From positions 128,001-192,000 of the IMG/VR virus record IMGVR_UViG_3300045988_170943: a DNA stretch of 64,000 nucleotides; one strand, 5' to 3'. How positions within the stretch are numbered: position 1 is the first letter of the stretch; the number at the start of each line of letters is the position of its first letter. Of the stretch, positions 1 through 64,000 are shown one piece after another. Source of the stretch: a virus. Under the pieces are notes generated by a model that searched no databases, was not told where the DNA came from, and worked only from the letters and a program-made list of their open reading frames with translations. The position numbers and the translations under genes were made by a program.

Positions 1-1
1 G

Positions 2-637
2 GTGTGGGAGGTCGCCCTTGGTGGCGGTGAGACCACCTCACATCCTGAGTTCGTGAGGATTCTAAAGATTTTTCGGGACAATGGTGTGGTTCCGAATTTC
101 ACGACCAAGTTGCCTGCTGCTGTGCGCAAGTTCTGGCCTGAGATTAAGGACCTGATTGGTGGCTTCGCGTATAGCGCTGAGACTCCTGCTCAGATTCGCT
201 CTGCCGCCAAGTTGCTGCGGGATGTTCCAGCAGGTAAGGCATCGTTGCACTATGTGATGGGTCTTGGGGACCGTGAGTCGTTCATGGAGTACATGAGAGC
301 CGCAGACGAGGTAGGCTGGCGAGTCACGCTCCTGGGGTACAAGACCTCTGGTCGAGGTAAGGATGTGGTTCCATATCCTTATGACTGGTGGATCGATGCA
401 GTGGACGAGTTGATCGCTGAGGGCAGGTGCCCGTCTTTCTCGATTGACACTCCGCTGGCCGATCAGTTCGCTGGAAGGATGCCGGTTGAGGGCTTCATGT
501 ACCACCGTCATGAGGGTAAGTTCTCCGTCTTTGTTGATGCGGTGGAGATGAAGATGGGTGCCTCCTCCTTTGAGGACAAGGATTCGCTAGTTCCATTCGC
601 TCAGGGGACGTGGCTGAGGGAGTTCAGGAAGTTCTGA
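2..637 (+). CDS. 5'-truncated ORF (runs off window start); possible radical-SAM-like C-terminal half (GGGET..NFTT resembles the GGEP / ..ETxG motifs of QueE/NrdG-type enzymes)
   Basis: Long ORF with coding-like composition; weak motif resemblance only. Confidence 0.3.
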   Translation: MWEVALGGGETTSHPEFVRILKIFRDNGVVPNFTTKLPAAVRKFWPEIKDLIGGFAYSAETPAQIRSAAKLLRDVPAGKASLHYVMGLGDRESFMEYMRAADEVGWRVTLLGYKTSGRGKDVVPYPYDWWIDAVDELIAEGRCPSFSIDTPLADQFAGRMPVEGFMYHRHEGKFSVFVDAVEMKMGASSFEDKDSLVPFAQGTWLREFRKF

Positions 638-689
638 ATCAAGCGGGGAGTAGGACACCCATCTGATCGTCTCTAACACCAACCAAGCG

Positions 690-753
690 CAGAATCAGGT
701 CTGATTAACTTTCTGTACTCAGGGAAGTATGATCAGACCTGATTCTGATTTTG
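690..753 (+). terminator. 16-bp perfect inverted repeat (690-705 / 732-747, 26-nt loop) followed by ATTTTG; candidate terminator or regulatory hairpin between upstream gene and pilus locus
   Basis: cagaatcaggtctgat ... atcagacctgattctg seen directly. Confidence 0.4.
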
Positions 754-839
754 CGTCTGCTATGTATTGTGCCTGCTTGAAGCCCCGCCTTAAACCAATC
801 GTGCAAATATATGTAAGGGGTTGCAGGCGCGTTTTCATT

Positions 840-899
840 AAGTGTTTCCGTAGTTTTTGTTGAGATGAAGCCGTTTTCGTGATCGAAGTGTTTCCTTAG
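840..899 (+). promoter_or_regulatory. Direct repeat AAGTGTTTCC(G/T)TAG x2 (840-853, 886-899) in the lower-GC leader upstream of the major pilin; candidate regulator-binding sites or promoter region
   Basis: 13/14 identical 14-mers spaced 46 bp; lies in a 390-bp intergenic leader, followed by a TACAAT -10-like box at 927-932 and an AGGAGA RBS before the ATG at 1025. Confidence 0.3.
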
Positions 900-1024
900 C
901 GTTACCGTTCATGCAAGATATTGGGCTACAATCATCACCGAGTATCATGCTTGTGGCGACCGCAGAGCAAAAGCACCACACGTATGGAACATTTTTCGAG
1001 AACTCTACCTAGGAGATACGCAAT

Positions 1025-2668
1025 ATGATGAGGTCATTCAGGAAGGCATGTCTTGCAGGAGCACTGACAATGGCCGCCTGTGGTGCTGCTGTTCCGGCTG
1101 TCGCTGCTGACAATGACGCTATTGTCCCGGATGCTTCACGGCAGGCCACTCTGGACATCCACAAGTTGAGTGGCACTGAGTCCACTACTCGTGCTGACGG
1201 TACGGCTCTCGCCCCTGAGGAGGTTGCCAAGTATGGTAAGCCCATGGGTGGGGTCGTCTTTGACGTGTACAAGGTGTCTGGTATTGACGTCTCGACCAAT
1301 GAGGGGCTGAAGGTCGCTGAGAAGATCCATGAGCGCAAGGTCACTGCTGCTGACGTGACGGCCGGGAAGATCTCGGTTGATGGTCAGGACTACGCTCTGG
1401 TCAAGGAGGCCCAGTCGGTGACAACTGGCGAGGACGGCTCTGGTCAGGGAACCTATGGGCTGGGTGTCTACGTCGTGGCCGAGAACCTGGCAAACTCCAC
1501 CCCGACCGTTGACGGTGCTGCTGTGGGTAAGGACAAGGTTACCCCGAGTGCCCCTTTCCTTGTCTCTCTGCCGATGACGAACACGAATGGTCGCTCTGAG
1601 TGGATGTATGACGTGGATGTCTACCCGAAGAACCAGGTTGACGAAATCACCAAGAGCGTCAGTGACGGCAAGGTCGGAACACAGAACCAGGACGGCTACC
1701 GGGTTGGCGAGAAGATCACCTACAGCCTGAACTCGACTGTCCTGGTGGGCGACAAGAATGGTGACGGCACGGTTGACGGGGCCGATTTCGGTGGCGTCTA
1801 TCAGATCACTGACACCCTGGACGCCAACCTGTCTTTTGAGAGCGAGACGGTCACTCTGACGAGTGCCGCTGGCGTGTCTGAGGTGCTGACCAAGGGCGCT
1901 GACTACACCGTGGCTAGTGCTGGCAACCAGGTGACTGTGTCCATGACTGAGCAGGGGCTCGGAAAGTTGACTAAGGTCTCTGGTGGCAGCGTGACCACTG
2001 ACCTTGTGGCCCGTGTCGCTACTATGCCAGCCAATGGTATTGTTGAGAACCAGGCCGCTTTCGTACCAAACAACACGTGGAAGACCAGCCACCCCGAGCC
2101 AGGCATCTCCTCTAACAAGGTCACCTCCAAGTATGGTGACATCGTGATCCACAAGACTAACAAGTATGGTGACAATCTTTCTGGTGCCGTGTTCAAGGTG
2201 TTCCGCGCAACCAATGGGACCACCTGTGATGTTGAGGCGCTTAAGGGTGACCCGGTTGCTACCTCCAGTCCGACTGATGCTGCTGGTCTGACCAAGTTGA
2301 GCGGACTCCAGTTGTCCAACTTCTATGACGGTGCCGATCAGGCCAACCTTCACTCCTACTGCCTGGTTGAGTCCACCGCCCCGGACGGGTACACGCTTCT
2401 GGCTAAGCCGGTCAAGTTCGACCTGACTGCTGCTGGTTCCGTGACTGACCTGTCTGCCGCACTGGGTGATGGTGTTGACGCCAACACTGAGGATCTGACC
2501 GGCCGCAACGTCCACATCACTAACGTCAAGAAGGGTGAGTTGCCTCTGACTGGTGCCCAGGGCGTGGCTCTGCTGGCAACCATCTCCATCATCCTCGCTG
2601 GTGTCGGTACTGGCCTGGTGATCTCCAGCCGCAAGAAGGCAAAGGCGGCCGAGGTCGCCACTGACTGA
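1025..2668 (+). CDS. Sortase-assembled major pilin (backbone subunit): signal peptide, pilin motif WMYDVDVYPKN, E-box YCLVESTAPDGY, LPLTG sorting signal plus hydrophobic anchor and a KKAK tail
   Basis: Canonical Gram-positive pilin motifs read directly from the translation. Confidence 0.85.
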   Translation: MMRSFRKACLAGALTMAACGAAVPAVAADNDAIVPDASRQATLDIHKLSGTESTTRADGTALAPEEVAKYGKPMGGVVFDVYKVSGIDVSTNEGLKVAEKIHERKVTAADVTAGKISVDGQDYALVKEAQSVTTGEDGSGQGTYGLGVYVVAENLANSTPTVDGAAVGKDKVTPSAPFLVSLPMTNTNGRSEWMYDVDVYPKNQVDEITKSVSDGKVGTQNQDGYRVGEKITYSLNSTVLVGDKNGDGTVDGADFGGVYQITDTLDANLSFESETVTLTSAAGVSEVLTKGADYTVASAGNQVTVSMTEQGLGKLTKVSGGSVTTDLVARVATMPANGIVENQAAFVPNNTWKTSHPEPGISSNKVTSKYGDIVIHKTNKYGDNLSGAVFKVFRATNGTTCDVEALKGDPVATSSPTDAAGLTKLSGLQLSNFYDGADQANLHSYCLVESTAPDGYTLLAKPVKFDLTAAGSVTDLSAALGDGVDANTEDLTGRNVHITNVKKGELPLTGAQGVALLATISIILAGVGTGLVISSRKKAKAAEVATD

Positions 2669-2828
2669 CTAGCGTGAGCCCTCCTGTGGTGTTGGCAAAC
2701 GGTTCAGCCTGTGTCAAGAACACGACTCGGGCCTGTCTGCCAGCACCACAGGGGTGTAAGACGCTGAGAACCCATAAGAAGAACTTCAAGAACAACTGAC
2801 CCTTACTTTTCTGGGGAGAGAAAGAACC

Positions 2829-5800
2829 TTGAACAGGATTACTGAGACCTTGAAGAGCCTCGGAGGCATGAAGACCGGGCGGGCACTGTCAACAGCAGTG
2901 GTTGTCGCCCTGGTCGTTGTCGCTGGCTTTGTGGTTGGCCCTTTGAGGGCTGCTGACCTTACCGAGTTGCTGCTGTTTGACCCAAGTACGGGGGCGGTTA
3001 CTGGTCTCACTGAGGAAGGCAAGACCCAGTTCAAGGATGCTGTGGATCTGAGTATTCCTGGCGAGATCAATGGGGTCAAGGTGACTGCCATTGGGGACAG
3101 TGCTTTCAAGGCGATGAAGTTCAAGAAGGTGACCCTGCCTGAGAGCGTGACCACCTTGGGTGAGTACGCTTTCTATGGAAACGGCATCAGTGAGTTGTCT
3201 GCCCCAGGTGTGACGACTGTCAAGGCTCATGCGTTGCAGTTGAATGCTTTGAAGTCGTTCACCTCGAAGACTCTCTCTGAGATTGGTGACAGTGCTTTCG
3301 CCCAGAACGCCTTGACTAGCGTGGATCTGGCTCAGGCACCTGCAACCGTTATTGGTGAGTCGGCGTTCAAGGACAACAAGATCTCTTCCCTGTCGCTGCC
3401 GTCTGGTGTCGCCACGATCAAGGCTGGTGCCTTCTCCAGCAACTCCCTGACCTCTGTGACCCTGCCTGAGAGCGTGCAGGAGGTTAGTGACAAGGCGTTC
3501 TCCAGCAACTCTGTCCAGGAGGTCACTGTTGGTACGAACGTCTCCTCATGGGGCTCTGAGGTGTTCTCTGGGGCTGGACGTTACGTCAAGGTTGTCACTG
3601 AGAACCCGAACATCATCACTCAGGGGTACTCTGATGGTTTTGGGCAGGTCGTCAACCCTGTCACGGTTCGCCTGCACCTGAAGGATGCCGCCACCGGGCA
3701 GGAGATTGCCTCTACTGTCACTATGGGGCAGGATCTCACCAAGCAGGGTGAGGTCTTTGGTAGGGGCGCTCAGGCCAGGGTCACTGCACCTGAGATTGAC
3801 GGCTACAAGGCCAACAATGCTTTCGTTGACTTCACTCCAGATAGCGACCCTTACGATGTTGATGTGGCGTACACCAAGGGTGGCGGCAACCCTGTCATTA
3901 CGGTGGCCGGTAAGTCCAAGTCGTTCAAGCAGGGGCAGCAGGTCACCAAGGCAGACCTGTTGAAGGATGTCTCCGCTACCGATGTCAACGGGCAGAACAT
4001 CACGTCCAGTATCACGGTTGAGCCTGAGACGCTGGACACCAGCACTCCTGGCACCAAGGATGTCTTCTACACTGTGACCGACTCTCAGGGCAACCAGACC
4101 ATCAAGAAGGTTGTTGTCGCTGTTGGCACTGACTTCGGTGAGATCGAGATGTGCAACGGCTGGAAGGTCAAGGACTTCGCGTTTGACGGGACAGCAGTCA
4201 TTGGTCTGAGCAGTTCCGGTCAGGCCAAGGTTCGTTCTGGGAACACCAAGGTCTGTTTCCCCAGTGTCACTAAGGACGGCAGGACCGTTGAGTCTATCGG
4301 CAGTGGCGACACTCCGTCATACCAGTATTTGACGAACGGTATCACCGCTGTTGAAGACTGGGGGAGCGCAACTAGCATCAAGAAGGGTTTCTTCTCTGAC
4401 CTGAGCCACCTTGAGAGCCTTCCTGAGACCTGGGGAAACATCACCAGCATCGGCAAGAGCGCTTTTGAGGGCGCCAGCAATCTGACATCTATCCCTAAGA
4501 CATGGGGTAAGGTGACATCTCTTGGTGACGGGGCCTTCAACCGTGCTGGACTTACCAAGATCCCTGAACAGTGGCCTGCCGGGATGACCTATCTCCCTAA
4601 GGATGTCTTCAAGAGCAACAAGATCAAGTCTGTTCCCGACTCCTGGGGTGACATCAAGGACATTGGTAACGGTGCTTTCGGGTACCAGAACCTCACTGCC
4701 GATGACACGTTCAAGGTCCCGAACTGGACTGGTATCACCAGTATCGGTGATCAGGCTTTCGCTAGTACCTCATACAGTCGGGCAAAGATGGATCTCCCGG
4801 CCTCTTTCGAGACGGTCAAGTCTATTGGCTGGGCTGCGTTCGAGTACGCCAAGGGTGTTGAGGACAAGATCACTGACTGGGGTGATGTTGAGAACATTGG
4901 AGCCAACGCCTTCTACCGCTCTGACCTGACATCTCTGCCTGACTCCTGGGGCAAGGTGAACAAACTTGGGCAAGAGGCTTTTGCTGAGACCAGAATCTCC
5001 AAGATCCCAGACAACTGGGGTGGCATCACGACCATTCCGAACGGACTCTTCTCCAATGTCTACGATTTGACAACCATTCCGTCTTCCTGGGGTAATGTCA
5101 CCAAGATTGATGACTACGCTTTCAGCAAGACGAGGATCACTGAGATTCCTGACTCCTGGGGTGAGGTCACCTGGATCGGTAACGGGGCACTGAACACGTC
5201 TGACGGCAGCAACTCCAACAACGGCACCATCACCAAGGTTCCTCCTTCTTGGGGTAAGGTGAACGTCATCCGTAGTTACGCCATCAACTCGGCAGTGTCC
5301 TCCTACCCGAGCGACTGGTCTGGTATCCGCCTGGTTGAGGAGTGGGCTCTGCGAAGCAAGAACCAGAAGTCAGCCCAGATCGTGACCGCCTCTGACGCCC
5401 TGCTGTCTCGTGAGCGCCCCAAGCGTGAGGGTGGGTACACTGGTGACACCAACCAGAAGGTGTACATGTACCCTGCTGACGGTACATTCCCAGACAACAT
5501 GCCTGCCGACACGGACAACATCTTCGCTGGCCCAACGTTCGCTAAGGTCCGTTACGTTGATGAGAACGGGAACGACATTCGCCCTGCTGTCAGCACGAAG
5601 ATGTACCCTCGTGGTACCGTGATTAAGCCCGTCAGCGTGTACGGTTTCGAGACCCCTGGTGACTACACTGTTCCTGTGTCCACCAGCGCTGACGAGAAGG
5701 AGATCGTCTTCACCTACAAGCGCAGTGGGCCTGTGGAGCAGAAGACCAGTATCAGTATCTCCAAGACCTACACTGACTCGAAGACTGGTGTGACCACTGA

Positions 5801-8800
5801 CACTGCCCCGACCGTGAATGCTGGGGCTGAGGAACTTGCTGTCACAGTCAAGATTGGTAACAGTGGCGCTAACGCTGAGGACATCCCTGAGGACACGACT
5901 ATCCGTATCCCTATCTCTGACGCCATGACCTTCAGTGGTATTGGTCAGGCTGACAGGGTGAAGTCTGCGAAGGTTGTTGGTAGCGAGATTGTCATGACCT
6001 TGAAGGCTCTCCCTAAGGGCACTGACTTCTCTGTTCCGGTCAGGTTCAGGTTCAACCGGTACAAGACTGCCGCCAACACCGCATACCCGATGAGTGCGAC
6101 CATGGTGTACCCGGACGACACTGCCAGGGGGCAGAGCAACACTGTTGACATCTACTCCCGGTATGAGAACCCTGAGATGCGGAAGGGGACCGTGGAGAAC
6201 GGCAACGAGACGAACATGAAGTGGGATGGTTACCTTGTTGACGACTATACCGCTAACGCTGACGGGTCTGTTGCTTCCGGGGACGCGGCGAAGAACTACC
6301 TCACCTACACCTTCTATGTAACTAACCTGCACCGTAACATTGGGGCATGGGAGGTCACCGACACTCTGCCCACCTACAAGAAGGCTGACGGCAGTGAAGC
6401 GAAGGCGGTCTTTGATCCTGCACTCAACCCTGGGTGGTCGCTCTCTGACGACGGGACCACAGCCGTCTACCGTGGGAGTGAGGCCATCTTGGACACTGAC
6501 TCCAAGTTGCTTCCTGTTACCCTGAGGCTGCGTTACCCTGACGCTGCCAATGGGGCCAACATCAAGAACTCTGCTGACATCCGGCTCACACCCCACAACA
6601 AGGGTGCCGCTGAGAAGGACCTGCACGCTGGCAACAGCATCACCAACTCTTTCGTGAAGTTCCCCGAGTACAAGAGCACTGGTGACGACTACGGGTCTGA
6701 CAAGTACGCCAGCGGACCCGAGTGTGTTCGTGCCCGCGAGTGCTTCTTCTCCGACACGACACGTGGACGGAACATGGAGCAGAAATGGAACTTGGTGGCC
6801 TACTCCAAGGGTGAGTCCACACCAAGGTTCACTGACCATGACCTGGATCCGAGGCTTCGCTACACCGCTCTAACCAACATCTCTGCCCACGGGAACCACA
6901 GGGGCAAGTCACACCCTGACACCCTTGATAGCGCTGACGTGATGGTGGTTGATCAGGAGGGCGCAACCCTGTGGACGGCCAAGATGCCTGCCGCCGGGTC
7001 CAGGCTGGACATCCCTGAAGAGTACACGACCGGCCAGGTGAGTATCATCATCAAGGCGAACAAGAAGATGAAGAACTCCACTGCTGCTGTCATTGTCCAC
7101 ACTGAGTTGCGTGACAAGGCCAGCAAGGTTGTCACGGATGACCCGACAACAGCGATCATGCGTAACCAGGTCACTACCGAGATGGATGGTGGCTACAAGG
7201 TGACCCGTGAGGCCAACCTGAGAGTGATCCCTGAGTCCAGGAAGATCACTGCCACCAAGACCTCATCTTTCGCCTCCCCAACGGTCACAGGCGACACTGG
7301 CTCCTACAATGTTGGTTTCAAGACCGACGAGGGATTCGGGGCAACCATTGAGAACTTCCGCATGGTTGACCTACTCCCCGCTGGCCTGTCCGTGGTGGAC
7401 TACACGATGTCCAACACCTTCGAGCAGTCACCTGGCGCAAGAGTTGAGGCGGTATCCAACTACAATGGCACTGGTCGTACTGCTGTCATCTGGACTGCTG
7501 ACTCTGTTCCAGCATCCGCTGTGACGAACAACACGATGGCTGTGGGTGCTATCACTGCCAAGGTCTCTGGTGAGGCCGCCACGGGGCGCATCACCAACGA
7601 CGTGTACCTGACCTCCACTACTGAGGATATGGTTTACGGCAACAAGGTTGATAACCCTCCTGCCGGTAACGGAACCTGGTCCAAGGCTGAGGTGAGCGAC
7701 CCTATGCTGGCTGCTGAGGACCTGTCCACGGTCAAGGAGATCCGTAACCTTGGTGGGGCCTGGTCCAAGGACATCACCACCTATGCTGGTGAGCAGTTCG
7801 AGTACCGGCTTGCTGCGTCCAACATGACGAACACGAACCGGACGAACCCCGTGTTCTACGACTTCTTCCCGCACGTTGGAGACACCTCCGTCACTGGTGA
7901 CCCCAGGCTTTCGGAGTTCGCCAACACATGGGACCTGACCCGCCAGCCTGTCCTGCCTGACGGGTGGCGTATCCAGTACCTCAACACTGACGACAACCCG
8001 CCTGTTGTGACGCAGAGCAACCGCGATTCTGTTCTGGAGTCGCTGAACTGGTCGGACACTCCTGCCGCTAACACGAAGGGGATCCGGGTTTCTGGTCCTG
8101 TTATTGAGGCGAGGACTACCGCTGAGGTGATCCTTCCGATGAAGGCACCTGAGGAGCATGTTGAGGGTATTGCTCCGCTGCCGTACAAGAACCTGTACAA
8201 GGTGGCGCGGAACACGTTCATGTATGATGATGACCAGTCACCTTTCCTGCTGGAGCCTGCTGGTGTCGTCAACCGCATGGACGCCCCTGGTGCCGACATC
8301 AAGTTCAAGAAGGTGTCAAACTTCCCTGGCGGGCCTCTTGCTGGAGCCAAGTTCGTTCTCAAGGACGACAAGGGCAAGACGATTGGTTCTGCTACCTCAG
8401 GTAAGGACGGTATGGTGAAGTTCGTCAACAAGCGAATCAAGCCAGGATACACCATCACTGAGATTCACGCCCCTAAGGGGTACAAGGCCACCTCCAAGCC
8501 GATTACGATTGGTGCCGACAAGTTCACCAACATGGTTGGACGTACCTATGTGATCGATCTGGGTGAGATGTCCAACTCAAAGATCTGGGCTCCGATCAAG
8601 CCGATGACTGGTGAGGTTCGTTTCGCAAAGATCGGTAAGGGCGAGATCCCCCTTCCTGGGGCAACCTTCCAGTTGAAGGGTACATCTGGTGCCACCAGTG
8701 GGCTCACCTACACTGCTGTGTCGAACAGCAAGGGCACGGTCTCCTTCAAGAACGTTCCTCTGGGCCGTTACTCGGTCAGTGAGGTGTCTGCTCCAGGTCG

Positions 8801-10697
8801 TTTCGTGAAGACCGACCGCACCTGGGATGTTACTCTGACCAAGGCCAACAAGGCTGTTGTTCCTGACGGTATGCCCACCTCTGGTGTCATCAACGATAGG
8901 GTGAACGTCCGGCTGGTGAAGATTGGTGTGACTGAGGAGAACACAAACAAGAAACTGGGTGAGTACACTGCCAACGATGGGACGAAGGTTCCTGGAATCT
9001 CGTTCGACGTGCTGGACCCGGCTGGTAAGGTCGTCGCCTCTGGAACCACGGGCGCTCTGTGGAGTGGCAACGATGGTGTTCTGGAGATGAAGAACCTTGA
9101 GGCTGGTGTCGTCTACACCCTCAAGGAGAAGAGTAACAACCCCCGGTATGTGAACTTCCTGGGCGACATGAGGTTCCAGGTCTCTCCGACCGGTGAACTG
9201 CTGGACGCTGACGGAAACAAGATGAAGATCCAGTCCGACCTGTATGTCCCGAACCTGCTGAAGAGCGTGCCATCCCAGGTGGTCATCACCAAGCACAAGG
9301 ACGGCGACAAGACGGTCAAGGTCGAGGGCACCGAGTTCACTCTCTACAGCCTTGACTCCACTGGGGCATGGGTTGCTGAGCGTACCGCGACAACTAGCCA
9401 GGATGGTACCGTGTCGTTCACTGGTCTCACTGGGAGCAAGTACAAGATCACTGAGACGAAGGCCGCCAAGGGGTACCTGAACGACGGCTGGAGCCAGGTC
9501 GTCACAACTGACCCGAACAGGGCGAAGACGTTCTCCTATGAGGTTGCTGACCGTGCCGTGAAGGCGAAGGTCGTCAAGACCGAGACCCTTGGTACTGGCC
9601 TGTCTCAGGTGCAGGCTGAGCGGCTGGTGAGCCTGTCTGGTAAGCCTGGGCGGGTCGTGCAGGATGGTTCCACCTACCGTGCTGAACTGCTGCTGCCTGG
9701 TGCCGAGTTCGACATCAAGGACGCCAGCGGAACAGTGATTGAGCACGTGATCACTGTTCAGGACGGTACCGCTGAGGTCACGTCAGTTCTAGATGAGAAG
9801 GAGACCTACACGGCTGTTGAGACGAAGGCCCCATACGGGTACTCGATCAAGGGCACTGGCTCCAAGTCGTTCCGGGCTGCTGACTATGCTGCTAGGAGTG
9901 ACTTCAAGGGCACTATTGACGTGTCTGTGGACAACTTCAAGGAGCATGGTCGTATCACTGTCTCCAAGATTGACGCCACCACTGGTAAGGCCCTGGCTGG
10001 TGCTGGTTTCGACATCAAGGACCACAATGGTAAGGTTGTCAGGTCTGTTGTAACTGACTCCACAGGAATCTCCAGTATCACTGGTCTGGAGTTCGGATCC
10101 TACACTGTGACTGAGACCGCTGCACCAAAGGGCTACAGGCTAGATCCTGAGCCGAAGCCTGTGACTGTGACCCCAGAGGACGCTAACGGCCAGGTCGTTG
10201 TCAAGGACTCACCAGCGTTGACATCCTTCAGTTTCACGAAGGTCAACACTGCTGGTAACCCGCTCGCTGACGCCGAGTTCAACCTGGTCAAGGACTGCAC
10301 TGGTGTCCAGGACTGTGCTCCGTATGAGACGACTCTGAAGTCCGACAGCAAGGGCAACGTCAAGGTGAGCAACGTGGAGACAGGCCGCGTCTACACGCTC
10401 ACCGAGGTCAAGGCCCCTGAGGGCTACAACCTCCTGAGCGAGCCAGTTAAGGTCACTGTCGGGTCTGATGGTGTGCAGGCAGTCTCCAAACAGTCTGGTG
10501 CCGTGTTTGACGCCAGCCAGACCGGACAGGACGGCGACAGCCACTTCACGGTCGTCAACTACACTGAGGGGCAACTCCCCTTGACCGGTTCACCTTTGAC
10601 GGACTGGTGGAAGGTGTGGACAACCACTGGGGCTCTGGTACTTGCCGCTGGCACGGCGTTGGTGTATGCTTGGTCGCTGAGACGTCGAGAGAACTGA
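2829..10697 (+). CDS. Giant (2622 aa) LPXTG-anchored tip pilin / adhesin. It has an N-terminal signal or TM segment, about 20 BspA-type leucine-rich repeats (WGxITSIGxxAF...LTxIP), a long beta-rich middle and about 8 tandem Cna-B/SpaA-like isopeptide domains, and ends in LPLTG plus an anchor
   Basis: LRR periodicity near 4.3-5.3 kb; repeated (KF..K.G..Y.I.E..AP.GY) Cna-B-like units near 8.2-10.5 kb; C-terminal LPLTG; TTG start with a GGGGAGAG RBS. Confidence 0.8.
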   Translation: MNRITETLKSLGGMKTGRALSTAVVVALVVVAGFVVGPLRAADLTELLLFDPSTGAVTGLTEEGKTQFKDAVDLSIPGEINGVKVTAIGDSAFKAMKFKKVTLPESVTTLGEYAFYGNGISELSAPGVTTVKAHALQLNALKSFTSKTLSEIGDSAFAQNALTSVDLAQAPATVIGESAFKDNKISSLSLPSGVATIKAGAFSSNSLTSVTLPESVQEVSDKAFSSNSVQEVTVGTNVSSWGSEVFSGAGRYVKVVTENPNIITQGYSDGFGQVVNPVTVRLHLKDAATGQEIASTVTMGQDLTKQGEVFGRGAQARVTAPEIDGYKANNAFVDFTPDSDPYDVDVAYTKGGGNPVITVAGKSKSFKQGQQVTKADLLKDVSATDVNGQNITSSITVEPETLDTSTPGTKDVFYTVTDSQGNQTIKKVVVAVGTDFGEIEMCNGWKVKDFAFDGTAVIGLSSSGQAKVRSGNTKVCFPSVTKDGRTVESIGSGDTPSYQYLTNGITAVEDWGSATSIKKGFFSDLSHLESLPETWGNITSIGKSAFEGASNLTSIPKTWGKVTSLGDGAFNRAGLTKIPEQWPAGMTYLPKDVFKSNKIKSVPDSWGDIKDIGNGAFGYQNLTADDTFKVPNWTGITSIGDQAFASTSYSRAKMDLPASFETVKSIGWAAFEYAKGVEDKITDWGDVENIGANAFYRSDLTSLPDSWGKVNKLGQEAFAETRISKIPDNWGGITTIPNGLFSNVYDLTTIPSSWGNVTKIDDYAFSKTRITEIPDSWGEVTWIGNGALNTSDGSNSNNGTITKVPPSWGKVNVIRSYAINSAVSSYPSDWSGIRLVEEWALRSKNQKSAQIVTASDALLSRERPKREGGYTGDTNQKVYMYPADGTFPDNMPADTDNIFAGPTFAKVRYVDENGNDIRPAVSTKMYPRGTVIKPVSVYGFETPGDYTVPVSTSADEKEIVFTYKRSGPVEQKTSISISKTYTDSKTGVTTDTAPTVNAGAEELAVTVKIGNSGANAEDIPEDTTIRIPISDAMTFSGIGQADRVKSAKVVGSEIVMTLKALPKGTDFSVPVRFRFNRYKTAANTAYPMSATMVYPDDTARGQSNTVDIYSRYENPEMRKGTVENGNETNMKWDGYLVDDYTANADGSVASGDAAKNYLTYTFYVTNLHRNIGAWEVTDTLPTYKKADGSEAKAVFDPALNPGWSLSDDGTTAVYRGSEAILDTDSKLLPVTLRLRYPDAANGANIKNSADIRLTPHNKGAAEKDLHAGNSITNSFVKFPEYKSTGDDYGSDKYASGPECVRARECFFSDTTRGRNMEQKWNLVAYSKGESTPRFTDHDLDPRLRYTALTNISAHGNHRGKSHPDTLDSADVMVVDQEGATLWTAKMPAAGSRLDIPEEYTTGQVSIIIKANKKMKNSTAAVIVHTELRDKASKVVTDDPTTAIMRNQVTTEMDGGYKVTREANLRVIPESRKITATKTSSFASPTVTGDTGSYNVGFKTDEGFGATIENFRMVDLLPAGLSVVDYTMSNTFEQSPGARVEAVSNYNGTGRTAVIWTADSVPASAVTNNTMAVGAITAKVSGEAATGRITNDVYLTSTTEDMVYGNKVDNPPAGNGTWSKAEVSDPMLAAEDLSTVKEIRNLGGAWSKDITTYAGEQFEYRLAASNMTNTNRTNPVFYDFFPHVGDTSVTGDPRLSEFANTWDLTRQPVLPDGWRIQYLNTDDNPPVVTQSNRDSVLESLNWSDTPAANTKGIRVSGPVIEARTTAEVILPMKAPEEHVEGIAPLPYKNLYKVARNTFMYDDDQSPFLLEPAGVVNRMDAPGADIKFKKVSNFPGGPLAGAKFVLKDDKGKTIGSATSGKDGMVKFVNKRIKPGYTITEIHAPKGYKATSKPITIGADKFTNMVGRTYVIDLGEMSNSKIWAPIKPMTGEVRFAKIGKGEIPLPGATFQLKGTSGATSGLTYTAVSNSKGTVSFKNVPLGRYSVSEVSAPGRFVKTDRTWDVTLTKANKAVVPDGMPTSGVINDRVNVRLVKIGVTEENTNKKLGEYTANDGTKVPGISFDVLDPAGKVVASGTTGALWSGNDGVLEMKNLEAGVVYTLKEKSNNPRYVNFLGDMRFQVSPTGELLDADGNKMKIQSDLYVPNLLKSVPSQVVITKHKDGDKTVKVEGTEFTLYSLDSTGAWVAERTATTSQDGTVSFTGLTGSKYKITETKAAKGYLNDGWSQVVTTDPNRAKTFSYEVADRAVKAKVVKTETLGTGLSQVQAERLVSLSGKPGRVVQDGSTYRAELLLPGAEFDIKDASGTVIEHVITVQDGTAEVTSVLDEKETYTAVETKAPYGYSIKGTGSKSFRAADYAARSDFKGTIDVSVDNFKEHGRITVSKIDATTGKALAGAGFDIKDHNGKVVRSVVTDSTGISSITGLEFGSYTVTETAAPKGYRLDPEPKPVTVTPEDANGQVVVKDSPALTSFSFTKVNTAGNPLADAEFNLVKDCTGVQDCAPYETTLKSDSKGNVKVSNVETGRVYTLTEVKAPEGYNLLSEPVKVTVGSDGVQAVSKQSGAVFDASQTGQDGDSHFTVVNYTEGQLPLTGSPLTDWWKVWTTTGALVLAAGTALVYAWSLRRREN

Positions 10698-10708
10698 GGA
10701 ATCTCTAG

Positions 10709-11656
10709 GTGACAAGCACCAAAGATACTAGGCAGGCTGGGGCGAGAAGACAGCGAATGCTGATTGCCCTGGCCTGCCTAGTGTTCATTATCGCTGGCAC
10801 CGTACTGGGTTATGCGCCCGTAGCGACAGTGGTTAACAACCTGAGACAGCACCAGCAATCCCAGGAGTATAGCCAGCAGATCGCCAGACGCGAAAGCACC
10901 AGTGAAGGCAAGGCCAAAAACAAGGCCGCCATCCAGAAAGCCAGAGACTACAACAGCACCCTGAACGGGATCCCGATCCTTGACCCGTTCCTGGAAGATG
11001 TTGAGAACAGTTCCACCAAGTACCAGCAGTACCTTGGTGTCCTGGCTGACTCTGACGTGATGTCCAGGATCCGTGTCGAGTCCGCCGGGATAGATCTTCC
11101 TGTGCGACACGGAACAGATGACTCATCTATCGCAACCGGAGTAGGACACGTCTACGGGACCGCCCTTCCTGTTGGCGGAGAAGGCAACAGAACGGTTCTG
11201 ACAGCCCACACAGGAATGCAGTCAGCGACCCTCTTCGACCACCTCACTGACGTCAAGGTCGGAGACATCATGGTAGTGGAAACATACGGAGAGAAGTTAA
11301 CCTACAAGGTGACTGACATCCGCACCGTCCTACCATCTCAGTCTGACGCCTTAACCGCCGTACCCGGTAAAGACCTGCTGACACTGATGACCTGCACCCC
11401 ATATGGCGTGAACACGCACCGACTACTGGTGACAGGTGAACGTACCAGCAACGCCGAGGGCGCCATCACTGAGCCTGGGGTTCAGCACGAGTTGGCTGGC
11501 CTGTCATGGATGATGAAGGCGATGGGGACGCTGGCTGTGGCACTGATCCTGGCTGGCCTGATGGTGCCGATCGTGGCCCGGCCTCAGAGCCGGACAAAGC
11601 CTGGGAGGCGGCACGTAGCAAAGAGTGAGGTCACTAGTGCGCCCCGCTTGAAGTGA
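10709..11656 (+). CDS. srtC: Class C (pilus-specific) sortase: N-terminal TM, DPF lid, His in LTAHTG, catalytic TLMTCTPYG, conserved Arg, C-terminal TM
   Basis: TLxTC plus the DP(F/W/Y) lid are diagnostic of class C sortases; sits immediately after two LPLTG pilins. Confidence 0.85.
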   Translation: MTSTKDTRQAGARRQRMLIALACLVFIIAGTVLGYAPVATVVNNLRQHQQSQEYSQQIARRESTSEGKAKNKAAIQKARDYNSTLNGIPILDPFLEDVENSSTKYQQYLGVLADSDVMSRIRVESAGIDLPVRHGTDDSSIATGVGHVYGTALPVGGEGNRTVLTAHTGMQSATLFDHLTDVKVGDIMVVETYGEKLTYKVTDIRTVLPSQSDALTAVPGKDLLTLMTCTPYGVNTHRLLVTGERTSNAEGAITEPGVQHELAGLSWMMKAMGTLAVALILAGLMVPIVARPQSRTKPGRRHVAKSEVTSAPRLK

Positions 11657-11833
11657 AGGTAGTAGCACCCATAGGGTAGAGACCTCCGATCCCTTGTCCG
11701 CTCTCAATCCTGATATGGGGCGTGGCGGTGGTTGAGATCTGGTTGACTCCCACCGGTACTTCTGATACCCTATGGAGTGATCAGGCACAGGCTGTTCTAC
11801 TTATAGTCTGACACTAGTCAAGGAGAATCTACC

Positions 11834-12088
11834 ATGACACTCTATGAGTTGTATGCTGTTGACGGGAGCACCCACTTCGTTATGGGGGTGCCCCAGGACT
11901 GCCGGAATGACATCATTACTTTCAACAACGGGATGGAGTTCCGGCTGGACAACATCATCTACGTGAAGAAGGTAGCAATTTTTACCAGCGTTGAAGAGTG
12001 CCAACAAAATATTGACAGGATACAGGTTGAGTCCGGGTTGACGAAGGTCTTTGTTCACGGCCCGAAAGAGGTCCCACGTGTCCGATAA
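11834..12088 (+). CDS. Hypothetical protein (84 aa), lower-GC segment
   Basis: ORF with an AGGAGA RBS. Confidence 0.4.
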   Translation: MTLYELYAVDGSTHFVMGVPQDCRNDIITFNNGMEFRLDNIIYVKKVAIFTSVEECQQNIDRIQVESGLTKVFVHGPKEVPRVR

Positions 12089-12128
12089 CGGGCACACCAT
12101 CTAGGGAACACAGAGAAAGGGGACGCAC

Positions 12129-12569
12129 ATGCTAGCAACTAGGCACTTCACTAAACGCGAGGTGGAGGCTATCGCCTCTGGCGACTTCGATGGTGACGTC
12201 GTTCAGGTTGGCGTGACGGACGAACAGGTTGATGATCGCCGTAACGCAATCAGAATGTCTGCAATCGTCAAAACTCGTGATGACGGCCTTTTCTATGAGA
12301 TCCTTTATGAGGAGGGGGTGGATGCGGAACAGTGGGAGCAGGACGCGATGCAGGTCCAGCAGGTTGAGTGCTTGCGCCTGGATAGGCGGTTCTACCCCGT
12401 GTACGACGGCGACGACTACGATGAGCCTGTAGACTTTCAACGTGAGGTCCTGGGCGTGTGGGATCCTCTGCTCAGGAGAGCCATGACGATCCTGTATGAG
12501 CCCGGCGGGGCGGATGAACTCAATGCTGCCCTCAGTCAGATCGAGAAGCGTCTCAGCGTTGAGGCATAG
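12129..12569 (+). CDS. Hypothetical acidic protein (146 aa)
   Basis: ORF with a GGGGA RBS; followed by a terminator hairpin. Confidence 0.5.
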   Translation: MLATRHFTKREVEAIASGDFDGDVVQVGVTDEQVDDRRNAIRMSAIVKTRDDGLFYEILYEEGVDAEQWEQDAMQVQQVECLRLDRRFYPVYDGDDYDEPVDFQREVLGVWDPLLRRAMTILYEPGGADELNAALSQIEKRLSVEA

Positions 12570-12646
12570 TCGGCCAGTGTGGACGTGGCCGTTCAAGCGT
12601 CGCGCATAGAGATACTGGGTGACTAGTACCGAAAATGGGGTAGCAG

Positions 12647-12692
12647 TGTCAGGGGGTGGGCCTCTTCTGGGGCATCCCCTGACAGAGCCCTT
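12647..12692 (+). terminator. Intrinsic terminator candidate: 9-bp stem tgtcagggg / cccctgaca followed by CCCTTTTAGG
   Basis: Inverted repeat plus T tract seen directly after the stop of the 12129-12569 gene. Confidence 0.4.
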
Positions 12693-12765
12693 TTAGGCAA
12701 TATTCAATCCACCAAGCCAATAGCAAACACAATACGCCAAGAGTAGAAATACCTTAAGGAGACGC

Positions 12766-13659
12766 ATGCTAGAATACAGCATCACCAGCAGTAGTGACGG
12801 GCCAGAGGTCAAGGTCACCACATCCGACTACGTGACCATCATCGTACCAGCCAGTCATCCTCGTGTCTCCGCGATCATTGGGGTGCTTACTTCTCAGAAG
12901 CCAACAGATGATGACGTGGTGACATCAGATAAGGTTATGTCCTTGTTCCGGCATGCCAAGGGCGGCAACCGCTGCGATCATGAGGACTTGGCTCGCGCCT
13001 ATGCCGATGCCTGGAACTCCTACCTGGGGACTGTATCTAGTCGTGAGTGGGTGTTCACGCATCCGAGTGTGAAGCATATGTGGCGGGCTATGCGCGAAAA
13101 GCGTGAGTACAGGGTTCCGGTTGGCACCTACCAGTATGTGTCTTATGTCCCTTCGTGGTATCAGCAGGCCCGCTATGCGACCATCCAGGAGGATAGCGTG
13201 ACGCCCTGCCGGACCAGCAACGGGCCTCAGTGCCCGTCTGATCGTCCTTGTTACGGCGAATCCAGTGGAAGTGGCCCTGAGCAGCAGGACGCGACCACGA
13301 CAACACGTGTTGACAATACCGCTTCCGGGGTCGCACCCGGACCTGAGAGAAACACTGGGGACGATGACACCCTGGGCACTGACCTGAATGCAGCAATCAA
13401 GGAACTTGCCCAGATGGTGGCGCACATGATTGCTGGCACCGAAGAGGGTGACCATGTGGATCCACAGGAAACGGGTACTGACGACGAGCCCACGCATGAG
13501 CCATCACACGCTGACACTCACCACGATCATGAGGCCAGGACGCACCACGAGAGGGACGCCAGCAGTGCGAGTCAAGACGACGTGATCGGTCGTATCACCC
13601 CCAGACGCATCCCCATGTCAGAGGCCAATTTCACCGGGTTCTCCGGGAACCGCCCATAA
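12766..13659 (+). CDS. Hypothetical protein (297 aa) with an acidic, His-rich C-terminal tail
   Basis: ORF with a GGAGAC RBS. Confidence 0.5.
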   Translation: MLEYSITSSSDGPEVKVTTSDYVTIIVPASHPRVSAIIGVLTSQKPTDDDVVTSDKVMSLFRHAKGGNRCDHEDLARAYADAWNSYLGTVSSREWVFTHPSVKHMWRAMREKREYRVPVGTYQYVSYVPSWYQQARYATIQEDSVTPCRTSNGPQCPSDRPCYGESSGSGPEQQDATTTTRVDNTASGVAPGPERNTGDDDTLGTDLNAAIKELAQMVAHMIAGTEEGDHVDPQETGTDDEPTHEPSHADTHHDHEARTHHERDASSASQDDVIGRITPRRIPMSEANFTGFSGNRP

Positions 13660-13758
13660 CCACCCTCTTGCGCCCCTAACCCCTGTTCACCCTGTCAGGC
13701 ACTCTGATGCGGTAAACGGGGTTAGACGTAAGCACCAGCACTCATAAAAGACCACACC

Positions 13759-14556
13759 ATGCCATCCTCAACCAAAACCTCACACACACGAGGCTATGCT
13801 CACACCTTGAAGCCGTTCTTTACCTACTATGGCGGCAAGTACCGTGCAGCCAGCCGGTACCCGAAACCTCAGGGTGGTGTGATCGTGGAGCCATTCGCTG
13901 GTGCGGCAGGATACTCGGTGCGTAACTATCACCCAGCCACGAGAGTCGTTCTCAATGACCTGGATGAGCGTGTCGCAGCAACCTGGAAGTACCTGGTTAG
14001 GGCGACCAGTGAAGAGATCATGCGACTGCCCCTGTATGACGGGACCTGGGCGAGCGTGGATGATCTGACCGGCCTGTGTCAGGAGCAGAGGTGGCTGATC
14101 GGCTGGCACCTGAACAAGGGTACCGTGTCGCCGTCGAAGTCGCCGTCGAGGTGGATGCGTGACGCCCTAAGGACAGGTGTGGACGTGGGCGCGAACTACT
14201 GGGGTGAGGATGTGCGTGAGCGGCTTGCCCGACAGGCCCCTATGATCCGGCACTGGGAGGTACGCTGCGGCGACTACCTGGATCTACCTGACGAAGTACG
14301 CTCCCCCAACGGCAGTGGGGTGACATGGTTCGTGGACCCACCCTATCAGCAGGCTGGGAGGCATTACCGGACCAACATGGTTGACTACTGGCAGTTAGGT
14401 GAATGGTGTCGCAGCCGGTCTGGCCTGATCATCGTCTGTGAGAACGACGGGGCCACCTGGCTGCCATTCAAGAAACTAGGAAGCATCAAGGGTACAGCAG
14501 GTAGAGGCCGGGCCGGGGTGTCAAAGGAGGTAATCTGGGTGCAGAACCATGGGTGA
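13759..14556 (+). CDS. D12-class N6-adenine DNA methyltransferase (Dam-like): FFTYYGGKYR, EPFAGAAGY (SAM-binding FxGxG), VDPPY catalytic motif
   Basis: All three Dam-family motifs present in the canonical order. Confidence 0.8.
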   Translation: MPSSTKTSHTRGYAHTLKPFFTYYGGKYRAASRYPKPQGGVIVEPFAGAAGYSVRNYHPATRVVLNDLDERVAATWKYLVRATSEEIMRLPLYDGTWASVDDLTGLCQEQRWLIGWHLNKGTVSPSKSPSRWMRDALRTGVDVGANYWGEDVRERLARQAPMIRHWEVRCGDYLDLPDEVRSPNGSGVTWFVDPPYQQAGRHYRTNMVDYWQLGEWCRSRSGLIIVCENDGATWLPFKKLGSIKGTAGRGRAGVSKEVIWVQNHG

Positions 14557-15402
14557 TTGAGTGCCACCAACCGACTAAGGTGCGGCACTGTCCCCGGCGA
14601 ACCCCAACACTGCCAGGAGGCGAAAGTGACCGCACAGGATCCGGGGGACACGAACCCCCTTGAGAGCACGTCCTCACGTGACACCTTCATTCGTGAAGTC
14701 AGGTCAATCCCAGATGATGACACAATCTCCATGAGAGACGTGGTTGACTACTTCCACAAGCACAACACCGGCCAGGACCCCAGCCTGAAATCCACCAGCG
14801 TACTCAGGTTCACGGACGGCGAGGTCTTCATCGACATCGACGAGGACACTGTGACTGTGCGTGGGGAGGACATGACCCCGGCAGGGGTCATGTGGGCGGT
14901 TCGGGCACTCTTCGCCGTGAGAAACAAGTATAGTGGGGTGGCTGACATGGTTGCTGCGCTCGCCGACGGCACTCCAATCCGAGAAGGCGAGATCAACGAG
15001 GCGGCATTGGGGATCCTCAGGCAGAAAGCCTCACTTACTACGGTCCCAGGTGTGGGTAGGGTCGCGTACCGGGTCGTGAAGACATGCGGTCAAGATCAAC
15101 AGGAACTAAGAATCGTCGCGGTCAGGGAAGTGCGTACTGGCGAGTCCAGGATCGCCTACTACCGTCCTGGCGCGGAAGTGAAAGTCAGGATCCTCATGGA
15201 GGACGAGAGTGGCTCGCTTCTCGGGACCCTGAGTATGAACGGGTGGCGGATGTCCAGGTGGGGTGATGGCAGGGTCGCCCAGTGGGTCATGAGCGTAGCC
15301 CCCGAAACTCTTGGCAACGAGAATGTGTTCAGGGGTGGTGACGCGGGGATACTGGCTGCACTGGAGGCAGTATCTTGTGGGGAGAGATTTGACTGCCCGT
15401 GA
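14557..15402 (+). CDS. Hypothetical protein (up to 281 aa; true start possibly an internal GTG or ATG, e.g. 14727)
   Basis: Long ORF whose ATG overlaps the stop of the upstream MTase gene. Confidence 0.45.
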   Translation: MSATNRLRCGTVPGEPQHCQEAKVTAQDPGDTNPLESTSSRDTFIREVRSIPDDDTISMRDVVDYFHKHNTGQDPSLKSTSVLRFTDGEVFIDIDEDTVTVRGEDMTPAGVMWAVRALFAVRNKYSGVADMVAALADGTPIREGEINEAALGILRQKASLTTVPGVGRVAYRVVKTCGQDQQELRIVAVREVRTGESRIAYYRPGAEVKVRILMEDESGSLLGTLSMNGWRMSRWGDGRVAQWVMSVAPETLGNENVFRGGDAGILAALEAVSCGERFDCP

Positions 15403-15706
15403 CCTGAGTATTGCAGCAATAGGCGGGGAACGGGTCGCCCGCCAGTGTGCTACACTCTAAGACGGGTCAGTATGACGAAGAGCATTCGGCGATGAGATGC
15501 CATATTCGAGAGTCGCTATCGGGGACACAGAGAGCCGCCAACTTACTAAAATGGGCCCAACTTCTTGCTATGTGACGAAAGCCACCTACTCAAGGACGAC
15601 ACTCTAGGTGTACACTCATTGTTGAGTTCATGGGTGAAGAGATCGTCAGAAGTCATCTTTTCACCTTTCCTGGGAATCAGTCACACCAAGCCGTCAGAGA
15701 CACCCC

Positions 15707-16150
15707 TTGGCGGCACCCCAATCACAACTCGGGAGAAAACCTATGACCACACCTACACCCCGATCTCACTACGAGTGGAATCCCGCTGACGGAAGGATCT
15801 ATCCGGGTGGTGCAGCCCTCGTAGCGGTCGCCCAGGACGGCACTGAGATTGTCCTCTACCTCGATGACTTTGACGGGGAGGTGCGCCCGTCGTTCGGCCT
15901 GCACTTCCCGGACACTCGGGAATGGGCCACTACTGATGACTGCCAAACATGGGACCGCGTGGAGCAGTACGTCCCCCGCGTCGAGTGGCCCGCCAACATC
16001 AACGCGGGCAAGCGAGGCCCCAGCCGTGATGAGCGGACCCCAGACCCGGCCGTCCAGGAGGCGATTGATGGGTACCGTCGTACCCTGGAGGAGGCGTTGA
16101 CTGAGGCTGATTTCTATGAGACCCAGTTGCGTGACGACAGCGCGGAGTGA
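15707..16150 (+). CDS. Hypothetical protein (147 aa; alternative start 15743)
   Basis: ORF with a GGGAGA RBS. Confidence 0.5.
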   Translation: MAAPQSQLGRKPMTTPTPRSHYEWNPADGRIYPGGAALVAVAQDGTEIVLYLDDFDGEVRPSFGLHFPDTREWATTDDCQTWDRVEQYVPRVEWPANINAGKRGPSRDERTPDPAVQEAIDGYRRTLEEALTEADFYETQLRDDSAE

Positions 16151-16178
16151 TCCCTGTCAATCGTTAACCTCTCACCTG

Positions 16179-16208
16179 TTGACCTTGCACCCTCATTTGT
16201 GCTATGAT
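16179..16208 (+). promoter_or_regulatory. Sigma-70/SigA-like promoter TTGACC-18 nt-TATGAT
   Basis: Near-consensus -35 and -10 hexamers with an 18-nt spacer, about 50 bp upstream of the 16262 ORF. Confidence 0.4.
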
Positions 16209-16261
16209 CTGTGCCGTAAATAAGAGAACAGATCGTTCAACATGAGCGGAGGTGAAGGCTG

Positions 16262-16555
16262 ATGCGAACGCAGTACACGAAGGGCAGGAATGCGACACCA
16301 CCAGTACCCACGTGCCCTTACCAGTTGGAGGATTACACAGACTTCGGGATCACACCCACGACTGGCGTCAGATACGTGGTCACGACGGTTGTCCTGGTTC
16401 TGCTGGCCCTAGTGGTCATAGTTGCAGTGGAGACAGCCTGCATGTTCGCCGCCTTTGAGGCTGTTCACTCCAGAACCAGTGGTGACAGGATTAGTGTCAC
16501 CACACAACCATCGAGGACAACAGGATATGACACTGAGCGACACGCAGAGAAGTGA
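16262..16555 (+). CDS. Small membrane protein (97 aa, one TM helix)
   Basis: ORF with a GGAGG RBS; hydrophobic core VVTTVVLVLLALVVIVAV. Confidence 0.4.
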   Translation: MRTQYTKGRNATPPVPTCPYQLEDYTDFGITPTTGVRYVVTTVVLVLLALVVIVAVETACMFAAFEAVHSRTSGDRISVTTQPSRTTGYDTERHAEK

Positions 16556-16889
16556 ACTTATAGGGGTCTCTAAGGCTTTCCGTGAGGGGCTTAAAGATCT
16601 TCTGAATGAGCGGGAGTGGGGGCCATTTGAAGCCATGGACCTGGTTCGATCCATTATGGCTGTCGAGGCGCTGGAGAATCACTTGGAGGAAGGCAGTAAG
16701 GACCCGGAGCCACTGACGCTCATGTCCATGTCGGAACTGGCTGATGCGATCAGTGAGGATACTGACACTGAGCGGGACTGGATGATCAACTACTCCACCA
16801 CCTACCGTAGTGTTGGTCGGACGCTGCTGAACGACGGCAATAGTGCCCGTGACGAGGAGATGCGCGAGTACGGGGTTCACCTGAACTAG
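16527..16889 (+). CDS. Hypothetical acidic protein (about 121 aa; ORF opens at 16422)
   Basis: ORF whose ATG at 16527 overlaps the upstream gene's end. Confidence 0.45.
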   Translation: MTLSDTQRSELIGVSKAFREGLKDLLNEREWGPFEAMDLVRSIMAVEALENHLEEGSKDPEPLTLMSMSELADAISEDTDTERDWMINYSTTYRSVGRTLLNDGNSARDEEMREYGVHLN

Positions 16890-17132
16890 CCCTGGATGAC
16901 AGGTGTCGGGTTTTCATCGCCGCTGCGTGCTGGACTTTCTGAGTATCCGCTAATGGGGTGTGAGATGTGTTTGCTTTAGATAAGGTCGGCGGCTAGTTTA
17001 TACTGGCCGCACAATTCCCCACGCTACTACCTGATCGTTTAGTGGCGTGTCTTTTCCGCTCTAAAGTTTGAGATATTCCCAGTAAATATATAAGGTAGCC
17101 GCCATTTCCGCACATATCTTGGAGATGATCTC

Positions 17133-18056
17133 ATGAGCGACACCAACACACCTGAACCCACACCGAATCCGGGACCAGAAGCACCAGGAAACCCGGACGT
17201 GGAGCCATTTGGGAAGACAGACAGCAGTTTTCATGACTACACGCCGTCAGCAACCAGCACTCCGGTCGTGCCGCCGCCATACCCCGCAGTGAGCAGTTTG
17301 GGTGAGTCCCATCTACCGGCTGCAAGCACGGCGACCCCATACCAGTGTCCCCAGCCACCCAATAACTGGTCCAGTCAGGGTGGCTGGGGACAGGACAGTG
17401 CTACAGCACAGGACCCAGCATCCGTTGGGACGTACCCTGGTGACACGTGGTGGCAGCACCGGCAGTCTCAGGGCCCATACGCTCCCCCACCTGCCACGCC
17501 AGCGCTGTCCACCCTGGCAGATACTGGTTATGGGCATGATCCTGACGACATGAGCAAGCCGCTCTATGGGGCCACGTTCGGTCAGGCGGTAATTCGGTTC
17601 TTCAGCCGGTACGCCAGGTTTAAGGGCTACTCCTCCAAGTCTGAGTTCTGGTGGGTGTACCTGTTCGACTGTGTTGTTGGGGCTGCGTTCGCGTTCCTGT
17701 TGTTCCTGTCGTTCATGCCGATTCTTGGTTCTGTGGAGTTTGAGGAGCGGGCGAACGAGGCTGCTATCAGGGCTGGTGCACCTGATGCGATGATTCCGAT
17801 GATGTTGATCGGCCTGTGTATGTTCGCGTACTGGCTCGGAACCCTTGTCCCCAGGGTTGCTTTGACGGTGCGTCGATTGAGGGACACTGGCCGTGACTGG
17901 CCCTGGATTTTTGTGGCGTTCGTCCCCTACATTGGCGGGATCCTGTTGATGATCCTGTGTGCCCTGGACACGGACATGGGGCAGCACCGACCAGAATGGG
18001 AGGACACGCCCAAGGTGCCAAGTAGTCATATGTCGATACCAGGCATGGTCTCCTGA
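17133..18056 (+). CDS. DUF805-family inner-membrane protein with a long Pro-rich disordered N-terminus
   Basis: C-terminal half (YGATFGQAVIRFFSRYARFKGYSSKSEFWW... plus 3-4 TM helices) matches the DUF805/YhaH pattern. Confidence 0.6.
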   Translation: MSDTNTPEPTPNPGPEAPGNPDVEPFGKTDSSFHDYTPSATSTPVVPPPYPAVSSLGESHLPAASTATPYQCPQPPNNWSSQGGWGQDSATAQDPASVGTYPGDTWWQHRQSQGPYAPPPATPALSTLADTGYGHDPDDMSKPLYGATFGQAVIRFFSRYARFKGYSSKSEFWWVYLFDCVVGAAFAFLLFLSFMPILGSVEFEERANEAAIRAGAPDAMIPMMLIGLCMFAYWLGTLVPRVALTVRRLRDTGRDWPWIFVAFVPYIGGILLMILCALDTDMGQHRPEWEDTPKVPSSHMSIPGMVS

Positions 18057-18262
18057 CGATCACACCGCTAGTTGCTGATGGCACTATCGCCCATGAGCGT
18101 GTTGTCGGCCAGCAGGCAGTATCCACCCCTCCTCACAGTGCGAGTCCAGTGAAAACTGGCCGCATGGGGGAGGGGTTGGTTCTGTTGACCTGGGGGCGTG
18201 GATCTGCTAGCATTGGCGCTATTAGTGTAGTCGCCCACCAGTGAAGAATAGGAGACCATGTT

Positions 18263-19102
18263 TTGACTATCTATGACTCTGGGAAGATCCGTGAAGACAT
18301 CGGGAAAATTCTTTCATCCCTCCTGTACGTTAAGGATAGGCATGGGGTGAAGAATAACCCTCATGTTGCATCCTTCATCGACGCAGCCTACAACGTCAAC
18401 ACTGCCCTTAACGTCAATGACGACCTTGTGGAGAACAACGATGAGGTGTTTGTGCGGGCCATGAATGTCCTCAGTGACCTTAAGCGCTTGAAGGATCTGC
18501 TGGACAGTCTGAAGGGCATCAAGGTCACGAACTTCCCACCCAGGTACCAGGCGCAGATCAACGGTATCACAAACAGTCTTGGTGCAGTGTGGGAGAACAG
18601 GGCCACAAGTACCCTCGACTACATTCGGGAGTACACCACCAGTAGTGACTTCATGACCCTAAAGGATGCGCTAAAGAGGGCGTCCTTAAACACGTCGCTG
18701 ATCTCACCTAAGGACTATCTGAAACAGGAGCCAGAAAAAGCAGGCGAGGCTGTTCTTGATGAACCTGCTGTTCAGGCGAACAACAAGGTTGAGGAAAATG
18801 GGGGCCACTCTGACACTCACCAGGAAACCACCAACGATAATAGTGGAGGCCAGGAAGCCACTGATGGGAAGGGCAGGAGTGAAACAAGGGCACCCCAGAA
18901 TGAGGAGGATCAGGGCCCGGACAGTGACACCCAAGGCAACCCCAGTAGGGAGAAGCCTGTAAGCGACCTGTACCAGGAGAAGATAGCAGAACAGGGCGAC
19001 GAGCAGGCGACACGGGAACAGGAGTTCCAGAATGCTTTGAGTGATCTTGAGGGAATGTTCGCACCCGACCTGAGTGAGGCGGTTCTCGACGGCGGCGAGT
19101 AG
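18263..19102 (+). CDS. Hypothetical protein (279 aa, TTG start); 5' part is markedly AT-richer than its surroundings
   Basis: ORF; compositional shift seen directly. Confidence 0.45.
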   Translation: MTIYDSGKIREDIGKILSSLLYVKDRHGVKNNPHVASFIDAAYNVNTALNVNDDLVENNDEVFVRAMNVLSDLKRLKDLLDSLKGIKVTNFPPRYQAQINGITNSLGAVWENRATSTLDYIREYTTSSDFMTLKDALKRASLNTSLISPKDYLKQEPEKAGEAVLDEPAVQANNKVEENGGHSDTHQETTNDNSGGQEATDGKGRSETRAPQNEEDQGPDSDTQGNPSREKPVSDLYQEKIAEQGDEQATREQEFQNALSDLEGMFAPDLSEAVLDGGE

Positions 19103-19223
19103 CCCACTGCCGTTGGCGTTTCCGTATCCTCTGAACTACGATGCAGCACACTAAGGTTAGAAACGTGCCTGGCAGCAAGATACAGCACATCGAATATACA
19201 CGACAAGGGGCAGGTGCAAGCGC

Positions 19224-20297
19224 ATGGTGAAGTACCATATCTCTGACGGGGTGGCACGTAAGTGTGACGCAACTAAACGGCCTTGCCCTGTTGGTGCCTC
19301 GCCCAGTGAGCACTACCAGTCTAAGGCGGAGGCATATGCCGCCTATGCTGCGCAGAACGCACACAACCTCTTCGCTCTCGGCACCAACTCTGGCCTGGCT
19401 GCGAAGGTGAAGCGGTTCGTCGCCGTGGGCGGGGTTCTGGCGTCCATGTGCTCGGTGGCGGCCTGTGGGACCATTGACACGGACGAGACCCCGGAGTGGA
19501 AAGCCATTGAGCAGCAGCAGTCTGACGCTCAGGGACAGGCTGATCAGGAGAAGGCCAATGATGGGTACGGCAAGGTCAAGGATGCTGCGAAGAACAAGTG
19601 GGGCAAGGCTAAGGAGAAAGCCGGGAAGGTAGGCCAGGACCTCAAGGAGGCTACCAGCCAGACAGACAGTGGGGGGCCTGGAGGCACCGGCGGCAACAGT
19701 GGGGCAGGCGGCGACGTTTTCTTCCACGGTAAGTCACTGACCCCGACCGCCGAGGAGATCCAGCAGGCGAAGGATGATTTAGCGGGGTTGAAGGTCGCGC
19801 CCGAGAACGATGCCAGCGGCTACAACCGCAAGGAGATGTTCGGTGACTTCGACAGGGGGACGGTTGCTGCGGTCGAGCAGAGGGATGTCACCTACAACGC
19901 CTCTTTCAACGATGACGGTCGAGCAGAGGACGGATCGGCGTTCCGAGACCCCTACACCGGTAAGGTTGTCACAATCGTCAAGGGCAGCAGTCATGACGCC
20001 GACGTGGATCATGGCGTGCCACTGAAAGAAGTTGTCGAGTCAGAGGACCCGGAGCATCCGCTCAGCGCACAGGAGCGGCACCAGATCGCCAACGACATGG
20101 ACAACCTGCAACTGGTCGGGTCCCATGAGAACCGCTCCAAGGGCGATAAGGATCCGGCAACCTACATTCCCTCATATGAGCCCGCCCAGTGCAAGTACAT
20201 CATCTACTATGTGTCGGTCAAGTCGAAGTATCACCTGAGCGTTGACCCTGCTGAGAAGAACAGGATCCAGGAAGTTCTCGTCACGAAGTGCTCATAG
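19224..20297 (+). CDS. Membrane-anchored DUF1524/HNH-like (GmrSD C-terminal-type) nuclease. It starts with the HCCH module, followed by a hydrophobic segment with a lipobox-like VAAC; an alternative lipoprotein start is the GTG near 19411
   Basis: C-terminal ...DVDHGVPL...LQLVGSHENRSKGDKDPATYIP resembles the DUF1524 His-Me finger; N-terminal H-x8-C-x6-C-x8-H. Confidence 0.55.
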   Translation: MVKYHISDGVARKCDATKRPCPVGASPSEHYQSKAEAYAAYAAQNAHNLFALGTNSGLAAKVKRFVAVGGVLASMCSVAACGTIDTDETPEWKAIEQQQSDAQGQADQEKANDGYGKVKDAAKNKWGKAKEKAGKVGQDLKEATSQTDSGGPGGTGGNSGAGGDVFFHGKSLTPTAEEIQQAKDDLAGLKVAPENDASGYNRKEMFGDFDRGTVAAVEQRDVTYNASFNDDGRAEDGSAFRDPYTGKVVTIVKGSSHDADVDHGVPLKEVVESEDPEHPLSAQERHQIANDMDNLQLVGSHENRSKGDKDPATYIPSYEPAQCKYIIYYVSVKSKYHLSVDPAEKNRIQEVLVTKCS

Positions 20298-20356
20298 TGT
20301 GGAGAATCCTCCGCGCCTGCCCGCAACACACGTTAGTCAACACCTGTAGAATAAAG

Positions 20357-20893
20357 TACTCCCGTATGAAAGGACTCACAACATTGGCAACAATCATCAC
20401 CCCAGAAGACGGCACAGACCACAAGGTAGACCTGTTCCTCGCTGGCGGCATCACCAACTGCCCCGACTGGCAGACCGAGGTCACACACATGCTAACCCAC
20501 CTCGACATCAACATCGCCAACCCCAGACGCCCCTATGGGCTGGAGAAGACCGGAGACGAGGCGGCACGACAGATCTCCTGGGAGCACGAGATGCTGGACC
20601 GGGCAGCCGTCACCATGTTCTGGTTCCCGGCCGGAGCGACACAGCCCATCGCCCTGCTGGAACTGGGCAGGAAGATGACCCAGGACCGCCCACTTGTTGT
20701 CGGTACTGACCCCAACTATGAGCGGTCATTCGATGTGCGGCAGCAACTCTGGCTGGAGCGGCGAGAGAAGCCCTACCACCACCTGCCAGACACGGCCCTG
20801 GAGGCGGCGGAGGCGTGCTACAGGGTAAAGGGGAAGTGGCTGCCAGCAGACGCGGCAGTACACATCATGAAACGGGGTCTTAGTGAAAACTAG
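20357..20893 (+). CDS. Nucleoside 2-deoxyribosyltransferase-like (NDT/Rcl-fold) protein (ORF opens at 20288)
   Basis: DLFLAGGIT N-terminal motif and a ...AGATQPIALLELGRKMTQDRPLVV C-terminal motif resemble NDT-like Rossmann proteins; moderate. Confidence 0.4.
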   Translation, partial: YSRMKGLTTLATIITPEDGTDHKVDLFLAGGITNCPDWQTEVTHMLTHLDINIANPRRPYGLEKTGDEAARQISWEHEMLDRAAVTMFWFPAGATQPIALLELGRKMTQDRPLVVGTDPNYERSFDVRQQLWLERREKPYHHLPDTALEAAEACYRVKGKWLPADAAVHIMKRGLSEN

Positions 20894-20957
20894 CGCCTCG
20901 ACACCTGACTATCTCACACCTGCAACACGCCAGAACATTCCCCGAAGGAACCCGCCG

Positions 20958-21359
20958 ATGACTACACGAACACCACCTGCTGCCCCCATTGCGGTCGAGT
21001 GCGTCTCTATCACCGAGATCCCTGGCCGTGACGCGGTGACCGTTCTGAATGAGACCGTGTTCGGGCCGTTACGCTCCGACCCGAGACAGTTCACAGGCAT
21101 GCTGCGCTCATTTTGCACCATGGGGCGCGCCCAGTTAGCGGAGGACATCAGGCGCGCCCCAGCGGATGCACTCGTGCCAGTAAGTGGCGCGAATAGGCTG
21201 GCCGGGGCGGTGATGGAACTGAAACTGTGCCTGACTGAGGGTGGCGACTTTGTTCTCCTGACCCTGTTCGGCGGGAAAGCAGACCCGGCGACGACGTTGC
21301 GTGACGCCCTGGAGCACGCCATCAAGGTACTGAGCGTTGTTGAGGCGGAGTACTCCTGA
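20958..21359 (+). CDS. Hypothetical protein (ORF opens at 20883)
   Basis: ORF. Confidence 0.4.
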   Translation: MTTRTPPAAPIAVECVSITEIPGRDAVTVLNETVFGPLRSDPRQFTGMLRSFCTMGRAQLAEDIRRAPADALVPVSGANRLAGAVMELKLCLTEGGDFVLLTLFGGKADPATTLRDALEHAIKVLSVVEAEYS

Positions 21360-21534
21360 CCCCTGGCCCCCATGGGATCAGATGCTCAGGTCTCTCACAC
21401 CTAGGGCACTCGGATTCTCCCCTGCAAACTGGCTCAACAGGTGTTGACCCTTGCGGTTTGCGTGTACGTATAGTAAAATGCCTGCTAGAGCAACCATACC
21501 CACACCGAAACACCCAGAAAAGAGCCCGACGCCA

Positions 21535-21741
21535 ATGACCAGCAACCAGCCACCAGGCAGCATCTATGTCGTCATCAACGAGAACGGTGACATCAGGACT
21601 GGTGGCGGCTCATCCTCCCGGCCCGCAGTGCACGCCTACACCTCAGAGAAGGAAGCCCGCACCTATGTGAAACGGGCAATGAACTCTTACCGCCCTCCCA
21701 GATACAGGATCGTCGAGTACCGTCTCGCACCCCTGAAGTGA
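21535..21741 (+). CDS. Small hypothetical protein (ORF opens at 21451); a TTGACC...TATAGT promoter-like site lies at 21444-21474
   Basis: ORF with an upstream promoter-like hexamer pair. Confidence 0.35.
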   Translation: MTSNQPPGSIYVVINENGDIRTGGGSSSRPAVHAYTSEKEARTYVKRAMNSYRPPRYRIVEYRLAPLK

Positions 21742-21788
21742 AATACTACTAGGCCGGAAACCAGAGAGTGAAAAAGACAGGTATCTGA

Positions 21789-22466
21789 ATGGGCAAACAC
21801 GCACGAGACAACCACACTCCCCCCGCGACCGGGATTGGACTCACAGACATCATAAGCATTGACGACTCCCCGTCCGCGCGCGCATCTTTCGAGTCGCTAC
21901 TCACTCGAAGCATCAGGTACGTACTCAGGTCCATCCTGTACTTCTCCAACGACACTGCCGACGCCGTGTGCCTGTTCGTGAAGTTCGACCACGGTCAGCA
22001 GGTGCGTGTCATGCCCATGTTTCGGTACGGACGTGACCTGCTCAGTATCGACGAGGCGTCCGCAATCACCGGAACCAGCCAGGAGGAGATTGACAACTGG
22101 GTGGGCGGCTTCCTGGGAAACTACATCACAAAGGAACTCATACCCCTGTTCCGCACCTACCACAAGGCCGTACCGGAGTCTGTGTGGTGCTTCTACGACC
22201 TGACCGAGGAGCAGGACACGGGTGAGGATGCGCAGCACACACACCTGACCTGGCGTACCACCGACCTCGTTCCAGAGTACCCGCCCCATAGCAGTGCCGC
22301 CCCTTACCTGGCGAACGAGTGCACGAAAACAAACACCCCCAGAGATACCGGCTCAGACATCGATCATGGTGACATCGACGACGAGTTGCGCCAGTGGGTT
22401 CACCGCACCATGAAGGTACACCTAGGGCTCACAGAGTCAAGGTCGCCCCGAAGATACTCCAACTAG
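21789..22466 (+). CDS. Hypothetical protein (225 aa)
   Basis: ORF. Confidence 0.5.
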   Translation: MGKHARDNHTPPATGIGLTDIISIDDSPSARASFESLLTRSIRYVLRSILYFSNDTADAVCLFVKFDHGQQVRVMPMFRYGRDLLSIDEASAITGTSQEEIDNWVGGFLGNYITKELIPLFRTYHKAVPESVWCFYDLTEEQDTGEDAQHTHLTWRTTDLVPEYPPHSSAAPYLANECTKTNTPRDTGSDIDHGDIDDELRQWVHRTMKVHLGLTESRSPRRYSN

Positions 22467-22544
22467 AGTAGAACAGCCATCCTCGACCTGGCGCGAGGGT
22501 GCTTAGGGGCAGGTTGCTTCTAGAACCTTCTGGTATCTAAATTC

Positions 22545-22585
22545 GAAGGCCCTGAACACGCTGTGCTGATGCGTTCAGGGCCTTC
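22545..22585. terminator. Bidirectional terminator hairpin between convergent genes (gaaggccctgaac..gc / gc..gttcagggccttc)
   Basis: 15-bp imperfect inverted repeat seen directly between the 21789-22466 (+) and 22631-22822 (-) genes. Confidence 0.5.
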
Positions 22586-22630
22586 TCCTGACACTACTCC
22601 CGCTGCAATCACAGGAGAGCAGGGGAAAGG

Positions 22631-22822
22631 TTAATCCTCTTCCTCATCATACTCGCTCCAGGCCCCTACTGTGAAGACGCCTGAGGACCACCCCTTTGAC
22701 TCGCCATAGTCAAAGTCTCCATCATGGTAGACACCCGAGTCAAAGTCGTCCTCCGTGAGGTCTCTTGGGTCCACCCCCTGAAGGTTACGAAGGTACTTGT
22801 CCGTGTAATCGCGGCGGGCCAT
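22631..22822 (-). CDS. Small highly acidic protein (63 aa)
   Basis: ORF convergent with the upstream block. Confidence 0.35.
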   Translation of the reverse strand: MARRDYTDKYLRNLQGVDPRDLTEDDFDSGVYHDGDFDYGESKGWSSGVFTVGAWSEYDEEED

Positions 22823-22859
22823 CTAAATGCGCCTTTCCTTAGGTGTGTTGCCGGTTGTC

Positions 22860-24960
22860 CACTACTGGGGACCTACAGTCGTACCCGACTATATATCGCA
22901 AACACGCAGAAGTCAACCCCTTAAGAGAAATGTGAGCGCACTATCAGCATTCTTTAACACACCATTAAAGATATTCCGTTTCGTTACTTAACATGCGGGG
23001 AGACATGACTCACATATACGTTACGGTAAGATAGCGGGTCATGATAGACTGGACAACATGTTCTTGCAGATGAGGCAACTGGGTTTGAATACGGTCGCCC
23101 TGCCGCGTATTGGTTCTGGGGTGGGTGGCTGTTCTACTGTAGTCTGACGTTGTTACTATTTCTCTACCTGTACTGGCGTGCTTTATTGATCCTGTGTTAA
23201 GATGCACACGTACTACTTCTTTGAGGGAGGCTCACCGGATGCAGTCTAAGACTGTTGTGTCTCGCACGTATCCTCGTAGACCGTATGCTGCGTTCAGTAA
23301 GAGTGGTGAGCCTCTGGATCTCAAGGAGGTTCTGGATGGTATCAGGCGGGATGTGGAACTGGTCTCCTACTATGCTCTGCAAGAGATGACGGAGCAGAAC
23401 CTTGCCCTGGTGATCTACTTCGACAAGTACAAGCCCGCCGAGGCTGGGCGAAGGATGGGACTGTACCTCCCCAGTGAGGTGAAGAAACAATTCAAGAGCG
23501 GCAGTTCCAGATTGGAACGTATGTTCAGAGAACAGGTAGTCGTCAATTTGAGATCCTGGGCCGCCCGAGTCAATGCCACTAACAGGACGTATGATGGTTA
23601 TATTTCGGCCGGGTGGAGGAGAACAGTCAGGAACTCCAAGCCGTCATCTATGCAACCTAGGTTGGCCCTGTCTGCTACAGATAAGGGCTATCACAAGAAC
23701 TTCAGTGTCACACCAGAACGTATCTCTCTTGACATGGTTGTCCAGGGGCGATGGGTGACCTTGCACTTCCCGACACCACCGCAGTTGTTGGAGGATAGTT
23801 GTGAGCCGGGCGTGCCGGACATCTGGGTTAACAAGAACAACAGGGTCATGTTCGGATTCCATGGGAAAACTAATCCAGGTAGGCCGGAGTTCTCCAGCCG
23901 CTATGTTGTTGGCGTGGACGTCGGGGTGACTAACCCGGCTGCTTATGTGGTCTGGGATACCAAGAACAAGGAGATTGTTGAGCAGTCCCTACTTGGGCAG
24001 CGCTCCAGATCGCTGAGTAACAAGATCAAACGCGGGATCAGACAGGTCGCCTCCCTGAAGAGAAAGGGGAGAGATGAGGAGGCCGCTCTTCACAGGACTC
24101 ATCTGTCTAATCGCCGTAAGGAACTGAGCATTCTCGTTGCTCAGGAGATCGCGGACGCGGCCTGGAGGCACGGCAATGCTCTGGTAGTGTTCGAGGATCT
24201 GAGCCATATTAAGAACACCATGAAGTTCGGTCGCTGGTTCAGGGGTGAGGTGTACAGGCGTACTCGGGACATGGTTGAAGCCGACGGCGGCAGGGTCCTC
24301 AAAGTCAATGCGGCCTACACCTCGAAGAGATGTCATGTCTGCCAGTCTGACCTGGACATGAGCGACTACAGTAGCCCCGTGTGTCACTCATGCGACATTA
24401 CCCACCACCGAGACATCAACGCGGCGGCGAACATCGCCCAGCGAGCCAACCATGAGAAGGCGTGCCAAACACGGAAGCGGCACACCACGAAGACGAAGTG
24501 TGTTCGCCGCTCCAAGTGCCGTACGAGACCGCTGAAGCATCCTGGTACGAAGAACCGGCCGACTCCTAAGGCGCCCCAGAACAGACCGAAAACTCTTGTT
24601 TGCTCACCTATCCCTAAGATGGAGGTGAGCAAGGGAATGTGCCCCGCAGAGTCTAGGGTTTCTGCGGTGGACCACGATACGTGGTTTCAGACAACCAGCG
24701 GCACGACGAATCCGAAGGAGAACCTATCTGTTGCAAGTGCAGTAGATGTGGTTTATCTCAAGGAATAGTCATACGCTTGCACTGGGATGAGGTGCTTTAT
24801 ACGATCAAGGAGGCGGCGAAACTACACCCTGGTATTGACGTTGAGGTGTGGGAGTTCTCCGTCAGGTGACCGTCCCTGAACACCCTACTAACATCAGGGC
24901 GGCCTGGGACACCAAACGTCGATATATCATGGTTGACAGGTGATCGGTCGAGACTCACAA
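22860..24960 (+). mobile_element. Solo tnpB (IS605/IS1341-like) element; the ends are not resolvable from sequence alone, so the extent is approximate. An AT-rich segment at 22860-23200 may carry the left end
   Basis: tnpB with no adjacent tnpA; AT-rich upstream patch; the ORF's 3' region probably carries the omega/reRNA. Confidence 0.4.
23194..24768 (+). CDS. tnpB: TnpB (OrfB) RuvC-like RNA-guided nuclease. It has the VGVDVGVTNP RuvC-I segment, a ...FEDLSHIK RuvC-II segment, a CHVCQ...CHSCD zinc finger and HRDINAAANIA RuvC-III, followed by an unusual C-terminal extension of about 115 aa that is basic and Cys/Arg/Lys-rich. The probable start is ATG 23239
   Basis: All RuvC split motifs and the Zn finger read directly. 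Confidence 0.85.
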   Translation: MLRCTRTTSLREAHRMQSKTVVSRTYPRRPYAAFSKSGEPLDLKEVLDGIRRDVELVSYYALQEMTEQNLALVIYFDKYKPAEAGRRMGLYLPSEVKKQFKSGSSRLERMFREQVVVNLRSWAARVNATNRTYDGYISAGWRRTVRNSKPSSMQPRLALSATDKGYHKNFSVTPERISLDMVVQGRWVTLHFPTPPQLLEDSCEPGVPDIWVNKNNRVMFGFHGKTNPGRPEFSSRYVVGVDVGVTNPAAYVVWDTKNKEIVEQSLLGQRSRSLSNKIKRGIRQVASLKRKGRDEEAALHRTHLSNRRKELSILVAQEIADAAWRHGNALVVFEDLSHIKNTMKFGRWFRGEVYRRTRDMVEADGGRVLKVNAAYTSKRCHVCQSDLDMSDYSSPVCHSCDITHHRDINAAANIAQRANHEKACQTRKRHTTKTKCVRRSKCRTRPLKHPGTKNRPTPKAPQNRPKTLVCSPIPKMEVSKGMCPAESRVSAVDHDTWFQTTSGTTNPKENLSVASAVDVVYLKE

Positions 24961-24967
24961 AGGATAG

Positions 24968-25390
24968 TTGGCGCGCATGTATGAGATAGAGGAAGGCACT
25001 GTTGTCGTCGAGTGTGACGGCAGGGTGCTGGCATGGTCTGACGGGGTGTTCACTGGGGACAAGGAGATGCAGAGGTATGCGGCCTTGGCGATCTCCACGA
25101 AGTCCATTGTGACGCTTGAGGGAGCACTGGAGGTGGAGTGCGACGGGGAGACGGCTCTGGGTGCGCTTGGTGCCATGTTCGTGTTCTGCCCTGGCCGTAC
25201 CCATGTTGTCGAGTGTCCTGCCTATGTGAAGGCCCTCCTGGCTAGTGCGCGTACACTGGTCGATTCTGAGGACCCGTCAGCATGGGGCGAACCCGATGAA
25301 GACGACGACAGCCTCGACGACACTGGCCTTAAACCAGACTCCAAGGTTTCTGAGGTCGTTACTGGCTCCACTGAGGGGGATGTTGCCTGA
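24968..25390 (+). CDS. Hypothetical acidic protein (140 aa)
   Basis: ORF; its stop and the next gene's start overlap as TGATG. Confidence 0.5.
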   Translation: MARMYEIEEGTVVVECDGRVLAWSDGVFTGDKEMQRYAALAISTKSIVTLEGALEVECDGETALGALGAMFVFCPGRTHVVECPAYVKALLASARTLVDSEDPSAWGEPDEDDDSLDDTGLKPDSKVSEVVTGSTEGDVA

Positions 25391-27048
25391 TGTGCAGGTC
25401 CATTGAACAGGGTGGTAGGCGTTGCCCTTGCGGTCAGCCGGAGCGTCGTGCAGCGTACCGTCGGGCGCTGAAAGCCAGACGTAAGGCAGAAGCCATGTTG
25501 CAGGTGGCTGTGACCGTCAGCGACACCCCAACAGGCGGCTCCGGGGGCTTGTCGGGAGGGGCCTCCGCGTCAGCAGATGATCTGGTGGACCCGAGTACGC
25601 CAGCGGGCACTGCCACAGATTCAGTAGACGCCACAGGCGTTAGCACTAATGCCGGGTTGACACCACAGGAGAAGTACGCGACATTCGAGTCCGTCAAGGA
25701 ACTGCTCGCCACCCCAGACCGGGACAAGGTGATCGAGGAGTTCGGTGGCGAGGTCAACTTCACCACCCACATTGGTAGCGTTATCGCCGGTGAGGCCATG
25801 GCTCGCGCTGGTATCAACGTTGAGGAGGTGCCCGCCCTCAACCAGCAGTACAAAGAGGACCTGAACAGGCGACGTAAGGAACTCAACGCGGAGCAGGATG
25901 CCGCACTGGACACTATTGCGGAGTTGCGTGCGGCCGCAGAAGACAGGCTAGACCCATACGCCAGGATGAACCCGAAAGAGGTCCGTGAGGCCGCCAAGAA
26001 CGAACCTGAGGTGGTGGCCGCCAGGGAGCACTACGAGAAGTTGTTCAACGAGCACGAGGCCGTCATGAATGAGATCATGAGAGGCGGCGACTACGGACGG
26101 GAGACGATGAAGAAGGCGTCTGACGCCTACATGGAGGTTCTTCAGGAGGTGCGCCCGTTCGGCGGGGACCACGACTGGCACCCCAACAGCCCAAAGAAGG
26201 ACGTGAAAACGTTCAACAATGCTCTTAGACACTACCCGTCCGACTGGATCAGGGCCTCCGCAAAAGACGACTACAAACCTAAGGTAAAGACCACGAAGGT
26301 GCGAGCCCACTACAAGGCCAGGGCGAAACAGACATCCAGGAAGAAGATACCTGTCACCACTATCATAGGCAGAAACGACAGGCCGTCCCCTTCCATCATC
26401 CCCATGCTCAACGCTGACGGGACACCCGTACTTCAGGAGGTCACTGGCCCTGGTGGCGTTGGCATACAGATGGCGCCTGTCGGCCAGTTGGCTACAGTCA
26501 AGAGCACCCTGGTGTCAGCAGAGTGCACAGACGAGTACATGAAGACCATCAAACCAGCCGGTAAGGGGTGGAGCCTGTACCGTGACGAGAACGTAGTGTG
26601 CTGGCGTCGCCCTATGGAGGAGTACCAGACCCGCATATACAGTGCACCGGAACTTCTCACCACAGACAACAAGCGGGAGACCATGCCTGGGGTCACTGAC
26701 CGCGACTCCAAGGCTGTACACGAACTGGCCCACAGGTTCGAGCACGTTAACCCGAAGATCAAGGCCCTGGAGGACGAGTACCTTCGCAGCCGCCTCACCA
26801 AGGATGACCGTCTGGAGCCCATTTACGAGACGTTTGAGGAGGACGACGAGAAGGAGGTTGGTTACCGTGATCACTTCCTGCACCACTACATGGGCAAGGT
26901 GTACGAGGATGGATCCAGAGAGATCATGTCTATGGGTATGGAGGGCCTGTTCGGTGGCCAGTCTGGTGGCCTGATCGGCTTAAGTAATGATGGTAAGGCG
27001 GACACTGGGATGCGTGATTTTGTTCTTGGGACACTCGCGTGGAGGTAA
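25390..27048 (+). CDS. Hypothetical 552-aa protein with an N-terminal Cys-rich knuckle (CRSIEQGGRRCPCG), a long acidic/basic middle and a C-terminal HEXXH (AVHELAHRFEH), i.e. a zincin-like metallopeptidase signature similar to the DUF4157 type
   Basis: HEXXH read directly; family assignment tentative. Confidence 0.5.
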   Translation: MCRSIEQGGRRCPCGQPERRAAYRRALKARRKAEAMLQVAVTVSDTPTGGSGGLSGGASASADDLVDPSTPAGTATDSVDATGVSTNAGLTPQEKYATFESVKELLATPDRDKVIEEFGGEVNFTTHIGSVIAGEAMARAGINVEEVPALNQQYKEDLNRRRKELNAEQDAALDTIAELRAAAEDRLDPYARMNPKEVREAAKNEPEVVAAREHYEKLFNEHEAVMNEIMRGGDYGRETMKKASDAYMEVLQEVRPFGGDHDWHPNSPKKDVKTFNNALRHYPSDWIRASAKDDYKPKVKTTKVRAHYKARAKQTSRKKIPVTTIIGRNDRPSPSIIPMLNADGTPVLQEVTGPGGVGIQMAPVGQLATVKSTLVSAECTDEYMKTIKPAGKGWSLYRDENVVCWRRPMEEYQTRIYSAPELLTTDNKRETMPGVTDRDSKAVHELAHRFEHVNPKIKALEDEYLRSRLTKDDRLEPIYETFEEDDEKEVGYRDHFLHHYMGKVYEDGSREIMSMGMEGLFGGQSGGLIGLSNDGKADTGMRDFVLGTLAWR

Positions 27049-27081
27049 CTGCTTGAACACAAGATGACGCATAGGATGCAA

Positions 27082-27142
27082 GTAGCCGGGCCAGGAAGAC
27101 CTTTCAAAGGGTGCGACCTGGACCGGCTACTTGTTTGCTCTT
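27082..27142 (+). terminator. Intrinsic terminator: 14-bp stem gtagccgggccagg / cctggaccggctac followed by TTGTTTGCTCTT
   Basis: Inverted repeat plus T tract immediately after the stop of the 25390-27048 gene, at a convergent junction. Confidence 0.55.
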
Positions 27143-27233
27143 AATCGACCACCACGGCGACTACACCATCAACATCGAGCACATAACGTCGAACGCACCC
27201 ACTCTCCCCCATGCACTCGCGTATTTCCACGAT

Positions 27234-27908
27234 CTACCAGCGGTTGCCGTCGTCAATGGCCGACCCGATGGCATTCTCCCCATAGATGCCGGTCCTCGGG
27301 ATCCACACCAAGGCGCCCGCGTACATGATGAACAAGGCTGCGATACTCAGCCAGTTCGACCACGTGAACCAGTTCTCCACTGGCACATACGACATGAGGG
27401 TGATGGTTTGCGATGTCAGCCAGGCGTCCAGCATGAGGAAGATGACGTTTGCACCACCAGCAACAACGAGGGTGACGACATCCGACTGGGCGAACCGGAA
27501 CACGAACCTGAACAGGCGAAACACGAAAAACGTCACATACCGGAAAGCCCCGAAGATCAGAAGGATCAGGAGAGCGGAGACAACCCATGCGGCCAGGTTA
27601 CTAGTGCTGAACCACCCTGTTTGCAGATAGTGGCCGAGGGTGAGGATTCCGAACTCTGCCAGGTGGTACCCTCCGACAGCGACACTGGCGACGAGGAGAG
27701 TGATCATGATCCACATGGTTGTCTTCACGGCCGGGCTAGAGGTGAACGGACGCCTGGTTTCCTCCTCGTACTGGGTGGGGATAATGGCAGTGTCCTGGCG
27801 GTTGAGGTGGGTCATTGACGTGCTCTTTCCTGATTGACGAAGACGGGTCACGTACTGGCAGGTCCCTGGAATATCCCTGGGTGATATTGGCAGCCGCCAG
27901 GGAAACAT
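27234..27908 (-). CDS. Polytopic membrane protein (about 4 TM helices; likely start is the internal ATG near 27815)
   Basis: Strongly hydrophobic helices; the antisense + strand ORF is low-complexity and rejected. Confidence 0.5.
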   Translation of the reverse strand: MFPWRLPISPRDIPGTCQYVTRLRQSGKSTSMTHLNRQDTAIIPTQYEEETRRPFTSSPAVKTTMWIMITLLVASVAVGGYHLAEFGILTLGHYLQTGWFSTSNLAAWVVSALLILLIFGAFRYVTFFVFRLFRFVFRFAQSDVVTLVVAGGANVIFLMLDAWLTSQTITLMSYVPVENWFTWSNWLSIAALFIMYAGALVWIPRTGIYGENAIGSAIDDGNRW

Positions 27909-28174
27909 AGTCTCACCTGGTCAAAGTTCATCCTGAATATGAGTAGGAGTAGGCTATGGTTACACTTCCCTGGTGGGGTTACGCGCTCGGAATAGGTCTG
28001 GGAATTGTGCTTATCGGATGGGGTTTCCTGTCTAACGCAAAGAAGAAGGACGATGAGGATTGACGTGTGACCCCAACCCTGTGGGGTGAAGGCCCGGAGG
28101 TACGGTATTGACGGCACACCTCCGGGCCTTTCTCTGTCCTCATCTTGTTCGACGGCGGATGTGGCTGTCATCTG

Positions 28175-28807
28175 TCACTGACCACCTTCGCCCCCTTGCT
28201 CAACGCTGTTAGTGTCGTCGTTGCTACTGGGCTCGTTTGTGTGCCTCTTGAGTTTGTCCGCACCATGACGCAACCACTCCTCAGCCTGGTCTCGGCTCTT
28301 CCTGGCGGTGTCCTTCGCTGAGTCCCACGCATCACCCAGAGGGCCGCTACTCTCGCCATCTTGGCCGCCAGTGCCGCCGCCGTTAACTTCTCCCTGTTGG
28401 GACGTTCCTCCTGGGACACCTGTGGGCTCTTCCTGGGGCCCGGAGTCACCTGTCGCGCCCACTGTACCGTCCTGGGTGGCCGAGTCGTCTCGTTGGCTCT
28501 CGGTGGCTACTGGGGGCTTGTCAGCACCGGCTGCTGCCTTGTCGTCTGGTTGTGTGCCCACCCCATGGTTACCTCCTGGTGCCGGATCCATGGAAGATGA
28601 TGACGCGGTTGACGATGAGGCGGCAGGTGTCTCCTTATGTGTCACAGCCCACTTTCCCGCATACCAGAGACCTTGCCCCATCCCGGCCAGGAAGAATAGG
28701 CCCAGGATAACAGCGCACCCCTGGATAAGACGTATCGTCATCTGATCCAACCGCTGTGCGTCCCAGGTGTCATCAACGTCACTGTGGTGGATGATTGGCT
28801 GATCCAT
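28175..28807 (-). CDS. Single-pass membrane protein with a long Gly/Asp/Thr-rich disordered tail
   Basis: ORF with an N-terminal TM segment (AVILGLFFLAGM). Confidence 0.4.
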   Translation of the reverse strand: MDQPIIHHSDVDDTWDAQRLDQMTIRLIQGCAVILGLFFLAGMGQGLWYAGKWAVTHKETPAASSSTASSSSMDPAPGGNHGVGTQPDDKAAAGADKPPVATESQRDDSATQDGTVGATGDSGPQEEPTGVPGGTSQQGEVNGGGTGGQDGESSGPLGDAWDSAKDTARKSRDQAEEWLRHGADKLKRHTNEPSSNDDTNSVEQGGEGGQ

Positions 28808-28999
28808 ACTCGGGTGCCTTCCTGCCTGACTTTTCGTGACGGTTGTATCGCAAGTAGAGTGGAAAAGACGGCTAGGGTCTTATTCAGCGCCCTCGTCTTA
28901 GAGATAGCATACTACAGGTCCGTCGTGAGCATGGGTGACGGCCGGGGCGGAGAGGGACCCATCGGGTAACCCATTCTTCGCCCCAGCCATCACGTTTGA

Positions 29000-30589
29000 C
29001 TACTTGGCGTCTTTGTTGGCCCTCGCTCGGTTAGCGAGTTCCGCCGAGACATCATTGGACAACTTCTGCAACTCGTCCACGCTCATGGATGACAGATCAC
29101 GCCCAGCCGCCGGGACCTTAGCATCACCCTTACCAGCGTCAGCCTGCCCCTTAGCCTGGCCAGTAGCGCCCTGGCCGTCGCCCTTGCTGGAGTAGACAAC
29201 CTTACCGGAGCCGTCCTTCAACATCATGCTGTCGTCGGCGGCAATGTAGGCGCGGTACACGACCGTCTGGGACTGGCCGACGGTAGCCACCCAGTACCCG
29301 TTCTCGCCAGGCACAACTTCGAACACATCAAGGTTGGTCTTCTGGCCGCCGAGCCCCTGAGCCATGACGTTACTGCGAACAGTGGACGTGGCCTGGCGGG
29401 CAGTCTCGTACTTGTGCACTTGCAACTGGGCCAACTGCCCATACTTGTTGTCTCCAGCGTTTACTGTAGAGATTGCGACGATACTCTTGGACTCGCCACG
29501 AGGAGTCAACGGGGTCACGAACTGGATCGTCCCCTTGTCGGTCACCATCCCGAACTCTGTCGGGTTCTCCCCGTTCACATCGTTCTCATCCTTGCTGGTG
29601 TCCTCCCAACCAGCCTTGCTGAAGAACATCCAGTCCATGAAGCCATTAGCGGTCTGGGCGGACTCGCGCTGTTTCGCAGCCAGCGATGAAGGGTACAGGG
29701 AGACACCATTGACAGACGTCATATCCTTATGATACTCGATGTCGCCAGTCGCACCGTTGTAGACAACAACGCCAGCGGGCACGTCATAGGCGGTGAGGAA
29801 CCCGACCTTGCTCTTATAGATCGGGGCGTACAGGACCGGCTGCCCCTTGTCGTTGCAGGCCACCGTCACGTCAGCCTTGTCGAACCAGGTGGTCCAACCT
29901 CCGGCCGCGTTCAAGATACGGTAGTCGAGGTTGTTCGTCCACCAGCCGCCACCGAGACGGTAGGGAGCCTTAGACTCATTGAACTTACAGAACTTGACGT
30001 CCTTAGCAATATTAGGCTGACCGTATTCCGGCAGGGTGAGGGTCTGGGTCGCCTCATATCCCTTCAACCATCCGCGACGAATCACCGACGTCGTGTACTG
30101 GCCCGTCCCCGGGATAGACTTCACGGTGCCAGTAACATCGCCCGTGTTGTCACCAAGGTTAGCGGAAGACGTACCCTTGGCGACATCATAGGGTACGCGA
30201 GGCTTGAACGACTGCTGATCGCCGTCCGTGGCAACAGTCACCTTTGACGCCTGATACAAGGCGTTCGCGTTCCAGTAGGTTGAGAAAGCCGAACCGCCGA
30301 TAAGTACCCCGAGAAAAACCACGGCAGCGGCAACCCAGGTCACAAAACCCCAGCGCTCCTCACCACTCTCGTTCAGGTACCAGCCCAGTGCGCCAAGAGC
30401 AATAGTCAAGACAAGCCCGACCCAAAACAACTGTGACCCCGCCAGGAAACGGAAAAACCCGTGAGTGGCCGTATTCCACATGGTGTGGAACAGGAACCAC
30501 AAGAATCCGATAACAAGGGTAGCAGACACTCCGCCAACCCACCTCCACATTGTGGACATACTTTCCTCTCTTGCCCGCAGATCCCTCAC
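29000..30589 (-). CDS. Large membrane protein: 3-4 N-terminal TM helices plus an extracytoplasmic domain of about 400 aa (likely start ATG 30559)
   Basis: Hydrophobic N-terminus and a Gly/Thr/Asn-rich beta-like globular region; no family recognised. Confidence 0.5.
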   Translation of the reverse strand: MRDLRAREESMSTMWRWVGGVSATLVIGFLWFLFHTMWNTATHGFFRFLAGSQLFWVGLVLTIALGALGWYLNESGEERWGFVTWVAAAVVFLGVLIGGSAFSTYWNANALYQASKVTVATDGDQQSFKPRVPYDVAKGTSSANLGDNTGDVTGTVKSIPGTGQYTTSVIRRGWLKGYEATQTLTLPEYGQPNIAKDVKFCKFNESKAPYRLGGGWWTNNLDYRILNAAGGWTTWFDKADVTVACNDKGQPVLYAPIYKSKVGFLTAYDVPAGVVVYNGATGDIEYHKDMTSVNGVSLYPSSLAAKQRESAQTANGFMDWMFFSKAGWEDTSKDENDVNGENPTEFGMVTDKGTIQFVTPLTPRGESKSIVAISTVNAGDNKYGQLAQLQVHKYETARQATSTVRSNVMAQGLGGQKTNLDVFEVVPGENGYWVATVGQSQTVVYRAYIAADDSMMLKDGSGKVVYSSKGDGQGATGQAKGQADAGKGDAKVPAAGRDLSSMSVDELQKLSNDVSAELANRARANKDAK

Positions 30590-30834
30590 CTACAGGCATG
30601 AATGTTGCTCCAGGTCAGGGTACACGACCGGATGCGCGCCTGTCCAGTCGTTTCCACTCTCGCTGACATCGCATTTATGTGCGAAAGGGCACACGACCCA
30701 ATAGAACACCACACATTTCAACAGTTGTTGACTACACAATGAGGTTGGGTGGTGTGCCCGTGAACCATGTCGCAATCAGCACAACACCCAACCAAGACAT
30801 ACCCTCTTGTCAGAGTGCTATAGGCGGAAGGCTA

Positions 30835-32109
30835 TCACTGTCTGATCTCCAGATAGCGGCCCTCAGACAGTCGCCTCCGAAGCATGAACGCCAGAACCTC
30901 ATCCTCTGGCTCAGCCACCACAAGAGCCACACCCTTAACGTCCTTAACAAGACTACTCAGGGAGTCGATGGCGCCAGTGCGGGCGTCCACAAAAACGATA
31001 TCCACTCCATCAGCGTTGCTGCCCTCAACGATCAGGTTAATGCGTTCGCGTGCCCGCTCACGTGGAGTGCTGCCATCACTCAGGTGGCGATTCGAGGTGG
31101 ACAGTTTCACGGCCTTCAGCCCCTTAGCGACAGCCTGTCGTGCGAGAGCATCAAGGTTGATCTTAGAGCCCATCCCGCCGAGGATGAGTACTGGAGCACC
31201 CAGGTCACTGCTGGCGACGCGGGCCTGGAGGATATCTAGCGCACTGTCCAGAGAGACGTCCTTCTCGTCCTCACCAGTCAGGTCCAGGAGATCAGAAATC
31301 CCCTCACTCGGGGTCTTGGGCGACTCACTGTCCTCTTCAGTTGTCACGGCCAAGGTCTCAGGCTGCGGCTCGTCCTCGCCGTCAACACTGGCGAGCAGAT
31401 TGGCGACATCCTGGCTGACGGTACGATTCGGGGCGGAGGTAGCCTCCTTAGCCTTCAGGTCACTGATCGGCACACCCAGACCCTCCGTGGCCTCCTGGAA
31501 GTAGGACCCGATGGTAGTGATGAAGTCGCGGGACCCTTTGAAGGCGCTGGTCTCCTTCAGGTCTGCCCAGTACTTCGCCGACCGCTCCTCCGCGTCGTTG
31601 AACATGTCGGTCAGGGTAGAGCCGCCTCCGGTCCTGGTCTTCCAGTGGTGGGGGTTCTGGCTCATGTCCACAAGCGTGTCCTTGATGGTGTCGTCCATGA
31701 ACTCTGTGCTGTAGCCGCCATCTACCCACAGGGGCTCACTGGCAGCCTTCTCTGCGCTGGCTGCGGTCTCACTGGCTCTCTTAGTAATCCCTCCAGTGGC
31801 ACGGTTCAGTTCATCGAGAGTCTTGCTGAACTTGTACTCGGCGTGCCGGTACTTTACCTCGGTGGCTGCACCACTGGCCGCCTGGGTCACGCTGGCGGCG
31901 GCACGCTTGCTCAGGGATGTCGCCTTGCCTAGCGCGTCCATGGCCTTACCTTCGATATCCTGGCGGGCGGCCCACGCGAGAGCGTCACTTATGGGCGTGC
32001 TGCGATTCTTGTCTGTCATACTGTCCCTCTTCTCCTTGCCTGTGTTCCTGTTCTTGGTCTTGTTGACGGCGGCTATGATGAGCCCACCGATGATGATTGT
32101 CTCTAACAT
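30835..32109 (-). CDS. N-terminally membrane-anchored 424-aa protein with an alanine-rich coiled or disordered middle and a C-terminal Rossmann-like (receiver/STAS-like) module
   Basis: ORF; 10-bp gap to the upstream ClpB-like gene suggests an operon. Confidence 0.5.
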   Translation of the reverse strand: MLETIIIGGLIIAAVNKTKNRNTGKEKRDSMTDKNRSTPISDALAWAARQDIEGKAMDALGKATSLSKRAAASVTQAASGAATEVKYRHAEYKFSKTLDELNRATGGITKRASETAASAEKAASEPLWVDGGYSTEFMDDTIKDTLVDMSQNPHHWKTRTGGGSTLTDMFNDAEERSAKYWADLKETSAFKGSRDFITTIGSYFQEATEGLGVPISDLKAKEATSAPNRTVSQDVANLLASVDGEDEPQPETLAVTTEEDSESPKTPSEGISDLLDLTGEDEKDVSLDSALDILQARVASSDLGAPVLILGGMGSKINLDALARQAVAKGLKAVKLSTSNRHLSDGSTPRERARERINLIVEGSNADGVDIVFVDARTGAIDSLSSLVKDVKGVALVVAEPEDEVLAFMLRRRLSEGRYLEIRQ

Positions 32110-32118
32110 ACGTATCGC

Positions 32119-34956
32119 CTACTTCTCGGAGTTCTCACCGTCACTGCTGGTGCCACCGTCTGAATCAAGGTCGTCGCCATCCTTGGGCCCGTCAACCTGA
32201 GATGAGGCGCTATCCGTGTCGGTCTCGGTGTCATCAGCGGGTGTGATTTCACCGACCTCGCCTGCATTGTCAGGTGTGTTGTTATCCTCGTGGGCTCCAT
32301 CGTTCGGGGTGTCACTGTCGCCGCTGATAGCGTCACTCAGGGCCGCCTGTACCTCACTACCTGGGTTTACCGGCACGTAGTCGCGCTTCTCCACCTGGAT
32401 TGATAGGGAGTCCTCGCCGTCCACGTGGTCAATGATCACAAGGTCGTCGTCGTCGATGGTGCCGTTGAGGAGTAGGACGGAAGCCTTCGTCGTGCCGGTC
32501 TCCTTCACCAGCCCAATCACTGGGCGGGCTCCGCGCTCAGGGTCGTATCCTTCAGTGGACAGCCACTTCTTCGCATTGTTCGTGATCTCGAACTTGATGC
32601 GGCGGCGAGCCATACGTTTCGTGAACTTGCTCACCTCCTTGTCAATGATCCGGCCCAGGCCCTCCTCGGTGAGAGTGTGGAAGATCACCTGGTTGTCCAG
32701 GCGGTTCAGGAACTCTGGGCGGAAGTGGCCACGGATCGCGTCATTGACGGCCTGAGCCTTCTCCTCCTCACTCAGGGTCGGGTCAATCATGGCCCTGGAG
32801 CCGAGGTTAGACGTCAGGATAATCACTGTGTTGCGGAAGTCAACCCGTTTCCCCTTGCTGTCTGTCAGGTGACCCTCATCAAGGACCTGGAGGAGAACAT
32901 CGAACACCTCCGCGTTAGCCTTCTCCACCTCGTCAAACAGGATCACCGAGTAGGGGCGCTTACGGACAGCCTCAGTGAGGACACCACCCTCATCGTAGCC
33001 CACGTATCCGGGAGGTGCGCCCATGAGTTTCGCAACCGAGTGCTTCTCGGAGAACTCGGACATGTCAATGCGCACCATAGCCTGCTCATCATCGAACAGG
33101 AACTCCGCGAGCGCCTTCGCTGCCTCTGTCTTACCGGTACCGGACGGGCCAGAGAACAGGAAAGACCCGGTGGGGCGGTTCGGGTCCGCCAACCCGGCAC
33201 GCGACACACGGATAGCGTCAGCGATACTGGAAATAGCCTCATCCTGACCGAACAGGCGACCGCCCATGCGCTCCTCAATATGGAGCAGTTTCTCAGCCTC
33301 CTCCTCAAGGACCTTACCTGCCTTGATGCCAGTCTTCGACTCTACGGCACGGGCGATCTCGTTACGGCCTACAGACTCAGCGATCAGGGCGTCATCCAGG
33401 GACTTGACAACCTTGGCGATCTCATTCTCCAGGGACCTGGCCTCAGTCGCGGCTTTCTCGGCGTCCTCAATGTTACCGGCGTCCGCCTCCTCCTGGTAGC
33501 GCGCCTGGGCGTCAGCGAGACGACCCCTGGTTTCATCCAGGTGCTTCTTCGTCTCCTGCTCGCTGGCCCACCTGGCCGTCAGGTCAGCCAGTTCCTCCTC
33601 AGCCTCCACGATCTTGGTGCGCACCTCATCTAGGGCGATGCGAGCCTCAATGGACTCCTGACCCTTCAGGGAGTCGGCGTCGTGGCGGAGGTTTTCAAGG
33701 CCCTGCTCCAGGAAGTAGATACGGTCCGGCTTCGAGTCGATCTCCTGACGCATCTTCGCGGCAGCCGAGTCCAGCAGGTCAATGGCCTTGTCCGGCAGCC
33801 GATCCGCCGGAACATACCGGACAGACATCTCGATAGCGGCAGCCAGGGCGTCGTCACTGATTTGCACCCGATGAAAATCCTGATACCCTGGGACGAGACC
33901 ACGCAGAATCATGAGCGTGTCACGGTCTGACGGCTCCTCCACATCTACCTGCTGAAGGTAGCGGGACACGGACTCCTTCTCGATGTGGATACGGTATTTG
34001 TCGTTCGTGGTCTCACCAATGATGAGGATGTCTTCACGGACGAGGAAACCTCGAAGCGTGTCGGCGGCAGCGGACCCAGAGTTCAGGGCGTGGATACCCT
34101 CGATAGCGAGAACAATTTCACCGTTAGAGTCCTTCACCTCGTTCAGGAGGCCAACGAAGTTCTTCTCAAACTCTCCCTGAGAGGCAGAACTGGAACGCAT
34201 TGACGTCAGGTCCAGCAGCAGGATACGCCTACCGGGCAGGAACTCGACACTGCCATCATATGCTCTCTGGGCGAGAGAGAAGATGACGGAGGTCTTACCA
34301 ACGCCAGGGTCCCCAACTAGGACAGGAGTGTTCTTGCTGCGGCGGGACAGTAGTTGGACAACCTCACGGATCTCACGGTCACGGCCAATGACGACAGGAA
34401 GATCACCCTTGCTGGCCTTCTCGGTCAGATCAATGCAGAACCGGCCAGTCAGGCCACCATCCAGAGGCTTACTGATCCTGCTGCTGGCGGCTGCGGATGA
34501 CGTGGAAACGGCGGCAGAAGTTGGGGTAGGGGAGGGCGTCGCGCTTACGATGCGGATCCCAGCGCGCTGAAACTCCCCCAGGTTGTCACACAAGGACTTA
34601 ACGAGGTCTAGGACAGCGATCACGCCCGCACGGTCGTCGTCAGCGGCGTACTTTTTTGCGTCCCGGACGATCTTAAGCACCTCGGGGCCGACAGTCACGT
34701 TCACGTTCACAGGTGTGGGGGCAACTTGCTTCCCAGACTCGTTAGTGACGACACGCCGGTTTGCCTCCTCAATGAGGGCGTCAATGTGGGCCATGTCCAC
34801 GTGCGCCTCAATCAGGGCGGCCAGAACGACTGGTTGGTTTTTCATTGTCGCCACAAGGTGGTGAGGCAGGATCTCACGGTACCCTTGCTTGCGGGCTAGA
34901 TCCATGGACTCCTGTAGCCATTTCTCGCCCCCACTGGACGCTACACTCTTAGCCAC
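32119..34956 (-). CDS. ClpB-like double-ring AAA+ disaggregase. It has a Clp_N domain, NBD1 (GDPGVGKTS), a coiled-coil M-domain and NBD2 (GPSGTGKTE, sensor/arginine finger and D2-small domain). An unusual acidic C-terminal tail of about 110 aa follows
   Basis: Both Walker A/B sets, the M-domain and ClpB-signature regions read directly. Confidence 0.85.
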   Translation of the reverse strand: MAKSVASSGGEKWLQESMDLARKQGYREILPHHLVATMKNQPVVLAALIEAHVDMAHIDALIEEANRRVVTNESGKQVAPTPVNVNVTVGPEVLKIVRDAKKYAADDDRAGVIAVLDLVKSLCDNLGEFQRAGIRIVSATPSPTPTSAAVSTSSAAASSRISKPLDGGLTGRFCIDLTEKASKGDLPVVIGRDREIREVVQLLSRRSKNTPVLVGDPGVGKTSVIFSLAQRAYDGSVEFLPGRRILLLDLTSMRSSSASQGEFEKNFVGLLNEVKDSNGEIVLAIEGIHALNSGSAAADTLRGFLVREDILIIGETTNDKYRIHIEKESVSRYLQQVDVEEPSDRDTLMILRGLVPGYQDFHRVQISDDALAAAIEMSVRYVPADRLPDKAIDLLDSAAAKMRQEIDSKPDRIYFLEQGLENLRHDADSLKGQESIEARIALDEVRTKIVEAEEELADLTARWASEQETKKHLDETRGRLADAQARYQEEADAGNIEDAEKAATEARSLENEIAKVVKSLDDALIAESVGRNEIARAVESKTGIKAGKVLEEEAEKLLHIEERMGGRLFGQDEAISSIADAIRVSRAGLADPNRPTGSFLFSGPSGTGKTEAAKALAEFLFDDEQAMVRIDMSEFSEKHSVAKLMGAPPGYVGYDEGGVLTEAVRKRPYSVILFDEVEKANAEVFDVLLQVLDEGHLTDSKGKRVDFRNTVIILTSNLGSRAMIDPTLSEEEKAQAVNDAIRGHFRPEFLNRLDNQVIFHTLTEEGLGRIIDKEVSKFTKRMARRRIKFEITNNAKKWLSTEGYDPERGARPVIGLVKETGTTKASVLLLNGTIDDDDLVIIDHVDGEDSLSIQVEKRDYVPVNPGSEVQAALSDAISGDSDTPNDGAHEDNNTPDNAGEVGEITPADDTETDTDSASSQVDGPKDGDDLDSDGGTSSDGENSEK

Positions 34957-35107
34957 TACTGCTCCTTAGCGGTCCTGTTGTTTGCCTTATTGTGGCCAAT
35001 AGTATCAGAGGTCACGCTCACTGTCAACAGGGTCAGGCACATCGGGGTCGTAATGCCCTGTCAGATGGTTTCTTGCATGTGGGTGGGGCTTGCTCTTGCT
35101 GGCTGAT

Positions 35108-35575
35108 TCAGGCAGCCGCAGCCATGACGGCTACCTGACGGTACGCACCCCGGAAGTCGTTACGCTCACGGATAGTGACACCGGGGCGGGCATAGGCGAA
35201 CATGTCTGACAGCGACTCGCTCATGCGACTAGTGGCCCTTGTGACACTGTGACGCACTTTGAAACGCCCCCATGACCGGAGTGCCGCCGCCTGGGCATCC
35301 CACGCCTCCACATACTCCAGAGGCTCAATGTACTCCATCTGCTGCCATGCATCCATGTATGCCCCATAGGTGTTCACTAGCAGGGCGAGGACGTGCCTGT
35401 CGTGCCTGCTGATGGAGGTGTCTCGGCGGGCGGCGATCTCTACTGACAGGGCCACGATGATACCAGCCATGGCGCGACGGTTGATGGTGTAGTTCAGGTC
35501 GCGTCGGGTCATGGCGAGGTCTCCTCTGGTAGGTGCTGGTGAGTGCCCGCCTTCACCTTGGCGGCACCACCTCAT
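35108..35575 (-). CDS. Hypothetical protein (155 aa)
   Basis: ORF. Confidence 0.45.
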   Translation of the reverse strand: MRWCRQGEGGHSPAPTRGDLAMTRRDLNYTINRRAMAGIIVALSVEIAARRDTSISRHDRHVLALLVNTYGAYMDAWQQMEYIEPLEYVEAWDAQAAALRSWGRFKVRHSVTRATSRMSESLSDMFAYARPGVTIRERNDFRGAYRQVAVMAAAA

Positions 35576-35813
35576 CCTACCTCAGGAGGCACCTCTGACG
35601 CAACTGTGATTTGGCTCCATTTCAACGAAAGATGGTTGTTTATGTGTGCTTTTCCGCATGTGTTTACCAGGAGTGTTTATGTGGTACTATACACGGACAT
35701 TCTTGCCTCGCACACTCATTGAGCGGGTGGCGTTTTCGTTGACCAGTTTCTGGTTCGGGTGTGCTTTCTGGTTCCGTCCGGCGATATCGCGTGTTTCCTG
35801 TTTCAGAGGTAGT

Positions 35814-35872
35814 GGTAGCCGGTAAACCATTGCCAACTACAGGGGTGTTGTTCACTGGGTTTACCGGCTACC
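35814..35872. promoter_or_regulatory. 15-bp perfect inverted repeat (ggtagccggtaaacc / ggtttaccggctacc, 29-nt loop) in a repeat-bearing leader. TTTATGTGTGC occurs at both 35638-35649 and 35895-35906
   Basis: Seen directly between two minus-strand genes. Confidence 0.4.
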
Positions 35873-35895
35873 GACGTAGAGGGACTGATTGTGAT

Positions 35896-36273
35896 TTATG
35901 TGTGCCTGAAGCGTTTGCGGTAGAGGGCCTTGTTCAGGGTCTCCACCATGACCCTGGTTTCAGCGCAGTCAACCGCTGATACCACACGAAAACTGCCTGT
36001 GTCGGGGTTGTGGACCAGTTCAGCGGATGAGCACCTATCCCCTTGGAACCAGAACACTTCTGGGATGTTGGTGGTGTAGGCGTCCAGGAACTCTCGTCTC
36101 TTGTGTTGACAGAAGATCTTCGCCGCTTCGCTCATGTGTGGGAACTTGAACATTCTGACATGCTCATCTAGAAGATGATACAGGTTGCTGGCGTCTGCTA
36201 CTGACATCTTCGTCATAACGGATTCCCCTTTTGCTGATGTTCTGTCTTTTGAGGAAGGTCGGAGGTGGGCCAC
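35896..36273 (-). CDS. Hypothetical protein (125 aa)
   Basis: ORF. Confidence 0.45.
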   Translation of the reverse strand: MAHLRPSSKDRTSAKGESVMTKMSVADASNLYHLLDEHVRMFKFPHMSEAAKIFCQHKRREFLDAYTTNIPEVFWFQGDRCSSAELVHNPDTGSFRVVSAVDCAETRVMVETLNKALYRKRFRHT

Positions 36274-36417
36274 TATGGAGAGCGGCCCCCCCTGGGGACG
36301 CGAGGACTGGGCGCGTTACCTGAGGTTAATATCCCTGGGCAACCCGCTGACTCCCTACCTTACTGCCGCGGTAGAGCGTCCGGGCCGCGACACAGGAATC
36401 TGGATGGGGGCGTGTTG

Positions 36418-37473
36418 TCAATCGTCAGAACTGTGCTCATCGTTCAGGATCGGCATGTCGTAAAAACCTAGTGCCAACGTGCATGACTCCCCCATCCCCT
36501 GGGCGGCGAACAGGGCGCACGCCAGCAGTTGCTCAGGTGTGAAGTCTGTGCCCTCTGGGGTAAACGCCTTCAATACCTTGAAAGCCTCCCGTAGTGGCGG
36601 CTCATCGAATAGGTACAGGTACAGGGACAGTACCTCATCCCACTTGTCACTGTCCCAGTGGCCCCGTAGCATCAGTTTCAGATCACTGCCCTGCCCGGAG
36701 AACATGAACCACTGGGTCTTGCGCACGTCTTCCCACTCGGCCTCATCCTCGATCATGTTGACCAGTTCCAGGACCATGCGGACACCTCCGGTACTGCTGC
36801 TGGGGAGGGATAGTAGCAGTACCGCCCCAGCAGCAGTGGTTGCCTGGGATATGAGGTGCTGGCGTCTGCGCACCCGCCCCATGATGGCCTCCTGGGACTC
36901 TCTCATGGTTGCTGTGCGCATTACTTTTGATGCCGTTTCCATGCCCAGAGCGTCCACGAGGTCTGAGAACAGGGCGAACGTGTTCATTGTGGCATTCATG
37001 ATGATGGGGACCCCCATTTCCAGGAGGGCCGCAACGATAGGTTTGGTGCTGACTCTGTTCTTCACCTGTCTCAGGGTGGAGTGTACAGCATGGCCTCTAA
37101 GCCCGATGGAAAGCATCTCTTCCAAGAGTGCCACCCCACCAGCAGACACTCTGTGAACAAATACGTCTGATGGCCCCAACCCAGTCGTCTCCACCTCTGA
37201 ATAGCCGTCACTGTCAGGTGGGCTGATCCTGTAGGTGAAACCTAGACTCTCCTGGTGTGCAGTGATAGTGACTGTGCCGTCAGTGGCGACGGTTCTAGTC
37301 GTACTCGCCGTATTCACAGTCAGCATCAGGCATACTCCATAGGGTCCAAGTACAGGGGTTGGTGGTAGTCCGTTGGAAGGATAGCAGTCCAGGCGTAGTA
37401 GTGCAACCAGCCGCCTTGTCTCACTACCTGGCAACAGGCGCCCTACCCGTGAAAGGTGCGGAACGTGAACCAT
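36418..37473 (-). CDS. Hypothetical protein (351 aa)
   Basis: ORF; the antisense + strand ORF is Ser/Arg-rich low-complexity and rejected. Confidence 0.5.
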   Translation of the reverse strand: MVHVPHLSRVGRLLPGSETRRLVALLRLDCYPSNGLPPTPVLGPYGVCLMLTVNTASTTRTVATDGTVTITAHQESLGFTYRISPPDSDGYSEVETTGLGPSDVFVHRVSAGGVALLEEMLSIGLRGHAVHSTLRQVKNRVSTKPIVAALLEMGVPIIMNATMNTFALFSDLVDALGMETASKVMRTATMRESQEAIMGRVRRRQHLISQATTAAGAVLLLSLPSSSTGGVRMVLELVNMIEDEAEWEDVRKTQWFMFSGQGSDLKLMLRGHWDSDKWDEVLSLYLYLFDEPPLREAFKVLKAFTPEGTDFTPEQLLACALFAAQGMGESCTLALGFYDMPILNDEHSSDD

Positions 37474-37633
37474 GTACCTCTCCCCACCTACCCTCGGCCC
37501 CTTTCTGTCCTACCAACCTAGTGATATTCGCCGCATTGAAGAAAACCGCCACCCCAGCCCCTCACTGAGGTGAGCAACCCCACAGGTGACGGCAGACACA
37601 AAAGACGAAACCTCCTTTTGGGAAGGGTTATGT

Positions 37634-38317
37634 ATGACAGACTTCAGTGACCTCACCTTCGAGGACAATGCGGACCAGCGCGGGCCGGTAATGATCGTCC
37701 TCGACTGCTCCGACTCCATGACGGCCATCCAGGACGGTATGACACAGAGCCCTCTCCAGGAACTCAACGCAGCCCTAGATGTCCTTATCGCCGAGATCGA
37801 CCGGGACAAGTTGTCACGCCGACGCGCAGACATATCCTTCCTGCCCTATGGGACCGAGCCAGCAGCCCCCACACCTTTCGCTACCGTGGACTCACGACAG
37901 ATCATTGTTCCTGAACTCTACGGGATGGGGCTCACCTACACGGCGAAAGCCCTAGAAGCCGCTATCGACCACCTGGAGACCCGCAAACAGGAGTACCGGA
38001 ACAACGGGGTCCCCTACAACCGGCCACTACTGTTCCTCCTCAGTGACGGTCTCGCCATGGACGACCTGACCTCCGTGTCGCAGCGGATTAAGGACTTGGA
38101 GGCGCAGAAGAAACTCTCGTTCTTCCCGGTTGGGGTCACGGACGCCGACATGGATCAGTTGTCCAGCATCGGGACACGCAACGCCCTAAAGGTGTCGGAC
38201 GGGAAACTTGCAGAACTGTTCCAGTGGCTCTCCGCCTCCGTGGCCTCCGTGTCGGCGTCAGCCCCAGGTGACGACAAGGTGAAACTTCCTGCACCAACCG
38301 ACTGGGCAGAGTTCTAA
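37634..38317 (+). CDS. von Willebrand factor A (vWA) protein of TerY/TerF type: MIDAS DCSDSM, ..LSDG.., downstream T/D (ORF opens at 37586)
   Basis: DxSxS MIDAS motif and vWA secondary pattern. Confidence 0.75.
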   Translation: MTDFSDLTFEDNADQRGPVMIVLDCSDSMTAIQDGMTQSPLQELNAALDVLIAEIDRDKLSRRRADISFLPYGTEPAAPTPFATVDSRQIIVPELYGMGLTYTAKALEAAIDHLETRKQEYRNNGVPYNRPLLFLLSDGLAMDDLTSVSQRIKDLEAQKKLSFFPVGVTDADMDQLSSIGTRNALKVSDGKLAELFQWLSASVASVSASAPGDDKVKLPAPTDWAEF

Positions 38318-38331
38318 ACCACCCAGTTCTT

Positions 38332-38389
38332 GAGCGCCCCTCCGGTCACCCTGCTACCACGGCCGGAGGGGCGCTCCATGTCTTTTCCC
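38332..38389 (+). terminator. Intrinsic terminator: 14-bp perfect stem gagcgcccctccgg / ccggaggggcgctc followed by CATGTCTTTTCCC
   Basis: Seen directly 15 bp after the vWA stop. Confidence 0.6.
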
Positions 38390-38494
38390 ACCCTCCGCAA
38401 AACCACGTGACACCAACAGGTGTTGACACTACCGGTTCTCTCCTGTACGATCCACGCCAGTTCAACTTATAGTCAACCACCAAAAGGAAGGTGA

Positions 38495-38776
38495 ATGAGA
38501 ATGCCTAACGCAACACAGAACGCACTCACCGTCAGTCGTGAGGCTCACGCACTCGCCGTGCTCGGCATTGACACCAGCATCCCCGCATATGGGACTGGAT
38601 ACCCGACAATCCCTCGTGACCGCGTGTGGGACGTTGCCGCAGATCGTGACCACTTGGTTGTGACGCTCCTGGAGCGTGACACAAAGCGGGCCGTACGTAA
38701 GACGAGCCGCCACAAGTACAATGTTGACGGCCACGAGTCTGTGATCGAGATGATGCGAGAAATCGCCGAAAAGTAG
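38495..38776 (+). CDS. Small hypothetical protein (93 aa)
   Basis: ORF with an AGGAAGG RBS. Confidence 0.4.
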   Translation: MRMPNATQNALTVSREAHALAVLGIDTSIPAYGTGYPTIPRDRVWDVAADRDHLVVTLLERDTKRAVRKTSRHKYNVDGHESVIEMMREIAEK

Positions 38777-39023
38777 GATCACTGTCGTTTGCAGTGTCAA
38801 CTTATTGCTCACTGGGCCCGCCCCACGCCTGAAACAATGGTGACTGAGGCGGGTCCAGTGCATACTCTGCCGCCCCCAAGCAACCCCGTAAATCCGTATG
38901 CCACTGCTGTTCAAACCATGTTTCCCTTGCAGTGATCTGTCGCATCCGCACGTTAGTGCCAGCGATATTTCACCCCATTAAAGCACCATTACAAGCACTA
39001 AAACGTTAACTGATCGGGGAACC

Positions 39024-39707
39024 ATGGACATTTACGCTGGCACCATCACCGGCCCCTACCATGAGCAACGTGGAGAAACCAGCCAGGACGCATACTGGTT
39101 CCTCCAAGAGAGAGGGTTCACAGTACTCGCAGTGGCCGATGGGGCTGGTAGCCTCCCCCGATCAGGGGTGGGTGCGGAGATCGCCGTGAACACTGCCGTC
39201 AATGAGACCATGGATGACCTGCTGGGTGGGGAGTCCTTTGAGGAGGCGGTCAGGAGTGGCATCGAGTGTGCCCAGACCTCTTTGACAATCCGGGACGACG
39301 CCCACGAGATCGGGTGCACACTCGCCTTGGCCGCCTACCATGAAGACGGCGGATGGGCGGCGGGAACTATCGGTGACTCCTTCATCGTTGTCACCGCTGA
39401 TCGGGACACGCACACTCTGATCACCTCCCCCAAACCAAGCGAGTTCAACAACATCACTCACCTACTCACCACCAGCAACGCGCAACCCACCATTGAGCAT
39501 GGGGAGGACCGACCACTCATGATCTCCGTCGCCACTGACGGGCTGGCCGGAGCGTCAACAAAATCTGGGGCACCCTCTGGGGCGTTCTGGGCCAAGGTCA
39601 GCGACTATGCCACCTCAGGTGAAGGACTCGATGTTGACGCGCTCCTAGAGTTCATGAACGCTGAGGGCCGGATCGAAGACGACACCACTCTCATCATTGG
39701 CACCTGA
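39024..39707 (+). CDS. PP2C-family Ser/Thr phosphatase (VADGAGS metal-binding motif, ATDGLAGA, terminal DDTTLII)
   Basis: Canonical PP2C motifs in order. Confidence 0.75.
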   Translation: MDIYAGTITGPYHEQRGETSQDAYWFLQERGFTVLAVADGAGSLPRSGVGAEIAVNTAVNETMDDLLGGESFEEAVRSGIECAQTSLTIRDDAHEIGCTLALAAYHEDGGWAAGTIGDSFIVVTADRDTHTLITSPKPSEFNNITHLLTTSNAQPTIEHGEDRPLMISVATDGLAGASTKSGAPSGAFWAKVSDYATSGEGLDVDALLEFMNAEGRIEDDTTLIIGT

Positions 39708-39866
39708 CCCCCACCACGCCAGCACAAACACCCCGAGCACATAGCAGTCAAGCCAGCCCCACGCAAGACCATCCGTCAACGCCACACCGTCTCTCGCAGT
39801 GACTTGATTTGTTGTGGTTTCTGTGGTTCCTGATATTGTGTTCTGAGTTGTTGAGGAGGTTATGGT

Positions 39867-40466
39867 TTGTCTGGTCGGTTGTTGAAGATTGGTGAGGTTG
39901 CGCGTCTGCTGGGGGTGTCTACGTCTAGGGTGCGTGATTATGCTCGTGAGGGTCGTCTGGAGTTCTCGTTGACTCCGGGCGGGCAGCGGGTGTTCGACCG
40001 GGCTGTGGTGGATCAATTCATGGGTGCTTCCCCGGACGGTGGGTGTGTGTTCTATGTGCGCTCGTCGAAGGGCAACAAGGGTGCGATGGATACTCAGGTG
40101 CGGGAACTCACTGAAGTGTTTGGTGAGCCGTCTCGGGTATACCGTGATGCTGGGAGTGGCCTGAATGAGAACCGGAAGGGACTGTGGCGACTCATCAGTG
40201 ACGCTGAGCGCGGTGGTTTCTCCAAGGTGTGTGTAACTCACGAGGACCGCCTGTCCAGGTTCGGGGTCGCCTTCATCAGGAGAATCCTGAAGGATCGAGG
40301 CGTTGAGGTGGCCATCCTGCACGATGACAAGCGGTCTGACCGTGAGGAGATACTGTTGGACTTCATGGCGATCCTGGCTTCGTTCTCTGGGCGCTACTAC
40401 CGGCTCCGGTCCAGGCGTGAGCAGAACGACCTACTGGATGAGGCCAGGAGTGCCCTGAATGGGTAA
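39867..40466 (+). CDS. tnpA: IS607-type TnpA: MerR-like HTH (IGEVARLLGVSTSRVRDYAREGRL) fused to a serine-recombinase catalytic domain (YVRSS...)
   Basis: Domain architecture read directly. Confidence 0.85.
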   Translation: MSGRLLKIGEVARLLGVSTSRVRDYAREGRLEFSLTPGGQRVFDRAVVDQFMGASPDGGCVFYVRSSKGNKGAMDTQVRELTEVFGEPSRVYRDAGSGLNENRKGLWRLISDAERGGFSKVCVTHEDRLSRFGVAFIRRILKDRGVEVAILHDDKRSDREEILLDFMAILASFSGRYYRLRSRREQNDLLDEARSALNG

Positions 40467-41901
40467 GGTCAGAACGTCTGTCGCCTTGCGGCACTTCGGC
40501 ACACCAGGCCATGATCATGATGCGGTGCATGTTGACCTGGTGTCGATGGTGCGTATGGTGCAGGCCGCCGCTACCGAGTTCACCATGTCACCGGCTTATG
40601 GTGACCTGATCAGGCGTATCCTGTCCGGCGACGTGAAGGTCGGGACACGGAAGAACCACAGCGGTAGGGGAAACGTCCCGGACGTGTTCTTCCCATGCAA
40701 CCGGTACAACATGAACGAGATGCTTCGCGCCCTGGTGATGGGGCACATCGAGACACATGCAGTAAGTACTGGACTGTTCCAGGTCATGGGCGACAACCCG
40801 ACCGAACGTGACCCCAAGACAGTGGCGTCCCTGTTCCGCGACGTCTACCCCAAAACCGCGTTGAGGGTCCCGTGGCGCACGGCCAGGTCCCACGTTCACC
40901 GGTACCATGACAAGGGCCAGAGGACACCACAGGACCCCAGAGTCCCAGCGAAGATCGACCTGTCTGCTTGCGACGGACACTACCTGAAACTAGAGGCCAA
41001 CAGACGTGACGTAACCTTGTGGTTTCGGAGGCTCCAGACAGCCAAAAACGTCACCCTGACGTTCCGCCTGCCCAGAGGGCAGAGGTTTCAGGGCAACAAG
41101 GTGTGCAAACCCACCATCCAGGTTGCGGGTGAGGAACTCATCTTCAGGTTCACCATCGAGAAGACCGTCGCAGACCGCGCCCCCTCCAAAGTGATGGGAG
41201 TGGATCTCGGTAAGGTCGAGCCCTACACCGCCACCATCATCAACGAGCAGGAGAACCACCACTCCGCACCATTTCAAGCATCCAGAAAGATCAAGCACCT
41301 CAACGGCCGCTACGACGACCTGATCCGACGCGCCCAACACCTTGAGGTCAAGGCGTCCCGCTGCCAGGCCAGCGGACACCGCCACAAAGCATCCGTACTC
41401 ACCAGCCACGCCCAGAACATCCGGGCGGCCGCCAGACGAGTCAAGGGCGAAACTACCCACCAGATCGCACATGAGATCGCCGAGACAGCATCCAAGCGCG
41501 ACACCGCCGTCGCCCTGGAGGACCTGTCCTGGCTGAACCACATGGGCGGACGCTGGAACCACTCAGAGACCCAGGAAGCCATCACCAACGCCTGCCGACG
41601 CCGAGGCATCCCCGTCAGAAAAGTCAACGCGCGCGACACCTCCAACACCTGCACCCGGTGCGGCAGCACAGTCACCCACAACCGGCGGAACAACACCTGC
41701 ACCACATGCAGATTCACCATCAACCGTGACGTCGCAGCATCCAGAGAGATCGCCTTACGCGCCACAAGAAACAAGCACAGGGAGCCGCTTCGCCAACGGA
41801 AGCGGCAGAGCATGACGGTCACGCACCAGTCAGCCCCGGCCACCACCATGAGTGGTACCGGCCCACAGGCAACCATGCCTGAAACGTCAGGTCAGGGGTG
41901 A
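40459..41901 (+). CDS. tnpB: IS607-type TnpB RuvC-like nuclease (MGVDLGKVEPYTA; ..ALEDLSWL..; CTRCG..C..C Zn finger; NRDVAASREIALRA)
   Basis: RuvC I/II/III motifs plus the Zn finger. Confidence 0.85.
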   Translation: MGKVRTSVALRHFGTPGHDHDAVHVDLVSMVRMVQAAATEFTMSPAYGDLIRRILSGDVKVGTRKNHSGRGNVPDVFFPCNRYNMNEMLRALVMGHIETHAVSTGLFQVMGDNPTERDPKTVASLFRDVYPKTALRVPWRTARSHVHRYHDKGQRTPQDPRVPAKIDLSACDGHYLKLEANRRDVTLWFRRLQTAKNVTLTFRLPRGQRFQGNKVCKPTIQVAGEELIFRFTIEKTVADRAPSKVMGVDLGKVEPYTATIINEQENHHSAPFQASRKIKHLNGRYDDLIRRAQHLEVKASRCQASGHRHKASVLTSHAQNIRAAARRVKGETTHQIAHEIAETASKRDTAVALEDLSWLNHMGGRWNHSETQEAITNACRRRGIPVRKVNARDTSNTCTRCGSTVTHNRRNNTCTTCRFTINRDVAASREIALRATRNKHREPLRQRKRQSMTVTHQSAPATTMSGTGPQATMPETSGQG

Positions 41902-41970
41902 GGCCCACAGAGAACACAGATTTTCTAGAAAACCCAACCCAACTGACGAGCGTAGAGAGAATACACACTG

Positions 41971-43917
41971 ATGAGAACCTGCCTTGTGAAAAGCCCGCAC
42001 GGGTCAGGACGAGTGACCCTCGGTGCCGAACTCGGTAGAGGCGGCGAAGGGTCAGTGTACACTGTCACTAGCGTGCAGGCACCAACCCTCGGCGCCCCCG
42101 ATAGCCTAGTCGCAAAGGTGTACCACACCCCAGGTGAAGGCAACCGGAGAGCCAAAATCCATGCCATGGTGTCCCGGCAGCCAGACGCCACGTCCCTCGC
42201 CTGGCCTGTCGCCGCCCTGTATGATGGGGTGGAGTTTATCGGCTACCTGATGCCGAAACTTGACGCTAGCCGGTTCCGTGACTGGTCCGACTTGGCGAAC
42301 GCAAAAACTCGCCGCGAGAGTGCACCGGACTTCGACTTCAAGTACGCGCTGCACGCATGCCGGAACCTTGCCGCAGCCATCGACAGTGCCCACAAGGTTG
42401 GGGCGGTCCTGGGGGACATCAACGAGTCCAACGACATGGTGGGTGCTGACGCCAGCATCCTTGTTGTTGACACAGACAGCGCCCAGATCACAGCCTCAAA
42501 CGGGCGAGTGTTCCCCTGCCTGGTCGGCAAGCCCGAGTATACGGCCCCAGAGATCTCGAAGGGGTCGTTCAAGGACAACCCTCGCACGGTCAGCACGGAT
42601 GTTTTCGCGTATGCGGTGATGGTGTTCCAGATGCTCACTGGTGGGGCACACCCTAGTGACGGGAAGTATACGGGTGGTGGGGACGCACCGGACACAAGGC
42701 ACAGGATCCTTCAGGGCGTGTACCCGGCCCTGGTGGACACGGCAGGCTTTCAGGCGGTGCAACGGATCCCCAGTGAGTGCGTCCCGAGCGTCATCATGGG
42801 AACAATCACTAGAGCAATGACTGGGAGACCTGACGCCCGGCCGAGCCTGTACGATTTTGTGAAAGACTACGATGATGTGCTGGCCGCGTTGAGACAGTGT
42901 CCACGTATCGGGTCGCACTGGTGGGATGGGCGGGACCATGCGGTGTGCCCCTGGTGTCTTCGCCGTGACGCTGGCTTGAATGACCCGTGGGGGCCTCCGG
43001 TGCAAAGGGCTCAGGCTGCGGTCCCGTCTAGTGGTGCGATCAGCCAGTCAACGCTTCCTCCGGTGGGGTTCAACTCGGCTAGCAGTGGGGGCTCACCGGC
43101 CGTCACGAGGAGAAGACTCACTCCGGCAGGCTCCAGCACCCCTCCAGGGCGTTCACAGCCTCCTGGTGGGACTGGTGCGCATCCTGGCTACCGTCCTCCC
43201 ACCCAGTACGCTCAGGCACCTGTGTCGGCGCCTCAGGCGGCCTCTAGCAGTGCTGGAGCCCCGCCGACTGGAGGCTATCACTCTCAGTCTTCTCTGCCGT
43301 TCACGAGTGGGTCTAGCGGCTCCACTGGGTCGTCCAGCAGTGTCCCGTCGAAGGTGAAAGGGAAGACTGTCCTGACGTACTCGGACGGTTCCGCTGCGGT
43401 GCGTCCACCTATCGCCACCCTGCTGAGGTCGAATCCTGGTGTCGCCTGGTACTGCATCAAGAACGAAACACCTGGTTTCGCTCAGGCTTGGTGGGATGTG
43501 AAGCGTCCCCTGGTGCTGCTGTGGGCGTCCGCCCTTGGTCTCCTGGTAGGGCTTCTTCTGTCGGGGACGTGGCTGATCGTTCTGCCGCAACTAGCACCGT
43601 ACCTTCAGTCACAGTACCCGTCGATGGACTGGATCTCTATCCTGGTTGGTTTGGGTGGCCTGGCGGCTGCTGCGACCGCATCCGTAGCGGTGCTCTGTTT
43701 GTTCCTGTCGTCAATGTGGGACTTCTTGAAGGCTAGGCGGCAGAACCGTGACCTCAATGTGTTCGAGCGTGACAAGTGGTGGGTGACCGTCCTGAGGTAC
43801 CTGCCGATCCCTGTGGTGTATGGGCCTCTGCTGGTGCTGGTGCTGGTGGCGTGCCTGATCGGTTTGGCGGTGAGTGCAGTGATCGGGATTCTGCGTATGA
43901 TCTTGGAGTCCGACTAA
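41971..43917 (+). CDS. Hanks-type Ser/Thr protein kinase: G-loop LGRGGEGSVY, VAKVY lysine, catalytic GDINESN, DTDSA, TAPE. It carries a CPWC zinc knuckle, a Pro/Ser-rich linker and 3 C-terminal TM helices
   Basis: Kinase subdomain motifs read directly. Confidence 0.8.
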   Translation: MRTCLVKSPHGSGRVTLGAELGRGGEGSVYTVTSVQAPTLGAPDSLVAKVYHTPGEGNRRAKIHAMVSRQPDATSLAWPVAALYDGVEFIGYLMPKLDASRFRDWSDLANAKTRRESAPDFDFKYALHACRNLAAAIDSAHKVGAVLGDINESNDMVGADASILVVDTDSAQITASNGRVFPCLVGKPEYTAPEISKGSFKDNPRTVSTDVFAYAVMVFQMLTGGAHPSDGKYTGGGDAPDTRHRILQGVYPALVDTAGFQAVQRIPSECVPSVIMGTITRAMTGRPDARPSLYDFVKDYDDVLAALRQCPRIGSHWWDGRDHAVCPWCLRRDAGLNDPWGPPVQRAQAAVPSSGAISQSTLPPVGFNSASSGGSPAVTRRRLTPAGSSTPPGRSQPPGGTGAHPGYRPPTQYAQAPVSAPQAASSSAGAPPTGGYHSQSSLPFTSGSSGSTGSSSSVPSKVKGKTVLTYSDGSAAVRPPIATLLRSNPGVAWYCIKNETPGFAQAWWDVKRPLVLLWASALGLLVGLLLSGTWLIVLPQLAPYLQSQYPSMDWISILVGLGGLAAAATASVAVLCLFLSSMWDFLKARRQNRDLNVFERDKWWVTVLRYLPIPVVYGPLLVLVLVACLIGLAVSAVIGILRMILESD

Positions 43918-44139
43918 CCAGCAGCCTTACCCCTCTCTGGTTCACTGTTTGGGGGAGCCCGCTTTTGCGTATCCTATGAACCGCCTTTTTCTTCGCTCGC
44001 ACTGGACGTGTTCACTGCTCTCTTGTTTTTGGTGTGACCTGGGTCCTGTTGCCTGATGGTGCTGTATCCTGCTATGATCCGAGATAGTAAGCGGTGCCGC
44101 AACCATGTGGCCAGAAAGAAGGAAGGAGGGCGTACTCAG

Positions 44140-44765
44140 TGACGGATCCTGTACTCACGCACGCCCCATCGTTCAGTGACCTACTCAACGATGGTGTTTC
44201 CAACCTGGTTGTGCTGGACTTTGATGGCGTGATCAACCCTTTCGCTTCCCGGTTCAACATCAATCAGAAGCGGTTTTACCGGCCGAACCATTTAGTGCAC
44301 GTCAAGAGCCCCTGGAGCGGCAACGAGCAGTACCCGGTTAAATGGTCCGATGACCTCATGTCTGACCTTAGTGGCATCATGGGTGACCCTGGGACGGTGC
44401 TGATCTGGTTGACGGCCTGGAAACAGCATGTTGCCAAGCCAGTCAGTCTCATGGGATTGGAGACGCACCACCCCCAGTACTGGCTAGACTTCGACAAGGG
44501 TGTCTCCTACCGTCCGAACCAGGGCGCTAAACGTGACGCCATGAGAGACTACCTGGGTGGCGGCACCCTTCCGGAGGGGGTACGGGTCGCGTGGGCTGAC
44601 GATGAGGTTCTGACTGGGGCCCACTCTGCTGACGTCACTTCCATGTTCGGCCCCGGCCTGTTACCTGTCCGGTCGAACCCGATGAATGGCCTGTCCAAGT
44701 GGGATGTGACCCAGATCAGTAAGCACCTGGGTTGGGCCGCCAGCAAGAGGGAGGACTCCCTGTGA
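44140..44765 (+). CDS. HAD-superfamily phosphatase (motif I VLDFDGVIN, motif II ..LTAW, Lys, motif IV WADDEV); ORF opens at 44094
   Basis: HAD motifs I-IV in order; possibly a nucleotidase/phosphatase. Confidence 0.5.
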
Positions 44766-45538
44766 CCAGTGCCACCAATGAGGACAGCATGTTTGAGGGT
44801 TTGCTGCCGTGGATTCTGCGGCCATCCCAGGATCATGTGCGCCACGCCTTCCAGGCAGACACATGCGGCCTCCAGGAGGAGGATGAGACGGTCCTTTCTA
44901 ACGAAGGGTCTTCTTTCCCATCATACACGGTGGGGACGCTCATGGATGGTTGCCCAGTCGTCACAGTCAGGTATATCTCGCCGCGATACGGAGACGACCG
45001 AGACATGTTTTTGGCGGCACTGGACGCCCAGGATGCTTCGATGAGTATTGAGCGCCCCCCGAATGGCGGCGTGGCCCTGGTGCTTCATGCTGGTTTGCGG
45101 TTCTCTGACATCAACGAGCAGATGCGGGGGGTGGAACCGTACGGGACACAACAGGTACAGTCGTTCTACATCAACACGAACGAGGATCATCTGTGGATTG
45201 TGGTGAAGGTGGTTCGTGACGCCCTTGAGGCCGGAACCCTGGTTTCCTGGGGTGACGACAACATGGGACTCTCGTTCTGTGACGGCCGGGCCATGAGTGA
45301 CACTCAGGTGCAGGAGGTGCGGGATCGTATACGAGATGACCTGGCCCTGTACCGTGAAGCCGTTGGCGACAGCAGTGAGGGATGGCAGGCACGGGCGGTC
45401 AGACAGGCCAGCGTCACACATGGCGTCCATTACCCTGGCCTGTCTCACAAAGTCACTGTGCCAAAGCGAACACAGGTAAACGTGCGTGCAGGCAGACTCA
45501 TCAAGGATAAGATCACGAGAAAGAAGAGGGGTTGGTGA
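44762..45538 (+). CDS. Hypothetical protein (GTG start overlapping the upstream stop; ORF opens at 44732)
   Basis: ORF. Confidence 0.45.
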   Translation: MTSATNEDSMFEGLLPWILRPSQDHVRHAFQADTCGLQEEDETVLSNEGSSFPSYTVGTLMDGCPVVTVRYISPRYGDDRDMFLAALDAQDASMSIERPPNGGVALVLHAGLRFSDINEQMRGVEPYGTQQVQSFYINTNEDHLWIVVKVVRDALEAGTLVSWGDDNMGLSFCDGRAMSDTQVQEVRDRIRDDLALYREAVGDSSEGWQARAVRQASVTHGVHYPGLSHKVTVPKRTQVNVRAGRLIKDKITRKKRGW

Positions 45539-45539
45539 C

Positions 45540-45716
45540 ATGACACTGACGGAGCGTGACGTCATGGTTAAGGCCAGGGAGAAGTATATGAGGCAACCTG
45601 TGAACTATGGGCCTGAACGTGGAGGAGATCACCTGGTGGACATAGTGGAGCAGGATGCTTTCGAGGCCGGGTTCGAAGCGGCCTTGAAGTGGATGCGTTC
45701 ATCACCAACCACATGA
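45540..45716 (+). CDS. Small hypothetical protein (58 aa; ORF opens at 45486)
   Basis: ATG 2 nt after the upstream stop. Confidence 0.3.
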   Translation: MTLTERDVMVKAREKYMRQPVNYGPERGGDHLVDIVEQDAFEAGFEAALKWMRSSPTT

Positions 45717-45896
45717 TCGCACACCAGTATTGTTAAGGTGTGGTATCAGCAGGCAGAGTAGGTCCGGTCGGTATAATACGCCGAGTTAAGGTGTAGAGGA
45801 CACTGGAGTCATGCCCCATAGCCCCCTGCACCTTTTCTGCCTATTCCACTCTCAACATACTACTACCCCTTTTATCTTAAAAATAGAGGATCGGAG

Positions 45897-46031
45897 ATGA
45901 AAAATATGGACGCACTCACATCTTCTGGTGTTTTTGTACTGGTTGTTGCTGTCACGCTGGGGCTCGCCAGGGCCGGGTCGTGGGCTGTTATGAAACTCGC
46001 GGAACGGAGCAGCAACAAGTTCACACTCTAA
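45897..46031 (+). CDS. Candidate 44-aa single-TM peptide (MKNMDALTSSGVFVLVVAVTLGLARAGSWAVMKLAERSSNKFTL), below the ORF-track size cutoff
   Basis: AGGATCGGAG RBS 7 nt upstream; hydrophobic core; lies in a 590-bp gap. Confidence 0.3.
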   Translation: MKNMDALTSSGVFVLVVAVTLGLARAGSWAVMKLAERSSNKFTL

Positions 46032-46117
46032 CCCCACTCACAGGAAGGCCCTGTCTATTCCGCTCTCGTGCCAGCGTATTACGCTTTCAGTGCTCCCAGG
46101 TCGGGATCCTCTAGTTC

Positions 46118-46160
46118 TCAACCAGCGTGACATCAGAACGGTGTTTGTCACACTGGTTGA
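46118..46160 (+). terminator. Hairpin tcaaccagcgtgaca / tgtcacactggttga (15-bp stem, one mismatch) followed by a T-rich tract
   Basis: Seen directly between the small peptide ORF and the rseP-like gene. Confidence 0.35.
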
Positions 46161-46304
46161 TTCGCGCTCGGTTTCTATGTTAGGTTGGGCGCACGGAGGG
46201 CACCCCTCTTGAACCTGGGGGCACGAGCCTGTGCCTCCTTCGTCTCTACACTGGGCCAATATTCCAGTCGCACAATCTTCCGGCCAAACACAAGGCGGTA
46301 CCGC

Positions 46305-47561
46305 ATGTTCACTATTCTTCTATGGCTGTTGGGCGTAGCCGCCTTCATTGTCGTACTCCTCGCCAGTATTGGTCTGCACGAGGCGGGGCACATGGTTGCC
46401 GCCAGATGGTGTGGCCTGTATGTCCCTAAGTTCTTCGTTGGGTTCGGCCGCACCATCTGGTCGTTCAAACGGGGCGGCACCGAGTATGGACTGAAAGCCA
46501 TCCCTCTGGGTGGGTTTGTCAGTATCGAGGACCCGACCCGGCCGGAGGGTGAAGACGACAGGATGCTGCTGTCTCACGTACACCCCCTGAAACGGATCCT
46601 TGTGTTCATTGCCGGTCCGCTGGTGAACCTTGCGCTCGCGGTCGTGATCCTCATGGCCGGGCTCGTTGGCCAGCCGTACCGAGCCACCACGACCACGGTG
46701 CAGAACGTGACCGTATGTGAGCACACAGACGCGGAGCACACTCAACTGGTTGCCCCATGTGGAGCATACGCTGCTGGAATCTTCAAGGGTGACACGATCA
46801 CCTCAGTCAACGGGCGTCGAGTATCCACGCTGGCACAGGTTAGGCAGGCTCTCCAGGAAGTGCCGGACGGCCAGAAGGTGCCCGTGACGGTACACCGCGT
46901 GTTCCCCAATGGGGGCGGTGAGCGTGACTTCAACAAGATGGCTCGCGTCGAGGGAGGCACTATCGGGTTGACCGTGAAGACAGAGACCCGTCGGCTCAGT
47001 GTCGCAGAGTCAGCGAAGGTGCTGGGTGCGGTGAGTGTGCAACAGATTCAGGCCATCCCAAGCCTTGTGGGGCAGATCCCGGCGGTATGGCGCAACATCA
47101 TCGGGCAGGGCGATGGTAAGCCCGCGGCCACCTCCATCATCGCGGTAGGGAAGACGTATGGGGATGTGGCCGCGAATACTGGCCCTACTGCGTCATCTGG
47201 GTTCAGTGAGGTTGGTCGCGTTCGTACCCTTGTGTTGTTTAGTGGCCTGGTGAACCTGAGCCTGTTCGTCATGAATGCCTTGTTGCCGATGCTTCCCTTG
47301 GACTCGGGTCGTATCCTGATTGCGTTGGTTGACTTGGTGCGCATGGGGTGGGCTAGGTTCACCAGGGTGGTGTCGCGTGGTATGCGTGCGATGCGTGGGC
47401 GCCTTGATGCTGGCAGTGATGGGGGTGGCGGCTGGGTGTACCGGCCGTTGAGCAGTAAGGTCGTGAACACTCTGACGGTGGTGACATCTGTGCCCTTGTT
47501 CCTGTTTTTCATCATGCTTGTGGTGTCGGATGTGATGTCCACGATCCGGGGAAGCATCTAA
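46305..47561 (+). CDS. rseP: M50 site-2 protease (RseP/Rip1 family): HEAGHMVAARWCG zinc site in TM1, PDZ-like middle, LDGG-type downstream motif; ORF opens at 46185
   Basis: HExxH within a TM helix plus the overall RseP layout. Confidence 0.75.
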   Translation: MFTILLWLLGVAAFIVVLLASIGLHEAGHMVAARWCGLYVPKFFVGFGRTIWSFKRGGTEYGLKAIPLGGFVSIEDPTRPEGEDDRMLLSHVHPLKRILVFIAGPLVNLALAVVILMAGLVGQPYRATTTTVQNVTVCEHTDAEHTQLVAPCGAYAAGIFKGDTITSVNGRRVSTLAQVRQALQEVPDGQKVPVTVHRVFPNGGGERDFNKMARVEGGTIGLTVKTETRRLSVAESAKVLGAVSVQQIQAIPSLVGQIPAVWRNIIGQGDGKPAATSIIAVGKTYGDVAANTGPTASSGFSEVGRVRTLVLFSGLVNLSLFVMNALLPMLPLDSGRILIALVDLVRMGWARFTRVVSRGMRAMRGRLDAGSDGGGGWVYRPLSSKVVNTLTVVTSVPLFLFFIMLVVSDVMSTIRGSI

Positions 47562-47775
47562 TCAGGCCATGCGGTAAACCAGCGTCTTTGTCTTTTTCAC
47601 TCTTGCCGCTTGTGAGATCAATACCATAGCACCAGACTCTACCATCACAGTGGGGTCTGGTGCTATAGTGTCCTTACATCCCCGTAAGTACATGGGGCAG
47701 CAGAATTAATCTCTAGACGTCGCCCTTACAGTGCATTGAGAAGCGAAAGCACAAGGGCGAGAAAGGGAAGCACAA

Positions 47776-48060
47776 ATGACACGACAGCCAAACGCACTAT
47801 TGTCAGGTGGCAAGGCGACTGGTAGGACCATCTGCCTTAAGTCCCGCGATGGCGACTTCTGGTGGGCTGAGGGGGACCAGAATCAGGTGTACAAGGTTCA
47901 CGTCTCAGATGTTGACTACCTGTCCTTGCATGGGTCCATTGAGTATGGGGAGACGTTTGGTGTCTGGTATGAGGACCAGGACAGTGACGGCACTGTGACT
48001 CTGATCCTTAAACGTGCGCCAGAACCCACTGTCAAGTCAGCCGTAGCCGCCATCGCCTAA
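47776..48060 (+). CDS. Hypothetical protein (94 aa)
   Basis: ORF. Confidence 0.45.
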   Translation: MTRQPNALLSGGKATGRTICLKSRDGDFWWAEGDQNQVYKVHVSDVDYLSLHGSIEYGETFGVWYEDQDSDGTVTLILKRAPEPTVKSAVAAIA

Positions 48061-48082
48061 CCGGCTCCTCTTACCACCTTCT

Positions 48083-48625
48083 ATGACTGATCCTCCCAGC
48101 CGTAGCGAACCCAGTATACAACCAGTGGACCCAGACTGCACTCAGGATGCGTGCCCGCAAGTTCTTAGGGCGAGTTCACTACCGGACGGGCCTCGCATCA
48201 TCTACTTCTCCTCCAGCACGGAGAACACTCACCGGTTTGTTCAAAGAGTGGGGCTACCAGCAGTCAGGCTTCCGTTGCGCCGATCAGATCCGGCTGTTGC
48301 TGGCGATGCCCCCTATGTGCTCATCACCCCGTCCTATGGTGGTGGCAGGATGGAGCCAAGGTATGCGATCCCTAAACAGGTGATGGCGTTCTTGAAGGAT
48401 GAGACCAGCAGGAGTAACTGCGTCGGCGTCATCTCCAGCGGCAACACCAACTTCGGTGAAGCCTACCTTGTTGCGGGAAGACTCCTGTCGGCAAAACTTC
48501 AGGTGCCAGTCCTGTACGGGTTCGAGTTACTGGGCACACCAGATGACGTCACCAAGGTACGTGAGGGGTTAGTCGCGTCCTGGGGGCGTCTAGTGGGCGC
48601 CAAGATTGGGGATGTGTCACCATGA
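48083..48625 (+). CDS. nrdI: NrdI flavodoxin-like ribonucleotide-reductase stimulatory protein (IIYFSSSTENTHRFV ... ITPSYGGG ... VISSGNTNFGEAY), with an extra N-terminal stretch of about 30 aa
   Basis: NrdI FMN-binding loop motifs read directly; no nrdE/nrdF in the window. Confidence 0.7.
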   Translation: MTDPPSRSEPSIQPVDPDCTQDACPQVLRASSLPDGPRIIYFSSSTENTHRFVQRVGLPAVRLPLRRSDPAVAGDAPYVLITPSYGGGRMEPRYAIPKQVMAFLKDETSRSNCVGVISSGNTNFGEAYLVAGRLLSAKLQVPVLYGFELLGTPDDVTKVREGLVASWGRLVGAKIGDVSP

Positions 48626-48778
48626 CCGCCACGGATGTTCCGTAATCAAGAACCAGTCAAACAAAAGACACTTGACTAAACCACCCTACTCCCTGTGGTC
48701 GTAGCGCGCCAGTGGTGGAGTCAGGGGCAGGAATGGTGCAAGCCATCAAACATCAATCAAGCAAGATAGGGGCTAGGG

Positions 48779-49528
48779 GTGTCAATCTTGAAGCCAGTGA
48801 GGGGGCACAGAATGGATCCTAAGGGCTACGAGGGCCTGTCGAGGGGTGAGCGAGCCAATCTTGACCGGGCCGTGCACCGGTGGGCCACTGAAGGAGGAGA
48901 GGCCGGACCCGGGGTGGTATTTGAGGTAACCGCTAAGATACTCACCGTCGTGCATAATTCCCTCAGACGCCAGGTCATTGATAAGGGTATACTGGATGCT
49001 GCCGCAAATAATGGGTGGGCCTCCATGGACAATGATGCCCTACTGAATCGGTTAAAGACGACCCCGTGCTATGAGGTCGCCCCAGAGTGCCGCCTGGGGG
49101 TTGGTACCCGTCTTGACAAGGAGGGCGTGTGTATCGCGTTCGAGTCGGCAGAACTGAGGATGTGGTTCACTAAGACGGAACGTGAGGCTCTTGGTGACTC
49201 TATAACAGACATTGAAGATGTTATTGAGGAGGTCGCCAGGGCGGACACGGAACGTAAGTACACGATGACCCGGTTCGTTGGCTCATTGGGAGCATGGGCG
49301 CTTGAGAACGGGTCTCGGGACGTATTCTTTAATTTCGTGTCTCATAGTGTGACAAACCAGGACCTTTTCATCAAGATCATGGGTAGCCAGAAGGCTCGGC
49401 AGGTGATCATGGATCATTGCTCTGAGGCATCTCACTGCGAGATTGACAAGTTGCTTAATCTTCATCAGGTTTTCTCCACTGAAGGTGAGGAACCCAAGGA
49501 AGAAGAGTACGACTACCCCTTGGGGTGA
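48779..49528 (+). CDS. Hypothetical protein (249 aa)
   Basis: ORF. Confidence 0.5.
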   Translation: MSILKPVRGHRMDPKGYEGLSRGERANLDRAVHRWATEGGEAGPGVVFEVTAKILTVVHNSLRRQVIDKGILDAAANNGWASMDNDALLNRLKTTPCYEVAPECRLGVGTRLDKEGVCIAFESAELRMWFTKTEREALGDSITDIEDVIEEVARADTERKYTMTRFVGSLGAWALENGSRDVFFNFVSHSVTNQDLFIKIMGSQKARQVIMDHCSEASHCEIDKLLNLHQVFSTEGEEPKEEEYDYPLG

Positions 49529-49693
49529 AACGCCACATCTACTGTATCTCCAATAGATAGGTTCTCCTTCAGGGCTGTCGTACCGGGGATGGTCCACGAG
49601 TTAGAAACCATCCTGTGAATGCGAGGCTGGTTTCTTCACACCACAGGAGAACTTGACTCGCACAGTTCTTTGACCCTAGCGGAGGAGCCCGCC

Positions 49694-50656
49694 ATGTCGA
49701 AACCGTTGAAGAAGATGCACCAGAGTGACCGCGGAGAGTGGGTCGAGTGTGGGGCAGATAAACGTGCGTGCCCGAAGAAAGGCCCCAATGGGGAACCCGC
49801 TGAGCACATTTGGGCGGAGAACCCGGAGCATGCCGCAGAGATATCCGCAGCCAGGCAGCACCCAGACAGCATGTTCCCCGCCACCTCCCAGCAGTCCACT
49901 AAGCCCAGTGATGGCACCCCACTCCCTGGAGGATTCGACTTCAGGGGTAAGAGCGACTGGCAGATCGTGGATGCCTGGGACAGCAGCATGAAGTCAATCA
50001 GGGAGGGACGCTACGACTACGCCGACATCGCTGTGGACGACGACAGTGACGGCATGGCGGAATGGGCGCACAATCTCGGCTACCAGGCCAAGGCAATAGG
50101 TGACAACAAGGTCCGCCTATACAACACTGCTGAACTGCCCTCCCATGAGGGATTCTCCTCTGAAGACATGTACAACAGTGTCGAATGGCACACTGCACAG
50201 TGTCGAGAACTGGGTATCCCCAGAGTGTGGGAGGGGCGCTCTGACATATACCTGCACATGCTCGCCAGCGACAACCCCAGACACAAGGATGTCCTCTTTA
50301 AGGAGATGCATGACCATGTTGACAAGACTGCTACCAGGTACCTGAGTGACGAGTCCACGAGCAGGGAGGCTGGACTAAGAGCAGAAGCGGCAGACAGGGT
50401 ACAGTCGGGGCGGATCTCCACTGAGCCACCAGTGAGGACCACGTTCCATGAAGGGCCAGATGGGGAGCGTGTACCGGATAGTTTTGGTGACTGGAACCAT
50501 GAGGTGGAACGAATCTGGGAGTCGTCACCCAAGGACCGTCACGCATTAAAGAATCGGGCACCGGTCCTCATTGACGCACTCCGTCGCGGTGACGCTAAAA
50601 CCTTCAGGGAGCAGATGGACGCCCTGAAGAAGGAGACAACCGACATCAACTGGTGA
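49694..50656 (+). CDS. Hypothetical protein with an N-terminal HCCH module (ORF opens at 49619)
   Basis: GGAGGA RBS 9 nt upstream of ATG 49694; H-x9-C-x6-CP-x11-H. Confidence 0.5.
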   Translation: MSKPLKKMHQSDRGEWVECGADKRACPKKGPNGEPAEHIWAENPEHAAEISAARQHPDSMFPATSQQSTKPSDGTPLPGGFDFRGKSDWQIVDAWDSSMKSIREGRYDYADIAVDDDSDGMAEWAHNLGYQAKAIGDNKVRLYNTAELPSHEGFSSEDMYNSVEWHTAQCRELGIPRVWEGRSDIYLHMLASDNPRHKDVLFKEMHDHVDKTATRYLSDESTSREAGLRAEAADRVQSGRISTEPPVRTTFHEGPDGERVPDSFGDWNHEVERIWESSPKDRHALKNRAPVLIDALRRGDAKTFREQMDALKKETTDINW

Positions 50657-50718
50657 AGCAAGGTGACACCCTTGTGTGGGGCCATGTAGCGCCCCCATGT
50701 GACTAACACGACACAAGA

Positions 50719-50755
50719 AGCCGGGCAGCAGGTATGAAAACCCTGCTGCCCGGCT
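50719..50755 (+). terminator. Terminator-like hairpin: 14-bp perfect stem agccgggcagcagg / cctgctgcccggct with a 9-nt loop (weak U tract)
   Basis: Seen directly after the stop of the 49694-50656 gene. Confidence 0.45.
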
Positions 50756-50782
50756 TGCTCTACCCCCACAGCGTGACCTACA

Positions 50783-51667
50783 ATGACCCGTATGAGACGT
50801 AAACGAGTACCAAGCAAGCGGAGAGTTAAGGATGTGACCCTCCGGGAGGCCCTGGAGGGTAGGGATCCCGTGGCGTTTCTGTCACGCCAAGTAGAGAGAC
50901 GCACCATCCACCGTGTCAGCCCGCACCTGGCTGACCTCAGGATGCACGACACACAGGGGATGCACAAGGACGTGCTCAACCATTCCATCAAGGTACTCGC
51001 TAACGCTATCCGCATGGAGAACCATGGAATGGATGTTGTTCTACGTGCTGCCGCCCTGCTGCACGACATTGGCAAGCCCGCCACCCGACTCATCACCCCT
51101 GACGGGAACGTGTCGTTCACTCATCATGAGTTTGTGGGTGCACGCATGATCCCCAAGGTGCTTGCAGGGCAGGGGTTTAGTACCCGTGAGGTTAGGCAGG
51201 TGAAAGAACTGGTGCGCCTGCATATGCGGTCTCACGGATTCCGAGAATCCGGTCGAGGGGCGTGGTCTGACTCTGCTGTGCGCCGGTTCATGCGTGACCT
51301 GCCAGAGGATGAGGATCAGGTGCGTCGCCTGTTTATCCTGTACCGCAGTGACGTCACCTCCAAGAATCCGAAGCGTCGAGCCAAGATACGTCGCACGATT
51401 GACAGACTGGAGGCCGCCATGGCCCGAGTGAAGGTTGCTGATGAGCGTCAGGCGGCTAGGCCAGCACTGGATGGCCACGACGTGATGCGATTGTTCGACC
51501 TAACCCCTGGGCGTCGTCTGGGTGAGGTAATGCGGTTCCTGAAAAGTGATGAGGGGATCAGGCTGGGTCGGGCTGAGGCTGTTGAAGCCATCAGATCCAG
51601 GTTCCCGAACCTCGAACCAGGATACAGCAGTAGCACAGGAAGCACGAACGGGAGTGGTGTATGGTGA
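50783..51667 (+). CDS. Stand-alone HD-domain phosphohydrolase (H...HD..K, resembling the HD domain of CCA-adding enzyme)
   Basis: LLHDIGKP and an upstream His. Confidence 0.6.
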   Translation: MTRMRRKRVPSKRRVKDVTLREALEGRDPVAFLSRQVERRTIHRVSPHLADLRMHDTQGMHKDVLNHSIKVLANAIRMENHGMDVVLRAAALLHDIGKPATRLITPDGNVSFTHHEFVGARMIPKVLAGQGFSTREVRQVKELVRLHMRSHGFRESGRGAWSDSAVRRFMRDLPEDEDQVRRLFILYRSDVTSKNPKRRAKIRRTIDRLEAAMARVKVADERQAARPALDGHDVMRLFDLTPGRRLGEVMRFLKSDEGIRLGRAEAVEAIRSRFPNLEPGYSSSTGSTNGSGVW

Positions 51668-53016
51668 CTCATCGTTTCGGCAAGTACCCGATTGTGCGTA
51701 TTGATCGTGACGGGTCTACGAATATGGGCCTGTATGACCTGACTGGTGATGAGGCAGCCCTGTTGGAGGGTCTTGGCCCTGGTGTTTACGTGCTGTCTCC
51801 TGAGTTGTCTGACTATGCTGGCGTATTCTCGCATCGTGGCGGCAATTGGGTAGACGCTGCTGGCATGCGCATGGTGCCTGGCCCGATCCCTGGCGTGGAT
51901 CTGAGGATGGTGGAGAAGTCTTTCAAGGAGTACTACAGCCTGTGGATGGGTGATGTCGCCTGGGAGTACGCCCTGATCCGCGCATATGGGCGTGGTGATA
52001 GCCGTCATTTGGGGAATCTTGTCGCCCATACGCTCAGATCTGCCACCACAACCAGCAGAGCGTACTGGTATGGTGAGGTGTTTCTGATGCTGGTCGCCTA
52101 CAGCAGGTTCCTGATCGGCTACTACGTGGACGACCGAAAACAGACTTTCGGACGATTCGTCCCTAAGAATCGTGACAGCATACTGGGGGCACTACGGCGC
52201 CGGTACGTGTCCATCAGCCCCAACACAAACCTGATCGCCCAGTCGATAACCCAGGGCGGCTTGTTCTGGTGGGGGAACATAACCCCTGAGACCCGGAAAA
52301 TGATGTGTGGCATGACACATGGGGAAGTCACGGACCTGTGTCGCACACCCGGCATCATCCCGCACCTGGGGCACGACACGGACCCCATGGTGCGTGAGTC
52401 CAGGATCCGTGAAATGTTGGAGACCCTGAGAGGAGAAAACGTGGACAGCACACATGGCCGCATTATGGCGCTCATCAACAACCCCGACAGGGACGTACCT
52501 AAGGGTGTGTCTCGGGCGGAGGTGGTTCACGACTATCTTGGTTCGGCCCTGTTCATCACCGAGAACACCCCCAAGGGTACGGTTGACAGGCTCCTGACAC
52601 GCATGGAGGAGTTGGAGGGCCTGTCGGCGTTCGAGATCATGTGCCTCATGTACGCGGCCACCCACCCAACCTACCTGGTGCGCACCGGGTCCACTGCTGA
52701 CGTGGTTGAACTGATCACAGAGGCACTGGAGAACAAGGACGAGAACGCTATCGGTTTCGCACTCCTACTCAAGGAGATCATCACCACCTATGATGGCCCA
52801 CTACCAACCCTGAGAGAGTGGCGTCAGGCGGTAGAATACGGCGGCGGTGACTTCCTGTTTATGGAGGGATCGGCTATGGTCATTCAATCAGTGTCACCGA
52901 CAATTCGTCAACGATCCATCAGCCGGGATGTGATCGGTGACCTGGTTGCGTTCCGACACAAGTATGAGGCAGCAAAAAGTGACTATGCGTCCCAGTACCA
53001 GTGGCCCCCACGGTAG
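51661..53016 (+). CDS. Hypothetical protein (451 aa), translationally coupled (ATGGTGA overlap) to the HD gene
   Basis: ORF. Confidence 0.5.
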   Translation: MVTHRFGKYPIVRIDRDGSTNMGLYDLTGDEAALLEGLGPGVYVLSPELSDYAGVFSHRGGNWVDAAGMRMVPGPIPGVDLRMVEKSFKEYYSLWMGDVAWEYALIRAYGRGDSRHLGNLVAHTLRSATTTSRAYWYGEVFLMLVAYSRFLIGYYVDDRKQTFGRFVPKNRDSILGALRRRYVSISPNTNLIAQSITQGGLFWWGNITPETRKMMCGMTHGEVTDLCRTPGIIPHLGHDTDPMVRESRIREMLETLRGENVDSTHGRIMALINNPDRDVPKGVSRAEVVHDYLGSALFITENTPKGTVDRLLTRMEELEGLSAFEIMCLMYAATHPTYLVRTGSTADVVELITEALENKDENAIGFALLLKEIITTYDGPLPTLREWRQAVEYGGGDFLFMEGSAMVIQSVSPTIRQRSISRDVIGDLVAFRHKYEAAKSDYASQYQWPPR

Positions 53017-53893
53017 TCCTCCCCCTCAACTGCTGAAGTGGGTTGGGAATAAGCAACGGGTAGCGTCTCAGATTGTGAGATACTTCCCGGATAGGTTCGG
53101 CACCTATTTTGAGCCGTTCCTGGGTTCTGGTGCTGTCCTTGGGGGTGTCGCACCCGATCATGGGGTGGCGTCAGATGTGCTGGAGCCATTGATTGACATC
53201 TGGCAGGCTGTAGTGGACGACCCAGAGGGGCTGGTGGCTGCCTATGACAGGTGGCGCTCTCAAGTCGAGATGGGGCGTGACCCTCGTGAGGTGTACGAGG
53301 AGGCCCGCACCGAGTTCAACCAGCACCGGCGGGGTGGCGACTTCCTGTATTTGAGTTGTGTATGTTATGGTGGGGTGATCCGTTTTAGGAAGAGCGATGG
53401 TCACATGTCTACGCCTGTCGGGTCGCACACGCCGATCTCAACGGAGTCTTTTAGGGGCCGCGTCTACCAGTGGCGTGAGCGCGTCAAGGGTGTGTCTTTT
53501 GTGTGTGCTGGTTATGAGTATGCGTTTGATCGGGCACAGGCCGGGGACCTGATTTACTGTGACCCGCCCTATGTTGATAGTCAGAAGATCCTGTATGGTG
53601 CGCAAGAGTTCAGGTTTGAGGAACTGGTTGACAGGATTCAGGATGCTGCCAGTCGTGGGGTCCGTGTCGCCTTGTCGATTGATGGGTCGAAGAAGAGTGG
53701 TGCGAGACGTATTCCGTTGACGTTTCCAGATGGCTTGTTTGAGGCGGAGGCTGAGGTGGCACTGGGTGGTTCCATGCTCAGGCGTTTTCAACTTCATGGT
53801 CAGGACACGAGCGGAGAGCACGTGCGGGACAGGCTGCTGCTCACGTACCCCCAGATGTTCTCAACACCCAGTCACAGGGCACGCAGAAGGTAG
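52985..53893 (+). CDS. Second D12-class N6-adenine DNA methyltransferase (LLKWVGNKQR, EPFLGSGAV, CDPPY); ORF opens at 52937
   Basis: Dam motifs in order. Confidence 0.8.
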   Translation: MRPSTSGPHGSPPPQLLKWVGNKQRVASQIVRYFPDRFGTYFEPFLGSGAVLGGVAPDHGVASDVLEPLIDIWQAVVDDPEGLVAAYDRWRSQVEMGRDPREVYEEARTEFNQHRRGGDFLYLSCVCYGGVIRFRKSDGHMSTPVGSHTPISTESFRGRVYQWRERVKGVSFVCAGYEYAFDRAQAGDLIYCDPPYVDSQKILYGAQEFRFEELVDRIQDAASRGVRVALSIDGSKKSGARRIPLTFPDGLFEAEAEVALGGSMLRRFQLHGQDTSGEHVRDRLLLTYPQMFSTPSHRARRR

Positions 53894-53906
53894 GGTGAGC
53901 GGGGCC

Positions 53907-54422
53907 ATGACTACCAGCAGGTACCAGTATACGAAAGCGGCCTTGACTGGGCACAGGGTTTTCAACTTGAGCGAGACGCAGCGACGAAACATGGATGCTG
54001 GGCTGCCGCTCGTTGTGAGAACGTTGGCCCGCTGGTACGGCACTACTACCCTGATCTCTGGCATGGCACTGGGTGCTGACATGATCTGGGCTCACCTGGC
54101 GGTCTCACACGGCCTGGACCTGCACGCTTATGTGCCATTCACGGGTCAGGAGGCCAAGTGGACGCACACGGATCAGGCAGCCTACCATGAGTTGCTGAGT
54201 CAAGCGGCCATGGTGCGCGTGTTCGGCCAGTCGTACTCGAACCACCTTTACCATGTGCGTAATGAGGCGATGCTGGCGGACTGTGACCTGATGGTGGCAG
54301 CATGGTGCCCGAGCAAGAAGAGGGGTGGTACGGCGTCCACTGTCCGCAAGGCCAGAGAGTCCGGCAAACCTCTGCTGGTCCTGGATCTGGACTCAGGTGA
54401 GGTGAACTGGTTCCAGAAGTGA
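53907..54422 (+). CDS. SLOG/DprA-like Rossmann-fold protein (YpsA/DUF1273-like; ISGMALGADMIWA, glycine-rich loop); ORF opens at 53730
   Basis: Motif resemblance only. Confidence 0.4.
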   Translation: MTTSRYQYTKAALTGHRVFNLSETQRRNMDAGLPLVVRTLARWYGTTTLISGMALGADMIWAHLAVSHGLDLHAYVPFTGQEAKWTHTDQAAYHELLSQAAMVRVFGQSYSNHLYHVRNEAMLADCDLMVAAWCPSKKRGGTASTVRKARESGKPLLVLDLDSGEVNWFQK

Positions 54423-54608
54423 ACTAGAATTCGTTCCAGCAAACACCGGAGAGCCCCTTGCGGTTTCTTACCCGCCCCGCCCGTCCACTGGACACACCGC
54501 CATATATGACGTTTATTGTTCCTTGTTTAGAAAACGTGTGAGAACAGGAGAAAACACCCCATAGCATCATGCCCCACAAGCGTGCGTGGGGCGCGGAGGT
54601 TATTCACG

Positions 54609-56231
54609 ATGGTAGCAGTCAGGTGGCACTTCAACCCGGACACGGGTCAGACCGGCAGGTGCAGGGCGGAGATCAAGTGCGACTTCGGTGAGGGCACCCC
54701 ACACTATGAGACCAAGGAAGCCGCTCAGAGGGGATACGAGGAGTATCAGGCCATCATTGACGGATGGGTGAGCACACTGGGGCGTGAAGCCGTCTATGGA
54801 CCAGAAGACGACGCCACCAAGATCACCCAAGGTGCCGAGCAGGTGCAGGACGACTCAGGTGAGGAGCACGCTAGTGACACTGGGCAAATGGTCGCTAATG
54901 TGGGCGGCGACTCGCAACCCAGTCAGGGTGACCGGAAGGTGCAGGATCCTGGGGATGAGGAGGCCCGGATTGAGGCCCTGGACCAGCAGGCGTTTGAGGA
55001 GCATGACGGTCCAGACACGTTCGCCGTCCCTGCCGGTGCTGTAGAGGATGCCAGGAAACTAATCGACCGGGCCAACAAGCGCCTGGAGCGGGCTGGGATC
55101 AGTGAACGCTTTAAAATCCTGGAGGAGACTCCATTCTCGTACACGACTGTCAACGACCGCGGGTTCAAGGAGCACCGCAACTATGTGGCTCTGCGACTGA
55201 ACCACCCGTCCATATCCTACTCCGGGTACCGGTTCCTCGCAGTTGTTGACAAGGCAGACAGCGGACTGGTAGTGCGCGGAAGTGAGGAACTAGGCGGCTG
55301 GAAGCCAGAGAAGCAAGTCTGCGAGCACTGTGGGAAGAACATGCGACGCTCCAAGACCTACCTTGTGGAGGACAAGGAGGGCAACAGGCTCCAGGTTGGG
55401 TCTACGTGCATGAAAGCATACCTGGGGGTGAAGCCGGAGGGCCTGTGGGCTGTCGGCACGAACCCCCTGAACAAACTGGATCGCAGTAACCGCGGATATG
55501 GGGGCCTTGACATTGATAACAGGAGTGCTATCGCCTATGCGCTCGCCTTGTCTGAGAATGGCCACCACTTCGTGTCCAAGTCCATGTGGGAACGTGACTA
55601 CAGGTACAAGGAAACCACCAAGGATCTTGTGTATCAGGCTATGTATGGGACAGGCAATGACCGCTGGTCCGCTAAGGTCGCACAGAAGGCTGAGGAGTAC
55701 ATTCGGTCTGGCCGGGCGGACGAAGTTCTTGAGCAGGCTCGCAACGTAGAAGGGGATAGCGACTACTGCGAGAACATGCGCACACTGGCTTCAGGTAAGT
55801 ACATCCACAAGAAGCACCTCGGAATGCTGGTGTCCGCTGTCGCTATTGACGCCAAGAACCGGCGAGACGCTGAGAAGAAGAAGCGCAAGGAGGAGGAACT
55901 GAAGTCCTGGACTCCTGGCTATGCTGCTAACGTTGGGGACAACCTGAAGGGAAGGCAGATGAGGGTGGTTCACAACCGCATCGTTGACGGGTACGACTAC
56001 CATGGCAACTCGATCAGGAAGTCCGTCGTCACTCTCCGGGACAAGGAGGGTCACCAGGTCACATGGTTCGCATCCCGCCCCATCAGGATCAAGGAAGGCG
56101 AGGACATCACGCTGGGATCCGCGAAGGTCAAGAAGCATGGCCAGTATGAGGGTGTAGACCAGACTGTGATCTCAAACGTGCGCGTACCAGGCGAGATGAG
56201 CCAGAAGGACTGGAATGACTACTACGGGTGA
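54609..56231 (+). CDS. Hypothetical 540-aa protein with an N-terminal HCCH module plus a second internal C-x2-C...C knuckle (ORF opens at 54582)
   Basis: GGAGG RBS; H-x10-C-x5-C-x7-H. Confidence 0.5.
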   Translation: MVAVRWHFNPDTGQTGRCRAEIKCDFGEGTPHYETKEAAQRGYEEYQAIIDGWVSTLGREAVYGPEDDATKITQGAEQVQDDSGEEHASDTGQMVANVGGDSQPSQGDRKVQDPGDEEARIEALDQQAFEEHDGPDTFAVPAGAVEDARKLIDRANKRLERAGISERFKILEETPFSYTTVNDRGFKEHRNYVALRLNHPSISYSGYRFLAVVDKADSGLVVRGSEELGGWKPEKQVCEHCGKNMRRSKTYLVEDKEGNRLQVGSTCMKAYLGVKPEGLWAVGTNPLNKLDRSNRGYGGLDIDNRSAIAYALALSENGHHFVSKSMWERDYRYKETTKDLVYQAMYGTGNDRWSAKVAQKAEEYIRSGRADEVLEQARNVEGDSDYCENMRTLASGKYIHKKHLGMLVSAVAIDAKNRRDAEKKKRKEEELKSWTPGYAANVGDNLKGRQMRVVHNRIVDGYDYHGNSIRKSVVTLRDKEGHQVTWFASRPIRIKEGEDITLGSAKVKKHGQYEGVDQTVISNVRVPGEMSQKDWNDYYG

Positions 56232-56303
56232 CTTCCCTATCTACCAATGTTCTTATCGGCTGATCTTCACCTGGCCTAATGCTAGTGTGATTAAGCCGCG
56301 GGT

Positions 56304-56684
56304 TTGACATCTAGAGGCAGCAGGACTATGCCCCTGTGGGAAGTGCTGGCGGGTGGAGTGATATTCGCCGCCCACATGAATCAACCATGTATTATTTTAC
56401 GTCCTCTTATTGATGAGGTTGCATCTGTGTCGTATCTGCTATTATTTTCTGCTGTTGCTGGCGTAGCCTGTGTGTCGTATACGGTCTTTGCTGTCATATC
56501 TAGGAGGCGAGCGCGTCAGGATGTGTCGGCCTCTGACGCGGATTGTGACGGCCTTGTCGCTAGGTTGCGGAAGCATCATGAGGTGAACTGCGTGAGTAGT
56601 CTTGAATCTACTGACGGGGACGTCTTGGACGAACATCGCCTGCTGATGAGGTCCAGGAAGCGCAGACGAGTGACCGGCCGGTAA
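56304..56684 (+). CDS. Small membrane protein (126 aa)
   Basis: ORF with two hydrophobic helices. Confidence 0.35.
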   Translation: MTSRGSRTMPLWEVLAGGVIFAAHMNQPCIILRPLIDEVASVSYLLLFSAVAGVACVSYTVFAVISRRRARQDVSASDADCDGLVARLRKHHEVNCVSSLESTDGDVLDEHRLLMRSRKRRRVTGR

Positions 56685-56950
56685 CGCGAAAATGATTGAC
56701 GGGCAGAAGGCGACTGGTGTAGTATGGCCCGTATGATTATTTTGAGGATCATCGAGAAAATCCTGACCTACCGCGCCCACCGAGCCGTAAGGGCAGGCAA
56801 TCAGGCATGGTTCACGGAACAGCAAGCCATGTTCCGTGATAGACGAGGATGATCTAAGGCAGGAGAGTCCTCCCGTGCGCCCAGTGTGATGCATATCATC
56901 TGGGTGCTTTTGCTGTCATTGACATATGTCTGCTATCCTGCATCCAGTCA

Positions 56951-57769
56951 TTGATGTCTCAACCAGGAGTGATGATGCTTCCCCTCTCAACCAGGCAGGT
57001 TGCTATGGCTGCCATTTCTGCTGTCAGCGTGTCGGGGTTGTGCTTGTCTGCTGGCGTGGCCGCAGTCAGCATGTACCCGAACAGAGTCAAGAGCGAGGTG
57101 GTCGCTGGCCGCACGATCTTGGAGCCTGACACAAATAGGGCGGGCGGGCATGTGCGTATCACTAAGATCGTGGACTGGGCACCAGCCAAGGAGACAACAC
57201 GTGTTGACGCTATCGCCCCGAGGGAAGATACCAGCGTCAGCAATGATGCAACCAGTTCAGGAAAATCAGACCCCAATGGTATCCAGGAGACCGTGCCACC
57301 TGCACCCTCAAGCGGTGACGCCACAAACTCACCGGGTAGCACACCGGATGCCACCTCCAACGCAAACGCCACAGCACAACAGGACAGTAACACGGCAGAA
57401 AGTATCCAGAGCGACGCGACTCAGCAGCAGGACTCAGGCTACGACTATGCACTAGACGTGCCTGGCTACTGCGGTGGTGGATGGGACTGCGCACAGGCAG
57501 CAGTCAACTCTATGTCACTGTCGTATGTGTACTATGCCCCAAACTTCAGTATCATTGCGGGCCACAACTACGGGCCCGCTGGCGTTATAGCGAACTTCCG
57601 TCCCGGCACTGTCGTCAAGGTGACTGGAAATGGGGCGGGCCTGTATCGGGTGACCCACACGCACTGGATGCAGTACACGACTGACTACCAGCAGGTGCAC
57701 GGTACCTTCGCGTTTCAGACCTGTGTGGGCGACCAGATCCTTCACGCCTATGCGGAGCGGATCGGCTGA
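56951..57769 (+). CDS. Membrane-anchored secreted protein. A C-terminal module of about 110 aa has His (IIAGH) - Cys (FQTC) - Arg in sortase-like order and spacing, so it is a possible sortase-like or thiol-transpeptidase fold
   Basis: H-53-C-12-R spacing is compatible with sortase; the domain is short, so the call is tentative. Confidence 0.4.
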   Translation: MMSQPGVMMLPLSTRQVAMAAISAVSVSGLCLSAGVAAVSMYPNRVKSEVVAGRTILEPDTNRAGGHVRITKIVDWAPAKETTRVDAIAPREDTSVSNDATSSGKSDPNGIQETVPPAPSSGDATNSPGSTPDATSNANATAQQDSNTAESIQSDATQQQDSGYDYALDVPGYCGGGWDCAQAAVNSMSLSYVYYAPNFSIIAGHNYGPAGVIANFRPGTVVKVTGNGAGLYRVTHTHWMQYTTDYQQVHGTFAFQTCVGDQILHAYAERIG

Positions 57770-57970
57770 CGTTCCATCCAGTGTTACCTCCTCCTGCACT
57801 GGCCGATTCTCGCGGGGCACCTCTCTGACCCAATGCCGCATCCCGTCGCACAGGTGTACTCATGCTGGACGGAAGCCGGAAAACTTGCCGTCCTGCCGTG
57901 ATATTCCCGCCGCAAGCAAGAGCCAGGTATCTGTTCCACCCTCAAAAACGCAGCAGGAAGACATGGTGAG

Positions 57971-58312
57971 ATGAAGGCCAGCAAGAGCAATGTAGCGTCC
58001 CTAGCAAGTATCGTTCGAGACAAGGTGAATCCTGTGACGGTTAGCGACACCAACCTGATCGCCTACTACCTGGATGACATCACGGTCCTATTTTCCCCGA
58101 AGGGCAACCAGGACGCCTTCTATGGGGTCGTTGTGGACGTGCTTGGGCGCACATTCCACATCGCCGCCAACCTCAAGGTGCTTATTGAGGACGACGCCAC
58201 AACCGGTGATGAGGAGCCCGCAATCTATGAGATCGAGGAGCCCTCACTGATCGAGTTCGTGAACAACTTCCTGTCTCTTCGCGTCCACCTGTTAGAAAAA
58301 CTGGGTGTATAG
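57971..58312 (+). CDS. Hypothetical protein (113 aa)
   Basis: ORF. Confidence 0.4.
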   Translation: MKASKSNVASLASIVRDKVNPVTVSDTNLIAYYLDDITVLFSPKGNQDAFYGVVVDVLGRTFHIAANLKVLIEDDATTGDEEPAIYEIEEPSLIEFVNNFLSLRVHLLEKLGV

Positions 58313-58354
58313 CCAGTAAACCACTCACCAGCACCCTGGAGGCGATGACAGAAC

Positions 58355-59656
58355 ATGGCAGGCGCAACGAAATACCACATCGCACCGCAAGGGCCGATGT
58401 TCTGTGAGGCCGAGATCCGGGAGTGCCCATACGCCCAAGCGGGCGGCAAACACTACGGAACCTTCGAGAAGGCCCAGCAGGTGTGGCGTGAGCAGATGGT
58501 AGAGAAGTTCGGGGAACTGGACACCCAAGGAACAAACCCCGAGCAACGCAGAACAGCCGCCGAAGCCATGCTGGACATACTGGAAAGAGACCACGACTTC
58601 CAAAAGAGGATGATCCAGTACAGGAACCGTGAGGCTGTAATCGCGTCCCTGAAGAAGAAGATAGCCGACGGAGGAGATCAGAAAGCCTTACAGCAGATGA
58701 AGGCGATTCACAACATGCCTCCCGTGCCGCCACCCCCCGGCAACCTTGACCTTTCCGTACTGCCCCCTCCGCCTCCGGCACAGCAGGGCAAGTCTCAGGA
58801 CGCAGCAGTAGAACAAGCACCAGGGGTACCGCCTACACACACAGAAGGAGCCCCCTTAGAAACACAGCCTGGGGCACTGCCCTTTCCTGATCATGCGCTC
58901 ACCCTGGACGGCCACCCGCTTCCCCCTCCGCCTCCTGGGAACCAGATGCCGCCACAGCAAGAGCACCTAGCAGAGCAGCCACCGAGAATCCCGGTCATGG
59001 TTGGTGACGGTGCTGGTGTTGGCCGTAAGCCTCCGCTGCGAGAACGTTTCAGAGGCATGTTCAAGGGAATCCGCATAGCAGCCATGGGGCGGGTACGTCG
59101 TCTTGGTAACTCTCAGGGTGACCGTCTTAGCCGCCACCAGGTGTCTACGATGAGTGATACTAGAGCCAGGCGACCACTAACGCCCGCACAGGTACGCAGA
59201 CAGCGACGCATGGATGCTTTCGCGCGCGGTGCAGCCCAGAAGGCAGTCGCGGCAGAAAAGGCCATCAAAGACGCCTACAACACTCCCGGGAAGACAGTCT
59301 ACAAGAGACCTGCCGCCGTGCAGATAGGGGACGTGGACCTCAGGTACGGTAAGGTGGTAGGGGTCATTCAGCAGAGTTTCGGAAACAGGGTTATCCAGTT
59401 CCAGAGGGGTGACAACAGCACCGTTGCGCTTAGACTGAACCACGATCACACGTTACACATTCAGGGTGAGTCCAAGAGGGAAAGAGTGGAACGTAGCCCT
59501 ATCTTCCGTGGCGCGAAGCGGGCCTACAAGGAGGTTCATTGGATTCTGACTGCCCCGCCGCCCCGCTACGACAAGTATGATGAGGCGTGGCGGAACACCT
59601 CATCTTCAAGGGCTCACCAGCAGAACGGGCGTCGATCAGTAGCGCACGAATCCTGA
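58355..59656 (+). CDS. Hypothetical 433-aa protein: N-terminal HCCH module, then a poly-proline (PPPPG) rich linker, then a basic C-terminal region
   Basis: GGAGG RBS; H-x8-C-x6-CP-x8-H. Confidence 0.5.
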   Translation: MAGATKYHIAPQGPMFCEAEIRECPYAQAGGKHYGTFEKAQQVWREQMVEKFGELDTQGTNPEQRRTAAEAMLDILERDHDFQKRMIQYRNREAVIASLKKKIADGGDQKALQQMKAIHNMPPVPPPPGNLDLSVLPPPPPAQQGKSQDAAVEQAPGVPPTHTEGAPLETQPGALPFPDHALTLDGHPLPPPPPGNQMPPQQEHLAEQPPRIPVMVGDGAGVGRKPPLRERFRGMFKGIRIAAMGRVRRLGNSQGDRLSRHQVSTMSDTRARRPLTPAQVRRQRRMDAFARGAAQKAVAAEKAIKDAYNTPGKTVYKRPAAVQIGDVDLRYGKVVGVIQQSFGNRVIQFQRGDNSTVALRLNHDHTLHIQGESKRERVERSPIFRGAKRAYKEVHWILTAPPPRYDKYDEAWRNTSSSRAHQQNGRRSVAHES

Positions 59657-59702
59657 CCCCGCTACTTCATCACTCTCGCTTCTTCATGCAGGTGGCGATC
59701 CG

Positions 59703-59760
59703 CCTCACCCGGTCAGGCCCAGCATCAAGACGCGCCTGACCGGGTGAGGTCTCTTGTTAG
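59703..59760 (+). terminator. Intrinsic terminator: 16-bp perfect stem cctcacccggtcaggc / gcctgaccgggtgagg, 15-nt loop, followed by TCTCTTGTT
   Basis: Seen directly after the stop of the 58355-59656 gene. Confidence 0.6.
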
Positions 59761-59882
59761 AATGCCAGGTAGTTGACGCCCCTAGCAGCCCCTTAGCCAA
59801 CCATGTATCACACATCAGCGTAACAGGGGTTTTGCTGGGGTCGTTCTCATGATGTTGCCAGGTTGCTTGATCCTGTTGGAGC

Positions 59883-62800
59883 GTGTTTACAATGAGTAAG
59901 GTTACGAAGCGGGTTGTTGGCATGGAGATCATCTCTCCAGGCAGTCCCCCTGACATTGACTCCGACTTCTCTACAGTGAGCAAGGACAGGGCATATGATT
60001 ATGTGTCTGACCTGTACGGCCATGACAACGTGTCCCATATTGTGACGTTCAATACTCTGGGCGCTAAGAGCGCGTTCAAGCGCATGTGCACGATCTACAG
60101 TGTCCCGTTTTCTCAAGCCAACCGTATCGCCGGAATGATGCCTGAGGGGGTAGAGGGCCACAAGATCACATTCAATGACATCTATGATGAGAAGTCAGAC
60201 TACTATGAGGATGCTGCCGACTTCCGTGCAGCCACCTCCGGGTCTGAGTGGCTGCCAATCATCACTGGGGCCAGGTCTATTGCGAACAAGGTGCAGGGGA
60301 CGGGAGTACATGCCTGTGGCGTGATCATCTCGAACAAGCCGTTGACTGACACGATCCCGCTGATGGTGGACAGCAAGGACGGGAAAGTCACTACCCAGTG
60401 GTCGTACCAGGAGTGTGAGGCGCTAGGCCTGATCAAGATGGACTTCCTGGGGCTGGACACGGTTGACCTGATCCAGCACACGGTCCAGTTCATTCAGAGG
60501 TCCGGTAAGGAGCCCCCGAACATGACTGAGATCATTCACGGAAAGATGGATGATGAGGACACGTACCGCCTGTTCCAACACGGCGAGACCATTGGTGTGT
60601 TCCAGTTCGGGTCAGAGATGGTGCGAGGCCTGCTGAAGCACATGAAACCAACCGAGTTCAACGACCTGGCAGCATGTACCGCTGTCGCCCGGCCGGGACC
60701 GATGGGCATGAACTCGCACACCATGTATGCGGACCGTAAGAATAACCTGGCTCCGGTTGAGCCGATCCACCCCGACTTCGTTGGGTCCCCTCTGGAGGAG
60801 ATCCTGGGCGGCACCTATGGGCTGTGCGTACCGGCGGGAACCTTGATTGAGGACTCCACAACTGGGAGGCGCGTACCTATTGAGTCGTTCCGGGAGGGAC
60901 ACTGCACGCCCTCCTGGAACCCGGACACTGGGAGTGTAGTGCACTCGCCAGTGTTCAAGGTCATCCACACTGGTATGCAGGATGTTGTCAAAGTGCGCAC
61001 ATGGGACGGCTGGAAGACAACCGTTGGTGTGGATCATGAGATGTTGACGCCTTCCGGGTTTGTGAAGGCTGGTGAACTCACTACCCATGACAGTGTTGGC
61101 GTCATCTCCCAGGGTCGCCTTAGGTGGGACCGTGTCACCGCCTTGGAGGCTGCTGGCGTCGTGGACTGTTACGACCTGGATGTGGACGACACGCACACTT
61201 ACCTTGTGGACGGTTTCGTCACCCACAACTGCGTCTACCAGGAGCAGATCATGCAGTTAGCGCAGCGGATCGCGGGCATGAGCCTCCAGGAGGGCGACAA
61301 ACTTCGCAAAGCCATGGGTAAGAAGAAGGCCGACGTTATGGCGAAGATGAAGCCGCGATTCATCCAGGGCGGAGTTGACAACGGGTACTCCGAGGAGGCC
61401 ATGAACAAACTCTGGGACATCCTGGAGCCATTCGCCAAGTACGCCTTCAATAAGTGCTTACATGGGAATACAGAAGTTCTCATCAGTCAGAATACTAAGA
61501 CGACAGTTAAGGATCTTTATCGCAGATTCAAGAATGGCGAGAAGAACATTAAGATTCTCTCCATGTTTGAGAGTGGTGACCTGCACTTTCACAACATCTC
61601 TGAGATTGTTCAGACCGGGGAAAAACCACTGTGGACAGTTGAAACTGAATCAGGCAAGACGATAAGTATCACTGAGAATCATCGCATGCTGACCACTGAT
61701 GGCTACCAAACCATCAAAAACGGTGGCATTCGGGTTGGCTCGGAACTGGTTAATGACAAGTACTGGAACAACAGGTTCAGAACAGTTCAAAGAAGACCAG
61801 CCCCTAGAAGAGGCTGGTCACATAAATCCAGTTCTTACCGTAAAGTCAAGAACATTTCTTTCAGTAGTGATGTTGACAAGGCCCTTGTTGAGAACTATCT
61901 GATTGTTCGCGGTGCCATATTTGAGACCAACAAGATAATCTCATCTCCTAACGAAGAGATCCTTGGTGCTGCTGACTTCTTTGTCAATGGCACCTACTTT
62001 GAGATGGATGGTAAAGGCCTCGGTCGCCAGTACCTCATTGACAACAAGTACGGTACCGTCCCGTTCGTCTACTTGACTCCTGAAAACTATAGAGACGAGA
62101 TTGATGCTGCCCTTATGGGTCATCATAAGAGCAGTGGTGACAAGGTGGTGTCCATCACTCCTCCAGAGGTTCTTGAGGACGGATCAGTTCTGCGTGAGAT
62201 GACGTATGACATTACAATGTCTGATGATGGTCCAGCGAACTTCATCGCCAATGGTCTAGTGTCCCACAACTCTCACAGTGTCGCCTATGCGATGAATGCC
62301 TACCAGGCTGCCTATCTGAAGACCCACTACCCGGTTGAGTTCATGTCCGCGCTGGTAGCACAGACCATCAGTGACCGGGACAAGACCCTCAACAATCTGC
62401 GTGAGGCCAGGCGTATGGGCCTGGCTATAGGGACGGTGGACATCAACCTGTCTGAGGTGCGAATGGCCCCAGACTACTCGGGTGAGTCGCCGTTCGAGAT
62501 CTTGTACGGCATCTCTGGTGTGAAGTCCGTCAGTGAGGATACCGCCCGTCTCATTGTTGCGGAGCGGGAGAGGGGCGGCAGGTTCACATCGGTCTACGAC
62601 GCTGCGACCCGGTGTGTGGCCGCTGGGGTGAACAACAAGACCGTGCTGGTGAATCTTGCCTTAGCGGGCGCGTTTGACGGCTTGGAACCGAACCGGAGGC
62701 GTGTTGTTGAGGCTATTCCCGCTCTGTTGAGTGTGGGTCGGGACGAGTCCTCCAAGGGCATGTCGCTGCTCGCTGCCTTGGATGTTCCTGGTGAGGACAT

Positions 62801-63905
62801 TTTCACAATGCCGGATGTGGAGGATTACTCGTACACGGACCGCCTGGGCATGGAGGCTGACATGGTGGGCCTGTACCTGTCTGGCCACCCGATGGATCAC
62901 GCCGACCTGTCCCCGTTCGGTGCCACCCCTTTGAAGGCTGTGGCGTCAGCGGCCAGCGGGTTCGGTTCTGGGACTGCAAGAGTGGTGGCGGCCGTGTCTG
63001 GCATCGAGATGAGGACAACTGGGCGGGGGAAGATGTGCACCCTGCATCTTGATGACGGTGACGGGTTCCTGTCTGTACGCCTGTCCCCTAAGGTGATTTC
63101 AGGGGTGGAGAAGTTCGAGGCAATGGAGGACATTAAGACCCGGTTCTGTAAGGGTGAGATGGAGGTGCCTAAGTCTACGGTCGGCAAAGCGTTGAAAGAT
63201 GTGCCTGTGGTGGAGACGATCAGGCAGAACATGGTTTATGTGATGGATGTCACCTACCGTAAGTTGTTCGGTGGCGGACAAGTGAGTGTGTGGGTTGATA
63301 GCATCCGGCCGGTGACGTTCACCCGTGACGGTGGCTTGCCGGTCAGGGTACGTATCAACGTTGACCGGCTTGGTGTGGAGCGGGCGAGGAAGGCGTATGT
63401 TGCGATTCCGCGCATTCTGGCGGAGAAAGCCCCCGGCAGTACCCCTATTATGATCGCCCACTACCGGCCGGGTGATGGTGTGGCAACATCCGAGGAGGAC
63501 AGGTGCCGGTATGCTCTGGAGGTCATGAGGCGCGAGAAGGTGACTGATGGTAGCGCTGACGACACTCACAAGAGCAAGAAGAAGAGCGGCCGCAACGGTG
63601 CGGGGGGCGGTGGCGGTAAAACGCCCTCACTGCTCGGTGACGACAACGGTCATGATGAAAGCGAGACCGAGCCCCGCGTGAAGGATCGGGTTGGTAGGCA
63701 GTGGCCCACAGAGGTTCCGGCTGAGTTCATCAAGGATAGTGAGGCGAGCGTGGAGGACATGAGATCGTTCGCGGACGCCTTGGAGTACAGGGACACTGGC
63801 CTCACCGTCGCCCCGAGTACGGATGCCAGCAGGATCCTGGAGAAGTATCTGGGGCACGAGAACTATGACTTCGGCATGTATGTGCCGGTAGTTACCTACT
63901 CCTGA
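59883..63905 (+). CDS. dnaE: DnaE-type DNA polymerase III alpha catalytic subunit, N-terminally truncated and containing two inteins. The ORF begins at the PDIDSDF catalytic motif; the PHP domain and N-terminal palm are absent and an in-frame stop lies at 59868
   Basis: PDIDxDF, GLIKMDFLGL, YQEQ(I)MQ and FNK/SHSxAYA motifs; intein junctions C...HN/C and C...HN/S. Confidence 0.85.
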   Translation: MFTMSKVTKRVVGMEIISPGSPPDIDSDFSTVSKDRAYDYVSDLYGHDNVSHIVTFNTLGAKSAFKRMCTIYSVPFSQANRIAGMMPEGVEGHKITFNDIYDEKSDYYEDAADFRAATSGSEWLPIITGARSIANKVQGTGVHACGVIISNKPLTDTIPLMVDSKDGKVTTQWSYQECEALGLIKMDFLGLDTVDLIQHTVQFIQRSGKEPPNMTEIIHGKMDDEDTYRLFQHGETIGVFQFGSEMVRGLLKHMKPTEFNDLAACTAVARPGPMGMNSHTMYADRKNNLAPVEPIHPDFVGSPLEEILGGTYGLCVPAGTLIEDSTTGRRVPIESFREGHCTPSWNPDTGSVVHSPVFKVIHTGMQDVVKVRTWDGWKTTVGVDHEMLTPSGFVKAGELTTHDSVGVISQGRLRWDRVTALEAAGVVDCYDLDVDDTHTYLVDGFVTHNCVYQEQIMQLAQRIAGMSLQEGDKLRKAMGKKKADVMAKMKPRFIQGGVDNGYSEEAMNKLWDILEPFAKYAFNKCLHGNTEVLISQNTKTTVKDLYRRFKNGEKNIKILSMFESGDLHFHNISEIVQTGEKPLWTVETESGKTISITENHRMLTTDGYQTIKNGGIRVGSELVNDKYWNNRFRTVQRRPAPRRGWSHKSSSYRKVKNISFSSDVDKALVENYLIVRGAIFETNKIISSPNEEILGAADFFVNGTYFEMDGKGLGRQYLIDNKYGTVPFVYLTPENYRDEIDAALMGHHKSSGDKVVSITPPEVLEDGSVLREMTYDITMSDDGPANFIANGLVSHNSHSVAYAMNAYQAAYLKTHYPVEFMSALVAQTISDRDKTLNNLREARRMGLAIGTVDINLSEVRMAPDYSGESPFEILYGISGVKSVSEDTARLIVAERERGGRFTSVYDAATRCVAAGVNNKTVLVNLALAGAFDGLEPNRRRVVEAIPALLSVGRDESSKGMSLLAALDVPGEDIFTMPDVEDYSYTDRLGMEADMVGLYLSGHPMDHADLSPFGATPLKAVASAASGFGSGTARVVAAVSGIEMRTTGRGKMCTLHLDDGDGFLSVRLSPKVISGVEKFEAMEDIKTRFCKGEMEVPKSTVGKALKDVPVVETIRQNMVYVMDVTYRKLFGGGQVSVWVDSIRPVTFTRDGGLPVRVRINVDRLGVERARKAYVAIPRILAEKAPGSTPIMIAHYRPGDGVATSEEDRCRYALEVMRREKVTDGSADDTHKSKKKSGRNGAGGGGGKTPSLLGDDNGHDESETEPRVKDRVGRQWPTEVPAEFIKDSEASVEDMRSFADALEYRDTGLTVAPSTDASRILEKYLGHENYDFGMYVPVVTYS
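60825..61229 (+). mobile_element. Mini-intein 1 (135 aa, no endonuclease domain) inserted between TYGL and CVYQEQ; starts CVPAGTLIED, ends FVTHN, +1 residue Cys
   Basis: Hint-domain blocks A and G read directly; removing it restores the conserved DnaE motif. Confidence 0.8.
61455..62270 (+). mobile_element. Intein 2 (272 aa) inserted between AFNK and SHSVAYA; starts CLHGNTEVL, ends LVSHN, +1 residue Ser. It carries a central insert of about 130 aa (possibly a degenerate endonuclease or linker) and is markedly AT-richer than the extein
   Basis: Splice junction motifs; removing it restores FNKSHSxAYA; compositional contrast seen directly. Confidence 0.8.
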
Positions 63906-64000
63906 CCGCACTCCTTCACCAGTTCACGCAAGCACCCGTGTCTCCTGTCTCGGCAGGAGCAGGGGTGAAGGTGCGCCCCGGTAGATATTCGTTGCATCAT

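What the first reader, a model, noticed from the sequence alone, without database searches (positions are those of the whole stretch)
37586..43917. vWA - PP2C - Ser/Thr kinase (TerY-type phosphorylation triad) split by an intact IS607 insertion
A TerY-like vWA protein and a PP2C phosphatase are followed by an IS607-family element and then a Hanks-type kinase. The kinase is membrane-anchored (3 C-terminal TM helices) and carries a CPWC zinc knuckle. The vWA + PP2C + STK combination matches the conserved three-gene signalling module described with tellurite-resistance-type (TerY) loci. Here the insertion sits exactly in the 260-bp interval between the phosphatase and the kinase, leaving all ORFs intact. 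The kinase start lies 70 bp downstream of tnpB. This could uncouple kinase and phosphatase expression or put the kinase under read-through from the IS.
Basis: partly seen in the sequence, partly recalled or inferred. Interest (0 to 1): 0.55.

Follow-up and report, generated by a model that had tools for sequence, protein, structure and literature searches.

The report
IS607 insertion splitting a YegI-type kinase operon
A known three-gene bacterial signalling/defence module (metal-binding vWA protein, PP2C phosphatase, membrane Ser/Thr kinase, related to E. coli YegL-PphC-YegI) has an intact mobile element inserted 17 bases before its kinase gene in one strain lineage of a very large phage-like element from the human mouth; the insertion itself is ordinary, but the carrier is unusual.

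Summary
The window encodes a vWA protein (37634-38317), a PP2C phosphatase (39024-39707), an IS607-family element (39791-41953, tnpA+tnpB) and a Hanks-type kinase (41971-43917), and all ORFs are intact. All three module proteins are homologous to E. coli YegL, PphC and YegI, including the CPWC motif. That motif is part of an invariant C-H-C-C zinc site.

Uninterrupted relatives (91-94% nt identity) define the empty site, ACACCGT|AGAGAG. The native phosphatase-kinase spacer is about 100 bp, not 260, and the IS lies 17 bp upstream of the kinase ATG. The insertion is confined to one near-clonal lineage (at least 99.9% identical), seen in at least 13 human-oral metagenome contigs. The same IS occupies two other sites in relatives.

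- a conserved 93-aa gene between vWA and PP2C;
- a conserved terminator after vWA;
- a conserved promoter in front of the small gene.

The IS therefore cuts the kinase off from its operon promoter. It is co-oriented and has no terminator-like site, so read-through is plausible but untested.

The locus sits on a roughly 420-kb element that IMG/VR lists as viral. Verdict: a variant of a known module with an ordinary IS polymorphism, of moderate interest.

The parts
37634..38317 (+). TerY/YegL-like vWA protein, 227 aa. The longest ORF starts at the GTG at 37586. The MIDAS motif DCSDS is present.
   Evidence: Pfam VWA E=3.9e-14. 35% identity to E. coli YegL over 221 aa, E=2e-35. 27% identity over 89% of its length to 'TerY-C metal binding domain-containing' vWA proteins of enterobacterial plasmids. 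dN/dS 0.03-0.08.
38335..38376 (+). Terminator-like GC-rich hairpin after vWA (CCCCTCCGG...CCGGAGGGG), followed by a T-rich tract.
   Evidence: Read from the sequence. It is conserved in close relatives. In L003 a different, self-complementary stem occupies the same place. The consensus terminator scan did not flag it.
38423..38451 (+). Promoter-like site, TTGACA-17-TACGAT, upstream of the small gene.
   Evidence: It is the best sigma-70-like hit in the region, 10 of 12 matches. The -35 box and most of the -10 box are invariant even in L003, where the flanking sequence has diverged.
38495..38776 (+). Conserved small gene (93 aa) of unknown fold, lying between vWA and PP2C.
   Evidence: A gene of 86-101 aa sits at the same position in L001, L003, L004, L088 and L092. 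Protein identity ranges from 91% down to 30%, with invariant W45 and G79-H80. dN/dS 0.09-0.26. No hit in Pfam, NCBIfam or PADLOC.
39024..39707 (+). PP2C-type Ser/Thr phosphatase, 227 aa.
   Evidence: Pfam PP2C_2 E=8.7e-31. 27% identity to E. coli PphC (YegK), E=2e-11. dN/dS 0.05-0.09.
39708..39790 (+). Left part of the native PP2C-kinase spacer, ending in ...ACACCGT.
   Evidence: It aligns with the IS-free loci L001, L088, L096 and L098. L096 reads ACACCGT|AGAGAGAA across the empty site.
39791..41953 (+). IS607-family insertion sequence, 2163 bp. Its ends are defined to within 3 nt.
   Evidence: It is absent from relatives that are 91-94% identical. A 91%-identical copy sits at a different site in L105-L107, and identity stops at the same ends. 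A third site is seen in L114/L116. There is no target duplication longer than the shared CGT.
39867..40466 (+). tnpA: serine transposase with an N-terminal MerR-type HTH. TTG start, with a GAGGAGG Shine-Dalgarno sequence 7 nt upstream.
   Evidence: NCBIfam NF033518 transpos_IS607, 120 bits against a cut-off of 110, covering profile positions 2-186 of 187. Pfam Resolvase, MerR and HTH_17.
40459..41901 (+). tnpB: RNA-guided nuclease homologue, 480 aa. It overlaps tnpA by 8 nt.
   Evidence: Pfam Cas12f1-like_TNB and NCBIfam guided_TnpB. The alignment to the solved Cas12f 9nzq puts GVDLG, EDLS, CxxC...CxxC and NRD at the RuvC and zinc positions.
41720..41953 (+). 3' end of tnpB plus the right end of the IS. 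This is the presumed omega-RNA scaffold.
   Evidence: The RNA fold has z = -3.3 against shuffles. The region is 96% identical between the two IS copies, and identity ends at ...GACGAGCGT. Its role as omega-RNA is inferred from what is known about TnpB.
41954..41970 (+). The 17 nt between the IS right end and the kinase ATG (AGAGAGAATACACACTG). It is the kinase 5' leader and, by position, the presumed TnpB guide segment.
   Evidence: Junction mapping. The guide role is inferred, not tested.
41971..43917 (+). YegI-type Hanks Ser/Thr kinase, 648 aa. Its parts are a kinase domain (about residues 13-300), a C-H-C-C zinc motif, a low-complexity linker (347-456), a conserved juxtamembrane segment and three TM helices.
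   Evidence: 33% identity to E. coli YegI over residues 16-336, E=6e-41. Invariant G-loop, K49, D149, N154, D167/D169 and E194. The AlphaFold2 kinase domain has pLDDT mostly 80-95, and the best PDB match is M. tuberculosis PknB. dN/dS 0.08-0.17.
42898..42957 (+). Zinc-binding motif C310-x5-H316-x9-C326-P-W-C329, directly after the kinase domain.
   Evidence: All four residues are invariant in 30 aligned sequences, including E. coli YegI. Modelled at pLDDT around 90. No Pfam TerY-C hit; only a weak Prok-RING_4 hit, E=0.06.
43507..43893 (+). Three C-terminal transmembrane helices, at about residues 513-537, 555-583 and 612-641.
   Evidence: Kyte-Doolittle hydropathy and AlphaFold2 helices.
14051..14056 (+). 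Empty site in this window for a second insertion of the same IS, inside ORF 13759-14556.
   Evidence: L105-L107 carry the IS here. Their flanks align to window 11739-14056 and 14051-18031.

Best explanation
**What it is.** The locus is a stand-alone TerY-P-type phospho-signalling module, homologous to E. coli YegL (vWA), PphC/YegK (PP2C) and YegI (a membrane Hanks kinase with a zinc motif). In this lineage it has gained a conserved 93-aa gene.

**Native organisation (inferred).** The module appears to be two transcription units. The first is vWA followed by a hairpin terminator. The second starts at a conserved promoter at 38423-38451 and runs through the small gene, PP2C and the kinase.

**The insertion.**
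- In one near-clonal lineage, an active IS607-family element (tnpA serine transposase plus tnpB) inserted at ACACCGT|AGAGAG, 17 bp upstream of the kinase start codon.
- It lies in the same orientation as the operon and damages no ORF.
- The kinase is now 2.16 kb further from its promoter, and the phosphatase-kinase coupling is broken.

**Likely consequence (inferred).**
- The IS is co-oriented and has no terminator-like site.
- TnpB systems must transcribe across their right end to make the guide part of the omega-RNA.
- The kinase is therefore most likely still transcribed, by read-through from the operon promoter and from within the IS. Its ratio to the phosphatase is probably altered and probably lower.

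**Carrier.** The module is a long-standing resident of a roughly 420-kb phage-like element of the human oral microbiome. The insertion is an ordinary, tolerated IS polymorphism within it.

**Shown versus inferred.** Shown: homology, anatomy, IS boundaries, polymorphism, and purifying selection on all four genes. Inferred: the operon structure, read-through, and the biological role in signalling or defence.
For: **Homology to YegL/PphC/YegI and module conservation**
- Pairwise homology.
- Kinase catalytic and zinc residues are invariant.
- The kinase has a Hanks fold.
- Among 80 distant YegI-like kinase loci in GTDB genomes, 51 have both vWA and PP2C within 10 kb, and 47 have PP2C directly upstream on the same strand.
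- PP2C and kinase are adjacent in all uninterrupted relatives of the full-length family.

**Insertion anatomy**
- Empty sites and exact junctions.
- All 13 contigs carrying this exact TnpB have it at this site.
- IS-bearing contigs are 99.9-100% identical to the window over 9-12 kb, whereas IS-free relatives are 91-94% identical.
- The same IS sits at two other sites.
- TnpA passes the IS607 equivalog cut-off, and the TnpB RuvC and zinc motifs are intact.

**Transcription signals**
- Conserved hairpin and promoter.
- No terminator-like site lies between 39791 and 41970 on the + strand.

**Selection**
- dN/dS is 0.03-0.26 for all four genes.
- In the window lineage the kinase has 12 synonymous and 5 non-synonymous private codon changes.

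**Published support**
- YegI is an active inner-membrane kinase, and PphC is its neighbouring phosphatase (bioRxiv 10.1101/819920).
- A TerY-P triad is defined as vWA + PP2C + STK fused to a zinc ribbon (PMC11090510).
Against: - No expression data exist, so read-through, polarity and any IS-borne promoter are all untested.
- A 247-bp gap between the small gene and PP2C could hide another promoter or terminator. Co-transcription of the small gene with PP2C and the kinase is therefore not established.
- The simple scan found no promoter in the IS ends.
- The age of the insertion is unknown. The nearest IS-free relative is 6-9% diverged, so the absence of kinase decay says little.
- No PADLOC defence model for a TerY-P system was hit. 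The E. coli YegL/PphC/YegI controls were equally negative.
- The library holds no paper that explicitly equates YegLKI with TerY-P. That link rests on shared architecture and on the weak match to TerY-C vWA proteins.
- The viral nature of the carrier rests on IMG/VR labels and gene content. No capsid or terminase gene was seen.
Confidence: 0.72

Rival explanations
1. The insertion silences or strongly reduces the kinase through polarity or loss of its promoter. The phosphatase and vWA protein would be left without their kinase, making this a loss-of-function allele of the module that the element tolerates or even benefits from.
For: - The IS separates the kinase from the only conserved promoter-like site, at 38423-38451.
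- Only 17 nt of native leader remain.
- No promoter-like site was found in the IS right end.
- In E. coli K-12 the equivalent junction is also interrupted, by yegJ, and YegI expression is reported as very low (bioRxiv 10.1101/819920).
- Several other lineages carry extra ORFs in this spacer.
Against: - The kinase ORF is intact in all 13 contigs.
- Private changes in this lineage are mostly synonymous, 12 against 5.
- The IS is co-oriented and has no terminator-like structure.
- None of these points excludes recent silencing.
Confidence: 0.25
2. The module works for the giant phage-like element rather than for the host. It would serve either as a defence or superinfection-exclusion device against competing phages, or as a host-takeover kinase/phosphatase pair. 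The IS allele would then be a selected regulatory variant.
For: - Relatives with 97% identical kinases are on IMG/VR viral contigs of 248 and 394 kb.
- Eleven IMG/VR contigs (82-394 kb) carry relatives of the family; nine of them match beyond the kinase domain into the C-terminal half of the query.
- Contigs of 415-424 kb recur across assemblies.
- A 697,643-bp contig carrying a 39%-identical kinase was recovered twice with rotated coordinates, which implies it is circular.
- The neighbourhoods are mostly ORFans, with Lsr2 and Phage_VG64 hits.
- Module order and neighbours (the HAD_SAK_2-like gene and NrdI in L004; the M50 peptidase in the closer relatives and in L113) are kept down to 57% kinase identity.
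- TerY-P-like modules defend against T7-like phages (Gao 2020, as summarised in PMC7699616 and PMC11090510).
Against: - No capsid, portal or terminase gene was seen in the 64-kb window. PHROG hits are few.
- There is no match in GenBank phage or plasmid records.
- The window also carries pilin, sortase, ClpB-like and M50 genes, which are typical of cells.
- There is no evidence of selection for the IS allele.
Confidence: 0.4
3. The three genes are merely neighbours, with no functional link, and the kinase is a degenerate pseudokinase.
For: - The Pfam Pkinase match covers only residues 121-225, at 35 bits.
- The catalytic-loop lysine of HRDxK is replaced (GDINESN).
- vWA is separated from PP2C by a terminator-like hairpin.
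Against: - The linkage is kept in E. coli and in 51 of 80 distant loci from several phyla.
- The G-loop, K49, D149, N154, D167/D169 and E194 are invariant.
- E. coli YegI shows the same deviations and is catalytically active; K39 and D141 mutants were used as kinase-dead controls (bioRxiv 10.1101/819920).
- Purifying selection acts on all genes.
Confidence: 0.03

Closest known systems
E. coli YegL - PphC (YegK) - YegI
   Same: - Same three proteins in the same order and on the same strand: vWA, then PP2C, then kinase.
- Identities are 35% for vWA, 27% for PP2C and 33% for the kinase.
- The alignment covers the whole kinase domain and the C-x5-H-x9-CPWC motif.
- The kinase is membrane-embedded.
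- In K-12 the PphC-YegI junction is also interrupted, by yegJ, whereas B strains have a 4-nt overlap (bioRxiv 10.1101/819920).
   Different: - After the zinc motif the C-terminal halves do not align. YegI has 2 TM helices and then a cytosolic tail with a weak HhH match. This protein has a low-complexity linker, a conserved KGK..DGS..VRPP..ETP..WW segment and 3 terminal TM helices.
- There is an extra conserved 93-aa gene, and a terminator plus promoter lie between vWA and PP2C.
- The carrier is a giant phage-like element, not a chromosome.
TerY-P triad (Anantharaman, Iyer & Aravind 2012, as described in PMC11090510 and PMC4978471)
   Same: - TerY-like vWA, PP2C, and an STK followed by a zinc-binding module.
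- Stand-alone cassette behaviour on mobile DNA.
- The vWA protein matches the vWA part of 'TerY-C metal binding domain' proteins of ter plasmids.
   Different: - No ter genes and no McrBC/CoCoNuT, WXG/FtsK or nuclease partners were found among the window ORFs scanned.
- The zinc motif does not reach any Pfam model.
TerY-P defence system of Gao et al. 2020 (STK fused to an OB fold)
   Same: Three-gene composition of vWA, PP2C and STK. It is reported to protect against T7-like phages (PMC7699616, PMC11090510).
   Different: - The kinase C-terminus here is a zinc motif plus TM helices, not an OB fold.
- No PADLOC hit specific to such a system. E. coli YegLKI is equally negative.
- A defence phenotype was not tested.
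IS607 family (serine-transposase tnpA + tnpB)
   Same: - MerR-HTH serine recombinase above the NCBIfam IS607 equivalog cut-off.
- tnpB overlaps tnpA and is co-oriented with it.
- No target-site duplication.
- The same element is found at three or more sites.
- JGI names cluster members 'ISTsi1 orfA, putative resolvase'.
   Different: - Both resolved left flanks end in ACCG rather than at the GG that I recall for H. pylori IS607 (my own recollection, not checked here).
- The ends carry an imperfect inverted repeat, CTCG(N)CAGT (read).
- No Rfam family matches the presumed omega-RNA.
Deinococcus radiodurans DRA0331-DRA0334 operon (bioRxiv 10.64898/2026.01.23.701218)
   Same: A four-gene operon combining a vWA protein, an STPK, a small accessory protein and a PP2C phosphatase.
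   Different: - The gene order differs.
- The accessory protein there is an FHA protein, whereas the 93-aa protein here has no FHA match.
- No sequence comparison was made.

Membership tests
TerY-P / YegL-PphC-YegI triad | TerY/YegL-like vWA protein with a MIDAS metal site | tested here: met
   Pfam VWA. 35% identity to YegL, E=2e-35. 27% identity over 89% of its length to TerY-C vWA proteins. The DxSxS motif (DCSDS) is visible in the sequence.
TerY-P / YegL-PphC-YegI triad | PP2C-type Ser/Thr phosphatase encoded next to the kinase | tested here: met
   PP2C_2 at 107.5 bits against a cut-off of 24. Homology to PphC, E=2e-11. It is adjacent to the kinase in all IS-free relatives.
TerY-P / YegL-PphC-YegI triad | Hanks-type Ser/Thr kinase with catalytic residues in place | tested here: met
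   Pkinase above its cut-off. Invariant G-loop, K49, D149, N154, D167/D169 and E194. The fold matches PknB and other Hanks kinases. Enzymatic activity was not tested.
TerY-P / YegL-PphC-YegI triad | Zinc ribbon or zinc-binding module fused C-terminally to the kinase | tested here: met
   C310, H316, C326 and C329 are invariant in 30 sequences, including YegI. The region is confidently modelled. Metal binding itself cannot be tested here, and there is no Pfam TerY-C hit.
TerY-P / YegL-PphC-YegI triad | Conserved three-gene linkage across distant genomes | tested here: met
   Of 80 GTDB loci, 51 have both partners within 10 kb and 47 have PP2C directly upstream. The E. coli locus has the same layout.
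TerY-P / YegL-PphC-YegI triad | Phosphorylation switch and/or anti-phage activity | not testable with these tools
   This needs biochemistry or phage challenge. PADLOC gave no system-specific hit, but the YegLKI controls gave none either.
Gao 2020 TerY-P defence variant | Kinase fused C-terminally to an OB fold | tested here: not met
   After the zinc motif come a disordered linker, a short helical/strand segment and three TM helices. No OB-fold family was hit.
IS607 family | Serine transposase with an N-terminal MerR-like HTH | tested here: met
   NF033518 at 120 bits against a cut-off of 110, full length. Pfam Resolvase plus MerR/HTH_17.
IS607 family | Co-oriented tnpB downstream of tnpA, with an intact RuvC/zinc-finger region | tested here: met
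   8-nt overlap between tnpA and tnpB. TNB domain and guided_TnpB matches; the latter scores 79.6 bits, below its subfamily cut-off of 100. The D/E/D and CxxC pairs align to the solved Cas12f/TnpB structures.
IS607 family | Insertion without target-site duplication, and evidence of mobility | tested here: met
   Filled and empty sites were compared at two loci, and a third right-end junction was found. Only CGT is shared at the junctions.
IS607 family | Omega-RNA encoded at the right end, with the guide taken from flanking DNA | tested here: inconclusive
   The right-end region is structured (z = -3.3) and conserved between copies. However, there is no Rfam match, there are too few copies to test covariation, and there are no RNA data.

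The most novel reading that the evidence does not exclude
A YegLKI/TerY-P-type triad has a distinctive kinase tail (zinc motif, a conserved juxtamembrane segment and three TM helices). In the oral clade it also has an extra 93-aa partner. This triad is a vertically inherited core module of a clade of giant (0.2-0.7 Mb) phage-like elements associated with Actinobacteria. The element, not the cell, would use it, for inter-phage exclusion or for reprogramming the host by phosphorylation. The IS607 allele would then be a natural 'kinase-uncoupled' variant circulating in people. Its TnpB guide would be, by position, the kinase's own 5' leader. This links IS retention to the state of this junction.
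Probability: 0.3. Interest if true: 0.65.

Novelty: new variant of a known kind. Interest (0 to 1): 0.4.

Why it matters
The mechanism and physiological trigger of the vWA-PP2C-kinase triad are unknown. This holds both in E. coli (YegL/PphC/YegI) and in its role as a defence cassette (TerY-P).

This locus offers three things:
- A well-populated, strongly constrained family, in which conserved residues, the zinc site and the membrane tail can guide experiments.
- Natural alleles with and without a 2.2-kb insertion exactly between phosphatase and kinase. These could show whether the stoichiometry of the two enzymes matters.
- An indication that such triads live on giant phage-like elements of the human mouth. 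If confirmed, this would shift the question from host defence to conflict between mobile elements.

The IS insertion itself is routine biology.

Tried and rejected
- **Rfam.** A scan of the locus at E<=1 and of the whole window at gathering threshold found nothing, so there is no known omega-RNA family. No tRNAs were found.
- **PADLOC.** No TerY-P-specific hit. The E. coli YegL/PphC/YegI control was equally negative, so the result is uninformative.
- **GTDB species-representative scan with the kinase profile.** It could neither name the organism nor show that close genomes are absent.
- **Megablast of 25 kb against GenBank phages and PLSDB plasmids.** No match. A protein-level search found only distant YegI-like kinase domains.
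- **Small 93-aa protein.** Only near-identical homologues were retrieved. The AlphaFold2 model had pLDDT 45 and was unusable, so no fold search was run.
- **Pfam on the isolated zinc motif and on the C-terminal tail.** No meaningful hit and no TerY-C match.
- **PHROG scan of 40 window ORFs.** A few weak or unnamed hits and no virion hallmark.
- **Exact crossover position of the IS.** I tried to fix it from sites A and B. A CG/CGT core in an ACCGT-like target fits, but it requires two flank substitutions in L105, so it stays ambiguous to 3 nt.
- **Identity with 'Inocle' elements.** I considered this but did not pursue it; no comparison was made.
- **Literature link between YegI and TerY-P.** None is held in the library.

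Full report

Yes. Five co-oriented intact ORFs lie on the + strand between 37586 and 43917. Their family matches are:

| Gene | Match |
|---|---|
| vWA | Pfam VWA, E=3.9e-14 |
| Phosphatase | Pfam PP2C_2, E=8.7e-31 |
| tnpA | MerR-HTH plus Resolvase; NCBIfam IS607 transposase equivalog, 120 bits against a cut-off of 110 |
| tnpB | Cas12f1-like TNB; guided_TnpB |
| Kinase | Pfam Pkinase, 35.1 bits against a cut-off of 31.7 |

The kinase has three C-terminal hydrophobic helices by hydropathy, and AlphaFold2 models helices in the same places. It also carries CPWC at residues 326-329. The tnpB stop codon ends at 41901 and the kinase ATG is at 41971.

**2. What is the three-gene set?**

I fetched the E. 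coli K-12 yegL-pphC-(yegJ)-yegI locus and compared the proteins.
- The kinase is 33% identical to YegI over residues 16-336 (E=6e-41). The alignment runs through the whole catalytic domain and into CPWC.
- The vWA protein is 35% identical to YegL (E=2e-35).
- The phosphatase is 27% identical to PphC (E=2e-11).

In a 30-sequence alignment that includes YegI, these residues are invariant: the glycine loop (G22, G24, G25, E26, G27, V29), K49, D149, N151, D167, D169, E194 and R290. N154 is nearly invariant. C310, H316, C326 and C329 are also invariant, so the 'zinc knuckle' is a conserved C-H-C-C site directly after the kinase domain.

The AlphaFold2 model of the kinase domain is confident, and its best PDB matches are PknB and other Hanks kinases. 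YegI shows the same departures from the Hanks consensus. It has been shown to be an active, inner-membrane Ser/Thr kinase, with PphC as its neighbouring phosphatase (bioRxiv 10.1101/819920).

The architecture of vWA + PP2C + kinase-zinc ribbon is how the TerY-P triad is defined (PMC11090510, citing Anantharaman et al. 2012). The vWA protein also matches, weakly but over its full length, the vWA part of 'TerY-C metal binding domain' proteins on enterobacterial plasmids.

The linkage is not accidental. Of 80 distant YegI-like kinase loci from cyanobacteria, Chloroflexota, Acidobacteriota, Armatimonadota and others, 51 have both partners within 10 kb. In 47 of them PP2C lies directly upstream on the same strand.

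The variant that Gao et al. tested for defence has an OB fold after the kinase (PMC11090510). This protein does not. PADLOC models were not hit, but E. coli YegLKI does not hit them either.

**3.

vWA and PP2C are 706 bp apart. That interval holds three conserved features:
- A GC-rich hairpin with a T-rich tail (38335-38376). In a 70%-identity relative, a different but still self-complementary stem occupies the same place.
- A promoter-like TTGACA-17-TACGAT (38423-38451). It is the best hit in the region, and its -35 box is invariant even where the flanks have diverged.
- A 93-aa ORF (38495-38776). It is present at the same position in every relative down to 57% kinase identity, with 30-91% protein identity and dN/dS of 0.09-0.26.

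The small protein has no family match. Its structure could not be modelled.

I infer two transcription units: vWA alone, and the small gene with PP2C and the kinase. All four genes are under strong purifying selection, with dN/dS of 0.03-0.26.

**4. The insertion**

Relatives with 95-97% identical kinases lack the IS and have a spacer of 101-123 bp. Junction alignments place the IS at 39791-41953, which is 2163 bp.

The IMG/VR relative L096 reads ACACCGT|AGAGAGAA across the empty site, exactly the two window flanks joined. CGT occurs at both junctions, so the ends are ambiguous by 3 nt. There is no target duplication. The native spacer in this lineage was therefore about 100 bp, and the IS lies 17 bp upstream of the kinase ATG.

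A copy of the same IS, 91% identical, sits at a second site in L105-L107. There it interrupts the gene that is intact in this window at 13759-14556, and identity between the copies ends at the same termini. A third right-end junction occurs in two further IMG/VR contigs. Both resolved left flanks end in ACCG.

The TnpB RuvC and zinc residues align with solved Cas12f/TnpB structures. The element therefore looks functional and mobile.

**5. Population picture**

The exact TnpB protein is found on 13 contigs, always at this site. The exact kinase is found on 5 contigs. The IS-bearing contigs differ from the window by 0-2 substitutions over 9-12 kb (one short contig, L101, also shows a small indel). 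Every IS-free relative is 91-94% identical.

The samples are human oral metagenomes, for example PRJEB6997. The insertion therefore marks one near-clonal lineage that circulates in people.

In this lineage the kinase has 12 synonymous and 5 non-synonymous private codon changes, so there is no sign of decay. The age of the insertion is unknown, however.

Two observations suggest the spacer is a busy place:
- An IS-free relative, L092, carries the last 14 nt of the IS right end about 60 nt upstream of the present insertion point.
- L088 and L092 have identical kinases, but their PP2C genes differ at dS=0.36.

Other lineages also carry extra ORFs between PP2C and the kinase, as does E. coli K-12 with yegJ (bioRxiv 10.1101/819920).

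**6. Likely consequence**

Shown:
- The kinase is now separated from the conserved promoter by 2.16 kb.
- The IS is in the same orientation as the operon.
- No terminator-like site lies on the + strand between 39791 and 41970.
- No promoter-like site lies in the IS ends.

Inferred from what is known of TnpB systems:
- The omega-RNA is made from a transcript that runs through the 3' end of tnpB and across the right end into the flank.
- The region 41720-41953 is more structured than shuffled sequence (z = -3.3) and is 96% conserved between copies.
- The 17 nt after the right end, which form the kinase leader, are where the guide would lie.

I therefore favour continued but altered kinase expression by read-through (about 0.5) over silencing (about 0.25-0.3). 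Neither has been tested.

**7. Context**

The window also encodes:
- a Gram-positive pilin, a 2622-aa LRR/SpaA surface protein and a sortase;
- a ClpB-like ATPase and an M50 protease;
- NrdI and an HD protein;
- DnaE with an intein;
- a second, unrelated TnpB.

Many other ORFs have no family match.

Several points suggest a giant phage-like element:
- Contigs carrying cluster members recur at 415-424 kb.
- IMG/VR lists contigs of 248 and 394 kb with 97% identical kinases as viral.
- Eleven IMG/VR contigs of 82-394 kb carry relatives of the family; in nine the match runs past the kinase domain into the C-terminal half.
- A 697,643-bp contig with a 39% identical kinase appears in two data sets with rotated coordinates, so it is circular.
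- The neighbourhoods of distant relatives are mostly ORFans, with Lsr2 and Phage_VG64 hits.

No close relative exists in GenBank phage or PLSDB plasmid records.

I read the carrier as a huge phage or similar giant extrachromosomal element of oral Actinobacteria. I saw no virion genes, however, and this remains unproven.

**8. Verdict**

The description is correct and the module assignment is right. The insertion is a normal, lineage-specific IS polymorphism with a precedent at the same junction in E. coli K-12. The regulatory consequence is plausible but unshown.

The added value lies in four things: the exact anatomy, the fourth gene, the natural IS+/IS- alleles, and the giant-element context.

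Noticed in passing
L092:3343-3460 (the PP2C-kinase spacer of an IS-free relative): The spacer contains CAACTGACGAGCGT, the last 14 nt of the IS right end, about 60 nt upstream of the window's insertion point. It looks like a relic of an earlier insertion of the same IS in the same spacer.
   Followed up: partly
L088 compared with L092 (the kinase and PP2C genes): The kinases are identical at the nucleotide level (dS=0), but the adjacent PP2C genes differ at dS=0.36. This indicates recombination with a breakpoint in or near the PP2C-kinase spacer.
   Followed up: partly
window 13759-14556 (site at about 14051-14056): This intact ORF, which has a weak D12 methyltransferase match, is the empty site of a second insertion of the same IS seen in L105-L107. 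The window sequence at that site (GGGCGAGCGTGG) itself resembles the IS right end (GACGAGCGT).
   Followed up: partly
window 23194-24768: A second TnpB-like ORF of 524 aa. It has no DNA similarity to the IS at 39791-41953, and no recognisable transposase gene lies next to it.
   Followed up: partly
window 59883-63905: A DNA polymerase III alpha (DnaE) gene interrupted by an intein, with Intein_splicing and PT-HINT matches.
   Followed up: no
window 1025-11656: A Gram-positive pilin with an LPXTG anchor, a 2622-aa BspA-LRR/SpaA-repeat surface protein and a sortase. These are encoded on what IMG/VR classes as a viral contig family, which is unexpected cargo for a phage.
   Followed up: no
whole window; L096/L097, L111/L112, L117-L127: Contigs of 415-424 kb recur across many assemblies. 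IMG/VR labels relatives as viral. A distant relative sits on a 697,643-bp contig recovered twice with rotated start points, so it is circular. Most neighbouring genes have no Pfam match. Together these suggest a clade of giant phage-like elements, several of them from human oral samples.
   Followed up: partly
L009, L012, L024 (Pseudanabaena); L007: In some distant triads the PP2C-kinase spacer is 0.6-1.0 kb and holds small ORFs. L007 has two tandem kinase paralogues after PP2C. The junction is variable in several lineages.
   Followed up: partly
window 44094-44765: A gene directly downstream of the kinase has a near-threshold HAD_SAK_2 match (the HAD domain of 'Swiss Army Knife' RNA-repair proteins). 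It is conserved in this position in L003 and L004, so it may belong to the same unit.
   Followed up: no
window 20288-20893 and 53730-54422: ORFs resembling nucleoside 2-deoxyribosyltransferase and YpsA/SLOG. These families are typical of nucleotide-centred conflict systems. They are not adjacent to the triad.
   Followed up: no
window 38777-39023: The 247-bp gap between the small gene and PP2C contains inverted and direct repeats (GATCACTG / CAGTGATC, TGCAGTG twice) and a GGCCCGCC...GGCGGGTC hairpin. It may be a regulatory region.
   Followed up: no
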